The notes beneath the pieces were generated by a model. It was given only the letters and a program-made list of their open reading frames with translations, was not told the origin of the DNA and searched no databases. From assembly GCA_016934675.1 (NCBI GenBank), contig JAFGSJ010000104.1:10861-74860 (forward strand): a DNA stretch of 64,000 nt, in the 5' to 3' direction. Shown in pieces: positions 1-64,000 of this stretch; positions within the stretch are counted from its first letter, which is position 1, and every line of letters starts with the position of its first letter. Source of the stretch: a bacterium (GTDB lineage: Bacteria > CSSED10-310 > JAFGSJ01). Made by a program: the position numbers and the translations under genes.

Positions 1-492
1 ATTCATACGCCCGAGATCATTTTCCTGGACGAACCGACCACGGGTGTGGACCCCGTTTCGCGACGAGATTTTTGGTGGATACTGGCCCGGTTACAGAAGG
101 AAGGGCTGACAATCATAATCAGCACGCCCTATATTGATGAGGCGGAACGTTGCCATCGGGTAGCATTCATGAGTAACGGTCGGATAATCAAGTGTGATCA
201 GCCTCGTGCGATCAAGAATTCACTTCGGGACCATTTACTCGAAGTAGTGTGCGACGATGTGCGTAAAGCCCGCCAGATATTGATCGGGCAGAGCCAGGTT
301 TCTGATATCCAGGCATTTGGTGACCGTCTGCACCTGCATTCGCCAGCAGTTCTGTCCCCCGAGCAGGTCCGAGCCACGCTTGAAGCTAATGGGGTGATCG
401 TTCAGGATATGCGTTCGGTCCTACCTTCCCTCGAAGATGCTTTTATCCATTATCTGCAAGAAAACAGCGAGGTACAGGAGATACATTCATGA
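1..492 (+). CDS. ABC transporter ATP-binding protein, C-terminal part (5' end outside window)
   Basis: Frame 1 is open from base 1. IHTPEIIFLDEPTTGVDPVSRR covers the Walker B/D-loop region, followed by an H-loop-like IIISTPYIDEAERC. The TGA at 490-492 overlaps the next ATG (ATGA). Confidence 0.85.
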   Translation: MHTPEIIFLDEPTTGVDPVSRRDFWWILARLQKEGLTIIISTPYIDEAERCHRVAFMSNGRIIKCDQPRAIKNSLRDHLLEVVCDDVRKARQILIGQSQVSDIQAFGDRLHLHSPAVLSPEQVRATLEANGVIVQDMRSVLPSLEDAFIHYLQENSEVQEIHS

Positions 493-1802
493 GATTACGA
501 TTGATAGTACTCTATCTGGTGGTCCTGGGGTTCTCATCCGGGGCGGGTGGTGAAATTCTGAGTCTCGACGATTGCATTCGCGAGGCCCAGGCCAACAATC
601 CACTGATCGGCCAGGCACAGGCCCGATATGAAGCCAGCCGGGCCCGGGCCCGGTCAACGGAAAAGCTGGTGTTGCCTTCATTCAATACCCGCTTGAGTTA
701 TGTTCGTTTGAGTGACGTTGACCCGTTCTCGGTCCAGACGCCATTTGGGACTATAACTGTATCCGAGCCGGTCCTGGACACGTATCAGGCGACTTTGACC
801 GTACAGCAGCCTCTTTTCACCGGTTTCAGGCTCGGTAATCAGGTCGAGCTGGCCCGTCAAGGTGTAACCCTGTCGCAGTTGGGTCTTGAATACAGTAATT
901 GGGACCTGCGTTTCGAGGTCATAAAGGCATATTACAATCTGATCAATGCCCGGGCAGCCCGGCGCGTGATCGACGAGAGTCTCAAGACCATGGCAGTCCA
1001 TGTCCAGGATGTGCATAATTTCAAGGAAGCCGGACTGGCCACAACCAATGAGGTCTTGCAGACCGAAGTCCGTTTATCCAATCTGCATGTGCAATTGAAT
1101 CAGGCCGAGAACGGGGTCGAGTTGGCTGAACTGGCATTGGCGACACTTTTGAACAGACCGGACGCGAAACCCTTCGAGATCGAAGAAAATGTGGTGATCG
1201 ACCATGAACCAGTGCCGCCGGTCGAGGTATTGCTTGACTTGGCCCAAGCCAACAGGCTCGAATTACGTCAGCTCGATGTCCGGGAGCAGATAGCCGACCA
1301 CGCTTTGGCCATCTCTCGGAGCGACTATTATCCGACCGTGCTGGCCAGTGGCGCGTATAATTATGCTCGACCGAACAATCGTTATCAACCGCCCGAGGAG
1401 GAGTTCAACTCTGACTGGAGCATCGGCCTGTCGGTCAGCTGGGTCCCCTTTGACTGGGGTAAGACCAGGAGCAATGTGCAACAGTATCAGGCTGAGCGGC
1501 GTGAAATCGAGGCCCTTCACGAGCAGGTCAGTCAACAGGTCCGGGCACAGGTCATCAGGACTTACGCCCAGCACCGTGAAACATTCAAACGGCTCGAACT
1601 CGTCCGGACCACGGTCCGTCAGGCCACGGAAAACCTTCGTGTGGCCCATGATCAATATAACGAAGGTATGAGTCGAAACACCGACGTGCTCGACGCGGAG
1701 ACCTTACAGCTCCAGGCAAATCTCGACCAGACCAGGGCGGAACTCGATTATCTGTTGACCCGGGCCTTGCTAACCCAGGCTGTCGGCAGTTCAGCCTGGT
1801 AA
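489..1802 (+). CDS. TolC/OprM-family outer membrane efflux protein
   Basis: 437 aa with a hydrophobic N-terminal signal-like segment. It shows the two-repeat outer-membrane-factor pattern with long coiled-coil stretches (YYNLINARAA..., LDAETLQLQANLDQTRAELDYL). It is embedded in an ABC-2 efflux operon. Confidence 0.8.
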   Translation: MRLRLIVLYLVVLGFSSGAGGEILSLDDCIREAQANNPLIGQAQARYEASRARARSTEKLVLPSFNTRLSYVRLSDVDPFSVQTPFGTITVSEPVLDTYQATLTVQQPLFTGFRLGNQVELARQGVTLSQLGLEYSNWDLRFEVIKAYYNLINARAARRVIDESLKTMAVHVQDVHNFKEAGLATTNEVLQTEVRLSNLHVQLNQAENGVELAELALATLLNRPDAKPFEIEENVVIDHEPVPPVEVLLDLAQANRLELRQLDVREQIADHALAISRSDYYPTVLASGAYNYARPNNRYQPPEEEFNSDWSIGLSVSWVPFDWGKTRSNVQQYQAERREIEALHEQVSQQVRAQVIRTYAQHRETFKRLELVRTTVRQATENLRVAHDQYNEGMSRNTDVLDAETLQLQANLDQTRAELDYLLTRALLTQAVGSSAW

Positions 1803-1823
1803 AAGGATAATGAGGAATCGGAC

Positions 1824-2744
1824 ATGGAGTCCATAATCGTTCAGGATCTGACCAAAATATTCGGGAAGTTCGTCGCGGTTGACAGGATCAATTTCCGGGT
1901 CAAGCAGGGCGAGATTTTTGGTTTCCTCGGGGCGAACGGGGCCGGGAAATCCACGGCGATCAGAATGATGTGCGGCTTGCTCGAACCGAGCGAAGGCACG
2001 GCCCTGGTGGCGGGATATGATGTCCGTCAGCAGCCCGAACAGGTCAAACAATCGATCGGTTACATGTCCCAGCGGTTTTCACTCTATGAAGATATCTCGG
2101 TCAGAGAAAACATCAGGTTTTTTGGCGGCGTGTACGGCTTGCGAGGCAAAAAGCTGAATGAACGTCTCGATTGGGTCCTCGAAATGACCCAATTGCGGGA
2201 CAGTCAACTGCGGATAACCGGCACTTTACCGGGAGGCGTCAAGCAGCGTCTGGCCTTGGGCTGTGCCTTTATTCACGAACCCCGGATCGTTTTTCTGGAC
2301 GAACCGACCGGTGGGGTCGATCCGATTTCGCGCCGGGCTTTCTGGGGGCTTATCCAGGACCTGTCCGCCCAGGGAATTTCCATCCTGGTCACGACTCATT
2401 TTCTTGATGAAGCCGAATACTGTCACTCGATTGCCTTGATCAATGCGGGTCGAATCGTAGCCCATGGTTCGCCCCATTATCTGAAGCAGCACTACCTGCC
2501 CTATACAATCCTGGGTTTACACGTTGATCGACCGCTTGACGCCATGGGTTTGCTTCAGGAGCAACCCGAGGTCATAGAAATCTCTTTGTTTGGTCTGTCT
2601 CTGCACCTGGGTGTCCACGAGGTCGATCAGGCCTTGATCCGTCTCAAGCTTGTCCTGGAAGGGCAGGGCTTCCATATCAACAGTTTTGAGCCGATCATGC
2701 CCTCACTTGAGGATGTGTTCATTCATCTCATCGAGAAAACATAG
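1824..2744 (+). CDS. ABC transporter ATP-binding protein
   Basis: Walker A GANGAGKST, signature-like LPGGVKQRL, Walker B IVFLDEPTGGVD and H-loop TTHFLDEAE. The ATG is at 1824. Confidence 0.9.
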   Translation: MESIIVQDLTKIFGKFVAVDRINFRVKQGEIFGFLGANGAGKSTAIRMMCGLLEPSEGTALVAGYDVRQQPEQVKQSIGYMSQRFSLYEDISVRENIRFFGGVYGLRGKKLNERLDWVLEMTQLRDSQLRITGTLPGGVKQRLALGCAFIHEPRIVFLDEPTGGVDPISRRAFWGLIQDLSAQGISILVTTHFLDEAEYCHSIALINAGRIVAHGSPHYLKQHYLPYTILGLHVDRPLDAMGLLQEQPEVIEISLFGLSLHLGVHEVDQALIRLKLVLEGQGFHINSFEPIMPSLEDVFIHLIEKT

Positions 2745-2753
2745 AGGTCACTC

Positions 2754-3878
2754 ATGTTCAAACGCATAGCTGCTTTGGTCAGAAAGGAATATCGCCAGAT
2801 CAGACGCGATAAGAGGACCCTGGCCGCCCTTTCTTTCCTGCCCATGTTCCTGCTGATCATGTTTGGTTATGCGATCAATTTTGATGTTCACAACATCAAG
2901 GTGGCAGTGCTCGATTATGATCTTTCGGCTGAAAGTCGTGCCTTGATTGAACTGGTCGGTATCTATCGCTATTTTGATATTGTTCGGGTCGCCACGCTTC
3001 CTTCGGAAATCGACACGCTGATTGATCGAGAGAAAATCCAGGCCGCCCTGATCATCCCGCCTGGTTTCGCCCGAAAGGTCCAGGGCTGTGAAACCGCTGA
3101 AGTGCAGTATCTGGTCGATGGAGTCAATGGTAACATCGGTTCGATTTCCTCAGCCTATATAAACCAGATTGTGGGTGATTTTTCCCGAACTATCCAGGTC
3201 AGGGTTGCGGCCAGGCATGGTCTCGAGTACAAGCCGCTAATCGATCTGCATGAGCGAATCTGGTACAATCCGGAACTGAAAAGCAGCCTTTTTCTGATAC
3301 CGGGTCTGATCGCCTTTATCCTGATGATCACTGCAGTCGTGTCCACCGCTCTCTCGGTCGTCCGTGAAAAGGAGCTCAATACCATCGAACAGATCATCGT
3401 TTCACCGGTACATTCTTTCGAATTGATGGTGGGCAAGGCCTTGCCCTTCATGATCATCGCCCTCGAGGCCGAGCTGTTGATACTGGTAGCCGGTTGGCTC
3501 TTCTTCGGGGTGAAGGTCGGCGGGAGCCTGCTCACTCTATTCCTGGCCTCTTTTTTGTTCCTGCTCGGTGCACTCGGTCAGGGACTCCTGATTTCGACTG
3601 TGGCCCATACCCAGGCTGTTGCTTTTATGATGGCGATCTTTTCGTCTCTGCTGCCCACTTTATTGTTGTCCGGTTTCATATTTCGGATTTCCAGTATGCC
3701 CATTGCCTTACAACTCATTTCATATCTGGTCCCGGCCCGCTATTTTCTGATCATTCTGCGGGGTGTCATTCTTAAGGGCACCGGATATATGCTGTACTAT
3801 GAACAGTTCCTGTTTCTCGGGGGCTTTACCATACTCATGATTTTGATCAGTTCGGTCAAAATGTCACGTACAATGTAG
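2754..3878 (+). CDS. ABC-2 type transporter permease
   Basis: 374 aa with one N-terminal TM helix, a large extracytoplasmic loop and a C-terminal cluster of five TM helices. This is the YbhS/YbhR-like architecture, and the gene follows the ATPase. Confidence 0.85.
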   Translation: MFKRIAALVRKEYRQIRRDKRTLAALSFLPMFLLIMFGYAINFDVHNIKVAVLDYDLSAESRALIELVGIYRYFDIVRVATLPSEIDTLIDREKIQAALIIPPGFARKVQGCETAEVQYLVDGVNGNIGSISSAYINQIVGDFSRTIQVRVAARHGLEYKPLIDLHERIWYNPELKSSLFLIPGLIAFILMITAVVSTALSVVREKELNTIEQIIVSPVHSFELMVGKALPFMIIALEAELLILVAGWLFFGVKVGGSLLTLFLASFLFLLGALGQGLLISTVAHTQAVAFMMAIFSSLLPTLLLSGFIFRISSMPIALQLISYLVPARYFLIILRGVILKGTGYMLYYEQFLFLGGFTILMILISSVKMSRTM

Positions 3879-3898
3879 TCTATGATAAGGAAAGAAAA

Positions 3899-5029
3899 AT
3901 GAATCGGTTGCTGCGTTTAATCCAGAAGGAATTCTGTCAGATTCGGCGCGATCCTCGCATGTTTGGAATCATGCTGTTTGCGCCGGTAATCCAGTTGATC
4001 ATTCTGGGTTATGCTGCCACGACCGATGTGAACCAGTTGGAAATCGGGGTGTGCGATCTCGATCGCACTGAACAGAGTCGGGCCCTGATTGACTCATTTA
4101 TCAGTTCAGGCTATTTCAATCTGATCAGGACGGTGGCCGTACCGGATGAACTCGATCTACCCATTTCCCGGGGCGAGGTGATCATCGGCCTGGTCATTCC
4201 TCACTCGTTTGGTAGCAATTTGATTACTGCTCACACCCCACAGCTCCAGCTTCTGGTCGATGGGACCGATGCAACCTCGGGAACCATAGCCATCGGATAT
4301 GCCAAGGCCGTAGTCCAGCTTTTTTCCATGCCCTATCTGAAACCGCTGCTGCGACGGATGAGTATCCGGAATATCAGGTTGCCCTCGGTCCAGGTCAGGA
4401 ACAGGGCCTGGTTCAATCCTGAGCTCAAGAGCCGGGTTTACATGGTCCCGGCCGGGATGGGCCTGGTCCTGCTTGTGGTCATGATTATGCTGACAGCTAT
4501 GTCCTTGGTCAAGGAGCGGGAGGTTGGGACCATGGAACAGCTCATCGTCACACCCCTCAAAGGCTGGGAACTTCTGCTCGGGAAAATTTTACCCTTCATT
4601 CTGATCGGCATTGTCGCTGAAACAGTGATCATCGTGGTCGCTGTTACTGTTTTCGCCATACCGGTCCTGGGTAACGCTTTGACCCTCTATTTACTATCCT
4701 TCGGTTTTTTCTTTACCACGCTCGGTTTGGGTATTCTGATCTCGACTTTATGTAGGACGCAGCAGCAGGCCATGCTCATGACAACTTTTTTCGTCATATT
4801 GCCCTTTGTCTATCTTTCCGGTTTCATTTTTCCGATCGAAAATATGCCCCGGGTTTTTCAACTCATATCTTATCTCATTCCGCTTCGTTACTTCCTGGTC
4901 ATTGCTCGAGGTGTTTTTCTCAAGGGTTGTGGCTGGCTTCAACTGTGGGATGAGTTCACGATCATGCTTGTGCTGGGCGGCCTGATTTTTGGAGCGGCCC
5001 TGGTCCGATTCAAGAAAACGCTGGATTGA
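3899..5029 (+). CDS. ABC-2 type transporter permease (paralog of 2754..3878)
   Basis: 376 aa, with the same architecture and clear similarity to the preceding permease (IRRD..., WFNPELKS..., ISYLxPxRYFLxIxRGVxLKG). Confidence 0.85.
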   Translation: MNRLLRLIQKEFCQIRRDPRMFGIMLFAPVIQLIILGYAATTDVNQLEIGVCDLDRTEQSRALIDSFISSGYFNLIRTVAVPDELDLPISRGEVIIGLVIPHSFGSNLITAHTPQLQLLVDGTDATSGTIAIGYAKAVVQLFSMPYLKPLLRRMSIRNIRLPSVQVRNRAWFNPELKSRVYMVPAGMGLVLLVVMIMLTAMSLVKEREVGTMEQLIVTPLKGWELLLGKILPFILIGIVAETVIIVVAVTVFAIPVLGNALTLYLLSFGFFFTTLGLGILISTLCRTQQQAMLMTTFFVILPFVYLSGFIFPIENMPRVFQLISYLIPLRYFLVIARGVFLKGCGWLQLWDEFTIMLVLGGLIFGAALVRFKKTLD

Positions 5030-5044
5030 AAACGGGTGTGGATT

Positions 5045-6262
5045 TCAGGTTCGAGCAGCCAGGGCGGTCTCGATGCGCTCGAGCAGTATGGCGGCTACCT
5101 CTTCCTTGGAGAGCAATGGCATTTCTTGTTCCGCACCACTCGAAGAAATGAAGACCACGCGATTGGTGTCGCTCTGAAAGCCGGAACCGGCCTCATCGAT
5201 CCTGTTAGCCACGATCAGATCAATGCCTTTTTCGTCGAGCTTTTTGCGGGCGTAGGAGCGGAGTTTTTCTGTTTCGGCGGCGAAACCAACCAGGTACTGG
5301 CGCTTTCTTAGCCGGGACAATTCAGTCAGAATGTCGGGCGTCATTTCGAGTGGCAAACTGTCCGGGGCCGAGTCCTTTTTCATTTTCTGATCGAAACGTT
5401 GCCGCGGCCTGAAATCGGACACAGCAGCAGCCATGATGACCACATCCTGCTCATCGTACACAGACATGACTTTCTGAAACATATCCTGGGCGCTTTCAAC
5501 GGGAATGAACGTGACGCCTTCGACAGGTGGCAAGGCGGTCGGACCCGAGATGAGTGTGACCTGAGCGCCCATATTTCGGGCAACCCGGGCGATGGCGTAG
5601 CCCATTTTGCCCGATGAGGGATTTGACAGGAACCGAAAAGCGTCCCAGAATTCGCGGGTCGGTCCGGCCGTGACCAGAATGCGTCTTGTGGTCAAGGTTT
5701 TTGGGGTCAACAGGGCAATAGACGTGTCGACTATTCGGTCAAGCGGAGCCAATCGTCCTTTCCCGGTATCCTGGCAAGCCAGGTTCCCGGACTCGGGTTC
5801 GATGATGTGAACACCACGATCAGCGAGAAGAGTGAGATTAGACTGGACCGCTTGGTGCTCGAACATCTTCCAGTTCATGGCCGGAGCGATCAGGAGCGGG
5901 GCTTTGATCGAGAGGCAGAACGTGCTCAGAAAATCATCGGCGATGCCCTGGGTTAGCTTGCCGATGATGTTAGCCGTAGCCGGCGCGATCAGGACGAGAT
6001 CGGCTTCGTCACCCAAGGCAATATGGTCAATATCCGGAGATGTTTCCGACTCGAACATGCGACAGTAGACCTTATGCCCGGACAGGACTGCCAGGGTCAG
6101 AGGGGTGATGAAGCGGGTCGCATGTTCGGTCATGACCACATGAACATCGGCCCCCTTCTTCTGCAACATCCGCATCAATTCCACGGATTTGTAAGCGGCA
6201 ATACCGCCAGTGATACCCAGAACAATCTTCTTGGTTGATAAGGGTCGATATTCTGAACTCAT
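5045..6262 (-). CDS. coaBC: bifunctional phosphopantothenoylcysteine decarboxylase / phosphopantothenate-cysteine ligase
   Basis: The N-terminal flavoprotein motif is KKIVLGITGGIAAYK and the C-terminal half is DFP/CoaB-like (ILVTAGPTREFWDAFRFLSNPSSGKMG). The longest ORF starts at GTG 6280. ATG 6262 is preferred because AGGAG lies 6 nt upstream. Confidence 0.9.
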   Translation of the reverse strand: MSSEYRPLSTKKIVLGITGGIAAYKSVELMRMLQKKGADVHVVMTEHATRFITPLTLAVLSGHKVYCRMFESETSPDIDHIALGDEADLVLIAPATANIIGKLTQGIADDFLSTFCLSIKAPLLIAPAMNWKMFEHQAVQSNLTLLADRGVHIIEPESGNLACQDTGKGRLAPLDRIVDTSIALLTPKTLTTRRILVTAGPTREFWDAFRFLSNPSSGKMGYAIARVARNMGAQVTLISGPTALPPVEGVTFIPVESAQDMFQKVMSVYDEQDVVIMAAAVSDFRPRQRFDQKMKKDSAPDSLPLEMTPDILTELSRLRKRQYLVGFAAETEKLRSYARKKLDEKGIDLIVANRIDEAGSGFQSDTNRVVFISSSGAEQEMPLLSKEEVAAILLERIETALAART

Positions 6263-6303
6263 CGAGGACTCCTGTTGCACATCGGCTGGTCCCGTGCGGG
6301 GAA

Positions 6304-6942
6304 TCAGCCGTTTGTTTCGGAGATCATATTTCTGAATCGGTCAAGGTTCAACCGGTCCAGGCGACACCGCTCTGACCGGATGATACTCATCACCTCGAGG
6401 ATCGCGGTCTCGAGCCGATCGTTGATCACCAGAAAATCATAATCAAGGAAATGACCCATTTCCTGCCGGGCTATCTCGAGTCGGACTTTGATGCTTTGTT
6501 CCGTATCAGATTTGCGGGCCCGTAAACGACGTTCAAGCTCGGCCATTGATGGTGGCATAATAAAAATATAGACCCCGTTTTTCATCCGGGCCTGCAGTTG
6601 TTTAGCCCCTTGGACATCGATGTCGAGCATGATATCCCGACCCGTATCCAGCACAGAAAACAGGGTTTGTTTGTGAGTGGCATACCAGGCGCCGTGAACC
6701 TGGGCCCATTCGACAAACTGGCCTTCCTGACGATAGCGCTCGAATGTCTCCGGGTCGACGAAATGATAGTCGCGGCCATTCACTTCATGGGTCCGGGCCG
6801 GTCGAGTCGTATAGGAAACCGAATAAGCCAAATTGTCCATCTGGTTAAGTATACTTTTGTAAATGGTAGTTTTACCGCCGCCCGAGGGCGAGGACAGTAC
6901 GAAAAAAATCCCGTGTCGCTGTGGGTCCTGTGTTGTTGTCAT
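6304..6942 (-). CDS. gmk: guanylate kinase
   Basis: P-loop SSPSGGGKTT, followed by YSVSYTTRPARTHEVNGRDYHFV, which is typical of Gmk. ATG 6942 is chosen so the gene does not overlap the yicC-like stop at 6947. Confidence 0.9.
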   Translation of the reverse strand: MTTTQDPQRHGIFFVLSSPSGGGKTTIYKSILNQMDNLAYSVSYTTRPARTHEVNGRDYHFVDPETFERYRQEGQFVEWAQVHGAWYATHKQTLFSVLDTGRDIMLDIDVQGAKQLQARMKNGVYIFIMPPSMAELERRLRARKSDTEQSIKVRLEIARQEMGHFLDYDFLVINDRLETAILEVMSIIRSERCRLDRLNLDRFRNMISETNG

Positions 6943-6946
6943 GGCA

Positions 6947-7837
6947 TTATTCAATATTCTGGATTTGCTCCTTGAGTTGATCAAGCAGTGTTTTGAGTTC
7001 GACCACCCTGGCCGAGACCTCGGCTGACGCGGCCTTAACGCCGAGAGTGTTCACTTCTCGAAAAAGTTCCTGGATAAGAAATTCCACTTTTCGGCCGAGC
7101 GGACCTTCAGTCTGGCATAACTCCAGGGCAGCTTGAACATGAAATTTGAGCCGATTTACCTCTTCAACGACATTGCTCCGTTCGCAATAATACAAGACTT
7201 CTTCAGCCAGGCGGGCCTGGTCCACGGGAACTGAACCGAACTTTTCAGCCAGCCGTTTCTGAAGCATGGCATAGACCAGATCGTGCTGCTGATTGGCCAG
7301 AGACTCGATCCGGGGCAGCTCTGCCTGGATCATAGTGAAATGTTCGATAAGTATCGCCTGCAGTTTTTGACCTTCGTTGGTCCGCATCTCGATCACATCG
7401 ACTAGGGCCTGGTCCAGTGAGGTTTTAATCAACGAGAGTAAGTCCTCACTGATCAATTCGGGTGATTTCACGGTCCAGATATTATCAAGCCCCAAAAGCG
7501 TATCCAACCTTATGCTTTTGTCGATTTCGAGACCGGGTATGTCGATGGTCGAGGTCAGCTTCTTGAGATTGTATATATATTCCCGGGCCAAGCCATGGTC
7601 CAGACCAAGCCTGCTATAGTCAGTCAAAGGGTATTCGAGCTTCATGGTCAACTCGACCGTCCCCCGCGAAATGGACTGCTGGACTATCTCCCGGATAGCG
7701 GCTTCGTAATCGCACAGCTCCGGTGACAGTCTCACCTTCATCTGAAAATAGCGATTGTTTAATGTCCGGATCGTGGTCTCCAGACTCATCCCCTTTTCCT
7801 GGCATATAGCCCGACCGAAGCCTGTCATACTTTTCAT
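6947..7837 (-). CDS. YicC/YloC family protein (stress-induced endoribonuclease family)
   Basis: 296 aa. It starts MKSMTGFGRA and has the conserved C-terminal EVNRLKFH...GRKVEFLIQELFREVNTLGVKA signature of the YicC family. The yicC-gmk-coaBC order is conserved. Confidence 0.85.
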   Translation of the reverse strand: MKSMTGFGRAICQEKGMSLETTIRTLNNRYFQMKVRLSPELCDYEAAIREIVQQSISRGTVELTMKLEYPLTDYSRLGLDHGLAREYIYNLKKLTSTIDIPGLEIDKSIRLDTLLGLDNIWTVKSPELISEDLLSLIKTSLDQALVDVIEMRTNEGQKLQAILIEHFTMIQAELPRIESLANQQHDLVYAMLQKRLAEKFGSVPVDQARLAEEVLYYCERSNVVEEVNRLKFHVQAALELCQTEGPLGRKVEFLIQELFREVNTLGVKAASAEVSARVVELKTLLDQLKEQIQNIE

Positions 7838-8037
7838 GATCTGTCCTTTACTGATAATCCGTTATGAGTCATGTGTCCCTGTTATCATATTCGACCGCTT
7901 GTATCATCAGAATGAATAACTCCATGTTTGCACTTCAAACCTTATTACTATAGCATGTGCAGAAGGTCCGTGTCAATTTTCGACTCGATCCGAATCCATT
8001 GTTGTAAAGAAATAAAAACGGTCCTAACATAGTAATC

Positions 8038-9759
8038 ATGAATTCCAAGAAAGCGACACTGTTATCAATACTGAAAGCCACTGTGTTTTTATGTCTGGGT
8101 ATGGTGCTTCTTTTCATGTGTCATTGCACTGATGACCGCCAACAAAACCAGGAAAAGAACAAAAAAGTGATTCTATTTGGAATTGATGGCGTCGAATGGC
8201 ACATCCTCCACCCACTTATGAAAATGGGCAGGGTCCCGGTCATTCAGAAACTTATGTGCTCCGGCTCTATCGCCAATCTTTTTTCCCCCTCCATGTGCTC
8301 ACCGGTCGAATGGACCACGATCGTGACCGGAAAGAGTAAAGAGAAGCACGGTGTATTAGGTTTTCCTCAAGTTCAGCAAAGGGCTCCCGGTCAGCAGAAA
8401 AAAGAAGATAATCCACTAGACATGTCAATGAATATTACCCGACAAACAAGAAAAAGCATGACTTTGTGGAATATTTTTTCCAATCATCATCACGGAGTGG
8501 CCAGCATAGGCTGGTGGGCTACTTGGCCCGCTGAAGAAATCAATGGCACTCTCATCAGTGATACTTTCTTGTATAATCGGATAATGCCACATACATTCTC
8601 ACCCCCCAGTATCGAACAGAGTCTAAAGGAAATTGAGCAGATGGCAAAAATACGCGGCGAATCCTGGCTGAAAAACTACCTGCCTGCCATCTCAACAACC
8701 CATCTCAAAAACCATGGTAATGACTATCGCGTTATCAGTGGGCAGCTTGAAAAGTTTTCAGAGCACCTTACCTTTGATTTTGTCAAGCAGAATATCGCTC
8801 TTTACTTGATTGAAAAGGAAAACCCGGACCTTGTCTTTCTCTATTTACGCGCTTCGGATTTAAGCTCACACTTTTTCTATCGTGATACATTTCACTATTC
8901 AGATAACACCGACTGGCCCGAGAGTGGTTTTTACCCTGAAAAATTCCATTGGGTCATCCCGGCAACGTACGAACTCTATGACTTATTTCTCGATGAGCTT
9001 CTGGTTAACTATGATCAAATGCCTTATACTATCATAGTCTCTGATCACGGTTTTGGTTTTCAGAAAATGAATAAAAGAGTTGAATTCGGTAAATTTTTCA
9101 GAAATTCAAAGCTTCTGGTCAACGATCAAGACCCGATCTCGTTTGTGAAGTGGAAGAATAAAAAAGATCAGGAAGGAACCGTCCAGTTTTTCATTGATGC
9201 TCCACCTCAGATCGAACCGAATTCATCCCTTTTACTGCAGGAACTACGCACCACACTGGCTGCAATTCAAAATATATCGGGCGAAAATCTTTTTGAGTCC
9301 CTCAATATTGTTGCTGACGGTCCTGACTCGCAGTCTGAGTGTCTGGAAGTAACCGTAAATCCCGCAATCCAGTTGGCCGATATTATCGTTTTTCCCAAGA
9401 CTATGCTTCCGGCGCATGAGTTATTCTTCTATAGTCAATGGTCCGGATCGCATCGGAGGAATGGTATTGCAATCTTCAATGGTCCCTGTTTTAAGAAGGG
9501 ACATCTTGTCACAACGAATATCAAAACGTGGGATATCTGCCCCACTATTTTAAGTATCTATTCTCTTCCTCGTGGTCAGGATATGGATGGTCACCTCATA
9601 ACGGATATCTTTACTCCACGTTTCCTACAAAACAACCCTCGGCCTGCGGATATCAGTACCTATGACAGGGATTTGAAGGATGAAAGTTTCGAGAAACTCG
9701 ATCCTGAAGCTGAGCACAAGCTCATTAATGAGTTGAAAACCATCGGTTATTTAAACTGA
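8038..9759 (+). CDS. alkaline-phosphatase superfamily protein (type I phosphodiesterase/nucleotide pyrophosphatase-like)
   Basis: N-terminal signal/anchor. Metal-ligand motifs are ILFGIDGVEW and IIVSDHGF. The nucleophile-helix region SPSMCSPVEWTTIVTGKSKEKHGV aligns to the PSxTFPNHxSIVTG...HG motif of NPP-type enzymes. Confidence 0.65.
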   Translation: MNSKKATLLSILKATVFLCLGMVLLFMCHCTDDRQQNQEKNKKVILFGIDGVEWHILHPLMKMGRVPVIQKLMCSGSIANLFSPSMCSPVEWTTIVTGKSKEKHGVLGFPQVQQRAPGQQKKEDNPLDMSMNITRQTRKSMTLWNIFSNHHHGVASIGWWATWPAEEINGTLISDTFLYNRIMPHTFSPPSIEQSLKEIEQMAKIRGESWLKNYLPAISTTHLKNHGNDYRVISGQLEKFSEHLTFDFVKQNIALYLIEKENPDLVFLYLRASDLSSHFFYRDTFHYSDNTDWPESGFYPEKFHWVIPATYELYDLFLDELLVNYDQMPYTIIVSDHGFGFQKMNKRVEFGKFFRNSKLLVNDQDPISFVKWKNKKDQEGTVQFFIDAPPQIEPNSSLLLQELRTTLAAIQNISGENLFESLNIVADGPDSQSECLEVTVNPAIQLADIIVFPKTMLPAHELFFYSQWSGSHRRNGIAIFNGPCFKKGHLVTTNIKTWDICPTILSIYSLPRGQDMDGHLITDIFTPRFLQNNPRPADISTYDRDLKDESFEKLDPEAEHKLINELKTIGYLN

Positions 9760-9825
9760 TCGGACAATCTGTCAGCCTTAATGTCCGCGTCGAAACACTG
9801 TCAAGGTTTATCTTGCCCAGAGCTC

Positions 9826-11427
9826 CTATTGGGATGAAAGATTTAACTTATTTACCTTATAGACAGCTACCCCTTCATCCTGCATGATGAGATCGAGAAA
9901 AGCCGGTCTACTCCGATAATGTAAGAGATGCCCCATTGAACCGTATGCCGTTACATCGCTGATGAGAATGAAATCAACATCATTCTTCAGCAGAAAAGAC
10001 TGTAAAGAACCATAAAATACATGATAATCTAGCAGTTTTCGTCCATATGGCAGAGGAATACGCATATACTTGAATTTTACATATCTCTGAATATAAGGAA
10101 AACGCCCGGCAACCGTAATTGATTGCCCATAGTTCTGTTCCAGAATTCGTGCCTTGGCCAATTCTGCGACGGGATGGTTCGTGATAAATGTGTGGAGCCT
10201 ATCCGCTGTACTGCCACATAAAGACAGGAAAAAGAGAATGTGAATACCTATTAAACTCAACTTCTTCAGAGATACACGTGTTGTAGGAACAGATACAAAT
10301 GTTGTGAACAGAAAATGACCAATATAGAGACAGAACAACGATAATACAGGTAGTAAAAAACGATGAAAAACCGTATAGAATACGCAATGCATGGAGACGT
10401 AACTAACAATGAATATCAAAAGCATCACTCGTTTACGGGTCCATGACCGCAGTATCGTAACCATCCCGCCACACAATAAAGCGATAAATATATAACCGGC
10501 TCTACCTCCACCGCCAATTTCCATCAAACATGGATGCATAAACAATTTTAAATTCGTTAATGCATTCGTCAAAACTTGCGTTGGATAGTGGCGGACTACA
10601 TCCCAAACACCATCGATCGAATGATAGCCTCCACCAATCCAGTGATTGGGAACAACCTGATATGCTAAATTTTCCCAATTCTCATCATAGAGAATTTTTC
10701 CAAAAGCCAAATAGCTTAAAATAAAATGAGGTGTCAAAAAAACGAGTACGAAGAATAAAAAGAGCAAAAATAATTTCAGTCTTGACCGGAAATTTTGGCG
10801 ATTTAGCGGCAGAAGTAAAGCGAATAGTATGGTTGGGATGAGGGCAATCGCTGAATAACGTGTAAAATATGCCAGGGCGAAGGATAAGGAAAATAATGGA
10901 ATATAAAAAGGGGTATTCTGATCGGCTGTCTTGACACAAAAGACGAGGGTCAGCAGGGTAAAAGCGGCGAAGGTCATATCTGTCGTAACGTGCAGACCTT
11001 CCAGAATGACATTGCTATTACAGATTAAGGCCAGCAGGGCGAACAGACCCGCTTTTTTACTGAAACAGGCGCTGCCGAGCAAATAGGTACAGTATAAGAA
11101 AAGGCCGGCAGAGAGGGAAGAAATCGTGCGGGCAGCAATGAAAGTATCACCGATGAGCAAGCTCAAACCCGCACTCAAGATGGGGTACAAGAGTGGATGA
11201 AATTTATCTTTGGGCACGGTGCCATCGAGCAGAGAATCAGCTTTTTCGACATAAAGGTCAAATTCGGCGGAACCAACTTCCTCGATCGGATGGTAAAAAC
11301 CACCGAAAATACATAAAAAAGTAGTATAGCCAATGATAATTACGGTAACAGCGGTATTAATGCTCATTTTTGTAAGTAGCCAAGGCTCAGAAGGAAGCCT
11401 TTCATTCATGGATTGTTCATTGAGCAT
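9826..11427 (-). CDS. GT-C fold membrane glycosyltransferase (family 39 / ArnT-PMT_2-like)
   Basis: 533 aa with about 11 predicted TM helices. The first-loop acidic region and FHPLLYPIL motif resemble ArnT/PMT_2 proteins, and there is a soluble C-terminal domain. Confidence 0.55.
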   Translation of the reverse strand: MLNEQSMNERLPSEPWLLTKMSINTAVTVIIIGYTTFLCIFGGFYHPIEEVGSAEFDLYVEKADSLLDGTVPKDKFHPLLYPILSAGLSLLIGDTFIAARTISSLSAGLFLYCTYLLGSACFSKKAGLFALLALICNSNVILEGLHVTTDMTFAAFTLLTLVFCVKTADQNTPFYIPLFSLSFALAYFTRYSAIALIPTILFALLLPLNRQNFRSRLKLFLLFLFFVLVFLTPHFILSYLAFGKILYDENWENLAYQVVPNHWIGGGYHSIDGVWDVVRHYPTQVLTNALTNLKLFMHPCLMEIGGGGRAGYIFIALLCGGMVTILRSWTRKRVMLLIFIVSYVSMHCVFYTVFHRFLLPVLSLFCLYIGHFLFTTFVSVPTTRVSLKKLSLIGIHILFFLSLCGSTADRLHTFITNHPVAELAKARILEQNYGQSITVAGRFPYIQRYVKFKYMRIPLPYGRKLLDYHVFYGSLQSFLLKNDVDFILISDVTAYGSMGHLLHYRSRPAFLDLIMQDEGVAVYKVNKLNLSSQ

Positions 11428-11745
11428 GCTTATCGCTTCAAAGGTGAATGGGTGCAGATGCTTCTTTTCATTAGAGCCAGAGAATATATTGAAAAGGAAA
11501 AGAAATCAAGAGTTCGTCGATAATAGGATATGTTCAGAGAAGTGTAATAACAAGTCCTCAAAGAGTTGAAAAACGGAAAAACGTCCAGAGGTCGGTTCAT
11601 TTGATAAATTGCGCCCAACTTTAGTATCAGAAAACACGGATTGGATTTTGAAGTTGCATCGAGGATTGATGTTTGGTACAAAGTGGTTTAATGGGTAGGG
11701 TAGGGCTGATGTACTATCGGGAAAGGAAAGAAAGAAAAGGAAACA

Positions 11746-14250
11746 ATGATGACCGACCGCTCCGGGCCCGAAAAAAAACTTGATGGACAGGCAGATCAGC
11801 CGCAGACACCTTCTTCTAAACGGGAATCGGATACTGAGTTGACCGTATCTTCTGATCACGATCCAGTCGGATCATTATCAGATCCGGAAACGGTCTCGAT
11901 CACACCCGATCAGGGGCTGAACGATTCGGGGGCCACTGTTCCGGTCTCACCCAAGCAGGACCAACTTCAAGGCAGTCAGCAGTCAGCTACCGAGACTATC
12001 GGGAAATATCGGCTTGTCCTGAAGCTTGGTCAGGGGGGGATGGGTGTTGTCTACAAAGCTATTGATCCGATCATAAAAAGAAACGTTGCGCTCAAAGTCA
12101 TGATCGTAGCCGAGCAGGAGGGCACGGATTACAGTTCCCGCTTCCTGCGTGAGGCGGAAGCCATCGGACAATTGAATCATCCCAACATTGTAACCATACA
12201 TGATGCCGGATTTCACCAGAACAATCCATATCTGGTCATGGAATATCTGGATGGGCAAGACCTGTCGAAAATTATGGCCCATGACCATCTTCCCGAGATC
12301 AACCAGGTCCTGGACATCTTCATTGCTATCTGTCGTGCTCTTCAATATTCGCATCAGCGTGGCATAGTGCACCGTGATATCAAACCCGCCAACATTTTTC
12401 TCACTCGTGACGGCACTGCGAAACTGATGGATTTCGGCATTGCCAAGATCGAAGACAGCAAATTGACCCGGACGGGCATGCTGGTTGGAACTTTGCAATA
12501 TATGTCTCCCGAGCAGATCGATGGCAAAAATGTGGACCATCGGACCGACATCTATTCGATGGGAGTGGTTATGTATGAAGTTTTTTCGCGCAAGCTGCCG
12601 TACAGCGGCCAGACCCTCTCCGAATTGATCAAGAACACCTTGCTGAATGAGCCGGAACCGTTTGAACCTTTTGACCTTGATTTGCCGCCCCTGCTCACGA
12701 GCGTTATCATGAAATGCCTGGCCAAGAAGAAGGAGGATCGTTATCGGGACATGAACCAGATGGTCGAGGCTTTGCTTTTAGTCAAGGAATACGGCAAGAG
12801 ACAAGATGTAGTAGTTTCTGGGCAACCCGATCCTGACCTTTCGAGCGAGAAGTTGACCGCGGCCACACATCATGGTAGGGTTACCCGACCTTTTCTGCCG
12901 CAGCAAACAGGTCCCGATGAAACAGCTCCGACTCCTTCTGCCGCGAAAAAAAATCCACGCCGTTCAGTGGTCTTACTTTCCCTCCTCATACTCGGCACAT
13001 TGATTATATTTATGATCTGGAAGGGGTATGGCCAAAAGCTCGAGGGGAAGCCAACCCCGAGTGCGGACACGCGGACCGAACAGGTCCGGCCCGACAGCAC
13101 GCAGGCCCGGGAAGCTATCGAACCGGTCGGGCAGCCTTCAGTCAAAAGTGCCTGGGAACATGCTCTTCAGGCAGATACGATTGCAGCGTATGAACAGTTC
13201 ATCACTGATTTCGATCAGGAGCAGTACGCACACGAATACATTGATCAGGCCCGAAACCGGATACGCGCCAAACAGCAGGACCAACCTGCCGCAAAGGATG
13301 AAGCCCAGGCAGGGCTTGCCAACATTCAACAGCAATGGCGCAACGCTCGGGCCCTCGATACCCGGGAAGCCTATCTTGAGTTCATCGCGAAATTCGGCGA
13401 CGATCCGCGGGCCGATCGTGAGGTTTCCCTGGCTCGAACCGGACTTGAATCCATCCTACTCAAACAGCGGGACCTGATCAAAGATCGGATAACCAGCGGG
13501 CAAGCCATGGTTCTTGTTCGGGGCGATACCTTTCAGATGGGTGATACCTTCGGGACAGGGGACCAGGACGAAACGGCCCATCAGGTTTCATTAGGCGATT
13601 TTGTGATGGCTCAGCACGAAGTGACCTTCCTGGAATACGACGAGTTCTGCCGAGCGACCGACCGGACCGGACCAGACGATAAAGGCTTTGGTCGTGACCT
13701 GCAACCCGTGATCAATGTGACCTGGTTTGATGCAATCAATTATTGCAATTGGCTCAGTCAACGCCGGGGCTTGACACCGTGCTATAGCATGAGCCCATCG
13801 GAACCGCCCGAGGTGACCTGCGATTTCTCTGCTGATGGCTTCCGTCTGCCGACCGAAGCCGAATGGGAATTTGCCGCACGCATACGCGGCACAAAGGTGT
13901 TATTCAGTAACGGCTCCAACATAGCGGACCGGAACAGTATGCATTACAATAACCGTCACATGACCGACACCAATAAAACCGGACCTAATCCCGTCGGACT
14001 ATTAGGGCCTAATGCTCTCGAGCTCTACGACCTGAGCGGCAATGTCTGGGAATGGTGTTGGGATTGGTATGGGCCCTATCCGACCTCGCCCGTGACCGAT
14101 CCGAAAGGTCCGGAAAACGGCACAAAAAAAGTCATCAGGGGCGGTAGTTGGTACAATCTCGATGCCTCCTACCTACGCACATCCAACAGGTCCTCGGCCA
14201 GCCCTGCCACACAAGGCCATGATATCGGCTTCAGACTTGTCCGCCGATAA
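11746..14250 (+). CDS. Ser/Thr protein kinase with TM segment and C-terminal FGE-sulfatase (SUMF1-like) domain
   Basis: Hanks kinase motifs are GQGGMGVVYKA, HRDIKPANIF, DFG and YMSPEQ. The TM segment is VVLLSLLILGTLIIFMIW. The C-terminal FGE fold shows HQVSLGDFVMAQHEVT, NVTWFDAINYCNWLS, RLPTEAEWEFAAR, GNVWEWCWDWY and RGGSW...IGFRLVRR. Confidence 0.85.
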   Translation: MMTDRSGPEKKLDGQADQPQTPSSKRESDTELTVSSDHDPVGSLSDPETVSITPDQGLNDSGATVPVSPKQDQLQGSQQSATETIGKYRLVLKLGQGGMGVVYKAIDPIIKRNVALKVMIVAEQEGTDYSSRFLREAEAIGQLNHPNIVTIHDAGFHQNNPYLVMEYLDGQDLSKIMAHDHLPEINQVLDIFIAICRALQYSHQRGIVHRDIKPANIFLTRDGTAKLMDFGIAKIEDSKLTRTGMLVGTLQYMSPEQIDGKNVDHRTDIYSMGVVMYEVFSRKLPYSGQTLSELIKNTLLNEPEPFEPFDLDLPPLLTSVIMKCLAKKKEDRYRDMNQMVEALLLVKEYGKRQDVVVSGQPDPDLSSEKLTAATHHGRVTRPFLPQQTGPDETAPTPSAAKKNPRRSVVLLSLLILGTLIIFMIWKGYGQKLEGKPTPSADTRTEQVRPDSTQAREAIEPVGQPSVKSAWEHALQADTIAAYEQFITDFDQEQYAHEYIDQARNRIRAKQQDQPAAKDEAQAGLANIQQQWRNARALDTREAYLEFIAKFGDDPRADREVSLARTGLESILLKQRDLIKDRITSGQAMVLVRGDTFQMGDTFGTGDQDETAHQVSLGDFVMAQHEVTFLEYDEFCRATDRTGPDDKGFGRDLQPVINVTWFDAINYCNWLSQRRGLTPCYSMSPSEPPEVTCDFSADGFRLPTEAEWEFAARIRGTKVLFSNGSNIADRNSMHYNNRHMTDTNKTGPNPVGLLGPNALELYDLSGNVWEWCWDWYGPYPTSPVTDPKGPENGTKKVIRGGSWYNLDASYLRTSNRSSASPATQGHDIGFRLVRR

Positions 14251-14354
14251 AACAGATCATCCTGAAACCGCTTGAACAAATGAATGACAAAAGGGATTGC
14301 ATTTCCTGCTCTCTATGATAGGCTCATCACAAACACGAGCTAAGGAGATGCACC

Positions 14355-15788
14355 ATGACTGACAGCCAGTTGATGAACCTGGTCGATACGATCGACGGTA
14401 TTGTCTGGGGCTACTTTCTGATGTTCCTCTTGATCGGGGTCGGGCTCTTTCTGACAATTCGTTTCCGTTTTGTCCAGTTTCGCCATTTCCGTCATGCCTG
14501 GAGCCTGATAACCGGGCGCTGGGACGATCCCAATGACCACGGTGAAATCACACACCTGCAAGCCCTGTCCACTGCGCTATCCGCCACAATCGGCACGGGC
14601 AACATAGCCGGTGTGGCCACGGCCATCGCTTCAGGCGGCCCCGGGGCCGTCTTCTGGATGTGGATGACCGCGCTGGTCGGTATGTGTACCAAATTTACCT
14701 GTTGTCTGCTCAGTCAAAAATATCGCGAAGTGGACGATAAGGGGGTTGTGGCCGGCGGTCCGATGTACTATTTGCGGGACGGACTCAATCTCAAGTGGCT
14801 GGGGGTAATCTTCGCCTTTTGTGCCGCGTTCGCCTCCTTTGGCATTGGCAACATGGTCCAATCAAATTCTGTGATTCAACCGCTGCACGATTATTTCAAC
14901 CTGAATAAACTGGTCATGGGTCTTATTCTGGCCTTTATCGTGGCCCTGGTGATCATCGGGGGCGTCAAGAGAATTGCTCGGGTCGCCGAGAAAATAGTGC
15001 CCTTTATGGTCGTCATTTATGTCACTGCGGCAATTGTTATTCTGATCATGAATTACAAGCTTGTGCCGGCTGCCTTTATGTCCATATTCTACGGGGTTCT
15101 GGGCTTGAAATCGGCAACTGGCGGGGTCCTGGGTTATGGTGTAGCCCAGGCGATGAGATTCGGCATCGCCCGCGGCCTGTTCTCCAACGAATCAGGTCTC
15201 GGCTCCGCCGCCATCGCCCACGCCCCAGCCCGCACCGCTGAACCTGTCCGGGAAGGCTTCGTGGCTATGCTCGGACCATTCATCGATACGATCGTCATCT
15301 GCTCGATGACTGCTTTGATCATCATTATCAGCGGACTGTATAACACTCCCGAGCAACTGACCGGGGCCACCCTGTCCGCGCGTGCTTTTGACCATTCTCT
15401 CCATGGTATCGGACATCATGTGGTCAGTTTCGGTCTGGTTTTTTTCGCTTTCACCACGATCATCGGCTGGAGTTATTACGGCGACCGTTCCGTCAAATTC
15501 CTGTTCGGAAGGCAGGGGGACAAGGCTGTGGTTATCTATCGCTGGCTCTATGTCTTTCTGATCCCGGTTGGAGCCACTGTCCCGCTGAACCTGGTCTGGG
15601 CCCTGTCCGATATCGCCAACGGTCTGATGGCCTTTCCCAATCTGATCGCACTGGTCGGTCTCTCTGGCGTGGTGGCCCATCAACTCCGGGACTATGAGAC
15701 CCGCTTACCTACGATGAAACCAGTCAATCCCACTCAAATCTGGTTCCTCAATTGGACAGATCGTTTCAAGCGTGGTATTCGATCATAA
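14355..15788 (+). CDS. sodium:alanine (amino acid) symporter, AGCS family
   Basis: 477 aa polytopic protein. Family-typical segments are QALSTALSATIGTGNIAGVATAI, GGPGAVFWMW and FSNESGLGSAAIAHA. AAGGAG lies 7 nt upstream of the ATG. Confidence 0.85.
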   Translation: MTDSQLMNLVDTIDGIVWGYFLMFLLIGVGLFLTIRFRFVQFRHFRHAWSLITGRWDDPNDHGEITHLQALSTALSATIGTGNIAGVATAIASGGPGAVFWMWMTALVGMCTKFTCCLLSQKYREVDDKGVVAGGPMYYLRDGLNLKWLGVIFAFCAAFASFGIGNMVQSNSVIQPLHDYFNLNKLVMGLILAFIVALVIIGGVKRIARVAEKIVPFMVVIYVTAAIVILIMNYKLVPAAFMSIFYGVLGLKSATGGVLGYGVAQAMRFGIARGLFSNESGLGSAAIAHAPARTAEPVREGFVAMLGPFIDTIVICSMTALIIIISGLYNTPEQLTGATLSARAFDHSLHGIGHHVVSFGLVFFAFTTIIGWSYYGDRSVKFLFGRQGDKAVVIYRWLYVFLIPVGATVPLNLVWALSDIANGLMAFPNLIALVGLSGVVAHQLRDYETRLPTMKPVNPTQIWFLNWTDRFKRGIRS

Positions 15789-15862
15789 ATCAGCGATCAT
15801 CCCAGTTGTAATTGTGTGTTTCAGCGTTTATGGGCCCTCATCGACATGGTCCCCTCTCCAAG

Positions 15863-15910
15863 TGTGACATGTTACATATTTGTAACAGCACGGGTCTGTA
15901 ACATGTTACA
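15863..15910. promoter_or_regulatory. array of TGTAACA/TGTTACA half-sites (two 14-mer palindromes plus one extra half-site); candidate activator/operator sites
   Basis: TGTGACATGTTACA lies at 15863-15876 (13/14 palindromic). TGTAACA lies at 15881-15887. The perfect palindrome TGTAACATGTTACA lies at 15897-15910. The array is in a 454-nt intergenic region, about 150-190 nt upstream of the sigma54-like element. Confidence 0.5.
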
Positions 15911-16053
15911 CAATATGGGTCGGGCAAAGTAGTCCCCCAAGAGGCTGGCATCTCGGACCAAGTATAGACCGACAAATTAGACCGGTAATATCTCGACACA
16001 TTCAAAGAAAGAGAATATTGCCCATTGTTCCTTCACAAATGTCATTTTTGAAT

Positions 16054-16068
16054 TGGCATCATAATTGC
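16054..16068 (+). promoter_or_regulatory. sigma54 (RpoN)-type -24/-12 promoter candidate
   Basis: TGGCAT-CATAA-TTGC at 16054-16068 matches TGGCAC-N5-TTGC in spacing and in 9/10 conserved positions. It lies 175 nt upstream of the DUF4197 ATG. Confidence 0.5.
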
Positions 16069-16242
16069 TAAACACTATCGTCAAGATTCACTCATTTTTT
16101 TTGAGAAAGGAGGAAAGAACAATAATACAGTCAACGAGCGACTGGTGGAAAAGGGCGTCCTTGACTGAATTGAACAAGAAAGCAAGAAAAAGTCGAGTTT
16201 TTTCATGGGCAGATCAGCAATACATAGAAGGAGGAGTATTCC

Positions 16243-16923
16243 ATGAGAAGGTCCATCACGATTATTATAACTAGTGTATTTCTTTTTTCTTCATTTTGTG
16301 TACTCTCGGCAGATGAGAAAGTTATTGAGGGGCTGAAGGAAGCATTAAAGATCAGTATTCAGAATTCAGTAAAAAGAGTCGGTTGTCTCGATGGCTATTT
16401 CAAGAATGACGCCATCAAGATTTTACTACCCAAAGATTTACACAAGGTGGAAGAATATCTTTCTCAAGTCGGTGCTGAGAAATACATCGAGCAATTCGTG
16501 GAAAAAATGAACCGTGCTGCAGAAGAAGCAGTGCCTCTGGCCCAGGAAATTTTCGTTGATGCGGTAAAAAAAATTCAGTTCGACGATGCGCTGAAAATAC
16601 TGAATGGTAAAGGGAACGAGGCCACGGTCTATCTCCAGGAAAAGACCACGTCCTCACTTGTAGAGAAATTTACCCCCCTGGTCCGTCAGTCGATGGAAAA
16701 AGTTGGCGCTGTTAAAGCTTACAATGATCTCGTTGATAAATACTGCCAGAATCCATTGTTTCAAAAAGTGGACCTGGATTTGAACAAGTACGTCACGGAG
16801 AAAGCTGTCGATGGATTATTCAAGACCGTAGCTGAAGAAGAGACAAAAATCCGGACAGACCCCGCCGCTCGGATTACGGACCTGTTACAAAATGTCTTCA
16901 GCGGATTAACGGGGCATGATTGA
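16243..16923 (+). CDS. DUF4197 domain-containing secreted protein
   Basis: 226 aa with a signal peptide (IIITSVFLFSSFCVLSA). Family-like segments are LKEALKIS...DGYFKNDAIKILLPKDL and the C-terminal IRTDPAARITDLLQNVF. A strong SD (AAGGAGGAG) lies upstream. Confidence 0.7.
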   Translation: MRRSITIIITSVFLFSSFCVLSADEKVIEGLKEALKISIQNSVKRVGCLDGYFKNDAIKILLPKDLHKVEEYLSQVGAEKYIEQFVEKMNRAAEEAVPLAQEIFVDAVKKIQFDDALKILNGKGNEATVYLQEKTTSSLVEKFTPLVRQSMEKVGAVKAYNDLVDKYCQNPLFQKVDLDLNKYVTEKAVDGLFKTVAEEETKIRTDPAARITDLLQNVFSGLTGHD

Positions 16924-17175
16924 TTCATTATTTCGTCATGGATCGGGACCGGAGAAAACAAGGTTATTACCGGGAGCCAGATCGAAAAGGCTTTAGGACA
17001 GGACAATATCCAAAACATGGCCGCGGAAACGGGCACTTCTCCAGCATCGGTGAGTGCCAGTCTTGCCCAACTAATGCCCATGATTATCGATAAGCTCACG
17101 CCCGATGGCAAAGTCACGGAAGGCGGTTTATTGGACCAGGGTCTTGATGCCCTGAAGAAATCACTGTTCAAATAA
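16924..17175 (+). pseudogene. YidB/DUF937-like domain without a start codon, in frame directly behind the TGA stop of the DUF4197 gene
   Basis: The translation is FIISSWIGTGENKVITGSQIEKALGQDNIQNMAAETGTSPASVSASLAQLMPMIIDKLTPDGKV...LDALKKSLFK*. This matches the conserved C-terminal two-thirds of YidB-family proteins. The first ATG (17017) lies after the conserved SWxGxGxN motif. Coding status is uncertain. Confidence 0.55.
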
Positions 17176-17197
17176 GCGATACTCGGCTTTCAGAATT

Positions 17198-17330
17198 GAT
17201 GTGAGTGTGCATCTTCCCGGTCTATTTGACTATACTCGGTGTTCCTTATGTATCAGTTGTGGTATTTAGTAGGTCCACCGGTGTTTGTGAGTATAGCGGT
17301 TGTGTGAGACAGAAGGTGCACACTCATATC
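17198..17330 (+). other. long nested inverted repeat (possible structured RNA or bidirectional transcription stop) in a convergent intergenic region
   Basis: 17198-17216 pairs with 17312-17330 over 19 bp if two G-U pairs are allowed on the plus-strand RNA. An inner stem pairs CTATACTC 17230-17237 with GAGTATAG 17289-17296. There is no U-tract. Confidence 0.35.
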
Positions 17331-17350
17331 ATTACTCTCAATGATTCCAC

Positions 17351-18499
17351 TCAATCAGGCCTTTTATGATGTTGAGTCATTGATATGCGATAGCCCTTAT
17401 TCCCATTGAATAAGAAAAGACCGGTGCATCTTTTACAGGCAGGGAAATATCCGTGCTTGGCCAGAGCAATTCTGAATGTTCGAAATTTCTTACCATTCCA
17501 AATCTGTTTGTAACTTTGCTCCTTTATATTGCCGGTGGAATAATTGAGATAACAAGGTTTCAGGTCTCCATTTGGAAAAACATACGAAACGGTCCAGGGA
17601 ATAATACATCGCCGTGCTCCCAGATGCTGATCTGGCTGCTGATAATAGGTGATGATCTCATCCGGGCCCAGAAGTGGAAAATAGATAATCTGGATTTTAT
17701 GTGTTTTTCGTTGAACGAGATCAACATTTCGGACGAGAACATGTGGGTCGATATCGCGCAAAGCCAAATTCGGTGTTGATTTCAGCAGTCCAAACTCGGG
17801 GAAATCCCGATTCTGCTGAGCGACTGCCTGCGGGTCCCAAAACCATAAGTGGGTCAAGGTTATCGTATCTCCGCCGATATTTTCAGCCCATTGGACCATC
17901 TCGGGGAAAGATAAATAATTATCATTGGTTAGAATATAATTGATGATTATCCGGGGAATGCAAGAATTCCGTTTTCTCTTAAGGGCAACGATTGTTCTGA
18001 TCCCATTTTCAATTTCATGAAACGCGCCCTTTCTCTGAACAATCCGATCATGGACACATGCGGGACCATAGAGACTTATAATCACGACATCTACGCGAAG
18101 ATCAAGCATACTATGGGCATTTGGGGCAAGCAAGCTTCCATTCGTGGAAATAGTGAGGTTTAAACCGCATTCCTTAATAAAATCAGTCAATTCCAATAAA
18201 TGAGGGTATAAAAAGGGTTCGCCTCCACTAAGCCGTATCTGCGGTTTTAAGAAGGAACATTCCTTGATAAATCGTTCATATTGGGACAATGAAGGGGAAC
18301 TACTCTCGCTGGACTTGTCTCCGCTCGCTTGATCCTTTTCTAAAATACGATGGTAACAATGCGGACAGAAATTATTACATGAAAAAGTCAAATAAAAAGT
18401 AATATCTATTGGCCAGAGTGCAAAGCCAACATGTTTTAACACATAGTCCGGGAGTGAACGTATCCTGGTATTCCCCAACAATTCTTTTAGTTTTTTCAT
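17351..18499 (-). CDS. radical SAM protein with C-terminal SPASM/twitch-like Cys motif (copy 1)
   Basis: The CxxxCxxC motif is FSCNNFCPHC. SGGEPFLYP is present. The C-terminal Cys pattern is C-x17-(Gx4)C...CKRC. ATG 18499 overlaps the stop of copy 2 (ATGA). The longer ORF reaching 18550 would run into copy 2. Confidence 0.85.
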   Translation of the reverse strand: MKKLKELLGNTRIRSLPDYVLKHVGFALWPIDITFYLTFSCNNFCPHCYHRILEKDQASGDKSSESSSPSLSQYERFIKECSFLKPQIRLSGGEPFLYPHLLELTDFIKECGLNLTISTNGSLLAPNAHSMLDLRVDVVIISLYGPACVHDRIVQRKGAFHEIENGIRTIVALKRKRNSCIPRIIINYILTNDNYLSFPEMVQWAENIGGDTITLTHLWFWDPQAVAQQNRDFPEFGLLKSTPNLALRDIDPHVLVRNVDLVQRKTHKIQIIYFPLLGPDEIITYYQQPDQHLGARRCIIPWTVSYVFPNGDLKPCYLNYSTGNIKEQSYKQIWNGKKFRTFRIALAKHGYFPACKRCTGLFLFNGNKGYRISMTQHHKRPD

Positions 18500-19646
18500 G
18501 ATATCAGGGCCTGATTGTGTTTCACATTGAATAAGAAAAGACCGGTACATCTTTTACAGGCCGGGAAATATCCGTGCTTGGCCAGAGCAATTCTGAATGT
18601 CCGGAATTTTTTACCATTCCAAATCTGCTGGAAACTCTGCTCCTTAATATTTCCGGTGGAGTAATTGAGATAACACGGTTTCAGGTCTCCATTAGGAAAA
18701 ACATACGAAGTGGTCCAAGGAATAATACATCGTTGTGCTCCCAGATGCTGATGTGGCTGCTGATAATAGGTGATGATTTCATTCGGGCTCAGAAGCGGAT
18801 AATAGGAAATCTGGATAGTATGTGTTTTTCGTTGAACGAGATCAATTTTTCGGACAAGAGCAATGGGGTCGAGTCCGCAGAGAGTACTATTCGGTGTTGA
18901 TTGCAGCAGTCCAAACTCGGGGAAATCCTGATTCTGTTGGGTAACTGCCTGCTGGTCCCAAAACCATAAGTGGGTTAAGTTTATGGTATCTCCGCCGATA
19001 TTTTCAGTCCATTGGACCATTTCTGGGAAATGTAAATAATTATCATTGGTAAGAATATAATTGATGATTATCAGGGGAATGCAAGAATTCCGTTTTCTCT
19101 TAAGGGCAATGATTGCTCTAACCCCAGCTTCAATATCACGTAACGCGCCCTTTCTTTGAACAATCCGATCGTGAACAAGAGCGGGACCATAGAGACTTAC
19201 AATCACGACATCCACGTGTAGATCAAGAAGGCTCTGGGCATTTGGGGCAAGCAAACATCCATTCGTGATAATAGCCAGTTTTAAACCGCATTCCTTAATA
19301 AAGCCAGTCAATTCCAACAAATGGGGATATAAAAAGGGTTCACCACCACTAAACCGTATCTGCGGCTTTAAAAAGCTACATTCTTTGATAAAACGTTCAT
19401 AGTCGGACAATGAAAGAGAACTGTCCTCGCCGGATCCTTCTCCGCTTTTGTGATCCTTTTCTGAAATACGATGGTAACAATGTGGGCAGAAATTAGGACA
19501 TGCAAAAGTCAAGTAAAGTGTAATATCAATTGGCCAAAGTGCAATGCCAACATTCTTTAACATGTAGTTCGGGAGAGACCGTATCCTGGTATTTCGCAAC
19601 AATCCTTTTAGTTTTTTCATGATATCAGGGCCTGATTGTGTTTCAC
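17404..19646. repeat. head-to-tail tandem duplication, 2 x about 1121 bp, each unit carrying one radical SAM gene
   Basis: CATTGAATAAGAAAAGACCGGT starts at both 17404 and 18525. CATGATATCAGGGCCTGATTGTGTTTCAC occurs at 18497-18525 and at 19618-19646. The units have diverged, with many substitutions. Confidence 0.9.
18496..19620 (-). CDS. radical SAM protein with C-terminal SPASM/twitch-like Cys motif (copy 2)
   Basis: 374 aa, roughly 80% identical by eye to copy 1. It has FACPNFCPHC and SGGEPFLYP. Its last ~10 codons (NVKHNQALIS*) are encoded by sequence that is the 5' leader in the other repeat unit. Confidence 0.85.
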   Translation of the reverse strand: MKKLKGLLRNTRIRSLPNYMLKNVGIALWPIDITLYLTFACPNFCPHCYHRISEKDHKSGEGSGEDSSLSLSDYERFIKECSFLKPQIRFSGGEPFLYPHLLELTGFIKECGLKLAIITNGCLLAPNAQSLLDLHVDVVIVSLYGPALVHDRIVQRKGALRDIEAGVRAIIALKRKRNSCIPLIIINYILTNDNYLHFPEMVQWTENIGGDTINLTHLWFWDQQAVTQQNQDFPEFGLLQSTPNSTLCGLDPIALVRKIDLVQRKTHTIQISYYPLLSPNEIITYYQQPHQHLGAQRCIIPWTTSYVFPNGDLKPCYLNYSTGNIKEQSFQQIWNGKKFRTFRIALAKHGYFPACKRCTGLFLFNVKHNQALIS

Positions 19647-19697
19647 GTCGTCACTGTCTCAACTCATTAACAGACAGGCCATAAACCCGGCAAGTCA

Positions 19698-21599
19698 TTA
19701 CAAAAAATCATCCAAGTTGGCCTGTGGTGGTTCATTGAAATCATTATCAATATTGATGCGGCACCAGAGCTCTAATAGGGCCAGATTCCAGATATAATAC
19801 GGTATGGGCTGCCTGCTTAGAAAAAAATCCCTTTTCAGTTGCTCGATTATTTCGGGATTGAAGAAGCCTCTTTTGATAATGGCTTGTTTTGATAACAATC
19901 TATTGATCGGGATTGATAATTCATTACGAGCCCACAAGGCCAATGGAATGATGAAACTCTGCTTTTTACGTTGTAAGGTGATCTTGGGCAAGAGATCATG
20001 ACAGGCCAGAATCTGCATATATCGTAATGTGCCCCTATTATAAAGGCTGTTCACCGGAATTGAAGCAATTGTGTCCAAGACCCGCCTGTCCAGAAATGGA
20101 CTACGCGTTTCTATTGAATGGGCATGAGACATCGTACTTAAATCGCGCAGCATGATATGTGCGATCTCGTGGCAAACCAGCAAATACATAAATTGGCTGA
20201 TAAGCTCTTGAGAATTAACCGTTTGAAAGAGGTCACTGACCAGATCAACAGGTCCGGGTTTGCCATCGAGTTCAATGGCTAAATCCTTGGTGAACAGTTT
20301 TTTGGTCAACGGCTCTTTGAAAAGAAAGCGCATATCCATGTAGATATTTATTGGTGTGTGACTAAGTGCTTCAAGTCGTCTGAATTTTTGAATCGGTGAG
20401 ATTTTTTCCGGTAAGAAACCGATCATTGCTCGAATGATCTGCTGCATTGATGCAGGCATGTTTTTCCAGAGCTTGATCAGTGTTTGCAATCGAAATAGTC
20501 GTTTATACCACATGCTACCGATAAAAATTTCGTCACCTCCCAGACCGGATAGAACAATATCGAGATACTTCGCGGCAAAAGATATACTGAAATAGCGATT
20601 GAGGGCATCCCCGCTTGGACTGTTCAAATGCCATGTCAATTCTGGCAGGGCCTTGATAAGGATATCTGCACCAACGTTATACTCATGGTGTTCCGTTCCA
20701 TACATCTGGGCAATTGTTCGGGCAAATTGAAATTCATTGAATGAGGCGAATTTTTTATCATCACCATAGCCCAGAGTGAATGTTTTCAGGGTACAGCCTG
20801 TTTTCTCACTAGCCAGCCCAACTATTGTACTGGTGTCATGTCCTCCGCTCAAGAATGAACCACAGACCCCGTTAGCGGGTAACGCACACCAGACTGATGC
20901 GGACAATACTTCCCGTAATTTCTTTGCCATTAGTACATCTGAAGCTGTTTGATCCGGTATTCTCGCGAACATTTGCCAGTATCGATGAAGAGTACTTCTC
21001 CCCTCTTTCCAGGCCAAATAATGTCCCGAGGGGACTTGAATCACTGTTTCGTATGCGGTTAAGGGATCTGGAACGGAAATCATCGCCAGAAAAAATGGAA
21101 TGGAATGATGATTCATTCTTTTGTCAATCAATCCTGTCCAATGAATGGCTCGAATTGTCGAAGCAAAGACGATGTAACCCTGTTTTTCCGCAACATACAG
21201 GGGTTTACTTCCACACTGATCCCGGATACAAAACAATTGTCTGGTGTTTTCATCCCAGATGATCAGAGTAAAGAGTCCTGCCAATTCGGAACATCGTTCG
21301 TGAATATCAAGACCTGCGAAGAGGTCCGCCAACTCTTCCGGGTTGAGAACATGTCTTGAAAATTCAGTGTTCTGGCCAGAATCATGAACAATATAACCAT
21401 CAACAATAAATGTTCTGTTTCTTTTATTGTCATGAAAGATGAATCCATCCAAATCAGTACTGAAATTCTGAAAAAGGAAAGAGAAAGACCCCGCTTGATA
21501 CCAGGCTGGTGCGTTCTTTGTATCGGCAAAGAGATAGGTATCAATTCGTGTTTGATCTGCTTGTGCCAATTTTTGTGATATGCCTAAAAAATTTGCCAT
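19698..21599 (-). CDS. asparagine synthetase B-like amidotransferase/adenylating enzyme lacking the N-terminal Cys nucleophile
   Basis: The PP-loop is SFLSGGHDTS. The AsnB N-domain signature is GLFTLIIWDENTRQLFCIRDQCGSKPLYV. The N-terminus is MANFLGIS rather than MCG. GAAGAGGG lies about 10 nt upstream of the ATG. Confidence 0.8.
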   Translation of the reverse strand: MANFLGISQKLAQADQTRIDTYLFADTKNAPAWYQAGSFSFLFQNFSTDLDGFIFHDNKRNRTFIVDGYIVHDSGQNTEFSRHVLNPEELADLFAGLDIHERCSELAGLFTLIIWDENTRQLFCIRDQCGSKPLYVAEKQGYIVFASTIRAIHWTGLIDKRMNHHSIPFFLAMISVPDPLTAYETVIQVPSGHYLAWKEGRSTLHRYWQMFARIPDQTASDVLMAKKLREVLSASVWCALPANGVCGSFLSGGHDTSTIVGLASEKTGCTLKTFTLGYGDDKKFASFNEFQFARTIAQMYGTEHHEYNVGADILIKALPELTWHLNSPSGDALNRYFSISFAAKYLDIVLSGLGGDEIFIGSMWYKRLFRLQTLIKLWKNMPASMQQIIRAMIGFLPEKISPIQKFRRLEALSHTPINIYMDMRFLFKEPLTKKLFTKDLAIELDGKPGPVDLVSDLFQTVNSQELISQFMYLLVCHEIAHIMLRDLSTMSHAHSIETRSPFLDRRVLDTIASIPVNSLYNRGTLRYMQILACHDLLPKITLQRKKQSFIIPLALWARNELSIPINRLLSKQAIIKRGFFNPEIIEQLKRDFFLSRQPIPYYIWNLALLELWCRINIDNDFNEPPQANLDDFL

Positions 21600-21700
21600 C
21601 GGATATCGGCCCTCTTCTTTATGATGGCGATGATCGTGTTATCACGGACAGATTGTTTTGTTCATGACCGATTTGAAATCGGTATTCTCCTATTCCCAGG

Positions 21701-22981
21701 TCAAACTCTCAAGTACCGGCTGATCATATTCCTGGTTTTCGCACAACTTTTAGCGGTAAAAAGTAAACATTTCAATTCCGCCTTATGTCTTCCTCGTGGT
21801 ACGAATACGATATCGTTCCAACTGCTGATATTGTCCCAATTCCCAATTGAAAAGGTCCCATTCCGGCTTGCGATACGATGAAGCTCTGATCCCGGAAAGG
21901 GTAAACAGGCTTGAAACAATGTTTTTTCTGCCGGGAGTGAAAGACCGAATAAAATTGTCTTGATTGTGTCAGAAAAAGTCTCGGTGGGAAGCCCCAGGGA
22001 AAATGTTACGATGATGTCAATGGGGATCTTTTTGAATGAGCGGATTTTCTGTTTGACCTCATCAAAATCGAGTGTTATCCTTAGTATATTCAGGAGTTTG
22101 GGAATGCCCGTGCCGAGTCCCAGAAATATCTGTCGGCAACCGGCTTCATACATGAGTTCGCAGAGCTCTTTATCAAGGTGGTTGATTCGGGTATAGCATC
22201 TCCAGGTCAGATCGAGTTTACGTTGCAGAAGTGATTGGCACAATGCAACCACTCGTTGTCTATTTAAAGTAAAGGCCTCGTCAAAAAATTCGATATCACG
22301 CGCTCCGAAAACATCATAAAGAGTTTCAATCTCAACGAGCATTCTGGCCAGCGAGTATTCTCTCACAACTTTTGAGGGCGGTGTTCTGACTGGACAATTC
22401 GCACAGTTATAGGGACAGCCGCGGTGGGTAAGCATATGCCCTCTGATAATTGGTTTGTGTGAATAGAATAAATCCCATGCTGGTTGAGGCAGCGTATCGA
22501 GATCATGGATGATATCTGAATCCGGGTTTGTGACAAGGGAATCATGGTCCATTATCACGGTCCCCGGAATGCTTTTGATATCCCCTTTATGTTGAAGTGC
22601 AGTGATAAATGCCTGTGTTGCCGTTTCACCTTCACCCCTGACCACCAGGTCAACAACCGAAGAGGACAAAGCGTGCTCCGGAAAATTGGTAACCTGGGTC
22701 CCCCCCAGAAGGATGAAACAGTTTTTATTTTTCTGCTTGATCCATTTGCAGAGGGCAATACATTGCTCATAATTTGTGGCAAAAACCTGCATTCCAACAA
22801 ATGAAAGCGAAGATATCCTCGGTTCAAGTTCAGTCTTGATGACGTGCCATGGTTTATTCCAGAGCACACACACATCAAGACCGATTTGTTGAAGCAGGCC
22901 GGCTATATAGGCAATACCAATGGGCAGTATTTCGGGAGCAGAGATGGCGTTTTGGTGAGGGAGAACCAAGGCAGCCTTCAT
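21701..22981 (-). CDS. B12-binding-domain radical SAM protein
   Basis: The N-terminal Rossmann-like, B12-binding-type domain includes ILLGGTQVT. The radical SAM motif is HRGCPYNCANC. 426 aa. Confidence 0.85.
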   Translation of the reverse strand: MKAALVLPHQNAISAPEILPIGIAYIAGLLQQIGLDVCVLWNKPWHVIKTELEPRISSLSFVGMQVFATNYEQCIALCKWIKQKNKNCFILLGGTQVTNFPEHALSSSVVDLVVRGEGETATQAFITALQHKGDIKSIPGTVIMDHDSLVTNPDSDIIHDLDTLPQPAWDLFYSHKPIIRGHMLTHRGCPYNCANCPVRTPPSKVVREYSLARMLVEIETLYDVFGARDIEFFDEAFTLNRQRVVALCQSLLQRKLDLTWRCYTRINHLDKELCELMYEAGCRQIFLGLGTGIPKLLNILRITLDFDEVKQKIRSFKKIPIDIIVTFSLGLPTETFSDTIKTILFGLSLPAEKTLFQACLPFPGSELHRIASRNGTFSIGNWDNISSWNDIVFVPRGRHKAELKCLLFTAKSCAKTRNMISRYLRV

Positions 22982-23170
22982 GGTTCATTCATTTCCGTCA
23001 TTATGTACTACTCCTTGATGCTAATCAAGAATCTATCTGACACACTATAAAATAAAAAACAGGTCGGGTCAAACTTTTTCGCTCTTTACGGATTGCATTT
23101 ACTATAAATATTATGTATATTCTAGCCAGTTCCACTGGGATCTCAGTCAATAATCCGGGCATGACGAAAA

Positions 23171-24112
23171 ATGGGGATCGAACATAACATTTTCAAGCTA
23201 CTGCTCAAAGAACGACAATACCTGGTTCCTCACGGAAAAATCATGGTCTTTGGTGTTCAGGATATCTGGTTCAGCTATGATCAAGCGATCGGAATGTTGG
23301 AGCAGGCTGGCTATCCCTATACCGCCATACCGGAATCCGAGCGAAAACAATCGACATCCTTTTTGATTCGTGCATATTTCAATGATGCCCGGACTGAGTT
23401 TGTCCATGTTGAAGATTTATTTAAAATTCTAGGCTATCAAGTGTGTCAGACCATGGATGTGATTGCCCGAGAGTCACCACAATTCGTCCATGATCTGAAT
23501 AAGCCGGTTGATCGTTTAATGCATGGCAACTATCAGACTGTTTATGATGGGGGAGTGATTGAACATGTATTCAATCTTCACATGGGCTTGCAAAATATCC
23601 ATGATCTCCTGGAGCCCGGGGGGACGATTGTTCATCACACACCGCTAGCCGGCTGTCTTGATCATTCCTTCTTTTATCTCAATCCTTGTTTTTTTTATGA
23701 CACCTATGGTGAAAACGGTTACACGGACATGAAAGCCTTCTTTGTTGAACAACCCCATGCCCTCGATTTTCGACGTCTGGCCAATCCGAATACTCGGTAT
23801 CGATTCACTGAATATACGTACGGTGAAGCATACAATTTTATTCCGCGTAATGCTTACAATCCACTCGATTTTATTTTTTTCGCCCGTAAACCGGATCAGC
23901 ATAAACCGTTTCAATATGGTCTTCAGGGATTGTTTCGGACCATAATCGAGCCGAAGAGCGATGCTGAAATACGATTACCACGACCACGGTGGTGGACAAT
24001 TATCCGCACAATGGTCCGGGCTATCGATCGATATGTTCCGGCATCATGCCTGTTTTGGTGGCGGGTCATTACTTTAAGAGCCCCGAAAAGGAACAAACAA
24101 TTCCGCCTGTAA
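23171..24112 (+). CDS. hypothetical protein, distantly class I methyltransferase-like
   Basis: 313 aa. It has KIMVFGVQD (a degenerate motif I) and YDGGVIEHVFNL...LLEPGGTIVHHTP (post-motif II/III-like). The function is not secure. Confidence 0.5.
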   Translation: MGIEHNIFKLLLKERQYLVPHGKIMVFGVQDIWFSYDQAIGMLEQAGYPYTAIPESERKQSTSFLIRAYFNDARTEFVHVEDLFKILGYQVCQTMDVIARESPQFVHDLNKPVDRLMHGNYQTVYDGGVIEHVFNLHMGLQNIHDLLEPGGTIVHHTPLAGCLDHSFFYLNPCFFYDTYGENGYTDMKAFFVEQPHALDFRRLANPNTRYRFTEYTYGEAYNFIPRNAYNPLDFIFFARKPDQHKPFQYGLQGLFRTIIEPKSDAEIRLPRPRWWTIIRTMVRAIDRYVPASCLFWWRVITLRAPKRNKQFRL

Positions 24113-24180
24113 GGCGTGTATGACTATGGTTATTTGAGGCTTCACGAGTCAGCCCGACCGGTTTCAACGATGTGATTGGA

Positions 24181-25155
24181 CTATAACCGGTATTCACGCG
24201 AGAGTCTATCGAGTCTTTGCATTTCTCCCGATGTCAGTACGAGCTGGAGTGCTTTGACATTGTCTTCGACCTGCTCAGCTTTTGAAGCACCGGGAATAGC
24301 CACAATACATTCACCATGAAAATTGATAAGCCAACTCAGGGCTACCTGGGCCGGCGTTGCACCATAAGTATCAGCAATCTCTCCGAGGGCTTGAATAATC
24401 GGACGGCTTTTCTCGATTGCTGCCGAGCTAAATTTCATCCGCCACCTGCGAAAGCCTGACAATTGCTTCGTCCTTTCCGGGTTGCCATGGAATTTTCCGG
24501 TTATAAGACCTTGTTCGAGAGGTGAATAAGCGATAATGGAACAGCCGATCTTCCTGGCGTTTTCCAGGATACCGTTGAATTCGATACTGCGATCAAGCAG
24601 GCTATACTTTGTCTGGTGAGATGCGAGAGGAATGCCACGTAGGGCCAACTGTTTCGCCGCCCTGTCTACAAGAACAGGTGAAAAATTACTGACACCCACC
24701 GCACGAATTGTGCCCTCTTCTACAAGGTCAGCCATGACGTTCATCTCGGCCTCAACACTGGAAAAAGACCAGGGTTGATGAATCTGGTGAAGATCTATGG
24801 GATAACCCCGAAGGGAGTTGATACGTTGACCAATGGTTTTCTTGATCGAACCGGCAAAACGAAATGCTGGCCACCATTTTGTTGCGATCAGGACATCGCC
24901 CTCCTTTTTGCTGGCATTCTGTAAAGCTTGCGCTAGAGCTTGTTCTGAGTTACCAAAGCCATAGATCTCGGCGGTATCGAACCAATTAATACCGCCTTTC
25001 AGGGCAGTCATCACAATCGCATTGATCTCAGCTTGTGTTATTGTAGACCAATATGATGCTAATCCTCCCTCATCCCCCGCAAATTGCCATCCGCCCAAAC
25101 CAAGAGGGGTTATCTCCACATCAGTCTTGCCCAGAAACCGCTTTGGTATGACCAT
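24181..25155 (-). CDS. aldo/keto reductase
   Basis: 324 aa. Motifs are LGLGGWQF, INWFDTAEIYG, IATKW, IDLHQIH and AIPGASKAEQVEDN. Its start is 10 nt downstream of the preceding radical SAM stop. Confidence 0.9.
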   Translation of the reverse strand: MVIPKRFLGKTDVEITPLGLGGWQFAGDEGGLASYWSTITQAEINAIVMTALKGGINWFDTAEIYGFGNSEQALAQALQNASKKEGDVLIATKWWPAFRFAGSIKKTIGQRINSLRGYPIDLHQIHQPWSFSSVEAEMNVMADLVEEGTIRAVGVSNFSPVLVDRAAKQLALRGIPLASHQTKYSLLDRSIEFNGILENARKIGCSIIAYSPLEQGLITGKFHGNPERTKQLSGFRRWRMKFSSAAIEKSRPIIQALGEIADTYGATPAQVALSWLINFHGECIVAIPGASKAEQVEDNVKALQLVLTSGEMQRLDRLSREYRL

Positions 25156-25165
25156 AAAGCAACTC

Positions 25166-26617
25166 CTAACATCTTGGAGATGGCTTGACGATTGGCCTGG
25201 TGCCGATGCTTCTCACCGTTTTAAGCACCCCCCGGACTGATTTGATTTGAAGGAGGGCAGACAGAATGATCCATACCCCCATCTTACTAAAATTCTTCAT
25301 CCTCAGAGGCGATTGGATCATCATTCTCACGATATTCAGCAGTACATGAGGTTGGAGATAAAATATGCGCCTCATCGTGCGATAATGCATTTCGGCCGCT
25401 CTTTGAGCCTTGTTATCAAGAAAAATCGGTATATCCGTTCGACGCAAGGTGATCAAATCGATCCAGCGCTTCCTGATTTCCGAATCCTGAGGGAGTCTAC
25501 GATAAAACGGTGAATTGGGAACAGGACAATGATAAGAAAAAACACAGTAATGAATCTCAAGATTTTTCAACAAATCATACGTTTCCTGCATTGTTTCACA
25601 TGTCTCACCGGGAAAACCAACCACAAAAGTGCCGCCACACTCATAATTAAATCTTTTCACTACTGATAGTTTCTCCCGAATCATGGCTTTGGTGATTCCT
25701 TTGTTCATCGTGTCAAGAATCTTGTCAGACCCGGATTCCAGACCAAAAGTAATTGTATAGCAGCCGGCTTCTTTCATTGCTTCGAGCAGTTCGCCGTCGA
25801 TGGTATCTATTCGGGAAAAAACTGACCAATTAATCCCGATCTTTTCCTGAACCAGCCCCCGACACAAATCAAGAACACGCTGTTTATCTGAAGTAAAGGT
25901 ATCATCGCACACATATATTTCCTGGTATCCCAATCGAGTTATCTCTTTGAACTCCTCCAGAATGTTGGCAACACTTCTGCATCGATGCTGGCCGCCATTA
26001 TCACAAAACACGCATTGAAAAGGACATCCCCGGGCAGTGACGATGGTCGCGCATGGCTTCTTTCTATTCATCATGTGAAATTGATCCCCCTTAAACAGAT
26101 GGCGTGCCGGAAAGGGTAGCGCATCCAGGTCTTGGATGAGTGGTGCCTGACCATGACAAATGGTCTCGCCTCCAGCTCGATAGATCAAGCCTTCAGGCTT
26201 CGCTTCCGTTTTTCCGGATACTACGTCCAGCAAAGCCACAAATGCATGTTCAGCCTCACCTGATTGACCAAAGTCAAAACAAGAGTGCACCATAATCTCG
26301 TGGGGGAAATAAGTCACACCCTTACCACCGACAATGATAGGAATATCTTTGATACTCTTTATGAATGAAGCTACTGCGACCGCATCCAAAACAGTGAACA
26401 GAGAAACGGAGATCCCGACGAGATCAGGCTTGAATCTGGTCAGAATATCCCTGACATCTCTCGGACTCGTGGACTCAACATTCATATCGAGAATACGAAC
26501 CGTGTGCGCTGCTCGCTCTGCTTGAGCTGCCAGATAACCCAAACCAAGGCAGGGAAGTGAAAATTTTTTGAACAGAATTTTCTTGAATTTGTCTGGATTA
26601 ATCAGAAGTATTCTCAT
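25166..26617 (-). CDS. B12-binding-domain radical SAM protein
   Basis: 483 aa. The N-terminal domain (MRILLINP..., IIVGGKGVT) is followed by ARGCPFQCVFC. Confidence 0.85.
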   Translation of the reverse strand: MRILLINPDKFKKILFKKFSLPCLGLGYLAAQAERAAHTVRILDMNVESTSPRDVRDILTRFKPDLVGISVSLFTVLDAVAVASFIKSIKDIPIIVGGKGVTYFPHEIMVHSCFDFGQSGEAEHAFVALLDVVSGKTEAKPEGLIYRAGGETICHGQAPLIQDLDALPFPARHLFKGDQFHMMNRKKPCATIVTARGCPFQCVFCDNGGQHRCRSVANILEEFKEITRLGYQEIYVCDDTFTSDKQRVLDLCRGLVQEKIGINWSVFSRIDTIDGELLEAMKEAGCYTITFGLESGSDKILDTMNKGITKAMIREKLSVVKRFNYECGGTFVVGFPGETCETMQETYDLLKNLEIHYCVFSYHCPVPNSPFYRRLPQDSEIRKRWIDLITLRRTDIPIFLDNKAQRAAEMHYRTMRRIFYLQPHVLLNIVRMMIQSPLRMKNFSKMGVWIILSALLQIKSVRGVLKTVRSIGTRPIVKPSPRC

Positions 26618-27048
26618 AAAAATGCAGCATCCCCTATCATCTGCTCTTTATCTGGCAATGTTTCCGGATGAAATTGGGAATAATCGTGAAGAAAAAGAAT
26701 AATGTAAGCCCAATAGCACTACGGATTATGGTCCTGATTGAATATTGCCTGCCCATTATTCTCATAATGCGTCTTTATCAAGCGATGAGCCAGTCACAAC
26801 CGGCAATATCGATGATTTAATTACATACCTGAGAACGATGTGTCTGTTGATTTGTTTCATGATCTGCTCACTGGTTTCGGGTATTGATTGAAGCAATGAA
26901 AATATCGCACAAGAAAATCATAACAGATTACACCTGAAAAATGCAATACCGCCTGTCATAGAATGATTGTTCATCTTTCAAGACCGTCAAGGAATAGTGC
27001 CTAATGTTGGTATTCAGGTTATCATTGCTACCTCTTTTTACAATACCC

Positions 27049-29343
27049 TTAGAAAGTGATCGCAAGGCCGCCATACATCTTTCTGCCCACAAGCGGCGCA
27101 TAGATATAGGCGGCGGTATCTTCCTGTTCGGCATTGTAGATGGTTTCCTGCGTATAGTCGAAAAGATTGTCAACACCGAAAAACAGTTCAACAGTATCAT
27201 TCATGAATGATCGGGTGAGTTTCAGATCGACGAGACCATAGTCGGTGACATGATCGATGGAATAGTCGAGTTCGTCAGAGCCCTCAATAACAAGCTCCTT
27301 TTCTACGTATTGCCTGCCGATGTAGCGACCGCTGAGGGCCAGATCGACGCCGGTGTGTTTTTCCTTATAGCCGATGGTCATCTGGGCGGTGAAGTGAGGC
27401 ACCCGTTGGATATATGTGCTTTCTTCCCACTCGGGATCGAGCTGCTCATCATACCGGGCATCGACAAAGGCAACAACCAGATCGACCTTGCATGGCCAGA
27501 TATTCCACAATGATGCATTGACTTCAAGGCCCTGTGTGAAGGCATCACCGGCATTATCATAGATGCCGAGGTTGAGTTCCTCATCATATTCAAGAGCGAT
27601 CTTATCTTTGATATCGGTCCGAAAGAGATTGAGGTCGAGCGTGTAACCGACACCGTAATAGGTCGAACTCAGCGTGTAACTCCAGGATTTTTCGGGTTTG
27701 ATACCGGGTGAGACATCGACCAGCGGTGCGGCTGAGCACAGGTGAAGATCTTCCGCAAAGAGATAGGGGACCTTGAAACCGCCCCCGAAGCCTGCCCGCA
27801 AGGCAAGGTTACCGGTGATATCCCACTTCACGGCCAGTCGCGGGCTGAAGGCCGAGTCATCGACCAGGGTGCTGTCAACATGATCATAGCGCCCGCCGAT
27901 AACAACATTTACCCCGCTACCGCCTAAGTTGATCTCGTCCTGAAGAAAGAGACCATAGACATCCGCTTCCATTTCATCCTGGGCTTCCCAATTGATCATC
28001 TGTTCAAGGAGCTCGGTCCTGTAGTTTGCACCTAAAGAAAAAGTGCTGTTACTGAAAAAATCCCGCGACAAAACAGCGTCATATTGATAGATCGTCTCGT
28101 CCGAGTCAAAGGGGCGCTCTCCATTGGTTGCATCACGAACATGATTTGATGTTAATGCCGTCATTTTCACTTCTGTTGTATCAGCGAATGCACCCGTATA
28201 ACTAAAACCGTATTCTCTTCTGCGCGTGGTAATGTGTTCCGCATCCGGATCGAGAGCATCATCGATCCCGCGAGTGTATCCAATGATATCGCCCTCTTCA
28301 TCATAGACAGGCTTACCGCCCGGAATATAGCCACCCTTTCTGAATTCGTCGATAATCCTTGAGAACAGAGTGACCCGGTGTTTGTCATCGAGAAAATAAT
28401 AATGCATCTTCAGACCGAAGTACGTGTTATCCCGTTCAACCATGTCGGTATAACCGTCATCATTGTCATCGACAAAATCATTCTGGTGCTTGGTCGCGCT
28501 CACGATCCCGGCAAAATTGCCCTGTCGCATGGAATAACTGCCGGTCAATTCTGACTCGTTAAACTCTCCGATTGAGGCTTTGAACAGTCCAGAAGGAGCT
28601 ATCTCACTCGGTTCCTTGGTAATGATATTGACCACCCCACCGATCGCTGAAGCTCCATACAGGGCTGAACTTGCCCCCTTCACCACCTCGAGACGTTCAA
28701 TATCGGATGGGGGAATCTGCCTGAGCAGATATATGCCGGCCAGAGCACTATAAATGGGTTGTCCGTCAATCAGCAACGCAATGTAACCACTCTCGAGACC
28801 ATTCATCCTGATACTCGAGAAATTGCAATTCGTACACGATGTCTCGACATTTAAACCCGGGACAATACCTTTATCGAGGACCTCATACAGATTGTTCGCA
28901 CCACTTTTCTCAATTTCCTGTCTGTTGACCAATTCAACCCGGACCGGCAGCTCCCTGATTGTTCTCTCCGTTCGAGTCGCGGTTACCACAAGCTGGTCCT
29001 CAACGACAAACACCCGTAAGGCAATATCTACACACTTCGGACTCGCGCTATCAATTTCGACCGTCCTTTTCTGTTCCAGATAACCCGGTGCACTTGCCAC
29101 AAGCATGTATTTCCCGGACGCAACATCTTTGATCGTATACGAACCGTCAATGCCCGTCATGCTCCGACAAGATGTGCCAATGATGGAAACCAAAGCGTGT
29201 CTCACCGGTTCACCGGTTAATTCATCCATAACTTTTCCCGTAATGATACCATGCTCATGATTGAGCTGTGGAAGAGCGATTGCAGGCAAAGCCATTAAAA
29301 AACAGATAGCCGCGGACAACAGTGTGACGATAGATCTGGACAT
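27049..29343 (-). CDS. TonB-dependent receptor with N-terminal carboxypeptidase-regulatory-like domain
   Basis: Signal peptide, then ITGKVMDELTGEPVRHALVSIIG...DGSYTI (CarbopepD_reg-like). Plug motifs are VVVTATRTERT and DGQPIY. The beta-barrel ends in ...YGGLAITF. ATG 29343 is preferred over TTG 29361 because AAGGAG lies 7 nt upstream. Confidence 0.85.
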   Translation of the reverse strand: MSRSIVTLLSAAICFLMALPAIALPQLNHEHGIITGKVMDELTGEPVRHALVSIIGTSCRSMTGIDGSYTIKDVASGKYMLVASAPGYLEQKRTVEIDSASPKCVDIALRVFVVEDQLVVTATRTERTIRELPVRVELVNRQEIEKSGANNLYEVLDKGIVPGLNVETSCTNCNFSSIRMNGLESGYIALLIDGQPIYSALAGIYLLRQIPPSDIERLEVVKGASSALYGASAIGGVVNIITKEPSEIAPSGLFKASIGEFNESELTGSYSMRQGNFAGIVSATKHQNDFVDDNDDGYTDMVERDNTYFGLKMHYYFLDDKHRVTLFSRIIDEFRKGGYIPGGKPVYDEEGDIIGYTRGIDDALDPDAEHITTRRREYGFSYTGAFADTTEVKMTALTSNHVRDATNGERPFDSDETIYQYDAVLSRDFFSNSTFSLGANYRTELLEQMINWEAQDEMEADVYGLFLQDEINLGGSGVNVVIGGRYDHVDSTLVDDSAFSPRLAVKWDITGNLALRAGFGGGFKVPYLFAEDLHLCSAAPLVDVSPGIKPEKSWSYTLSSTYYGVGYTLDLNLFRTDIKDKIALEYDEELNLGIYDNAGDAFTQGLEVNASLWNIWPCKVDLVVAFVDARYDEQLDPEWEESTYIQRVPHFTAQMTIGYKEKHTGVDLALSGRYIGRQYVEKELVIEGSDELDYSIDHVTDYGLVDLKLTRSFMNDTVELFFGVDNLFDYTQETIYNAEQEDTAAYIYAPLVGRKMYGGLAITF

Positions 29344-29372
29344 GGTGATTCTCCTTTGCAAAACAGGGTTAC

Positions 29373-29413
29373 AAAAAAAAGAGCCCGAACGTCAACACAT
29401 AACGTTCGGGCTC
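29373..29413 (-). terminator. rho-independent terminator (minus strand)
   Basis: A 12-bp perfect stem pairs GAGCCCGAACGT (29381-29392) with ACGTTCGGGCTC (29402-29413). On the minus strand it is followed by T8 (A8 at 29373-29380). It lies downstream of the Com-like ORF and directly upstream of the receptor gene. Confidence 0.7.
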
Positions 29414-29469
29414 GGGATTCGCGATGACCTCTGGCCTCAATTCATTTATATATCAGGAGATGTCTGAAG

Positions 29470-29718
29470 CTATGACGCGGAAATTTTCTCCTTTATCGGT
29501 ATATCAAACCAACCGCTGTCCAAATTCATGATGATCTCATTCAAATCGAGAAACATCTCCCGTTTGCACCGGGGACAACGAATGGTGATCCCATTCCTTG
29601 ATACTCTCGCAAGAAGTTTGTTGCACATACAGCGGATATCAGCATTGCCGGGAAGACACTCTTTCAACTCAGCAGATAAAGCTGCTCCACCCTTACTATT
29701 TATAGATTTCGTGCTCAA
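29470..29718 (-). CDS. Com-like zinc-ribbon protein
   Basis: IRCMCNKLLARVSRNGITIRCPRCKRE resembles the phage Mu Com zinc-ribbon pattern (RCxxCNKLL...IxIxCPRCK), with CxC in place of the first CxxC. The start is TTG 29718, with AGGAG 7 nt upstream. It overlaps the Fur-family stop by 23 nt. Confidence 0.5.
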   Translation of the reverse strand: MSTKSINSKGGAALSAELKECLPGNADIRCMCNKLLARVSRNGITIRCPRCKREMFLDLNEIIMNLDSGWFDIPIKEKISAS

Positions 29719-30154
29719 TTATCTTCTCCTGACATTCCGGGCAAATACCCCATAATTCCAAAAAATGATACTTTAACTTAAAACCGTATCTCCCGGCAAT
29801 CTTATCTTGTAAATCCTCGATCTCGTTATCAAAAAATTCAACAACCTTACCACAATGGTCGCACACCAGATGATCATGATGCGTATGCCCAAAAATATGT
29901 TCATAAACCTGTTCTTCATTACTACTGCACACCGACGCCTTTCTGATTATTCGTGATCGAATCAAATGCGGTATTGTCCGGTATACAGTTGCCCGACTGA
30001 TCTTATGACCAGAAGCTTCCAGATGGTGGAGCAACTCAGTTACAGTGAAGTGATCATGAAGCTGCACAAGCGATTCAAGGATGGTCTTCCTTTCAGATGT
30101 CATCCTTAAATTCTGACCCGATATAAATTGCTGAAATCGTTTTTGTGACCCCAT
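29696..30154 (-). CDS. Fur-family metalloregulator
   Basis: 152 aa. It has a winged-helix segment (ISRATVYRTI), HTHHDHLVCDHCGKVVEF and a C-terminal CPEC pair. AAGGAG lies 8 nt upstream. Confidence 0.9.
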   Translation of the reverse strand: MGSQKRFQQFISGQNLRMTSERKTILESLVQLHDHFTVTELLHHLEASGHKISRATVYRTIPHLIRSRIIRKASVCSSNEEQVYEHIFGHTHHDHLVCDHCGKVVEFFDNEIEDLQDKIAGRYGFKLKYHFLELWGICPECQEKIIEHEIYK

Positions 30155-30183
30155 TACACCACTCCTTGTTGCGATTAAGTCTC

Positions 30184-30212
30184 ATGTTAGATCGTGAATA
30201 ATCTCATGTCAA
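30184..30212 (-). promoter_or_regulatory. sigma70-type promoter candidate for the Fur-family gene, overlapped by a direct repeat
   Basis: On the minus strand, TTGACA (30212-30207), a 17-nt spacer and TAACAT (30189-30184). The 8-mer ACATGAGA occurs twice 22 nt apart, overlapping the -35 and -10 elements. On the plus strand this is TCTCATGT at 30180-30187 and 30202-30209. Confidence 0.45.
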
Positions 30213-30519
30213 GAGGACGGCGAAAATAATGTGCAGAATAGGGGAGGCAGTTCTACTCTATTAAGCTGGTTGTGCTTCAGTGTAGATGGGGATGTCTACT
30301 CTATTATGAATATCCAATTATGCTCAACTAACTGGCTCTTTGTGTTGGATCTAAGCGTTATAAGAAGTCTTGACCCACTGCTGATCTAACACAAAGACAC
30401 AATGCTATAAAAGAAACCATCTCGCCAGGTAGTGAAATACCATAATAAATCGAGTCAAAGTATATAGTGCCGGTCTAACGCCCTTTCTTCAAGACAGGCT
30501 CTATTTTAGCATGTAGTGC

Positions 30520-30548
30520 TTGACTTTCTCGATGTTGATAGTTACAAT
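30520..30548 (+). promoter_or_regulatory. near-consensus sigma70 promoter
   Basis: TTGACT (30520-30525), a 17-nt spacer and TACAAT (30543-30548). It lies about 67 nt upstream of the ATG at 30616. Confidence 0.5.
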
Positions 30549-30615
30549 TAATCTTAATGCTGTTTCTGATTTGTTTCAACATTCTCTGATAATGAACTAC
30601 TTGTGAGATATAAAA

Positions 30616-31029
30616 ATGTCACAATTAGTAGGAAAAGAATGTAAGATATGTAATAAGATGATCCATATTTCAATTGATGCTGAATCGTGTCTATTCTGTG
30701 ATGCTCCATTTCATAAGAGCTGCTTGGCAAATAATGAGAGTTGTCCAGTTTGTAAAGTAAATTTCGTTGATGCGAGAAAGCAGATTATGAAGTTAAGTGT
30801 AGTGCGGAAATTGCCCCAGATTTGTTGTGGATGCCTCGAACCAACAGAGAAATATTATAAACTTAAAAGTACTGGGGAGGGTGGCCTTAGTGGTTTTGAT
30901 CTAGTGTCTTTGCCAGTTGCCTGGATTTCGATATTTTTTGGATTTATTAAAAAATATGATATGTATGTTAAATTTTCAAATATTGATTTTATTAATGCTG
31001 TTAGTGAAATAGAAGAAAACAGAAAATAA
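30616..31029 (+). CDS. hypothetical protein with N-terminal C4HC3 cross-brace (PHD/RING-variant-like) zinc finger
   Basis: The pattern is C9-x2-C12-x12-C25-x2-C28-x4-H33-x2-C36-x6-C43-x2-C46. A hydrophobic segment (LVSLPVAWISIFFGFI) lies near the C-terminus. The gene is very AT-rich compared with its flanks. Confidence 0.5.
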   Translation: MSQLVGKECKICNKMIHISIDAESCLFCDAPFHKSCLANNESCPVCKVNFVDARKQIMKLSVVRKLPQICCGCLEPTEKYYKLKSTGEGGLSGFDLVSLPVAWISIFFGFIKKYDMYVKFSNIDFINAVSEIEENRK

Positions 31030-31196
31030 ATCGAGCATTGTACCAAGTTATTTCATCTTTCCTAAAGCTTTTACAACGCCACTTTGGCGGAGATCGCTCC
31101 TAATTACATGTTCCTTTTACTGATTTTCTCTTGTACCCCCCAGGCCCTTGAAGAGGCTGGTCGGCTTCTGATAGAATAGAAAAAATAGAATTACCC

Positions 31197-31861
31197 TTAT
31201 TCCTCCCAGTGGCCAAGTGTAAGACCAGCCCTTAAAGTGATACCGACTTCGCCAAGATTCAATTCCTCGATATTCCCCACTAGTTTACCCAGGGCATTCG
31301 TAAAAAGGTTTTTAGTCTTGCACCAAAGCGTGTTATGTGGTCTTAGGGCCAGGCTGAGCTCAACAATCGCATCTTCAGAAGAAGCTGCCTTCTGAAGGTC
31401 TACAAAAAGACATAGATAGCGATTTGTCAGTTGTCGTTTGACTTCCTTCATAGGCTTGTTTTGCCCATACGTCGTTGGGCGGTTAAGAGAATATGGGCGC
31501 TCTCATCAAGATATTGGATCATCAATTTGATATCGTCTTTTCGGTCCCAGAATCGGTCTCCCTCAACCCAATTTCCGTATGCTTGTTTTAAGGTATCACT
31601 CATGTTTTTCCAGTATCCGTCAACGGATTTGTTGGTAACAAATTTGTTGGTATTGTGGGGCGATTTGAAATGATTGTCAAGATGACCTCTCAATGGCTCA
31701 TTCATCAGGAACGACTCAACTGTTTGGCTTCCAGCAAGGCTGCGGCTTGTTCGGCCAAGGTCACATCCAACACAGTGTTTAAGCGTTCGAGTTGATGACG
31801 AATGGCACTGGATTTGATAAGACATCGGTTTCCCACTATTGTACCTCTGAAATTGGGTCAA
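31197..31861 (-). pseudogene. degraded P-loop ATPase (Arch_ATPase/AAA-like), frameshifted at the Walker A motif and 3'-truncated
   Basis: ORF 31448..31861 ends ...ILLTAQRRMGKTSL*. ORF 31197..31451 continues in another frame as MKEVKRQLTNRYLCLFVDLQ.... Intact family members read GxRRxGKTSL-[LM]-KE.... The second piece stops before any Walker B motif. Confidence 0.6.
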
Positions 31862-33660
31862 ATGATCAAGCGGACACCGCCCAGTTCGGACAGATTATGC
31901 GGGAATGATTCGCCGGGAGCACCGATAAACATGTAATTGAGAGGGACTTCATATTCCTGTGATATGGCATCGATCGTGCCCGGATTGAATTCACCTTCTT
32001 TAAGAATCAAATTGATCTTGATTTCCGGGTAAACCTCATCCAGAAATTCAAGGTCCTTCTTGAGATTGGACGGAATTTTATTTTTGTCGGTGTAGAGATG
32101 GACCACCGTCACAATTTTGGTTAGCTCGTTGTCACGGACGTAGAGCATGGCTTTATTGAGATTGGCTGCATTATCACCCTTGGTAAAAAAAATGATGCCT
32201 TGTGAATTGATCTTATCGATATTTTCGAGAATCCGTGCACTCATGCGCTCGTTAAATTCCCGGACCCTCTTGCTCATTTCACTCAGAAGATAAAGAAACA
32301 GGGCTAACAGTTTGGTCCTCAGGAACATGAGTCCGACCACCAGAACAGTTGGAATGAAATAAGTCAGGAAAAAACCGAGATATTTATAATCGATCAGAAT
32401 ATTACCGATTATGCCGGCGATCGTTGCTGCCATGGCAAACAGAACAGTGAACCAACCCGCCCGGTAATTCCTGCGAAGTCGTGAGCGACGAATTTTAAGG
32501 AGAATATTCCCCATGGCGAACAGGGTCATCACCCCGAGAAAAGAAATGGTATAGACCCCTCCCAGAGCAAGCAGATCGCCTTTGGTCAACAGAATGATGG
32601 ACGAACACATCAAGAAGAAGACGATAAAAATCCGATGCGTTGTTCCCCTTCTGTTCTCGAACAGCAAAAATTGGGGCAGGCATCTATCCAAAGCCATTCT
32701 TCTGACCAGGCCTCCGACGCCGATAAAAGAGGTCAACACTGCCCCACACAGGACAAGGGTGGCATCGATTCCGATCATAATATTCAACCATTTGCCCGAT
32801 AAGACGCTGGCCATATCCGAAAGGAGAAAATCCTTTGACTCGGAAATGAGAGAGATCGGTAAGGTGGACAGGGCCAAAAAAGCTATGACCGGATTGAACA
32901 AGGTGACCGCTACCCACATGTTGCGCAAGGTTTTGACGAAAACGCCCGGAGCCTGTTCCTCGATAAAATTCGCACTCGATTCGAAGCCACTGATACCCAA
33001 CAAACCCGATGAAACACCCAAAAAAAGTGCGGCGAAAATGCCATGCCCGGAAGGGAGCGACGTAGCGAGATTTTGCATGAGTATCGTGCTATCCAGACAC
33101 AAGTGATAGATACCATAGCCTATGAAAATAACCAAGCTGGTTATGTGAATGACAAATATTGATAGGGCGACTCGGGCCGACTCGGTGATTCCCAGAATTG
33201 CCAGAACGGTAAAAACAGCCAAAACCGCGATCGTATAGAGAATGACCGGAACATGGAACAGCGCATGCGAAAAATACTCGACCGCAGTCTTGGCACTGAT
33301 AACCGCAGTCGCTATATATGACAAAATCGTCATGCATGCTGCCAATGAGGCTTTGAATTTGGTGGTTGAATTCAAGAGGGCATTATAAGCCCCACCGTTG
33401 AGCGGTAATGCATCTCCCACTTCAGCATAGACCTTGCGGTACAAAAACAGGATGAAAGCCACAATGACCAGACAGACCGGGGCCAGGTAACCCGCGAAAA
33501 CCGTGCAGATTGCCGCTACATAGAGACATGAGGAAGTGATGTCATTACCGCAAATCGCTGTGGCATAATACTGGTTCAAACGATGCTTCACGGGAGTGAA
33601 TTGTGGCTTCTTGGGGTTTTTCCCTTTTTTATCCCGAGCGGTATGGGAACTCAACTTCAT
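31858..33660 (-). CDS. APC-superfamily amino acid/polyamine permease with cytoplasmic C-terminal domain
   Basis: About 12 TM helices. The N-terminal motif is AICGNDITSSCLYV...ALPLNGGAYN, and a soluble tail of about 130 aa follows. The start is ATG 33660 or GTG 33669. Confidence 0.8.
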   Translation of the reverse strand: MKLSSHTARDKKGKNPKKPQFTPVKHRLNQYYATAICGNDITSSCLYVAAICTVFAGYLAPVCLVIVAFILFLYRKVYAEVGDALPLNGGAYNALLNSTTKFKASLAACMTILSYIATAVISAKTAVEYFSHALFHVPVILYTIAVLAVFTVLAILGITESARVALSIFVIHITSLVIFIGYGIYHLCLDSTILMQNLATSLPSGHGIFAALFLGVSSGLLGISGFESSANFIEEQAPGVFVKTLRNMWVAVTLFNPVIAFLALSTLPISLISESKDFLLSDMASVLSGKWLNIMIGIDATLVLCGAVLTSFIGVGGLVRRMALDRCLPQFLLFENRRGTTHRIFIVFFLMCSSIILLTKGDLLALGGVYTISFLGVMTLFAMGNILLKIRRSRLRRNYRAGWFTVLFAMAATIAGIIGNILIDYKYLGFFLTYFIPTVLVVGLMFLRTKLLALFLYLLSEMSKRVREFNERMSARILENIDKINSQGIIFFTKGDNAANLNKAMLYVRDNELTKIVTVVHLYTDKNKIPSNLKKDLEFLDEVYPEIKINLILKEGEFNPGTIDAISQEYEVPLNYMFIGAPGESFPHNLSELGGVRLII

Positions 33661-33865
33661 CGTCGACACCTACACATCCATCCAATCTTGTCTATTTATC
33701 GTTAAAGCACACGCTGACCCGAACATTATCTGCCTCTTGTAGCCCGCAGCGCCGACATTGAATTGCTGAAATACTAATTACTAAAAGCTAGCACAAAATT
33801 GTACTTGTTGCAAAGCGACGATATGAGGTATTGTAATAGTGCTGAAAAGAAAAAGGGAGGAGATC

Positions 33866-36800
33866 ATGAAGAGCATATCAGTAAGAGCAAGAAGAAGATC
33901 AGTTTTTCTAATCGAGCTATGGGTTATGATTCTGCTTGCACCTGCAAGCCAGGGATTGGTTTTGGCCGGGGAGCGATCCGGGGTGATAGTCCGGGAAGTG
34001 CGTGAAGATGGGTTGGGGCTGGCGGCCGGACTTAAACCTGGCGATGTTCTCCTGGCCTGGAAGAGATTGCCCAATCCCCCTTCGAATCCCGAAAAGGAAA
34101 AGGGTAAGATCAGGACCCATTTTGACTGGTTATGGTTATCACGGGAGCAGGCATTCAGGGGCCCGGTTGAGCTCAGGTTTTCCCGAGAGGGGAAGCGCAT
34201 GAAAACAGTACTGCCGAGGGGTGAGTGGGGTATCATCGTCATCCCCAACCTGTTGGACACGGAGTTACAAATGTATAATACCGGGCGGGAGCTTTTTTCA
34301 AAGGGCTCATTTGATCAAGCCGTAACTCATTTCAACGGGATGATCCGGGAGTATACAAGCAAGAAGCAATGGTATCTGGCCAGTTTCATAGCCTTTATGG
34401 TCGGGCACCAGAGCATGAAAGTCCAAAACTTCGAACAGGCTCGGCAAGCATATCTGGAGGCGATCTCGTTCGCCAGAAAAAGGCAGGATGCAATCGCAAT
34501 GTCAGAGATATATGATATCTTGGCCAAAGCATTTTTGAGGGAGAATAACCTTGAGTCGGCCATTGGGGCTTTTGAGTCGGCCCGAGATATCCGTAAAAAA
34601 TTATGGGGGGCATGTATCGCTTATGCCGATAGCGCGAATTATATCGGGCAGATTTTGCTTGTTCAGGAAAAATATGATCAAGTCGAGCAACTGTACCGGG
34701 AAAATCTGGAAATTATGACGAAACGTGCACCGGGAACAATGAAGGAGGCTTGGAGTTATGGTAATCTCGGGGTGATCTCCATGAAGACGAGAAAGCTGGA
34801 TGAGGCTTTAGGTTATTATCAGAAGGCCCTCGAGATATTTACCACGATCGATCCGGAGAGTGCCGAAGTGGCATTTACTTTAAACAATCTCGGGGCGGTA
34901 GCCTGGCATCGTGGTGATATTGATACGGCAGCGGATTATTTTGTGCAGGCACTGGCCATCAAACGGAAAATCAGTCCCGGCAGCAAGGATGTGGCCTCGA
35001 CGCTGAATAATCTGGGCTCGCTGTTTTGGAAGCGAGGCGATCTCTCGATGGCCGAGAAATATTACAGAGAATCTTATGATCTATACGCGAAAATCATGCC
35101 TGAAAGCGATCTCGTGGCGAAACTCCTCATGAATCGAGGCGTCATCGCATGTGAACGGGGAGATTTAATCGCGGCTGAAGATTACTATAAAAAATCGCTG
35201 AATATCTTTCACGCATTTGCCCCAAACGGCATCGAGGAAGCCGGTGTTTCGCTCAATGTGGCGAATCTGGCCCAGACTCGAGAGGATTTTGATCTTTCTG
35301 AGAACTACATGAGAAAAGCTCTGGACATTTACCGGACTGCTCTGCCCAACAGCCTGGAGTATGCCCGCGCTTTGTGTAATTACGGCTCATTACTGATGAT
35401 GCAGAAACGGTACGAACATGCAGAAGATAATTATCAACAAGCCCTGGCCCTGGTGGAGCGCATTGCCCGGGATAGTATTGAACACGGATATATTCTCCAT
35501 GGTTTTGGTCGTTTTGAGTATAATCGTGGGAGAAGCGACCGGGCGGCGGAGCTGACCGAGCAGGCTTATCAGATCATGATGAAACAAGCGCCCGAGAGTT
35601 TAGCTCAAGCTGATGTTCTGATTACTCTCGGCCAAATTGCCCTGTCCCGGAAGGCCCTTGACAAAGCGGAACAGTATGTGGCTGAAGCCTCTTCCCTGCG
35701 CAGAAAGCTGGCCCCGGATAGTTGGCTCGAGGCCGAGGCCTATCATTATCTGGGGTGTATCTCCAGGAAAAAGGAAGATTTTACCGCAGCACTGACATAT
35801 TTCGAGCTCGCCGTGACTGCACTTGAACGACAGCGTAGGGTCTGGGGACGCGAAGAAGAACTCGAGAAATTCTCGGAACAATTTGCTCAATATTACCGGG
35901 ACCTCGTTGAAATGCAGTGTCGTCTTGGTCAGAATGAGACGGCATTTCATACACTTGAACGATTTCGGGCCAGAAGTCTGTTGAGTATGATCACCGAGCG
36001 TGATCTCGATTTTTCGGTCGATGTTCCTCACGATCTGGTCCTGCGCCAGAAGGAACTCAATGCACAGTATGATCTGGTCCAGGAACAATTAGGTCAGATC
36101 AGTGCCCAACGGGAACCAGAAAAAACTGAGGCACTCCTCAAGGAATTGCAGTCGCTGAAATCCGAACAGGATGATCTTAAGGAAGCTATGCACGGTGCGT
36201 CCCGGAGATTCTCGGCCCTGAACTACCCTGAACCCTTGAACTTGCGGGAGACACAGACAATCATCGGGCCTGATACCCTCTTTGTCTCATATTGTACTGG
36301 CGATGAGGCCATCCAGCTTTTTGCCCTTTACGGGAACAGTATGGAAGTCTATTCAATATCATGTCCGCGTCATGAGTTACACGAGGCGGTCCTTAGTTTC
36401 AGGAATATGCTGGCCCGTCCTCATGAAAAGTCTGATCTAGTCCTGAAAAAGGGCCGCTCTCTTTTCCGGCAACTTCTTGGACCCGTCCAAGATCGGATCC
36501 CGGATGCACGGAATATCGTTGTGTGTGCCGATGGCCCCCTGCATTATCTCCCGTTTTCGGCCTTAGTCACTGAGGACGATGCGTGGCTTGCCGAGATAAA
36601 GCCCATATCGTACATTATTTCCGCAACAGTCTATGCTGAAGCGAAAAAAGCAGAACGAAGTGAAGAGCATGCGCTGGCCATGATGCTCTTTGGAGACCCT
36701 CATTATCCTGAAAATCGCCAGGAGTCGGGTGACCATACGGTGCGGTCAGTAGGCAATAAGCTTTCTCTTTCTGCGCTCCCGGCAACACGCGATGAAGTAC

Positions 36801-37396
36801 ACGACATTTCGGAGTTCTACTATCCTGATATCAGGGTTTTTTTGGGAAGGGAGGCCAGTGAGGAAGAAGCGAAAAAGCTGGATAGTTCAGTACAGGGAAT
36901 ACACTTTGCCTGTCATGGTTATCTCGATCAGCTGTTTCCCCTTAATTCGGGCCTTATTCTATCAATACCCGAGCACGACGATCAGATGCACGAGAATGGG
37001 GTCCTTCAGGCCTGGGAGATATTTGAATCCCTGCGGATCGATGCTGATCTTGTGACCCTGTCGGCCTGCCAGACCGGATTGGGCAAGGACCGGGGCGGAG
37101 AAGGATTGATCGGATTGACCCGGGCTTTTCTCTATGCCGGTGCCAAATCAGTCGTATCGACTTTATGGTCCGTGGCCGACCAAAGTACCACAGAGTTTAT
37201 GAAAATCTTTTACCAGTATCGTTCCCAAGGTCTGTCAAATGCTCAGGCGCTGCACATGGCCCAAAAATCCTTCATCACGAATCCCGTTCCCGCCCGATCT
37301 GAAAACAAAGCGTCCCCCTCCCCCTCAGAAAACTCCGCGGACTACTCACACCCGTTTTATTGGGCGGGCTTCATACTGAACGGCGACTATGAATAG
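33866..37396 (+). CDS. exported PDZ-TPR-CHAT domain protein (caspase-like protease family)
   Basis: A signal-like segment (VFLIELWVMILLAPASQG) is followed by a PDZ-like GLGLAAGLKPGDVLLAW and many TPR units (LNNLG..., A..YY..AL.I). The C-terminal CHAT domain has His in IHFACHGY (36914-36916) and Cys in LSACQTG (37067-37069). ATG 33866 has GGGAGGAG 5 nt upstream. Confidence 0.9.
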   Translation: MKSISVRARRRSVFLIELWVMILLAPASQGLVLAGERSGVIVREVREDGLGLAAGLKPGDVLLAWKRLPNPPSNPEKEKGKIRTHFDWLWLSREQAFRGPVELRFSREGKRMKTVLPRGEWGIIVIPNLLDTELQMYNTGRELFSKGSFDQAVTHFNGMIREYTSKKQWYLASFIAFMVGHQSMKVQNFEQARQAYLEAISFARKRQDAIAMSEIYDILAKAFLRENNLESAIGAFESARDIRKKLWGACIAYADSANYIGQILLVQEKYDQVEQLYRENLEIMTKRAPGTMKEAWSYGNLGVISMKTRKLDEALGYYQKALEIFTTIDPESAEVAFTLNNLGAVAWHRGDIDTAADYFVQALAIKRKISPGSKDVASTLNNLGSLFWKRGDLSMAEKYYRESYDLYAKIMPESDLVAKLLMNRGVIACERGDLIAAEDYYKKSLNIFHAFAPNGIEEAGVSLNVANLAQTREDFDLSENYMRKALDIYRTALPNSLEYARALCNYGSLLMMQKRYEHAEDNYQQALALVERIARDSIEHGYILHGFGRFEYNRGRSDRAAELTEQAYQIMMKQAPESLAQADVLITLGQIALSRKALDKAEQYVAEASSLRRKLAPDSWLEAEAYHYLGCISRKKEDFTAALTYFELAVTALERQRRVWGREEELEKFSEQFAQYYRDLVEMQCRLGQNETAFHTLERFRARSLLSMITERDLDFSVDVPHDLVLRQKELNAQYDLVQEQLGQISAQREPEKTEALLKELQSLKSEQDDLKEAMHGASRRFSALNYPEPLNLRETQTIIGPDTLFVSYCTGDEAIQLFALYGNSMEVYSISCPRHELHEAVLSFRNMLARPHEKSDLVLKKGRSLFRQLLGPVQDRIPDARNIVVCADGPLHYLPFSALVTEDDAWLAEIKPISYIISATVYAEAKKAERSEEHALAMMLFGDPHYPENRQESGDHTVRSVGNKLSLSALPATRDEVHDISEFYYPDIRVFLGREASEEEAKKLDSSVQGIHFACHGYLDQLFPLNSGLILSIPEHDDQMHENGVLQAWEIFESLRIDADLVTLSACQTGLGKDRGGEGLIGLTRAFLYAGAKSVVSTLWSVADQSTTEFMKIFYQYRSQGLSNAQALHMAQKSFITNPVPARSENKASPSPSENSADYSHPFYWAGFILNGDYE

Positions 37397-37399
37397 AGA

Positions 37400-38842
37400 C
37401 TAGGGCGTATAAAAGTAGACCCGGTCCTCGGGGCTTCCGGTCGCTCCGGTCTGCATATTGGCAGCAAAGAGGTCGAGATATCCATCGTCGTTCAAATCGC
37501 CCAGAGCGCCACTGACCGTATAACTGATCCCGAGCCGCATCCCCGTATCGTAAAATTGACCCAATCCGTTGTTCTGATAGACCCGGTCCGGTTCTTCATA
37601 GGCATTGGCAAAATAGATGTCCAGATCGCCGTCCCGGTCGATATCTCCCAAAGTCACGCCGATTCCGTAGGGGCTGTTCAGTTCCTGACCGCTGTCCGAA
37701 TAGTGTGCCTGACCGTCATTGAGCCAGACCCGGTTGATCAGGCCGGCCAGATTGGCCGTGACCGCATCGAGGTCGTTATCGCCGTCCACATCGCCCAAGG
37801 CCACTTCGAATGTTCTTTCTTCGCCAATATCCTGTCCACTATCGCTGAAGACACCGTTCCCGTTATTGAGCCAGACCTTGTTGGGCGCACCGAGCTCGTT
37901 GGTTGGGCCGTCATTAGCCACAAAAGCATCGAGGTCTCCGTCCCCGTCCAGATCTCCGAGTTGGACAAAAAGGCTTTCGGCATTACCGAGACTTTGGCCG
38001 CTATCAGTGAAAAAGGCCTGTCCGTCGTTAAAGTAAACTGAGTTCGGGCCGGAACGGTTCGCAATGAAAGCATCGAGGTCTCCATCCTTATCAAGGTCTC
38101 CCAGGGCGATACCCCAGGCATTGACAGGGGTAAGGTTTTGGCCCGAGTGGCTTAGAGAGCCATTTCCATCGTTGAGCCAGATCGTGTTTGGTCGTGATCC
38201 TCCCATACAGATCGTGAAGACGTCCGGGTCCGTGTCGCCATCGAGGTCACCTACGGCCAGTTCGGAATTCGCATCCGATTGTCCCCAATATTGGGCAAAG
38301 ATGAGGTTTCCGCTCCCGTCATTCAGCCACAATTCGTTATATGATGAGACACAGGCGACCAGGACATCGAGGTCTCCATCCGTGTCCATGTCTGCCATTT
38401 CAACACCGTAACTCATTGAAGAATTGATATATTGACCGGAATCGATCAAGGTCCCGAAGGGTCTCAAGGTGATGGTGCCGGCGTCGACAGTGGCCCCTGC
38501 CGGTGCATCGAAGACCTGACTGAAACCGTTACAGATAAATGTTCCGTCCTGTTCGAACGCACCGGCATGTACACGGTAATTCGATCCGGGCCTGACCTCA
38601 GTCAGGGTGGCACCGTGCTCCTCGAAAGCATACTCTTGCGGTCCCCAGACCAGCTTTCCTTCTTGATCGATCAGTCGCAGTGCGATGATCGAAACCTGTT
38701 GTTGAAACATGGAACTCGTAAATGTAAGTTGACAAATGACGTCAGTTGTCGTGTTCCGGTTCGTGTCATCCAGACAGCCAGTTATGGCTAAACCCAGTAT
38801 CATAGCCAGACCAACGAGTCTCATCTGGTGGCGGTTTTTCAT
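37400..38842 (-). CDS. FG-GAP/VCBS repeat lipoprotein
   Basis: The lipobox is LAITGC. There are at least six repeats of the type GDLDGDGDLDAFVAN...VWLNNGNG.F. GGAGGA lies 8 nt upstream. Confidence 0.85.
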   Translation of the reverse strand: MKNRHQMRLVGLAMILGLAITGCLDDTNRNTTTDVICQLTFTSSMFQQQVSIIALRLIDQEGKLVWGPQEYAFEEHGATLTEVRPGSNYRVHAGAFEQDGTFICNGFSQVFDAPAGATVDAGTITLRPFGTLIDSGQYINSSMSYGVEMADMDTDGDLDVLVACVSSYNELWLNDGSGNLIFAQYWGQSDANSELAVGDLDGDTDPDVFTICMGGSRPNTIWLNDGNGSLSHSGQNLTPVNAWGIALGDLDKDGDLDAFIANRSGPNSVYFNDGQAFFTDSGQSLGNAESLFVQLGDLDGDGDLDAFVANDGPTNELGAPNKVWLNNGNGVFSDSGQDIGEERTFEVALGDVDGDNDLDAVTANLAGLINRVWLNDGQAHYSDSGQELNSPYGIGVTLGDIDRDGDLDIYFANAYEEPDRVYQNNGLGQFYDTGMRLGISYTVSGALGDLNDDGYLDLFAANMQTGATGSPEDRVYFYTP

Positions 38843-38874
38843 GATTGTTATCCTCCGATAGATTTTTCAGGTTG

Positions 38875-39636
38875 TTACCACGAGACCGTGACCGTGGCAT
38901 TATCGTCGTCGGAACCGCTGTCCTGGGACAGGGCCATGGCGGTCCCACCGGCAACTACGGCCACCCCTGTCCAGACCCACCATTGTTTGTACCAGGCTTT
39001 TTTGCCCGAACTGGTCATGAATTCTTTAAGCCAATGAGCACTGATGGCCGGTTTATCCAATGATGACAAGGCCACGACCGCTCCCGCCCCACCGAATCGA
39101 AGTGACGATTCCACAACATCCAGGGTCAGATTGTCCTGGAAGCCCGGTAAGGTTTCCGGTGCTTCAGCTAACTCTGTCTTAAGGATAATGCTACCTTCGG
39201 ATTGGTCCGATTGCCAGGCCGGCAATTTCTGATCATCTTCGATCCGGCGCGTCATCCTCATTATCTTGGTCTTGAAGACGGCCTGCTCGTTATTGACGGC
39301 CAGGATCGAATAGTCAATCGTCTCGGTCTCGGGTGCAGGACTGGGCAGGTAACCATTGTAGAGGCCGTCCTTGCCCGTTTCCAGATCAATGAAGACAAAA
39401 TCCGCCTGATTCTGGGCTCGAAAATAGCACCGGACGATGGAAACTCCAACCGGATCGGTGACGCGTGCGCTTATAAGTATCCTGTGCCCGCTCAGATAGT
39501 ATTCCAGGGGATCATGGCCGATAACCAGTCCCGGTTTAGTCTCGTCTGCCCTGACGGTCACAGTAACCAGAAACATGAAACTCATGAGTGCTAATAGACC
39601 GAACATGCTGGACACGCTCTTCTGTAAATAGTTCAT
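38875..39636 (-). CDS. hypothetical exported protein with Ig-like domain and C-terminal TM segment
   Basis: 253 aa with a signal peptide. An I-x-H-x-P...YFR...Y.G.LP...IDYSI segment is present. The TM helix is WWVWTGVAVVAGGTAMAL. AAGGAG lies 8 nt upstream. Confidence 0.55.
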   Translation of the reverse strand: MNYLQKSVSSMFGLLALMSFMFLVTVTVRADETKPGLVIGHDPLEYYLSGHRILISARVTDPVGVSIVRCYFRAQNQADFVFIDLETGKDGLYNGYLPSPAPETETIDYSILAVNNEQAVFKTKIMRMTRRIEDDQKLPAWQSDQSEGSIILKTELAEAPETLPGFQDNLTLDVVESSLRFGGAGAVVALSSLDKPAISAHWLKEFMTSSGKKAWYKQWWVWTGVAVVAGGTAMALSQDSGSDDDNATVTVSW

Positions 39637-39676
39637 TCGCTGGACTCCTTGCTAGACAAAGTGAATAGCTTATGAA

Positions 39677-40900
39677 TCATTTCCGGATCTCAAGAACAAG
39701 TTGATATTTGTTGTGTTCTTTCATTGTGACGGCCTGGTTGATTGTTTGGTGATAAAGAGTGACGATCTCATCTGCAGCCGGTGTGACAAAGCCGGTAACC
39801 AGGATATACTGGGCCGAGGCGTCCTTTTCCGTCGGCAATTGAACGATACGGATTTGTTCGATACCGGCCAGTTTCGTTAAAACGTTTTGGGTTGTGAGGG
39901 CCTGTGATTTTCCGATGCCTTCGATAAATAAAATGGTTTCACGCGTATTTTCCGTTACAAATTGGGGAATCTTCCAGGACAAATATTCGGCGACATTACG
40001 GCCTGCTTTATCGATACAATCGCTGTATGCCTTGAGTTTTTGGGGGTGGGACACCTGAAAGCTTTCGTGCAGGGCATCGATCAATCGTCCGCTCGAGACA
40101 ATGATTGCTTTGGCACTGAACTCAGCCGTGACACTGAAAAGCTCGACCTGGTGGACCGAACTCGAATCATGAGCCAGCCGCAATGTTCCGACCAGGACCA
40201 GGTCAGCATTGGCCAATCGTCCTATTTCGACGGCCCGGGCCGTGACACCGGCTTTGGCCTGGGCCAGGCTTTCCGGACGTGCCAAATCCTGGGCCAAAAC
40301 ATCATCCGAGGTGATAACCTGGTAGCCATAGCGGGTAAAATGGTGCGAGAGCACTGTTTCAAAACCGCGGATGACAGTGGCCATGTCCCGGTCAGAGGTC
40401 TTGTCCTCTCCCGGGTCGAATGCGCCTGTTTCGGAGATGAACAGCAGGAGCCGGGGATTGTCGAGCAATTCCAGATAGAGCTTCAAGGGGCCCGGCGCAT
40501 CCGGTGAGATTTCACCCTGTTCGACAACCTTGGCCTGGATCGACACTTCATAGAGGCTGTCATCCCGTTCGGAAATCCCCTCCTGCAGAATGTGGTAATC
40601 GGTCACAAATCCATGCGAACGTCGGGCAACAATCTCACTCAGGCTGCTGATAGTGTCACGCAGCACAAAACTATCACTCTTGTTTTCCAGCTCGTGGAAG
40701 GTAGCCCGAGCATATGCAATCCTCAAGGCATTCAATCGAGATTGTTCCACCTTACCCTCGACAATGTGGGCACTGCCCTCGCTTGTAATCGTGATCACCG
40801 TCGGTCCGGTACCGCTGTCTTCGGCCTGACATACCGATCTCAAGTCTCCATCGATCAAGCCAAGCAGCATTACAAGCACGAAAAAAGAACATTTTTTCAT
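39677..40900 (-). CDS. FlgT/LPP20-like secreted protein (N-terminal LPP20/FlgT_N-like domain)
   Basis: 407 aa with a signal peptide. EGSAHIVEGKVEQSRLNALRIAYARA...GFVTDYHILQEG...LYEVSIQAKVV matches the LPP20/FlgT_N pattern by eye. Its ATG overlaps the upstream stop (ATGA). Confidence 0.45.
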   Translation of the reverse strand: MKKCSFFVLVMLLGLIDGDLRSVCQAEDSGTGPTVITITSEGSAHIVEGKVEQSRLNALRIAYARATFHELENKSDSFVLRDTISSLSEIVARRSHGFVTDYHILQEGISERDDSLYEVSIQAKVVEQGEISPDAPGPLKLYLELLDNPRLLLFISETGAFDPGEDKTSDRDMATVIRGFETVLSHHFTRYGYQVITSDDVLAQDLARPESLAQAKAGVTARAVEIGRLANADLVLVGTLRLAHDSSSVHQVELFSVTAEFSAKAIIVSSGRLIDALHESFQVSHPQKLKAYSDCIDKAGRNVAEYLSWKIPQFVTENTRETILFIEGIGKSQALTTQNVLTKLAGIEQIRIVQLPTEKDASAQYILVTGFVTPAADEIVTLYHQTINQAVTMKEHNKYQLVLEIRK

Positions 40901-41583
40901 GATTTCCTCGTCTCGACAAAATTGTTGATCAATTGGCTCAGAGCCGCAGAAATGGCCCTCTCGAGGGCTTCATTAGCTGAAGCCGGGTCCCAGGACCCGG
41001 TTTGACCGCCGAGCGCTCCGCCCTGAATCGTTTGGACCGCCTTGGCCTCACCACGGCCCTGACTGACATATTCGCCGGATCGACTGTCCTGTAAGAGCAG
41101 ATCGACCCGGATACTGGTTTCATAAGTTTTAGCCTTTGATAAGGCACTGACCTGTGATCTTTGAGTAACGTCGAAACGGGTTAAAGCCCCAGACAGAAAA
41201 TACTCACATAACAATATTTTCTGAGCGTCGGCCCGCTTATCATTTTCTTTGATCAAGGAGCAGTTTTTCAGGACTTCCCGGTCAAAGAGCTGCTTCATTT
41301 TTTCCCACTCGACCACGCGAAAATAGCCGGCTTTGATCATTTCTGATATAAGCATTTCGGCCGATGTTTCCCAGAGTTTATCGGCGGCAAAGGTGCTTTT
41401 GTTTTCGAAGCCGATCAGAGCAACCAGGTCTTTGGACGTCGGTGGTGGCGGGATAGCCAGGACCGTATCACCGCTGATCACGGGTCCAACGGGATGCTTG
41501 GCTGAACAACCCGTTATGGCCAGAATTAAACACAACATGCCTGAAAGAACCATGTGCAAGAACAGTGAGTGTTTGTGTCTCAT
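40897..41583 (-). CDS. CsgG-family-like outer membrane lipoprotein
   Basis: The lipobox is LAITGC. LVALIGFENKS...SAEMLISEMIKAGYFRVVEWEKMKQLFDRE..., FLSGALTRFD and SIRVDLLLQDSRSGEYV align by eye to the CsgG fold motifs (xVxxFxNxT..., ERxxLxxLxxE, GxIxxFE, RxVxVxTGE). Confidence 0.65.
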   Translation of the reverse strand: MRHKHSLFLHMVLSGMLCLILAITGCSAKHPVGPVISGDTVLAIPPPPTSKDLVALIGFENKSTFAADKLWETSAEMLISEMIKAGYFRVVEWEKMKQLFDREVLKNCSLIKENDKRADAQKILLCEYFLSGALTRFDVTQRSQVSALSKAKTYETSIRVDLLLQDSRSGEYVSQGRGEAKAVQTIQGGALGGQTGSWDPASANEALERAISAALSQLINNFVETRKS

Positions 41584-42305
41584 TTTTCCTCCAGTGTCGG
41601 TTCAGATGAAGGAGATATTTCAACAGGTTGGGCCCGCTCAAAGAAATTATCCGGGGAAACAATGACCGGGCCGGTAGGTAGCGTCCGAAACATTTCCTGG
41701 ACCAGCCAGGCAATACGTTTAGTTCGATCTGCCCCTTCATGGACCAGCGTCGTCAGAAGCATATTGAAGGGGTCCAATTGCCATTGCCGATGTGCGGTCC
41801 GGAACTGTTCGCAGCGCCACAAGACGTGTCCGGAACGACAATCCGTGAGTTCGAGTGAGCAGGAGACCACGATCGCATCATAGAGCAGGCCATGCTGGGC
41901 AGCAGATTGATTGACCTGACCCCGAATCACGGCATCGCATTGAAGCTCGCGGCCCAATTTCTGGTACGATATTCCCGCCAGTTGTTCCGGGGTCTGAATG
42001 CCTAATTTGAGCATGACGGCTTGCACGTGGCCAGCGTCTGTCTTTTGATAACCTTTGGCCACGATGCGCTGATAGACTTCCTGTTGCAGTGTTTTTTCGA
42101 CATCCGGCTCGAGCGACATGTTAACCATGGGTAAGACCGCGATCATGGCAGGTCTCAAGGCTGTGTAGTCCGGATGCAGCCACCATTCTTCGCGGGACAG
42201 GTCTTTACCGGGTTCGGCCCCACGACTGTTCTGTATCCCCGCCAGCAAGCAGACGCCCAATAATCCTGCCAGGAGCACACCCTGTGATCGTTTTGTACAC
42301 GTCAT
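41580..42305 (-). CDS. DUF799 (GNA1162-like) lipoprotein family protein
   Basis: It has a signal sequence. IAVLPMVNMSLEPDV...VAKGYQ..., CDAVIRGQVN and LELTDCRSGHVLW fit the DUF799 pattern. Its stop overlaps the CsgG-like start. Confidence 0.55.
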   Translation of the reverse strand: MTCTKRSQGVLLAGLLGVCLLAGIQNSRGAEPGKDLSREEWWLHPDYTALRPAMIAVLPMVNMSLEPDVEKTLQQEVYQRIVAKGYQKTDAGHVQAVMLKLGIQTPEQLAGISYQKLGRELQCDAVIRGQVNQSAAQHGLLYDAIVVSCSLELTDCRSGHVLWRCEQFRTAHRQWQLDPFNMLLTTLVHEGADRTKRIAWLVQEMFRTLPTGPVIVSPDNFFERAQPVEISPSSEPTLEEK

Positions 42306-42317
42306 GGCCTGGTAATG

Positions 42318-45300
42318 TTAATCTTTGATTTCCAGTTTATCAAGAAGGACCTGGACCGCTTTTTCAAGTTGCAGGTCCTTGTTCTCGAGCAGAGAATTCG
42401 GATCGTTCTCGATATAAATATCCGGTGGAACACCATAATTCTCGAGGTCTGTGCCCTCGAGTCCAAACCAGCCTGTGCCCGGTAAGCGCAGGTGGGAACC
42501 ATCGATCAGGGTAATCCCGCCCGTACCGATTACACCACCGGCCGTGGGCATACCCACGATGGTCCCGAGCTGACGTTCCCGGAAAGCATGCGGGAAAACC
42601 TCGGCATCGCTGAAGGAGTTCTGGTTGATCAGCAGGACAATGGGCCCGGGCCATGTCTTCTGGGGTTGTTGCTTTCTGACATTATGGCGATCGTGGGCAT
42701 AGGCAAATGGTCTTCGCTCAAGAATATCGATCAGTTGCTCATGTATATTACCACCACCATTGTCCCTCACATCCAGGACCAACCCCTGACAATGCTCGAA
42801 TTCATAATAGAGCGAACGTTCGAATTTTTTAAGGCAATCATGGCTCATCCATCTGATATGGTGATATGCCACACGGCCCTTCGAGAGCTGTTTCACCAAT
42901 TCCTTGCGCCGATCGGTTTCGTTCTCATAGAGCAGGTCCAGATATTGGCCCAATCCGAGCGGGACCAGCGTTACCGTTCGGGCACCGTCAACGGTCGGTT
43001 TCGTGTGGACCAGCAATTCCGTCAGTCGGCCCACCGTACCGTTCAGAAAACGGAAAAAATTGTCATCAGTGTGGACCGGATTGTTATTGATGGCCAGAAT
43101 GTAATCGCCGGATCTGATCGGCCCTTGCGTGATTTTATCATCAGCCGGACTGTCCTTGACTATGGTTGTAACTCGGAAAAAACCCGCCTCGGTCGGCTCA
43201 ACCGAAAAACCGGGATAACCCGTGGGCTGCGCAGGACCACCTGTTGGTGACCAGATGCCCAGGTGCGAAGCATCGAGTTCTCCATACATATCCTGAATGA
43301 GTTCGTGAAAATCGTTCGTCCAGGCAATATGGTCCAGCATAGGTTCATATTTTTCATAGATCGAGGGCCAATCGGTCCCATGCATGGTCGAGTCATAAAA
43401 ATAATCGCGTAATCCTCGCCAACTTTCACGATACATCTGCTCGAAGCGGGCCTGCCGTTCATAATCGAGTGGTACGGCGAAGGGGACCGCTTTGACTTCA
43501 CCGGAAGCAAGGGCCACCCGATGTAATTGATCGGCGTTCAAAAAGTAGATCATCGTCGAGTCCGGTGACCAGAAGGGAACATCATCATAAAAAGTGCGAT
43601 TGTGATCGGGTGCGTTATTGATTGTATCGACATTGAGCCCCGAGGTATGTTGCTTTTCATCTTTGCCGGAGAGGGCTATTGACCAGATATCATTACCTTT
43701 ACCCTGCTCTTTGGCGCAGGTGAAGGCGATCCTGGACCCGTCGGGTGACAGGGCGAAATTACTGGTATCACTGGGCAGGTTGGTAATTTTTCGGACACGT
43801 TTATCGATATTCTCGAGCACGAATTGTATGTCGATGTTTTTGGTCGTGTTCTCTTTTTTTTCAGGGCTCGATGCTGCTGTTGCACTCGCACCTGCAACCT
43901 TTTCCCAATCGTTTTCCTTGCGCTGATAGTCCGGATCGTCAGGGTCAGGCTCATTGGTCAGTCGCAGTAGCCAGACATTCCACTTTTCATCACGATCGGA
44001 CAGGAACAGCATTCTTTTGCCATCGGGGTGCCAGGTCGGGACCATATCATGCCCGCGCCGGTCCCTGGTCAGGTCTATCGGTTCCCCACCATTGACCGAA
44101 ACGATGAAAATGTTACCCATACTGTTTTCATCATGCTTTTCATACGCGATCCAACGGCTATCCGGTGACCAGGTCGGCGTATATAATTCCGGTCCATGGA
44201 CGAGTAACTTGGGTTGTTTTCCCCCACGAGCCGGGATGAGATACAGGTCCTCGGGAACGTCCTGAAAAGCAAGCCATTGACCATCCGGTGACCAGCACAC
44301 ATCGACAATATCGCGGTCCTTGAAAAAGGTGATCTGCTCGAGGTCCGTGCCCAGGTGCGAGATTCTCCAGATATTCCTGGTCCCGTCCCGGTCAGAGATA
44401 AATGCCAGACTCAGACCGTCTGGCGACCAGACCGGACGATAATCACGGGCAGCACTCGTAGTCAGACGTCGATAATCCCGACTCGAGTACTCGGGATCGG
44501 CGTTAATCATGACCAGCTCTCCCTGAACGCTGAAACACAGCCTTTTTCCGTCAGGCGCCAGGCTGGGAACATTCGGTCCACTGGTTGCGGACAGATACTC
44601 GACCTGGTCTCCGGCCTGATCACAAAAAGCCTCGATTTGCACTTGATGTGGTTCTATTGAGTCGCCCGTGATGACCCACAGGCCGAAATCATAGGCATAG
44701 ACCAGGGTCTGGTCATCAGAGGATACATCCAGAAAATCAATGCCGTCCCGATCATGTCTGGTCACCTGTTGGGTCTGACCAGTCCGCGGGTCGAGTGACC
44801 ATATATTGAAAAATCCGTCCCGATCAGAAAGAAAATGAATCTGTTCCGGACTGGTCCAATGTGGGTACAGGTCATTGCCATTATACTCGGTCAGACGGGA
44901 ATGCGAGCCGGCCTGATTGACCAGCCACAAGTCGGCATTGGCCGAACCATTATAACCTTTGCGCCATGAATGCTCACCCAATCTGAAATAAACCATTTCC
45001 GAACCATCGGGTGACATGGTCCCGTAACGGGCCTCGGTCCAGGTCAATTGTTCCGGTGTGCCACCCTTGATCGAGACCCGGTACATCTCACTCTGGTCTT
45101 TAAATCGTCCCCAGGAATAAAAGAGCACATTTTGACTGTCCGGCGTCCAGCCGGTCACCCAGTCACCACTCGAGTGCCAGGTCAAGCGTTTGGCTTTTCC
45201 GCCTCGTGCAGGCATAATATACACATCATCATTGCCTTCTCGCTCGGACGTAAAAGCGAGCCATTGACCATCCGGCGACCAGGCCGGATTCGTATCATAA

Positions 45301-45503
45301 CCCTGATGTATGGTGAGTCGCGTGGCGGTGCCGCCGGTTACGGGCACGGTCCAGAGATCACCGAGATAGGAAAAACAGATCAGACTTCCATCAGCCGAAA
45401 GGGCAGGTTTCCGCGCACCCATCACCATTTCTGCTCCAAGCTCTTGTCCGCCCCACATTGCCAACCCTAACATCATCCACAATACAATTCTGTTCTTGTT
45501 CAT
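42318..45503 (-). CDS. tricorn protease homolog (beta-propellers + PDZ + S41 peptidase)
   Basis: It has a signal peptide and repeated TolB/WD40-like blades (SPDG...A.F.SDR.G..N.W). The PDZ-like segment is SGDYILAINN. The S41-type active-site region is VLLINQNSFSDAEVFPHAF...GMPTAGG. ATG 45503 is chosen over 45587. Confidence 0.85.
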   Translation of the reverse strand: MNKNRIVLWMMLGLAMWGGQELGAEMVMGARKPALSADGSLICFSYLGDLWTVPVTGGTATRLTIHQGYDTNPAWSPDGQWLAFTSEREGNDDVYIMPARGGKAKRLTWHSSGDWVTGWTPDSQNVLFYSWGRFKDQSEMYRVSIKGGTPEQLTWTEARYGTMSPDGSEMVYFRLGEHSWRKGYNGSANADLWLVNQAGSHSRLTEYNGNDLYPHWTSPEQIHFLSDRDGFFNIWSLDPRTGQTQQVTRHDRDGIDFLDVSSDDQTLVYAYDFGLWVITGDSIEPHQVQIEAFCDQAGDQVEYLSATSGPNVPSLAPDGKRLCFSVQGELVMINADPEYSSRDYRRLTTSAARDYRPVWSPDGLSLAFISDRDGTRNIWRISHLGTDLEQITFFKDRDIVDVCWSPDGQWLAFQDVPEDLYLIPARGGKQPKLLVHGPELYTPTWSPDSRWIAYEKHDENSMGNIFIVSVNGGEPIDLTRDRRGHDMVPTWHPDGKRMLFLSDRDEKWNVWLLRLTNEPDPDDPDYQRKENDWEKVAGASATAASSPEKKENTTKNIDIQFVLENIDKRVRKITNLPSDTSNFALSPDGSRIAFTCAKEQGKGNDIWSIALSGKDEKQHTSGLNVDTINNAPDHNRTFYDDVPFWSPDSTMIYFLNADQLHRVALASGEVKAVPFAVPLDYERQARFEQMYRESWRGLRDYFYDSTMHGTDWPSIYEKYEPMLDHIAWTNDFHELIQDMYGELDASHLGIWSPTGGPAQPTGYPGFSVEPTEAGFFRVTTIVKDSPADDKITQGPIRSGDYILAINNNPVHTDDNFFRFLNGTVGRLTELLVHTKPTVDGARTVTLVPLGLGQYLDLLYENETDRRKELVKQLSKGRVAYHHIRWMSHDCLKKFERSLYYEFEHCQGLVLDVRDNGGGNIHEQLIDILERRPFAYAHDRHNVRKQQPQKTWPGPIVLLINQNSFSDAEVFPHAFRERQLGTIVGMPTAGGVIGTGGITLIDGSHLRLPGTGWFGLEGTDLENYGVPPDIYIENDPNSLLENKDLQLEKAVQVLLDKLEIKD

Positions 45504-45619
45504 AGCGATCCTTTTCTTCGTATCACGCCGTCGAATGAATCCAGACAAATGCACAGACCCTTCTTGAAACTCGACCGAAGGTTTCATTTCCAGCTCGTCA
45601 GTCTAATAATGTCGTTTGT

Positions 45620-48600
45620 CTATTTGATCTCTGTCTGTGAGAACCGGGTCCGGTTGGTCCGCCTCATCACCACCAAAATCACGGCTGACAGGAGCCCGAG
45701 CAGGAGAGCGATACTCGTACCCGAGAGTGTTGGGACTGCGACCAAACCGAAGAATTCCAGATACTTGTTTATCAGATAGTTGGTGTCCCCCTCAAGACCA
45801 CCCAGTTCAAAAGATGCACCGATGGTCTTGTACGTTCCGCTGTCGTAACACACGGCTGCACCATAGACCGGATTGGTGTTCCGAAAAATCAGAACCGCGC
45901 CATCTCCCTGATTGAGACGGTCGATATAGTTATTTCCTCCGTTGTAATCATAGAGAAGTCCCTGGGTCAAAGTACCGTCAATGCCTTCGATCATAGCAAT
46001 ATCCCCGCTCCCATCTGCCGTGGCATTGATATGAAAATAGGGATGGAGTGTGGTGGGATTATAGAGTTGATCGTAATACCAGGTATCTCCACCTTCCATG
46101 TAGATGTTGCCTCCATTGCCGAGATAATTGGCCAAGACGGAACCCTCAGCTTCCGTAAGGACATGGTTACTTGAATAAATCCCGAGTAAAACAAAGATGA
46201 CATCGTATTGACTGATATCCGCAGGCAGGGCCTGGACCCGATTGAGCGATTTATTCAGAGACTGCAGCGCACTCTCGATGGCATCACCACTGATCGGGCT
46301 CGGATCAGGCTCAAAGATCAAGGCAAAAACATTGCCGATCCTGATCTGAAAATCGAGTACAGGAGGTGTAAAACCGTTTGGGCCCGTCAGGGTCAGAACA
46401 AAATCCGCCATTTCCCCCGAATTAATCGAGCTAGCTGCGCTCATGGTGTACTCGATTCCGACTTGAGTCTGACTGACAACGGTCCCGATGTTCTGGGTCG
46501 GCTGCTGGATAGTTACGCCCGGAAGGGTCGATGACAAATGCGCGGTCAGGTTCAGGGCATCACTGGAACCCTTGTTCTCAATGAAAACAGTAACCAGGGC
46601 AGTTTCACCCGGATCGAGTTGCTGGTTATCATTGCCCGTGGCGCTGTCATCCACAATAGTGCTCACATATTTCAGGTCCGGTGCATGGGCCCGGATCGAG
46701 AAATGGCTGTCCCACTGGACTTTATCCGGGGAAACGGAACTGACATCAAAGGTGATCAGAGAAAGATCGACCAGATTGACCGGAAAGGTCAGGGCATACG
46801 CATTGGCAATGGTCTTGGGTGTCCCAGACAGGACCTGACCGAAAAACTCGGTGTTGTCACTGACAATCACGCCACTACCATCGGGAGGCGCTATGGTTAC
46901 CGTCACATCATCCGCTGTTTCATTACCGACATTGGTCACAGAAAAATCGAGTGTAAAGGCTTCACCATAATCTGCTTGACCGTTGTTGTTGCCGGAACTG
47001 TCATTGATCACCGAAGCATTGTAAATCACATAAGGTCCATCGGGCGGAATAACCGGGATCGAGGCGGTATACCGGAAATAGTTGTGCCCGGTGATAGTAA
47101 TCAGCACTTCTGCCGGCGGATATTGTGGGGTAATCGAAACAGCCTGGACCCCACCTGTTCCCTCGGCTCGCCCAATTAAAGCACCATCAACCGTGAGACC
47201 GATCAATGTTCCCTCGGGTGCACTAATGTTCATAAAATCCAGACCGGCCAAAAGAACGCTGTCATGGATTGGTGCCATGTTCTGAGGTACTTCAGAATAC
47301 AGTGTGGTAAAAGCATCGCCGTGCATGTGAAACAGATAATAGACCGTATCCTTGGATTCAGGATTGGACGGCCAACTCGATGCTTGCAGGTAATATTTTC
47401 CTGCCACGCTGGCAAAACCCGGCCGCAACTCCTGTTCACCAAGCGGAGTAAAATTGTTACCGGGATCGAAATCGGGCCACATACTGTCCATCATGCCGAA
47501 AACATACGTATCGTTGACAAACGAGTATGATTCCTCGGTGGCCCCAATCAAACCCAGAGCGCCACCGATCATCCGATGAAAGGCCTCGACAAAACATTCG
47601 CTGGAGATGTTGAATTTGCCGGTCAGACAATTGATCGAGAACACGAAGGGCAATTTGTTCGTGTTTGAAAGACCGGGCAAATCGGAGATGGTGTAGGAGG
47701 GGTCACTCCAACCATCCACGCCGCCGTGATCGCGATGAAGAATGACAAAAGTCCCGTTGTTGATGTCTGTATTGATCCGAGTAGCATTGCCACCCCAGTC
47801 AGTCAGATGGGCGGGAGTGGCGGGAATATAGCCCAGACCGCTCGGTCCGAAATAACTGACCAACATGCTTGTATTGGAGTTTGTGGACCAATACGATGGT
47901 GCACCAGAGGCCCCGGCATACTCTCGGGTCGGCGTCTTACCCAGACCATTAGCCCAGAATCCATAGACAATTTCCGAGCAGAGAATGAACCAGCGATCGC
48001 TTTGCCAACCGCCAGCTGCAACCGGTTTAGCATAAAAATCGGCCTCGGTGACCGGATTGCTTTCGTAATCGATAATCTTGTTGACCATGATCTCGAGATC
48101 GTCCTGGTCCTGGGCAGTCAGACGGGCAAAATTAATATCGGGTAACTGGTCTTCATCCACATCGGCATAGACATTATCCGAGATATAGTAACTGTATGCC
48201 GGCGAAGTGATACCGTAGGTCTTGCCCGAGGACGGATAATCGGACATGAGGAGCACGGCAACAGGCGGGTTCGACCAGGTCGTATAACAATTGTCGATAA
48301 ACGCTTCGATCTCCGCGCTGGTTGAACCGGTAACACTGAGATCGAACACACCGGTAGTAATGCCCTGCTTCACCCGCCATTCCTTGATCACATTGGCCCA
48401 GGTCAAAAAGACCGGATCATCGGGAATAATGATCAGATACTCATATTCATCATCTTTGCTTCGACTGCGGGCATCAAAGTCGATTTCAGGCAATGATGAA
48501 TAATTTACCAATAATTGTTGCAACATTGGTTCAAAGAAACGGCTGCGGAGTCGATCCTCTCCGAAGTAGCCCGTGCCACCTTCGAAATGCAACCGGACTT

Positions 48601-49228
48601 GTAAGGTCCGATGCACCTGTAAATCTTGTGTAACCGGGTTCCATTGAAATGGCCTTAACGACAGAATGATCGCATCGACGCCCCTGATTTTCATGGGCTC
48701 TGAGAAGAGGGCCACGTGTTCGGGAAAAAGCTTGGACGCAGTGTATATATCAGAACGTTTCGTATACTTGAGGGGAGGTGGGTCCGTTTCTTTGGGAATC
48801 TTGGGAGCCGGTGCCACCAACACTCCCTTGAATTGATGCGTGTCCTTGTTGATAATTTCGACCGTAACCTGTGCTCCCCGCGGAATTGCAATGTAATGCC
48901 CGATACTGGGCAGATTCGGCACGCCTTCATCGGCTGGTAACATCACGCCCGGTATACTGATCTGATGCATTGGTTCACCATTGATCTCGAGGTCATCCAT
49001 CTGAAAATTGTTGATGGTATAACGTAACTCGACATTCTGAGCGTCTGCCCGGACTATTTCCAGACCCTGGGCTCTATTTTTGTCACCAAGGTCAATGGTC
49101 CGGGTCCAGGCGGTCGAGCTGACCAGACAGACGAACATCATTGCGAGAACAACGTGATAACCACAAAAGAACCGGCTTTTCCCGAACAGATGGAAAAAAT
49201 TGTGTCGTTTTACCTGTGCTGTTTTCAT
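45620..49228 (-). CDS. peptidase C25 (gingipain-like) family protein with CARDB-like Ig domains and IPTL-CTERM-like tail
   Basis: The catalytic-region motifs are HRDHGGVDGW (His) and FVFSINCLTGKF (Cys). CARDB-like segments are FSVTNVGNETADDVTV and VFIENKGSSDALNL. The C-terminus is VPTLSGTSIALLLGLLSAVILVVMRRTNRTR. ATG 49228 has GAAGGGGG upstream. Confidence 0.75.
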   Translation of the reverse strand: MKTAQVKRHNFFHLFGKSRFFCGYHVVLAMMFVCLVSSTAWTRTIDLGDKNRAQGLEIVRADAQNVELRYTINNFQMDDLEINGEPMHQISIPGVMLPADEGVPNLPSIGHYIAIPRGAQVTVEIINKDTHQFKGVLVAPAPKIPKETDPPPLKYTKRSDIYTASKLFPEHVALFSEPMKIRGVDAIILSLRPFQWNPVTQDLQVHRTLQVRLHFEGGTGYFGEDRLRSRFFEPMLQQLLVNYSSLPEIDFDARSRSKDDEYEYLIIIPDDPVFLTWANVIKEWRVKQGITTGVFDLSVTGSTSAEIEAFIDNCYTTWSNPPVAVLLMSDYPSSGKTYGITSPAYSYYISDNVYADVDEDQLPDINFARLTAQDQDDLEIMVNKIIDYESNPVTEADFYAKPVAAGGWQSDRWFILCSEIVYGFWANGLGKTPTREYAGASGAPSYWSTNSNTSMLVSYFGPSGLGYIPATPAHLTDWGGNATRINTDINNGTFVILHRDHGGVDGWSDPSYTISDLPGLSNTNKLPFVFSINCLTGKFNISSECFVEAFHRMIGGALGLIGATEESYSFVNDTYVFGMMDSMWPDFDPGNNFTPLGEQELRPGFASVAGKYYLQASSWPSNPESKDTVYYLFHMHGDAFTTLYSEVPQNMAPIHDSVLLAGLDFMNISAPEGTLIGLTVDGALIGRAEGTGGVQAVSITPQYPPAEVLITITGHNYFRYTASIPVIPPDGPYVIYNASVINDSSGNNNGQADYGEAFTLDFSVTNVGNETADDVTVTIAPPDGSGVIVSDNTEFFGQVLSGTPKTIANAYALTFPVNLVDLSLITFDVSSVSPDKVQWDSHFSIRAHAPDLKYVSTIVDDSATGNDNQQLDPGETALVTVFIENKGSSDALNLTAHLSSTLPGVTIQQPTQNIGTVVSQTQVGIEYTMSAASSINSGEMADFVLTLTGPNGFTPPVLDFQIRIGNVFALIFEPDPSPISGDAIESALQSLNKSLNRVQALPADISQYDVIFVLLGIYSSNHVLTEAEGSVLANYLGNGGNIYMEGGDTWYYDQLYNPTTLHPYFHINATADGSGDIAMIEGIDGTLTQGLLYDYNGGNNYIDRLNQGDGAVLIFRNTNPVYGAAVCYDSGTYKTIGASFELGGLEGDTNYLINKYLEFFGLVAVPTLSGTSIALLLGLLSAVILVVMRRTNRTRFSQTEIK

Positions 49229-49362
49229 GCAGCCCCCTTCGTTATCAAGATTGTTTGACAACCTTCTTCTCCCGAAAAGTGGAGCACAGATCATCCGCCG
49301 GATGATCATGTACCCAAATATAATATGAATATGTCATCTGATTTTTTTGAGCAAACAGAGTA

Positions 49363-50082
49363 CTATTCATCCTGACTCAATCCTTGTTTTTGTGTATTTC
49401 TGGTGAGCTTGTCATTCGATAGTGCAATGAGTATTATCAGCAACACAGTGCTGAAAAGTGCCATGCACAGGAGGCACGGGAAGAGTAACACATGATTCAT
49501 GATGCCGGGCCGTTGAGCGCATATCCTTTCAAGCAATTCCCAGAGAGAAAGAGACGTATAGAGCCGGAAAACAAGGTCGCCCTCGGCCGGCTGTCCCGAG
49601 CAATAGCGCTGTCCTCCGTCGTATTTGTCATGTTTGTGATACCAGACGCTTATAGCTTGTGCCGGTTGTGCTTGTGGACAATTAAGCTCAACATAATACT
49701 GACCGTCAGGTGTTTGCAGACAATGGTGCATTCTGAACAGGGCGAAATGATTATCAATCAGTTTATGAGCGGGGAAATGGATGTTCGCTAAAACAGGACC
49801 TGAGGGGCCTTGTGCTTTGACGAGAAAAGAATAGAGATTGAAATTTGTCCGGCGATAGGTGGCACATCTGATCGAGATGGCTTTGAGACACGTTGGGCCA
49901 AGGCCAATACTCTGACCTGTACTATAATCGCCACGGATTTCCTGTTCCAGGGCACTTATTCTGCCCTGTTCTTCGATCAATGCAATCCCCTCATTGGACA
50001 GATACAAGCCAATAAGCAGAAAGACGACACCGGTTAGAACAAGGGTCAAAAACATGATATTGGGCCAGCTCGTCAAGTGCAT
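49363..50082 (-). CDS. hypothetical membrane protein (two TM helices flanking a Cys-rich extracytoplasmic domain)
   Basis: About 239 aa. The N-terminal TM helix is IMFLTLVLTGVVFLLIGLYL and the C-terminal TM helix is LLFPCLLCMALFSTVLLIILIAL. No family was recognised. Confidence 0.45.
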   Translation of the reverse strand: MHLTSWPNIMFLTLVLTGVVFLLIGLYLSNEGIALIEEQGRISALEQEIRGDYSTGQSIGLGPTCLKAISIRCATYRRTNFNLYSFLVKAQGPSGPVLANIHFPAHKLIDNHFALFRMHHCLQTPDGQYYVELNCPQAQPAQAISVWYHKHDKYDGGQRYCSGQPAEGDLVFRLYTSLSLWELLERICAQRPGIMNHVLLFPCLLCMALFSTVLLIILIALSNDKLTRNTQKQGLSQDE

Positions 50083-50097
50083 CACTCGTCTCTTATT

Positions 50098-51492
50098 TTA
50101 ATAGTAATACATATAATAATGTGGCAGAATATAGTGTAACTGTATATGCAGGCTTACCAGGAACAGGACCAGGACCAGAATGGCACAACCCAGATGACGA
50201 TAGGTCCGCGGGACCAGGTTTTGAAAACCCAGAGTCATCAAAATGGTGATTGGGGCGAGCATGACAAAAAGGAAACGCCCCTGGGCAATGTTCCAGACGG
50301 GGACCTGCCAGAAGAAACGGGTGTAAATCAAGCTAAACTGGAGAATGATCGCGGCTACAAACAAGAGTACTACTTTCAAACGTTGCAGATTTAACTGGGC
50401 CGCGTCCTTGTTAATACTGACCCCTGCCCACATCAGAGCAAGAAGTACCACGACCATGGTCCCATAAATGCTATAGTATTCAATACTGTTCAAAAAGTGG
50501 TGGCCCCACACAAAGGCCGCCCAGAAACTTTGGCTGAAATAATGAAAAAACAGTTTGTGATGCGTCATATTGAGGAAATAGGTGAAAAAATTGTCCTGGC
50601 GGGAAGGTATTGTTTGGGCTGACGAGTCGAACGGCCCGGTATACGCCGACATGAGGACGATAGCCACACAAACCAGGCAGGGAACGGCCAGGGCCACGAA
50701 CCGTGTGAGCCGGTATATGCCGACGGTCCTGATGAATGACAGTCCTGCAAAGACGACCATCAGAAAAACAAGCGGCAAGGTGGTCCGTTTCGTCAATAAG
50801 GCCACGATAATCAGGAGTCCTGACCAGAACAGATCGAATAATCTGCCACCGCGCATGAGTGCCCGGGTCAAAAAGAGAATCAAGGCAGTACTCAGACAAA
50901 CGGCCAGGGCGTCATTATTCACGAGAATAGCATTCATGGCGGGCATGGGGAGAAGCCCGATCATGATTGGCGGTAGCAATGACAAGGGGTTTTGCTGCCC
51001 GAGCACGAGCCGGGCCATCTTCAGGGTCAGATAGACCGTGACAAGCCAGAAACAAAGCGAGACCAGCCGACAGGCATACAGGCCGACGATAACTGATTGG
51101 ATCGAGCAAAGCGAGATCACCGCCGCGCACAAACAATAATAGAGTGGGGCCTGATTCAGGGCGGTTGCCCCATGATAGATCGATGAAAAACTGCTGAGAT
51201 CGTCAGGTTGTTTGAGTTCATTGATCTGCCAGAATCTGAAGGTCTTCATCGATTGCAGGATGCTGCTTTCAACGGAAGACAAGACGGTCCGGGGCACTTC
51301 ACGCCACCAGTGATCATGCTTGAGAATATGGACTGCGGGCAGATAACCCAGACTGATCAAAGAAATGTATTCGTAGTGCATTGGCTCATCTTGTCCTTCC
51401 CAGGGCGGAATGAGGACCAGCATCAACAGAAAATGACAGAGTGTCAAGCTCATAACGAACATTGTTCTTCGTTTGAGGTCTGCCAGCATCAT
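50098..51492 (-). CDS. polytopic membrane protein, GT-C/DUF2142-like
   Basis: 464 aa with more than 10 TM helices. The first-loop motif PPWEGQDEPMHYEY resembles the PDE..H motif of DUF2142/ArnT-like proteins. It lies next to LPS-core-type genes. Confidence 0.4.
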   Translation of the reverse strand: MMLADLKRRTMFVMSLTLCHFLLMLVLIPPWEGQDEPMHYEYISLISLGYLPAVHILKHDHWWREVPRTVLSSVESSILQSMKTFRFWQINELKQPDDLSSFSSIYHGATALNQAPLYYCLCAAVISLCSIQSVIVGLYACRLVSLCFWLVTVYLTLKMARLVLGQQNPLSLLPPIMIGLLPMPAMNAILVNNDALAVCLSTALILFLTRALMRGGRLFDLFWSGLLIIVALLTKRTTLPLVFLMVVFAGLSFIRTVGIYRLTRFVALAVPCLVCVAIVLMSAYTGPFDSSAQTIPSRQDNFFTYFLNMTHHKLFFHYFSQSFWAAFVWGHHFLNSIEYYSIYGTMVVVLLALMWAGVSINKDAAQLNLQRLKVVLLFVAAIILQFSLIYTRFFWQVPVWNIAQGRFLFVMLAPITILMTLGFQNLVPRTYRHLGCAILVLVLFLVSLHIQLHYILPHYYMYYY

Positions 51493-51586
51493 GATTGGTC
51501 CCTATCCATTCTCGGACCGGTCCGACCACGTATCAGAACGTCAATCGGGTCCGGCCGATTGTAACTTCGTCACTGGTTGTGATAAA

Positions 51587-52483
51587 ATGACAGTTTATCA
51601 GAGTACAATCACGAAAGCAAAGTCCTTTTTCCAACGTATGATTGGGCTGAATATGCATTTGAGCCGAGACATCACCGAGAACAGGATTATTTACTATCGG
51701 CCCGGAGATTTGAATGCTCCGATCAAGGCCTGTTTGGATCGTCTGTGTCTGCAATCAGAAGCGGAGTGGCCCGCCCCGTTTCATACCGGCACAAAGGAAA
51801 CCTGTTTTCATATTGCCTTGAATGACGATCCGGCACACGCCCTTTTCTGCAAAAGATATCGTAGAAACGGTCTGAAGCAACGCCTGGTCTTCCCGTTCAA
51901 TTCACCGGCCCGACGGGCGTTTGTCATGGCCCATCTTCTTCGGGATAAAGGCGTACCAACTCCCGCACCCATCTGTTATATCCGGTTCCGGAAGGGATTT
52001 CATCGGGGCAATGAGTTGCTCTGCACTCTCTGGATCAGCGGTTCTTTGCCGTTTGGGCCGTTTATTGATGATCTCTGTGCCCGACCCCGGACGTGGGCCC
52101 TGTTCGAACATAAGCGGACGCTGGCCCGAAAACTGGCCGTTTTCGTGGCGGCAATTCACCGGGGAGGTATTTATCACGGCGATTTCAATATCAATAATAT
52201 TCTGATAGGCCCGACACCCGAGCATCAGTTGTATCTGATTGATACGGCTGACATCAGGACCGTCAGGGGTATCTCACAGCGCAGGATCCTGAAAAACCTC
52301 GATGAAGTCAATCGTTTTTTTCTTGATCGGCACTGTGTCTCCCATACAAATCGACTGCGTTTCCTAATCACGTATCTCGAACAGGCAGGCTTGGATCGCT
52401 CAATGTTGAAAACGAGATGGCGACAAATCCAGGAACGAACTATGAAACGACTCGAAATTCATGGTAAACGTTTCAATCCTTGA
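51587..52483 (+). CDS. lipopolysaccharide kinase (Kdo/WaaP) family protein
   Basis: The catalytic-loop-like segment is IYHGDFNINNILI and the metal-binding-like segment is YLIDTADI. The start is uncertain; the longest ORF begins with TTG at 51473 and overlaps the divergent gene. Confidence 0.6.
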   Translation: MTVYQSTITKAKSFFQRMIGLNMHLSRDITENRIIYYRPGDLNAPIKACLDRLCLQSEAEWPAPFHTGTKETCFHIALNDDPAHALFCKRYRRNGLKQRLVFPFNSPARRAFVMAHLLRDKGVPTPAPICYIRFRKGFHRGNELLCTLWISGSLPFGPFIDDLCARPRTWALFEHKRTLARKLAVFVAAIHRGGIYHGDFNINNILIGPTPEHQLYLIDTADIRTVRGISQRRILKNLDEVNRFFLDRHCVSHTNRLRFLITYLEQAGLDRSMLKTRWRQIQERTMKRLEIHGKRFNP

Positions 52484-52503
52484 GAATATATGGAGGTCGG
52501 TCC

Positions 52504-53658
52504 ATGGTAGATGACCATTCAGCAAGGGAGCATCAGACGGACTATCCGGACCGTTTTGCCTACCGGACTATTCGAAAAAAAGATGATTATACTATTCAAT
52601 CTGCTGATAGGGGCCGATTCCTGATTATCCAATTCCGCCAGATCGGTGATGTGCTTTTGACCCTGCCGGTAGCTCAAGCCATCAAACGTGAGAGACCGGA
52701 CAGCACAGTCGGTTTCCTGGTTGAAAAGGCCGCCGCGCCACTGGTCAAGCACAGCCCGGCTGTCGACATGATCTATATTCGGGAACCGGAGCGGGGCCTG
52801 TCCGGTGATCTCGAATTGCTCAGGCTGATCAGGCGGGAACGTTTCCAGGTCCTGATTGATTGCATTAAAACCCCTTCGAGTGGTTGGTTCAGTCTGGCCA
52901 GTTCCATCCCGGTCAGGATAGCTTTCGATCATAGACTCCGGCGATATTTCTACACCAGGACCATCGAGCCGAAACTGATGTGTGGCTATGCCATCGATGA
53001 AAAGCTCGTGCTCCTCAAAGCACTGGGTTTCTCTCCGTATGGCTCGAATTATCGCCGGATCGACATTTCACCGGACCCTCTTTCGCGCCAACATATCGAT
53101 AGTTTCTTGAAGCAGCATGGGCTTCAGGACGGTCGGCCCCTTCTGGCGGTGGACCCCACCAGTAAAAGGGTCACTCGACGCTGGCCCGCAGAATACTTTG
53201 TCCGGATGATCGACCTGTTCCACGAACGACGCGGGACTCACGCCATCCTGATCTGGGGTCCCGGAGAAGAAGAATTCGTCCGAGGACTCTCGACCCAGTG
53301 TAGTACGCCGGTTACCGTTTTCTGCCGGAGTACATTGCTCGAACTCATGGCCCTGTTGGACCATTGTTCGCTATTTTTGGGCAATGACAGTGCGCCTCGT
53401 CATATTGCCGTCAGCCAAGGTCTCCCGACCCTAACCATCCATGGTGCTACCGGCATCGGGGCCTGGACGCCGCCCGAACCGGAACACCTGGCTTTTTCGG
53501 CCCAACTCGAATGTCAGCCGTGTAACAAACGGGAATGTACCACGCTCGAATGCCTGCGCATGCTGAAACCAGAAGCGATCATCGACCAGGCCGTTCTTCA
53601 TTTTGACCGTTTTGTTCGATCGATTCCCGTCGAAACAGAAAGGAACGACCTGTCATGA
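52504..53658 (+). CDS. glycosyltransferase family 9 (heptosyltransferase-like)
   Basis: Motifs are FLIIQFRQIGDVLLTLPV and FLGNDSAPRHIAVSQGLPT. ATG 52504 has GGAGG 7 nt upstream. The longest ORF starts with TTG at 52480. Confidence 0.8.
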   Translation: MVDDHSAREHQTDYPDRFAYRTIRKKDDYTIQSADRGRFLIIQFRQIGDVLLTLPVAQAIKRERPDSTVGFLVEKAAAPLVKHSPAVDMIYIREPERGLSGDLELLRLIRRERFQVLIDCIKTPSSGWFSLASSIPVRIAFDHRLRRYFYTRTIEPKLMCGYAIDEKLVLLKALGFSPYGSNYRRIDISPDPLSRQHIDSFLKQHGLQDGRPLLAVDPTSKRVTRRWPAEYFVRMIDLFHERRGTHAILIWGPGEEEFVRGLSTQCSTPVTVFCRSTLLELMALLDHCSLFLGNDSAPRHIAVSQGLPTLTIHGATGIGAWTPPEPEHLAFSAQLECQPCNKRECTTLECLRMLKPEAIIDQAVLHFDRFVRSIPVETERNDLS

Positions 53659-54881
53659 ACATCGCCGTGGTCCATCAGCGCTGGTCTCGACGGGGTGGGG
53701 CGGAGAAGTATCTGGAGCACCTGGTCAAGGCCTTGATCGAGCGGGGACATACGGTCGAGCTGTTTGTGCATTTCATTGACATACCCGTTCCCGCAGGGGT
53801 CATGGTCCACCGGGTCCCACTTGTCCGCTTCCCACTCTGGCTAAGGCTTTTATCTTTCAACCTGTTCAGTAACTATTTGCTCAAGCGGGCCAGTTTTGAT
53901 ATTTCAATCAGCCTGGGTAAAGTCTGGGGACCCGATGTCATCAGGCCGGCAGGTGGCTGCCATCGGGCCTATGAGCACCGGACCATGACCGCTCTGGCCG
54001 AAACACACCCACTCAGCCATCCGTTCAGATCGATCAGGTCGCTCGTGTCCCCATTCCAGATCGTCAATCGCCTGATCGAGGACCGCCTCTTTGCTGAAAA
54101 CAATACGATCATCGCGGTCTCGGATCTGGTTAAAAGTGATATCCTGCATCATTATCGTCGTTCGGAGGGATCGGTCCGGGTCATTCCCAATGGCCGGGAC
54201 CCGCACATGCTGGACGAGCAAGGGAAACGTGCCGCCCGGGCAAGGCTTGTCAGCCAAACAGGCCTTCCTGATCAGGCCTTTATCATGCTCATGGTGGCCA
54301 CAAATCCCCTGTTAAAAGGACTCGAATATCTGGTCCGGGCCCTCAGCATCCTGCCCGATTCCCTGCTCCAGAAACACGATCCGCAGGTCATCATCATCGG
54401 ATCGGCTCCTAACCGGGTGATCAGAAAGCGGGTCCGACGTTATCAAGCGAGTGAGCGGACCCATTTCATACCATTTTCGGATGAGATCAGCCTTTATTAT
54501 CAAGGGGCTGACCTGCTGGTCCACCCCAGCAGCTATGATGCGTTCGCCAATGTCTGTCTCGAGGCCATGTCCTGGGGCTTACCGGTCCTGACCTCGGCCC
54601 AGAACGGTGGGGCTGAAATCTATACACAAGGCCGAGATGGTTGGGTGATCGAGCGGCCCTGGGAGCGAGAACTGTTTGCCCAAATACTGGCCGAGATCAT
54701 GCAACACCCTGATTTGTCAGACATCGGCCGAAAAGGCCATGACCTGCTGCAGACGTATTCAGCCCAGCGTAATCTGGACTGCGTCGAGCAGCTTCTGTTG
54801 GAGCTTGTTTCACAGAAACGTAACCACGTAGCTCAAAAGGACACATCTCGCTCTGACCGGACAAGGGGGGCCAGATCATGA
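53655..54881 (+). CDS. glycosyltransferase family 4 (GT-B, group 1)
   Basis: It starts MNIAVVHQRWSRRGGAEKY. The C-terminal region has the E-x7-E-type motif (DAFANVCLEAMSWGLPVLTS). Its ATG overlaps the upstream stop. Confidence 0.85.
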   Translation: MNIAVVHQRWSRRGGAEKYLEHLVKALIERGHTVELFVHFIDIPVPAGVMVHRVPLVRFPLWLRLLSFNLFSNYLLKRASFDISISLGKVWGPDVIRPAGGCHRAYEHRTMTALAETHPLSHPFRSIRSLVSPFQIVNRLIEDRLFAENNTIIAVSDLVKSDILHHYRRSEGSVRVIPNGRDPHMLDEQGKRAARARLVSQTGLPDQAFIMLMVATNPLLKGLEYLVRALSILPDSLLQKHDPQVIIIGSAPNRVIRKRVRRYQASERTHFIPFSDEISLYYQGADLLVHPSSYDAFANVCLEAMSWGLPVLTSAQNGGAEIYTQGRDGWVIERPWERELFAQILAEIMQHPDLSDIGRKGHDLLQTYSAQRNLDCVEQLLLELVSQKRNHVAQKDTSRSDRTRGARS

Positions 54882-56002
54882 TCCGGTCCATACCGGTATT
54901 GACCTATCACTCGATCAGACCTGACGGACCGATCACGCCGGAGTTGTTCGAGGACCAGTTACGCTGGTTGGTCGAAAACGACTATCGGACCTTGACCTCG
55001 TGGGAATTGTTCCGGCATATCACCGGTGAGCAACCGGTATCGGAGCGTGCGGTCCAGATCACTTTTGATGACGGTTGGCTCGACAATTGGGTCTACGCTT
55101 TCCCGCTGCTCGACAAATACGGACTCAAAGCAACCATTTTTTTGATTACCGGTCGGATTGGTGCGGAGACCGGTCCGGTCCGTCCCAACCTGGCTGATGT
55201 CTGGAGTCATCGGGTTAGGGCCGGGGTACTCCGCACTTTGTCGAGGAACGAGGTGGCCTCATACGAAACGATCAACGAGGAAGAAGGCAGTCCTGATTAT
55301 CTGAACTGGCTTGAAATCAGGGCCATGAAGGATTCAGGCTTGATAGAATTCCAGTCACATTCCCATTCACATGTCTATTACTTCAAGGGACCAATACTCA
55401 AGGAGTTCAATTGGGGCAGGCACCCGAAAATTGCCGGGGCCACCGACGGCGACTTCCGTTTCGGTATCCCCGAATATGAGGGCGGTTCCGGTCTTGTGAT
55501 CCGCCGCTTTTTCGATCCGGCCCAGCTTCGAGACGAGATGCACCGGGCCGCCCTGCAATTCCGTGCAAGTTCCGCCTATACACAGAAAAATGCGCGACAA
55601 ATAATGAATCAATATCTGGGTAAGCTGTTCTCGGCCTGCTCGGACCAGTTTCAAATCCAGGGCACGTATGAAACGCAACAGGATTTCGAAAAAAGGGTCA
55701 TGCACGAATTGCGATACTCCCGTGAAATAATCGCACGTTATACCGCCGGAGCATGCGATTTTTTCTGCTGGCCCTGGGGCGAATATTCGAGCGAGAGTAT
55801 CGGCCTGGTCTTCAAGGCGGGATATCGTGGTGCTTACAGTCTCGACCGCGGTCCGACCATTCCCGGATCAAATCCCGGGGCCATCTGCCGTTTTGAAATT
55901 CGGCCCAGGTCTATGCTCTGGTTTCAGACCAGATTACTGTTGTATGGTTCGCCCAAGCTGTCTGCCCTGTATCGACAAAGCTATCGCATTATTGGGCACT
56001 AG
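54878..56002 (+). CDS. polysaccharide deacetylase (CE4-like) family protein
   Basis: Motifs are VLTYHSI, QITFDDGWLDNW, LKATIFLITG and FQSHSHSH. Its ATG overlaps the upstream stop. Confidence 0.8.
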   Translation: MIRSIPVLTYHSIRPDGPITPELFEDQLRWLVENDYRTLTSWELFRHITGEQPVSERAVQITFDDGWLDNWVYAFPLLDKYGLKATIFLITGRIGAETGPVRPNLADVWSHRVRAGVLRTLSRNEVASYETINEEEGSPDYLNWLEIRAMKDSGLIEFQSHSHSHVYYFKGPILKEFNWGRHPKIAGATDGDFRFGIPEYEGGSGLVIRRFFDPAQLRDEMHRAALQFRASSAYTQKNARQIMNQYLGKLFSACSDQFQIQGTYETQQDFEKRVMHELRYSREIIARYTAGACDFFCWPWGEYSSESIGLVFKAGYRGAYSLDRGPTIPGSNPGAICRFEIRPRSMLWFQTRLLLYGSPKLSALYRQSYRIIGH

Positions 56003-56057
56003 GTTGTGATGGGTCCATTCGGCTACTGCGACACAAGGTGAACAGTCACGGCCGCGA

Positions 56058-57242
56058 TCAATGCTTGCCCTTGGTTTCTTTCCTTTGCATCCTCTGTTTG
56101 ACCATCCTTAGTGCAGTCGTACGAATAGTTTCAGGAATATTGCGATTTTTGGCCAAATCACCGAGTTCACGTTCCGTGACATGCTTGATAAGATCGAGAC
56201 TGATCCCGATCGGGGTACGCGGGTTCTCGAGCAGGGCACGCCTGATCGAAGGACTTTTCATATACTCGCGGTTCTTACCGATTTCACGAAGGACATCATC
56301 GATGAGATTTTTCATCCGGGCAACCTGTTCAACCTCATCTTCGGTCATTTTCGGACTGGTTACAGCGGCAAGGGCCACCAGCTTGTTCGTCTCGCGAATC
56401 AGGAGCATCCTTTCCTCACGCGTACCGAATTTGGCCAGTTTGATTCTATCGCCCACATTCATTTCGGCAATCCGCTGGCTGGTTGTGATCGTTCCTTCGG
56501 ATAGTTCCTCCTCCTCCATCAACTCGATTTCTTCCTCAGGTTCCTGGGTTTTCGTTGTTGTGGGGCGAGCGGACGTTTTAGCCTGAGGTTTCTCAGCAAC
56601 CGTGGTCTGTGACGCAGGCTGGCTAGTCACGCGGGTGGCTTCCTTTTTCTGGGCAGCCTGCTCTTTCAAAGCCGTCCGGCGATCGAGTTCAGCTTGATAT
56701 CGGCGTTCCTCTTCGAGTTTCGCTTCCTTCTGTTCCGCAAACTCACGCTCGAACATCTCGAGCCGGATCTGAATGTACGAAGGCGTATTCGTATTTTGCA
56801 GGATGGCCTTGATGATCGGTTTATATGAGAGCATTCGCTCCTGATTGCCAGCCAAGATTTCAATGACCTTGGTCGGTCCGTGGCGGGCTATGTACTCGAG
56901 GGTGTGGTTCTCGACAGACGGATTCAGCACAATTGCTTCGAGAAGGTCCGTATCCGCAATCCTCAGTTGAGCCAAAATATGAAAGAGCTTGGGCGAGGTA
57001 TTCCGGTTCAGGGCGAGATTCTTGACGATACTGACCGGCATCTCAAGTATTGTGTCACGCGCAGACTTACTGATTTCACGGTCGGGATCGTTGGTCAACA
57101 GGAGCAAAGCCGAGGCTAAAACTTCGGGCTCGAGCGGTAAAAAACCCTTGGCAATAACCATTCGCTGCTCGAGGTCAAGCTTGTTGTCCTCGATATCGGT
57201 GATGATATGATCAAAAGGTGATCCCTGGTTTACTTCACTCAA
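56058..57242 (-). CDS. hypothetical protein with NPxTP-type helical repeats (leucine-rich-repeat-variant/HEAT-like) and a charged linker
   Basis: Repeats include LLENPRTPIG, ILQNTNTPSY, LNPSVENHTL and LAKNRNIPET. The central linker is rich in E, K and Q. The start is TTG 57242, with GGGAG 8 nt upstream. It is a paralog of 57695..58912. Confidence 0.5.
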   Translation of the reverse strand: MSEVNQGSPFDHIITDIEDNKLDLEQRMVIAKGFLPLEPEVLASALLLLTNDPDREISKSARDTILEMPVSIVKNLALNRNTSPKLFHILAQLRIADTDLLEAIVLNPSVENHTLEYIARHGPTKVIEILAGNQERMLSYKPIIKAILQNTNTPSYIQIRLEMFEREFAEQKEAKLEEERRYQAELDRRTALKEQAAQKKEATRVTSQPASQTTVAEKPQAKTSARPTTTKTQEPEEEIELMEEEELSEGTITTSQRIAEMNVGDRIKLAKFGTREERMLLIRETNKLVALAAVTSPKMTEDEVEQVARMKNLIDDVLREIGKNREYMKSPSIRRALLENPRTPIGISLDLIKHVTERELGDLAKNRNIPETIRTTALRMVKQRMQRKETKGKH

Positions 57243-57311
57243 ATCAGCTTCTCCCGTAGACCTGCTTTCACAACCAGCGACTTGTCCCGATAACGACCAG
57301 TCCCTCCCGGC

Positions 57312-57698
57312 TCAATGATTGATCAGATAGGCACATAGAAACGATATGATCAGTGTCACTGTTACGACTATACAGTAAAACAACCATTTTTTTTGTGCAA
57401 GCGGTTTGGATTCACTTTGTTCAGGTATCTCATCGGGAACAGGTCCATGTGCACATTGATCGAAAAACTCATAATTGACCAGGACTTCATCCTCATTCAT
57501 GCCACAATACTTGGCATAGGCCCTGATATATCCCTTGACGAATGTTTCGTTGGGCAATCGTTCGAACTCATCCTGCTCGAGTGCCTTGAGATATTCAGCT
57601 TTTATTTTGGTCGCTTGGGCTATTTCATCGAGCGAAATATTTCGCAAATCACGTTCTGCTTTTAAATATTTTCCAAAAGACGTCTGATCAGTGGTCAT
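57312..57698 (-). CDS. RodZ-like helix-turn-helix protein with C-terminal TM anchor
   Basis: FGKYLKAERDLRNISLDEIAQATKIKAEYLKALEQDEFERLPNETFVKGYIRAYAKYCG is the RodZ N-terminal HTH signature. The TM helix is WLFYCIVVTVTLIISFLCAYLI. Its ATG overlaps the upstream stop. Confidence 0.7.
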   Translation of the reverse strand: MTTDQTSFGKYLKAERDLRNISLDEIAQATKIKAEYLKALEQDEFERLPNETFVKGYIRAYAKYCGMNEDEVLVNYEFFDQCAHGPVPDEIPEQSESKPLAQKKWLFYCIVVTVTLIISFLCAYLINH

Positions 57699-58912
57699 GA
57701 TTCTTTTCTCCTGACCAGCCCCGGTCGTAGTTCTTCCGGAGTATTCGGGTTGAAGAACAGGGCCTGCCTGAGCTTAACGTTGTTCCGCCATTGACTGTCC
57801 TGGGCCAGATAGCAGATAATCTCGTCCGAGGGTGTTTTGACTGCGAGTGAGACCAATTGTCCCTCCACCAGATTTGGGTTCTTTTCCACTACTTTTACTA
57901 TATCCAGGTCCTCTTTTTCAAGTAAAACATTGATGACCTCGCGTCGTGCAGTCCTAGCCAACTGCAACTGCTGGACGCGGGGTAGAGACAGGACACGCCG
58001 GCGCAACATGTGCCGGGCATTCATACGGGTCGGGACCGGCAGCGTGGGATTCTCTATGACCCTTAGCAGGTCCTGTTGCAAGAGTTTCTCGAGCAACAGA
58101 CGACTGATATCATCGGGTGTATTGGGATTATGTACGAGAGCGACAATGACCGAATAGCGTCGGGTCCAACGGGATTGAAAAACCTCCCGGATGACCTCCG
58201 TTTGGGTATGACGCTTGTTAGCCATAACCACGACATCATTTTCACGCACACGGGAATTGTTCAAAGCGGACTTGACTACACGCGCATCCTGATCATTTAA
58301 CAGCAAAGTCAAGAGCGGTCCCACCGCCTCCCGGGCCAACGCTATCTTTTCTCCGGGGAGCAGCTCCTCGAGCTTGGCCTCGAGCAGGGTCACAGCCACC
58401 TGGCGGATAACATGAGATACTGCCACATCACGCGCGATGAATTGCAGGTCCTGCCGATAAAGATATTTGAGCAATTTGAGCGATTCATGCGATGGGGTCC
58501 GGGGATTCTTGACTAACTCGACTTTAACATCATACTGGGTCACCCATTCCCTTTTCTTGATGATTTTTCCGAGAAAGCCGGGCGAAACCGTTCGCTTCTT
58601 CGCCAGATTGACTACACTCGGGATCGTCAAGTAGGGATTATCCAGTAAAGCCTCTAAGACTTCCTCGTGATGATCATAGGTCAAGAGCAGTTGCATCTCG
58701 CCCTGGGCCGAATACGCTAATTGTTTGCGCTCCGCCAGGGGCATTTTCATGATTTGTTTGTACTTCTGATATTGTTTCTCGAACATGTAAACCAACCGTG
58801 GATAGTCTTTTAGGACCACATTCCGGAACCGTGCCCTGATGCACCTTCGTATCGATGCAAATATCCGTTCGAGCAAAGTGAAAGATCGTACTGATAAGGC
58901 TATACATTCCAA
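57695..58912 (-). CDS. hypothetical protein with NPxTP-type helical repeats
   Basis: Repeats include LVKNPRTPSHE, LVHNPNTPDD, IENPTLPVP and FFNPNTPEE. The start is uncertain (TTG 58912 or ATG 58786). Confidence 0.5.
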   Translation of the reverse strand: MECIALSVRSFTLLERIFASIRRCIRARFRNVVLKDYPRLVYMFEKQYQKYKQIMKMPLAERKQLAYSAQGEMQLLLTYDHHEEVLEALLDNPYLTIPSVVNLAKKRTVSPGFLGKIIKKREWVTQYDVKVELVKNPRTPSHESLKLLKYLYRQDLQFIARDVAVSHVIRQVAVTLLEAKLEELLPGEKIALAREAVGPLLTLLLNDQDARVVKSALNNSRVRENDVVVMANKRHTQTEVIREVFQSRWTRRYSVIVALVHNPNTPDDISRLLLEKLLQQDLLRVIENPTLPVPTRMNARHMLRRRVLSLPRVQQLQLARTARREVINVLLEKEDLDIVKVVEKNPNLVEGQLVSLAVKTPSDEIICYLAQDSQWRNNVKLRQALFFNPNTPEELRPGLVRRKES

Positions 58913-59073
58913 GGGTCATTGTCAATGAGCCCTATTCATGGTATACTCATTCTCATATCGCACATGAACAAGAGGGATGCTGATGCTTTGCCGTTCTCAT
59001 GGAGCACTGTCGTCGTTCTGGTCAGTCCGGTTTACAGATCAATAATAGGCCTGGTATCCGGGAGGGAAGCACA

Positions 59074-60024
59074 ATGAAGTCACACCCTCATTCATACCTG
59101 GGTTTTGTCATTTGTACCGCGATATTCTTGGGGCTCTGGTCCCTGTTCAGTCCGAACAGCCTGGGCCGCCAAAACCCGAAAATCGGTGTCCTCGCTCTCT
59201 TTTCAGATGATCTGACCCAGGAACAAAGGGACCTCATTCAAACCGTCATGAGTGAGGAAATCGGTGAAATAAAGAAACGGAGCGTGGTCCCGGTCAACAC
59301 AGTACGGGCAAAACTCGAAGCTGATAAATCACCTATGACCTGCTCGGACCTTGAATGTGCCCGGCGGGTTGGCGCGACTCTTGATGCCGATATACTCGTC
59401 TTCGGTCTTGTTCACCTGGACCGGCTCCAACAGAGATTCACATTTCAAATCAGTCGGTTCGAGTTGGGTCGGTCTGAAAGCGTAATCGTCGAGCAGGGTT
59501 GGTCCCAGAACGATTTCGACCTCTTGTTTATGGCCTTGATGACTGCCACCCGTAAATTGTTTTCCTCGAAAGCAGATGACTCTATTCAGGCTATCCGGAA
59601 AGAGTCATCTGATGGTATGGAAACCGAGACAGACCATGCAACCATAAAACCTCGGCGGTTTTTCCACAAAGAAGACACAACCCCACCGGACCAGACCACG
59701 CCCCCCTCCGCCCCCCCCCCAGTCCCCATTATCATTAATCATGTTCCCCCGGAACATGGCCGTCCCGAAAACAACGATGTGCCCCTGATCATGACCTTTG
59801 TCGGTGGTCCTGACAAGGCCCGGGTCCTTATTCACTATCGCTTCAATGACGACGATAACTGGCGCTCCCAAAAAATGAAAATGAAGGACATCCGCCATTT
59901 CATCTCGGTCCCCTATCGACCGAAAAAACAAAACGTTCTCGAATACTACTTCGTCGTGGTCGACAAACAAGGTAATGTCCTGTTGGATGATCGGGAACAC
60001 ATCTACCGGGTCGATTTGTTCTGA
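59074..60024 (+). CDS. hypothetical exported protein (TolB-N/CsgG-like N-domain, Pro-rich linker, Ig-like C-domain)
   Basis: ATG 59074 has GGGAGGGA upstream. The signal/anchor is FVICTAIFLGLWSL. IGVLALFSDD...CARRVGATLDADILVFGLV resembles lipoprotein activator/CsgG-like N-domains. The C-terminal segment is IINHVP...IHYRF...EYYFVVVDKQGN. Confidence 0.5.
   Translation: MKSHPHSYLGFVICTAIFLGLWSLFSPNSLGRQNPKIGVLALFSDDLTQEQRDLIQTVMSEEIGEIKKRSVVPVNTVRAKLEADKSPMTCSDLECARRVGATLDADILVFGLVHLDRLQQRFTFQISRFELGRSESVIVEQGWSQNDFDLLFMALMTATRKLFSSKADDSIQAIRKESSDGMETETDHATIKPRRFFHKEDTTPPDQTTPPSAPPPVPIIINHVPPEHGRPENNDVPLIMTFVGGPDKARVLIHYRFNDDDNWRSQKMKMKDIRHFISVPYRPKKQNVLEYYFVVVDKQGNVLLDDREHIYRVDLF
59711..59720 (+). 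repeat. C10 homopolymer inside a CDS
   Basis: Ten consecutive C residues at 59711-59720, preceded by C6 at 59701-59706. They encode part of TTPPSAPPPVP. Confidence 0.95.
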
Positions 60025-60065
60025 TCCGCTTCGCCCGATCCCATAACCCATGGGCCTCTCCATGA

Positions 60066-61580
60066 TCAATTACCGCTTCCGCCAAATCTGTCTTTGATCG
60101 AGGTGCCCTCCTCAAACTGTTGGCAAATATCAGCATTACACAAAGAGTTGGGGGGAGTATTATCGCTTTTATTGACTGTGTTCCTGACGGGGTAACTGGT
60201 GCGTTGCAGCAGGACCTCACGGTCGGGGTACCAGTGAGACCTGAGGTTACCGACCAGGTAGAGCGAGCCGGTCACGACCATCAGATCGTCGGGTCTGATG
60301 GTGTGCAGGGCAAGTTCGAGTGCGGCCCGGGGTGATGGTTCGCACAGGATGACCTGGCCATTCCCGGCCTTTTTGAGTAGAATCCGGGCCAACTCCCGGG
60401 CCGGGAAGGGGTCTTTCGCATAGACCTCGGGTTCCGTAGTAATGATGACGTCGGCCACCCGCAAGAGTTGATCGATCATGGTCCGCTTCAGTTTCGTGGC
60501 CAATACGCCGCAGAGTATGACCTTTTTCTGCTTGGGACCGAGTTCAAGATATCGAATGAGATTAACCATCTTGTCCGGATTATGGGCGCCATCGAGTACC
60601 ACGGTGGGCTGCGTCTGGACGATTTCGATCCGGCCGGGCAGGAAACCGCGTAACAGGCCTTGGCGGACATGATCGGCTCCCAGTTGATAACCTCGTCGGG
60701 CCAGCAATTCCACCGTGGCGATGGCGAGCGAGGCGTTTTCGACCTGAAACGGTCCGCGGGCGGATAGTTTGATCGCGGGCAGGTGCCAGTGTTCACCGTG
60801 ATAATCAAAGACGGTCCCCTCGAGAGACGAGTGCACTCGGCCAAAGGTCCGGCTCGGACGGACCAGGACCAGAGGGGCATGTTGGGTCCGGGCTTCGGCC
60901 CTGATCTGGCGTATTCCGCAACCGGCCAAGGCCACAACAGGTGTGTGCGGTTTGATGATCCCGGCTTTGTGTCGGGCGATGGCCGTGATAGTCCGTCCCA
61001 GGGTGTGCTGATGGTCGTAACCGATTTTCGTGATCACGGATAGCATTGTCTCGAGGAAATTGGTAAAGTCATAGCGTCCGCCCACGCCAGTCTCGAAGAC
61101 CATGAGTTCGACCCGGGCCCGCCGGAATGCTTCGAGCGCGGTTATCACACCGGCCATGCCGTGCAGAGGCAGGTCCAGCGGTCGGAACTCTTCGAAGACG
61201 GGACGCAGGTCATTGACCAGGTCTGAATAAGCCTGACCGGGTATATATGAGCCATCTATCCAGATTTTTTCGGTCGAGACTTGCAGGTAAGGCGATATAT
61301 GCAAGCCGGTCCTGATGCCGGCCGCCCTCAGGATTTCCGCGATCATCATTGCGGTCGTGCCCTTACCGGATGTGCCGGCAATATGTATGGCCGGAATATT
61401 CTGCTCAGGGTGACCGCAGGCGGCCAGAACGGACGGCATCATGGTCGAGCGCTGTTCGTACGGTGTCTTGATCTCACCGGTCCTGATTAGGCCCTGATTA
61501 AGATAGGTGTTGGCTTCGAGATAAGCCTGCCAGCTCCGCTCCCGTGCATTACCCGCTCGATATTCTTGATCACTACGCAT
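60066..61580 (-). CDS. folC: folylpolyglutamate synthase / dihydrofolate synthase
   Basis: The Mur-ligase P-loop is IHIAGTSGKGTT, with VFETGVGGRYDFTN and VLDGAHNP also present. ATG 61580 is preferred over TTG 61589. The C-terminal tail is unusually long. Confidence 0.85.
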   Translation of the reverse strand: MRSDQEYRAGNARERSWQAYLEANTYLNQGLIRTGEIKTPYEQRSTMMPSVLAACGHPEQNIPAIHIAGTSGKGTTAMMIAEILRAAGIRTGLHISPYLQVSTEKIWIDGSYIPGQAYSDLVNDLRPVFEEFRPLDLPLHGMAGVITALEAFRRARVELMVFETGVGGRYDFTNFLETMLSVITKIGYDHQHTLGRTITAIARHKAGIIKPHTPVVALAGCGIRQIRAEARTQHAPLVLVRPSRTFGRVHSSLEGTVFDYHGEHWHLPAIKLSARGPFQVENASLAIATVELLARRGYQLGADHVRQGLLRGFLPGRIEIVQTQPTVVLDGAHNPDKMVNLIRYLELGPKQKKVILCGVLATKLKRTMIDQLLRVADVIITTEPEVYAKDPFPARELARILLKKAGNGQVILCEPSPRAALELALHTIRPDDLMVVTGSLYLVGNLRSHWYPDREVLLQRTSYPVRNTVNKSDNTPPNSLCNADICQQFEEGTSIKDRFGGSGN

Positions 61581-61600
61581 TTTTATCAATTCACGCTGTC

Positions 61601-63694
<2,094 letters not shown>

Positions 63695-63731
63695 CTATTG
63701 TAACACGAATCAAGCATAAAATGAAGACCAA

Positions 63732-64000
63732 TCAGGTTGCTGACACCTGTTTCTGAAGATCAATCAATTTTTGTGCGGGTCGTTCGAACAGGGCGAGGAA
63801 CATCATGGCTGCAATGATATAGGGTTTCCAACTGGCCTCACGATAGGTATTCAGACGATACCGCTCGAAAACGGACCGAGCTACCTCGCCTTGTGGGCAA
63901 CTCACGTCCGAAATATCGGCGGGCAGGCAATGCATATACAGGGCCTGACCCGACCGGGTCAGTTTCATCATAGCCTCGTTGCACTCCCAGTCTCGAAAAT
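63732..64000 (-). CDS. carbamoyltransferase family protein, C-terminal part (YgeW-like; 5' end outside window)
   Basis: The HCLP motif sits in YMHCLPADISDVSCPQGEV. The reading frame stays open to base 64000. Confidence 0.6.
   Translation of the reverse strand, partial: FRDWECNEAMMKLTRSGQALYMHCLPADISDVSCPQGEVARSVFERYRLNTYREASWKPYIIAAMMFLALFERPAQKLIDLQKQVSAT

Follow-up and report, generated by a model that had tools for sequence, protein, structure and literature searches.

The best-described relatives of the enzymes considered here act on sugars or cyclitols. [quoted passage not shown] HpnJ is a hopanoid-associated radical SAM (rSAM) enzyme, BtrN the 2-deoxy-scyllo-inosamine dehydrogenase of butirosin, and BlsE a cytosylglucuronate decarboxylase; with AprD4, these are the closest characterised enzymes to those of the present locus, and all four are sugar- or cyclitol-acting. 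Several AsnB homologs, including the beta-lactam synthetases, lack the N-terminal Cys. Sets of B12-binding-domain and SPASM rSAM enzymes occur in RiPP pathways, and ChuA-ChuW-ChuY provide a receptor, an rSAM enzyme and a reductase for anaerobic haem breakdown.

The window analysed here, a stretch of 64,000 nucleotides of DNA from an uncultivated bacterium, contains a block of seven enzyme genes at positions 17351-26617, four of which encode rSAM enzymes. The block consists of two tandem twitch-type rSAM paralogs, an AsnB-like enzyme, two B12-binding-domain rSAM enzymes, an aldo/keto reductase (AKR) and, on the opposite strand, a methyltransferase-fold gene (Table 1). The original prediction had described this clustering of tailoring genes, and the coordinates of all seven hold in the ORF list and in Pfam. 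None of the seven proteins reaches a curated NCBIfam cut-off, and none falls into a characterised clade, which bears out the orphan status assigned to them. The block itself lacks any glycosyltransferase, transporter, protease, RRE or prenyl gene; beyond the seven genes, only shadow ORFs and short ORFs in intergenic stretches remain, with no family match. A small-ORF check also returned neither a precursor nor a family match, in agreement with the claim that a recognisable substrate gene is missing, and the product class, as anticipated, is not readable directly from the block.

Table 1 Features of the block and its flank (window positions).
Feature	Position	Strand	Length (aa)	Remarks
Twitch-type rSAM A (SPASM-rSAM-A)	17351..18499 (start probable)	-	382	Pfam Radical_SAM + SPASM; tandem paralog of B
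Twitch-type rSAM B (SPASM-rSAM-B)	18496..19620	-	374	CPNFCPHC; CX3CX2C at C41/C45/C48
AsnB-like ATP-dependent adenylating enzyme	19698..21599	-	633	Asn_synthase 182.9 bits
B12-binding-domain rSAM 1 (B12-rSAM-1)	21701..22981	-	426	B12-binding + Radical_SAM; CPYNCANC
Divergent intergenic region, B12-rSAM-1/MT-like	22982..23170			promoter-like sites on both strands
Class I methyltransferase-fold protein (MT-like)	23171..24112	+	313	only Pfam match Methyltransf_23
Aldo/keto reductase (AKR)	24181..25155	-	324	Aldo_ket_red 196.9 bits; downstream of B12-rSAM-2
B12-binding-domain rSAM 2 (B12-rSAM-2), HpnJ/AprD4-like	25166..26617	-	483	B12-binding + Radical_SAM; CPFQCVFC
TonB-dependent receptor (TBDR)	27049..29361	-		Plug, barrel and CarboxypepD_reg domains
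Fur-family regulator	29696..30154	-		FUR 103.8 bits

With one convergent and one divergent gene pair, the block divides into three transcription units or more: B12-rSAM-2 and the AKR, B12-rSAM-1 with the AsnB-like gene and the two twitch rSAM genes, and the MT-like gene alone. The proposal of one tailoring cluster thus stands for the physical clustering, with tight gaps of 10-190 nt between genes, and fails for a single operon; the case for a single pathway is weakened. Within the divergent intergenic region, sigma-70-like matches lie at 23072-23044 on the - strand (10/12) and at 23085-23114 on the + strand, both being consensus matches only. The block is more AT-rich than its surroundings, as had been noted, with a GC of 0.439 vs 0.511 in the remaining window. 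AT-richness is not confined to the block, and is likewise seen at 8-12 kb and 29-33 kb. The GC3 of the block genes is 0.41-0.47 vs 0.54-0.65 for core genes, and this departure in GC and GC3 is consistent with acquisition.

In the tandem twitch pair, rSAM A was listed as 17351..18550 and carries the CX3CX2C motif CNNFCPHC; its true start is probably 18499 and not 18550, since the ATG there overlaps the stop of rSAM B in an ATGA junction. The paralogs share 85.5% nucleotide and about 83% amino acid identity, and a dN/dS of 0.32 between them places both, as judged from the sequences, under purifying selection. Despite the Pfam SPASM call, the C-terminal domain contains just four Cys, which in rSAM B (C298, C316, C355 and C358) align one-to-one with the auxiliary-cluster cysteines of the BtrN twitch domain. 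By this alignment the C-terminal domains are twitch-type, with a single cluster as in BtrN, and not full SPASM, so that from the original SPASM/twitch assignment the two rSAM enzymes are retained and the full SPASM domain is dropped. BlsE, the closest solved structure to the twitch rSAM core, ranks with BtrN among the top PDB matches, but at very low similarity (28-40 bits, with partial coverage per match), and the window proteins exceed BtrN in length by about 100 residues. Homologs of rSAM B number only 19 among 5.8 billion proteins, and the clade is nearly empty, with the top non-self match at 45% identity and one further relative at 29%.

At the other end of the block, exactly 10 nt separate B12-rSAM-2 from the AKR, as predicted. 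The motif positions D60, Y65, K93 and H126 are present in the AKR, whose relatives in the PDB are sugar/carbonyl reductases of a generic kind. Among solved structures, AprD4 is the top match of both B12-rSAM enzymes (95 bits for B12-rSAM-1 and 77.5 bits for B12-rSAM-2), although neither is a member of the AprD4 family, since both score 89-110 bits against model NF033070, which has a cut-off of 500. The two-enzyme logic of AprD4/AprD3 is paralleled by B12-rSAM-2 followed directly by an NAD(P)H-type reductase, without the reductase families being equated. Unlike the apramycin system, the window has no aminoglycoside genes (2-DOI synthase, aminotransferases, GTs), and no AKR homolog lies beside any B12-rSAM relative examined.

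Among NCBIfam models, B12-rSAM-2 matches HpnJ (TIGR03471) best, at 168 bits vs a cut-off of 577.6; the alignment is nearly full-length (residues 38-447 vs model positions 45-460 of 472), and identity to annotated HpnJ is about 30% over 87% of the length. The protein belongs to a large family (2501 matches), and the relatives closer than HpnJ, at 33-45% identity, make up a large, uncharacterised group found in candidate-phyla bacteria, archaea, Omnitrophica and Elusimicrobia. With HpnJ as the best named relative, the block might modify a membrane lipid, such as a hopanoid-like side chain, an ether/ladderane-type lipid or a head group. Matches of 136 bits to TIGR04072 (a lipid-biosynthesis B12-rSAM) and 93 bits to HpnR agree with this, as do two features near relatives, a small membrane protein ahead of AsnB/B12-rSAM-1 pairs and an LPG_synthase_TM gene. 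These scores are nevertheless well under cut-offs, and other hpn genes are absent from the 64-kb window, together with squalene-hopene cyclase, prenyl, acyl and ether-lipid genes. HpnJ itself works on the sugar moiety of a hopanoid, so this reading, which we consider very unlikely, overlaps with a carbohydrate one.

The AsnB-like enzyme begins with MANFLG, and Ala thus takes the place of Cys2, a feature common only to P0021 and P0022 among the 120 best homologs. Because of this replacement, the enzyme is predicted to be unable to hydrolyse glutamine; its ATP-binding PP-loop SGGHD is intact at residue 251. An AsnB fold with an intact PP-loop and without the N-terminal Cys is also seen in beta-lactam/carbapenam synthetases, lasso-peptide cyclases and TsnB9. 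However, the hydroxamate-forming TsnB9 (7ylz), the top PDB match, reaches only 62.6 bits, a beta-lactam synthetase only 27.9 bits, and the lasso cyclase model 140 bits with a cut-off of 525. Thienamycin-type clusters pair a Cys-less AsnB homolog with class B rSAM enzymes (ThnK/L/P or TokK), and the window enzyme is paired with a B12-domain rSAM, B12-rSAM-1, whose homologs at 36-39% identity adjoin Ala-type AsnB genes on two other contigs (L006 and L007). Neither a carbapenem crotonase or 2OG oxygenase nor a lasso B protein and precursor accompanies the window enzyme.

The MT-like protein scores 23.8 bits against Methyltransf_23, under the cut-off of 27, and its SAM-binding motif I is degenerate (FGVQD). 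The family is real, with 4189 representatives; the AF2 model has a pLDDT of 88.7, and its best Foldseek matches are SAM-dependent small-molecule methyltransferases. The closest homolog, at 42% identity, sits between a Wzx-type flippase and an epimerase.

Like proteusin-type (polytheonamide-like) clusters, the block combines B12-domain rSAM enzymes with a further rSAM enzyme and a methyltransferase-fold protein. Proteusin- or lasso-like RiPP tailoring would require a precursor gene too short, divergent or distant to recognise, for which the unannotated intergenic ORFs of 42-45 aa at 26637..26765, 26762..26896 and 23025..23162 could be considered. Sets of B12-rSAM and SPASM-rSAM enzymes are familiar from such pathways, lasso cyclases are among the Cys-less AsnB homologs (NF033535, 140 bits), and the RiPP enzyme ApyD is the best NCBIfam match of B12-rSAM-1 (128 bits). 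These scores, however, are far under the cut-offs (525 and 750), and the RiPP C-methyltransferase model TIGR03975 gives 55-86 bits vs 281.85. The leader-bearing precursor, RRE, protease and exporter of proteusin-type clusters are all absent; in and next to the block there is no RRE/PqqD, fused or free, no leader peptidase, no lasso B protein and no exporter, and the approximately 35 residues preceding the cluster motif of the twitch rSAM enzymes are too short for an RRE. The auxiliary domain is a four-Cys twitch, whereas peptide maturases typically have a two-cluster SPASM domain. The small ORFs show no family match and no Cys/Gly/Ser-rich core, and precursor-like genes are also missing around the relatives. 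The proteusin-like candidate put forward originally is accordingly judged improbable.

The bordering TBDR and Fur-family regulator were found as predicted, and the - strand order Fur, TBDR, B12-rSAM-2, AKR recalls ChuA-ChuW-ChuY. By this analogy, the block would process a metal cofactor or metallophore (haem, corrinoid or siderophore-like) imported by the TBDR under Fur. Among subfamily models the TBDR scores best against haem/haemoglobin (148.7 bits) and B12 (144.1 bits), the tetrapyrrole enzymes AhbD and NirJ are among the matches of the twitch rSAM and BchE and BzaD among those of B12-rSAM-2, and no terminator was detected between TBDR and B12-rSAM-2. Yet all the supporting family scores are far under cut-offs; the TBDR has a GC3 of 0.543, like the core genome and unlike the block; 431 nt separate it from B12-rSAM-2; and a strong terminator at 29413-29381 (14 base pairs and a T-run) parts it from Fur. 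No Fur box was found in any promoter region, the best matches falling inside coding sequence, nor was a cobalamin riboswitch or any other Rfam family. A siderophore synthetase, a periplasmic binding protein and an ABC importer are also absent. The TBDR is probably a neighbour outside the block, and the receptor-linked metallophore, one of the original candidates, appears a quite improbable product.

The seven-gene set has no second occurrence in public data. Only gene pairs recur, and they differ by contig: Ala-type AsnB with B12-rSAM-1 (L006 and L007), and Cys-type AsnB with a twitch rSAM (L002). The expected co-conservation therefore fails for the full set and holds for two different pairs. 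In L006 and L007 the pair is preceded by the conserved small membrane protein, with no twitch rSAM, AKR or MT within 10 kb, and in L006 it is surrounded by FHA and TM proteins, an amidohydrolase and DciA. Next to the nearest B12-rSAM-2 relatives lie other small rSAM genes and no AKR. The closest relatives (36-47%) lie on contigs that carry no glycan genes, two of them (L002 and L007) being short.

Polysaccharide loci repeatedly harbour more distant relatives of the twitch rSAM, B12-rSAM-2, AsnB and MT-like proteins. Loci of this kind from Elusimicrobia and other uncultivated lineages (L012, L018, L025, L030, L043 and L051) cluster the same types, AsnB, B12-rSAM, SPASM-rSAM and methyltransferase, and the AsnB-type gene abuts a B12-rSAM as in the window. 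In a census of six such loci, the 90 ORFs include 17 rSAM (13 with a B12 domain), 13 GT2, 8 PMT_2, 7 AsnB, 7 epimerases and 6 MTs. The Elusimicrobia locus L012 reads epimerase, GT, SPASM-rSAM, B12-rSAM, GT4, MT, B12-rSAM, AsnB, GT2, and in L051 the LPG_synthase_TM gene follows a B12-rSAM. The B12-rSAM-2 homolog P0149 (34%) shows translational coupling to an amidotransferase within a Bac_transf/GT2/PMT_2/Wzm-Wzt locus, P0143 directly follows a TMEM260-type GT-C, and the twitch homolog P0004 (29%) is surrounded by an NTP-transferase, a Methyltransf_21 gene, a sulfatase and an epimerase. These relatives are only 25-34% identical to the window proteins, their AsnB proteins all keep the catalytic Cys that is Ala in the window, and their loci contain GT2, GT4, PMT_2, epimerases, Wzm/Wzt or initiating transferases, all absent from the block, and lack the AKR that it has. 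The neighbourhoods of the relatives point to sugar or surface-glycan tailoring over peptide modification, and glycan/sugar modification is the only original candidate to have gained support, circumstantially, by way of these neighbourhoods.

As the whole set is a singleton, the block may not be a single pathway. Two or three unrelated modules could have accumulated in one AT-rich, horizontally acquired region: B12-rSAM-2 with AKR, Ala-type AsnB with B12-rSAM-1, the duplicated twitch rSAM, and the MT-like gene. The transcription units, numbering three or more, with the MT-like gene on the opposite strand, the recurrence of different pairs on different contigs and of nothing larger, and the uniqueness of the complete set to the window all favour such an accumulation. 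Against it, the genes are closely packed and uniformly low in GC3, and AsnB, several B12-rSAMs, SPASM-rSAM and MT co-occur repeatedly in other lineages, which makes chance adjacency of these types less likely. We regard separate modules as rather unlikely.

Our tentative preference, held at somewhat less than even confidence, is for a mosaic block, acquired horizontally and made up of three small transcription units, that tailors a carbohydrate-type substrate. The domain calls, the sugar- or cyclitol-acting nearest characterised enzymes, the neighbourhoods of relatives, the AprD4-like gene pair, the foreign base composition and the low dN/dS argue for it. Against it stand the absence of glycosyltransferase, flippase and NDP-sugar genes from the block, the nearest GT-C (PMT_2, 9826..11427) being 6 kb off and unrelated to those of the comparison loci, a glycan context that comes solely from relatives at 25-42% identity, the absence of glycan genes around the closest relatives, the catalytic Cys kept by AsnB proteins of glycan loci, and the lack of an AKR homolog beside the B12-rSAM relatives examined; the top NCBIfam matches also include the non-sugar enzymes PhpK, ApyD, BchE, AhbD and NirJ at similarly low scores. 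In the carbohydrate-tailoring scheme, B12-rSAM-2 would abstract H from a sugar carbon, and a diol or amino-alcohol would be rearranged or dehydrated to a carbonyl, as with HpnJ and AprD4, which the adjacent AKR would reduce with NAD(P)H following the AprD4/AprD3 deoxygenation logic. The BtrN-like twitch paralogs may oxidise, epimerise or decarboxylate secondary-alcohol or uronate positions. The AsnB-like enzyme would adenylate a carboxylate and, because its glutaminase Cys is missing, couple free ammonia or an amine to give an amide or lactam. B12-rSAM-1, the conserved AsnB partner, may methylate or rearrange the same substrate, and the methyltransferase-fold protein may add or bind a methyl group. 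In conclusion, the locus is not a categorically new system and is an orphan cluster, and its substrate may be a residue, sugar or uronic acid, within a surface glycan or glycolipid, or else a small molecule derived from a sugar or cyclitol and made by genes elsewhere in the genome.

The block is a radical SAM (rSAM)-rich tailoring cluster, and its best-supported reading, which we hold tentatively and with somewhat less than even confidence, is that of horizontally acquired tailoring enzymes for a carbohydrate-type substrate. The seven genes of the original prediction are present at 17351-26617 in both the ORF list and the Pfam scan, together with the four quoted cluster motifs (CNNFCPHC, CPNFCPHC, CPYNCANC and CPFQCVFC). 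The aldo/keto reductase (AKR) gene starts exactly 10 nt past the end of B12-rSAM-2, and the TonB-dependent receptor (TBDR) and Fur-family regulator adjoin the block as described. The cluster also deserves the name orphan: 0 of 7 proteins reach the curated cut-off of any NCBIfam model, and sequence matches in the PDB are remote only.

Genes of the block and the two bordering genes, in window coordinates
Gene	Coordinates	Strand	Length	Domain match or remark
SPASM-rSAM-A	17351..18550 as listed; corrected 17351..18499	-	382 aa from corrected start	Radical_SAM + SPASM
SPASM-rSAM-B	18496..19620	-	374 aa	Radical_SAM + SPASM
AsnB-like	19698..21599	-	633 aa	Asn_synthase 182.9 bits
B12-rSAM-1	21701..22981	-	426 aa	B12-binding + Radical_SAM
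MT-like (methyltransferase-fold ORF)	23171..24112	+	313 aa	Methyltransf_23 23.8 bits, cut-off 27
AKR	24181..25155	-	324 aa	Aldo_ket_red 196.9 bits
B12-rSAM-2	25166..26617	-	483 aa	B12-binding + Radical_SAM
TonB-dependent receptor	27049..29361	-		adjoins block (Pfam)
Fur-family regulator	29696..30154	-		near block (Pfam)

The expected AT enrichment holds, with a GC content of 0.439 in the block vs 0.511 for the bulk of the window, and GC3 values of 0.41-0.47 in block genes vs 0.54-0.65 in core genes (CoaBC and the Na:Ala symporter among them). Further AT-rich stretches at 8-12 kb and 29-33 kb make this composition distinctive, not unique. A second AT-rich island, at 8038..11427, carries two genes with block-like GC3 (0.42-0.47), one of the type I phosphodiesterase family and one for a PMT_2 glycosyltransferase of GT-C type; neither meaningfully resembles the GT-C or sulfatase genes of the comparison loci from other contigs, so that a functional link to the block is only a possibility. 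At the edge of the AT-rich block and outside the cluster, a 52-aa ORF just 3' of the DUF4197 gene (17017..17175, +) matches the YidB-like PF20159 at its C-terminal end only (model positions 97-131 of 132, 26.9 bits) and may be a truncated remnant or frameshifted gene. Among mobile-element signatures, no tRNA genes are found, and the sole flanking repeat (family D4, two copies at 16548 and 30759, 28 nt, 79% identical) is probably a chance match.

On the receptor side, the adjacency of the TBDR and the Fur-family gene invites the idea that the block processes a cofactor or metallophore taken up by the receptor. This is quite improbable, since the GC3 of the TBDR is core-like, the promoter regions contain no Fur box (the best matches to the 19-bp consensus fall within coding sequence), an Rfam search returns no riboswitch or other RNA match, and a terminator lies past the Fur gene. 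This terminator-like intrinsic hairpin (29413-29381, -) is very strong, with a 14-bp stem, 8 GC and a following T8 tract, and lies between Fur and TBDR. Near the Fur gene, a small protein (30616..31029, +) has a weak prokaryotic RING-finger match of 24.6 bits, under the cut-off, and a 1185-aa TPR-CHAT protein is encoded at 33839..37396 (+). Elsewhere in the window, an 834-aa fusion of a Ser/Thr protein kinase and an FGE-sulfatase (formylglycine-generating-enzyme-like) domain lies at 11746..14250 (+), and 42318..49309 (-) encodes, side by side, two large proteases, one tricorn-like of the S41/PD40 type (1089 aa) and one of the C25 gingipain family (1229 aa).

All four rSAM proteins match the radical SAM domain (PF04055, 49.5-76.8 bits, cut-off 29.5), with the CX3CX2C motif starting at C58, C41, C189 and C198. 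Genes A and B are tandem paralogs with ~83% protein identity, 85.5% nucleotide identity and a dS of 0.35; their dN/dS of 0.32 indicates purifying selection on both. The stop codon of gene B and an ATG of gene A overlap (ATGA), which sets the corrected start of gene A. Both had been read as SPASM enzymes, and PF13186 (SPASM) matches them at 57-59 bits. That reading fails at the cysteines: the seven- or eight-cysteine motif of SPASM domains, with two auxiliary clusters, is absent, and past residue 250 each protein has four cysteines only, spaced CX17CX38CX2C. Residues 293-361 align with BtrN 164-238 (phmmer) with four of four cysteines matched, and we take the aligned BtrN cysteines to be the ligands of its auxiliary cluster. 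Because these four cysteines align one to one with the BtrN twitch domain, A and B are of the twitch type, with a single predicted auxiliary cluster, not full SPASM enzymes.

The paralogs do not reach the N_Twi_rSAM subfamily (NF033640, 67-72 bits vs a cut-off of 170); their best NCBIfam model is the tungsten-cofactor maturase (102 bits for A and 92 for B vs a cut-off of 380), and the nearest solved structures are BlsE, PqqE and BtrN, all remote PDB sequence matches. Prokaryotic viperin (pVip) was also considered: PADLOC matches are limited to the rSAM core (model positions 2-101 of 257) and NF038283 gives 58-63 bits vs a cut-off of 180. Judged by these profile matches, an anti-phage viperin role for the block rSAMs is excluded. 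The twitch clade is nearly empty, with 19 matches among 5.8 billion proteins, of which the best non-self match is 45% identical and the second 29%. The 45% relative lies directly 3' of an AsnB gene on 4-kb contigs (L002, L003), and this AsnB retains the catalytic Cys. A metagenome scan with the twitch alignment re-found L002 and nothing else.

The claim that the block has no recognisable substrate gene is borne out: with small ORFs called to 20 aa and Pfam run on intergenic ORFs, no further credible gene emerges inside the block, its intergenic ORFs match no family, and no precursor, RRE or leader peptidase is recognised. Tailoring of a ribosomally made peptide (RiPP), one of the product classes first entertained for this rSAM set, is accordingly of low probability, as there is also no protease or exporter and the auxiliary domain is twitch-type.

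B12-rSAM-1 and B12-rSAM-2 carry the B12-binding domain (PF02310, 44.0 and 63.2 bits, cut-off 32.1) and are assigned to class B by domain content alone, with cobalamin use a prediction. The solved structures nearest to both are AprD4 and then MgmA, both remote; AprD4 has a B12-type domain and binds no cobalamin (PMC12931638). Membership of the AprD4 diol dehydratase family (NF033070) was rejected at 110.5 and 89.4 bits vs the required 500. The best NCBIfam model of B12-rSAM-2 is HpnJ (TIGR03471) at 168.2 bits, and B12-rSAM-1 scores 121.2 bits on it; both stay under the cut-off of 577.6 and are not members. B12-rSAM-2 has ~30% identity to annotated HpnJ across 87% of the length, and a role of the block in lipid modification is nevertheless very unlikely, for the window holds no lipid-pathway genes; hpn genes, too, are missing from it. 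The family of B12-rSAM-2 is large (2501 matches). The neighbours of its nearest members (44-45% identity) are other small rSAM genes, and none of the relatives examined has an AKR beside it.

The AKR belongs to its superfamily by a wide score (PF00248, cut-off 24), with the tetrad D60, Y65, K93 and H126 in the expected motifs as judged by motif placement; its nearest solved structures are generic sugar/carbonyl reductases (remote). The MT-like ORF is a real gene: HMMER, run in full against 1.84 billion representatives, finds 4189 relatives. Its single-sequence AF2 model (pLDDT 35) was discarded in favour of an alignment-based model built from 40 relatives, which is confident (pLDDT 88.7, pTM 0.85). 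The model has 197 PDB matches at E<=1e-3, the top ones being class I SAM-dependent small-molecule methyltransferases at TM-scores of ~0.35 only, and its predicted fold is that of a Rossmann-like class I methyltransferase. No Pfam methyltransferase model exceeds its cut-off, and the glycine-rich motif I (GxGxG) is replaced by FGVQD (family consensus LTLGVQD); this degenerate motif makes catalytic competence appear uncertain. A search for this family in related loci brought up generic methyltransferases only, with low scores.

The AsnB-like enzyme begins MANFLG, with Ala in place of the glutamine-hydrolysing N-terminal Cys of the family (MCG... expected), while its ATP-binding PP-loop is intact (SGGHD at residue 251; reference motif SGGxDS). 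It thus lacks the Cys nucleophile of the glutamine-hydrolysing asparagine synthases of TIGR01536 (asn_synth_AEB), which is its best NCBIfam model at 211.7 bits, under the cut-off of 267.1. Since the Cys is lost and the PP-loop kept, the enzyme is predicted to adenylate a carboxylate and should be unable to take nitrogen from glutamine. The remote nearest solved structure is the hydroxamate-forming TsnB9. A lasso-peptide cyclase was rejected, at 140.5 bits vs a cut-off of 525 (NF033535) and with no transglutaminase-like protease, RRE or precursor found nearby.

Among the 120 best homologs, two AsnB relatives only, P0021 and P0022, share the Ala at position 2, which is invariant across this three-member clade; they are 31% identical over the full length, and each is directly followed by a B12-domain rSAM 36-39% identical to B12-rSAM-1, whose own best NCBIfam model is ApyD (128 bits vs a cut-off of 750). 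The Cys-less AsnB and its adjacent B12-domain rSAM form a pair in three unrelated uncultivated lineages (the window and the contigs L006 and L007). On L006, a 58-kb contig, twitch rSAM, AKR and MT-like genes are all absent within 10 kb. When 185,579 species genomes, a collection that does not include the window's own, were scanned with the alignment of Ala-type AsnB proteins, generic AsnB at ~30% came up and no close relative. Immediately 5' of the pair, L006 (9398-9997) and L007 (1-246) each encode a small membrane protein, conserved between the two at 34% identity across 80 aa, which could be a partner or substrate of the pair and has no counterpart in the window. It is conceivable, if rather unlikely, that the pair defines an undescribed two-enzyme chemistry, in which radical C-H functionalisation is coupled to the formation of an amide or lactam independently of glutamine, on a substrate other than a peptide. 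In this genome, the duplicated twitch enzyme of BtrN type and the deoxygenation-type pair of rSAM and AKR would then have been combined with it, yielding modified sugars or pseudo-sugars of a new class.

The original prediction made the interest of the block depend on co-conservation, which survives in part: the seven-gene set is unique among the data searched, and two pairs recur: B12-rSAM-1 accompanies an Ala-type AsnB in one, and the twitch rSAM accompanies an AsnB in the other. Of the window proteins, five, including three encoded in the block, could be located in the collection, and each of these stands alone when clustered at 90% identity. In addition, the MT-like gene points away from B12-rSAM-1 and towards the AKR gene, a layout that gives at least three transcription units, and the 189-nt divergent spacer between B12-rSAM-1 and the MT-like gene has promoter-like sites on both strands. 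Modular, pairwise conservation and three transcription units allow that the block genes are independent modules of no common pathway, an alternative that we consider unlikely overall. The enzymes come from known superfamilies in a unique combination, and the coherence of the block as one pathway is unproven.

The carbohydrate reading draws on the neighbourhoods of distant relatives, which, as annotated from sequence, repeatedly point to glycan biosynthesis, and on the top characterised matches HpnJ, AprD4, BtrN and BlsE, all of which act on sugar or cyclitol rings. A 29% twitch homolog (L005) is flanked by genes for an NTP-transferase, Methyltransf_21, a sulfatase-family protein and an epimerase. 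Cultured Clostridium and Streptomyces have plasmid-borne twitch homologs of still lower identity (22-23%), which occur with ACP and Gfo/Idh/MocA genes, joined by ATP-grasp in the Clostridium locus and dTDP-glucose genes in the Streptomyces locus. Homologs of B12-rSAM-2 overlap an amidotransferase stop codon (34%; L051, where an initiating Bac_transf, GT2, PMT_2 and a Wzm/Wzt exporter are also encoded) or follow a TMEM260-type GT-C (35-37%; L009), and MT-like homologs lie between a Wzx-type flippase gene and an epimerase (42%; L055) or adjoin an RMNT_CmcI methyltransferase (32%; L056). As a separate observation, on an Omnitrophica-type contig (L052, 183-7033), four tandem B12-domain rSAM genes of ~476 aa each, 34-39% identical to B12-rSAM-2, precede a SPASM-rSAM in a striking cassette of rSAM genes only.

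Elusimicrobia loci from the AsnB scan bring together AsnB, a SPASM-rSAM and several B12-rSAMs; identities to the proteins of the window are 25-33%. One of them (L012) runs epimerase, GT-like, SPASM-rSAM, B12-rSAM, GT4, methyltransferase, B12-rSAM, AsnB and GT2; restriction-modification/mobile-type genes (HsdM, DUF3800, PRiA4_ORF3, RadC; 12622-17052) split this glycan/rSAM locus, with two more B12-rSAM genes beyond. A census of six loci (90 ORFs) counts 17 rSAM genes (13 with a B12 domain), 13 GT2, 8 PMT_2, 7 AsnB, 7 epimerases/dehydratases and 6 methyltransferases. The literature searched contains no description of AsnB with B12-rSAM in glycan loci, and the Elusimicrobia nitrogenase-paralog/rSAM loci are a different system.

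From the domains, motifs, pairings and neighbourhoods of the block we infer each reaction step of the carbohydrate reading. B12-rSAM-2 and the AKR would follow the logic of AprD4/AprD3 (PMC5461906), with a radical rearrangement or dehydration giving a carbonyl that is then reduced with NAD(P)H. The twitch paralogs may act on ring positions by oxidation, epimerisation or decarboxylation. The Cys-less AsnB-like enzyme would activate a carboxylate by adenylation and couple it to ammonia or an amine, giving an amide or lactam, with B12-rSAM-1 as its conserved partner, and the MT-fold protein may add a methyl group. Our confidence stays below even because glycosyltransferase, flippase and NDP-sugar genes are all missing from the block, the PMT_2 gene at a distance of 6 kb is unrelated to the PMT_2 genes of the comparison loci, the AsnB genes of glycan loci retain the Cys lost in the window enzyme, and the contigs of the closest relatives carry no glycan genes.

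In conclusion, the window alone is one among very many metagenomic orphan rSAM clusters and makes no long-standing question directly testable. The enzyme types of the block have repeatedly given new reactions and, if they form one pathway, would extend the tailoring chemistry of carbohydrates or natural products by uncharacterised twitch and B12-domain rSAM clades and by an AsnB homolog that does without glutamine. The most useful leads are the recurring Cys-less AsnB/B12-rSAM pair and the occurrence of AsnB with B12-rSAM and SPASM-rSAM in polysaccharide loci of uncultivated phyla. The latter set, with several B12-rSAMs and a methyltransferase, recurs in Elusimicrobia, Omnitrophica and related uncultivated groups; it may be the more general lead, and suggests radical chemistry on surface glycans.
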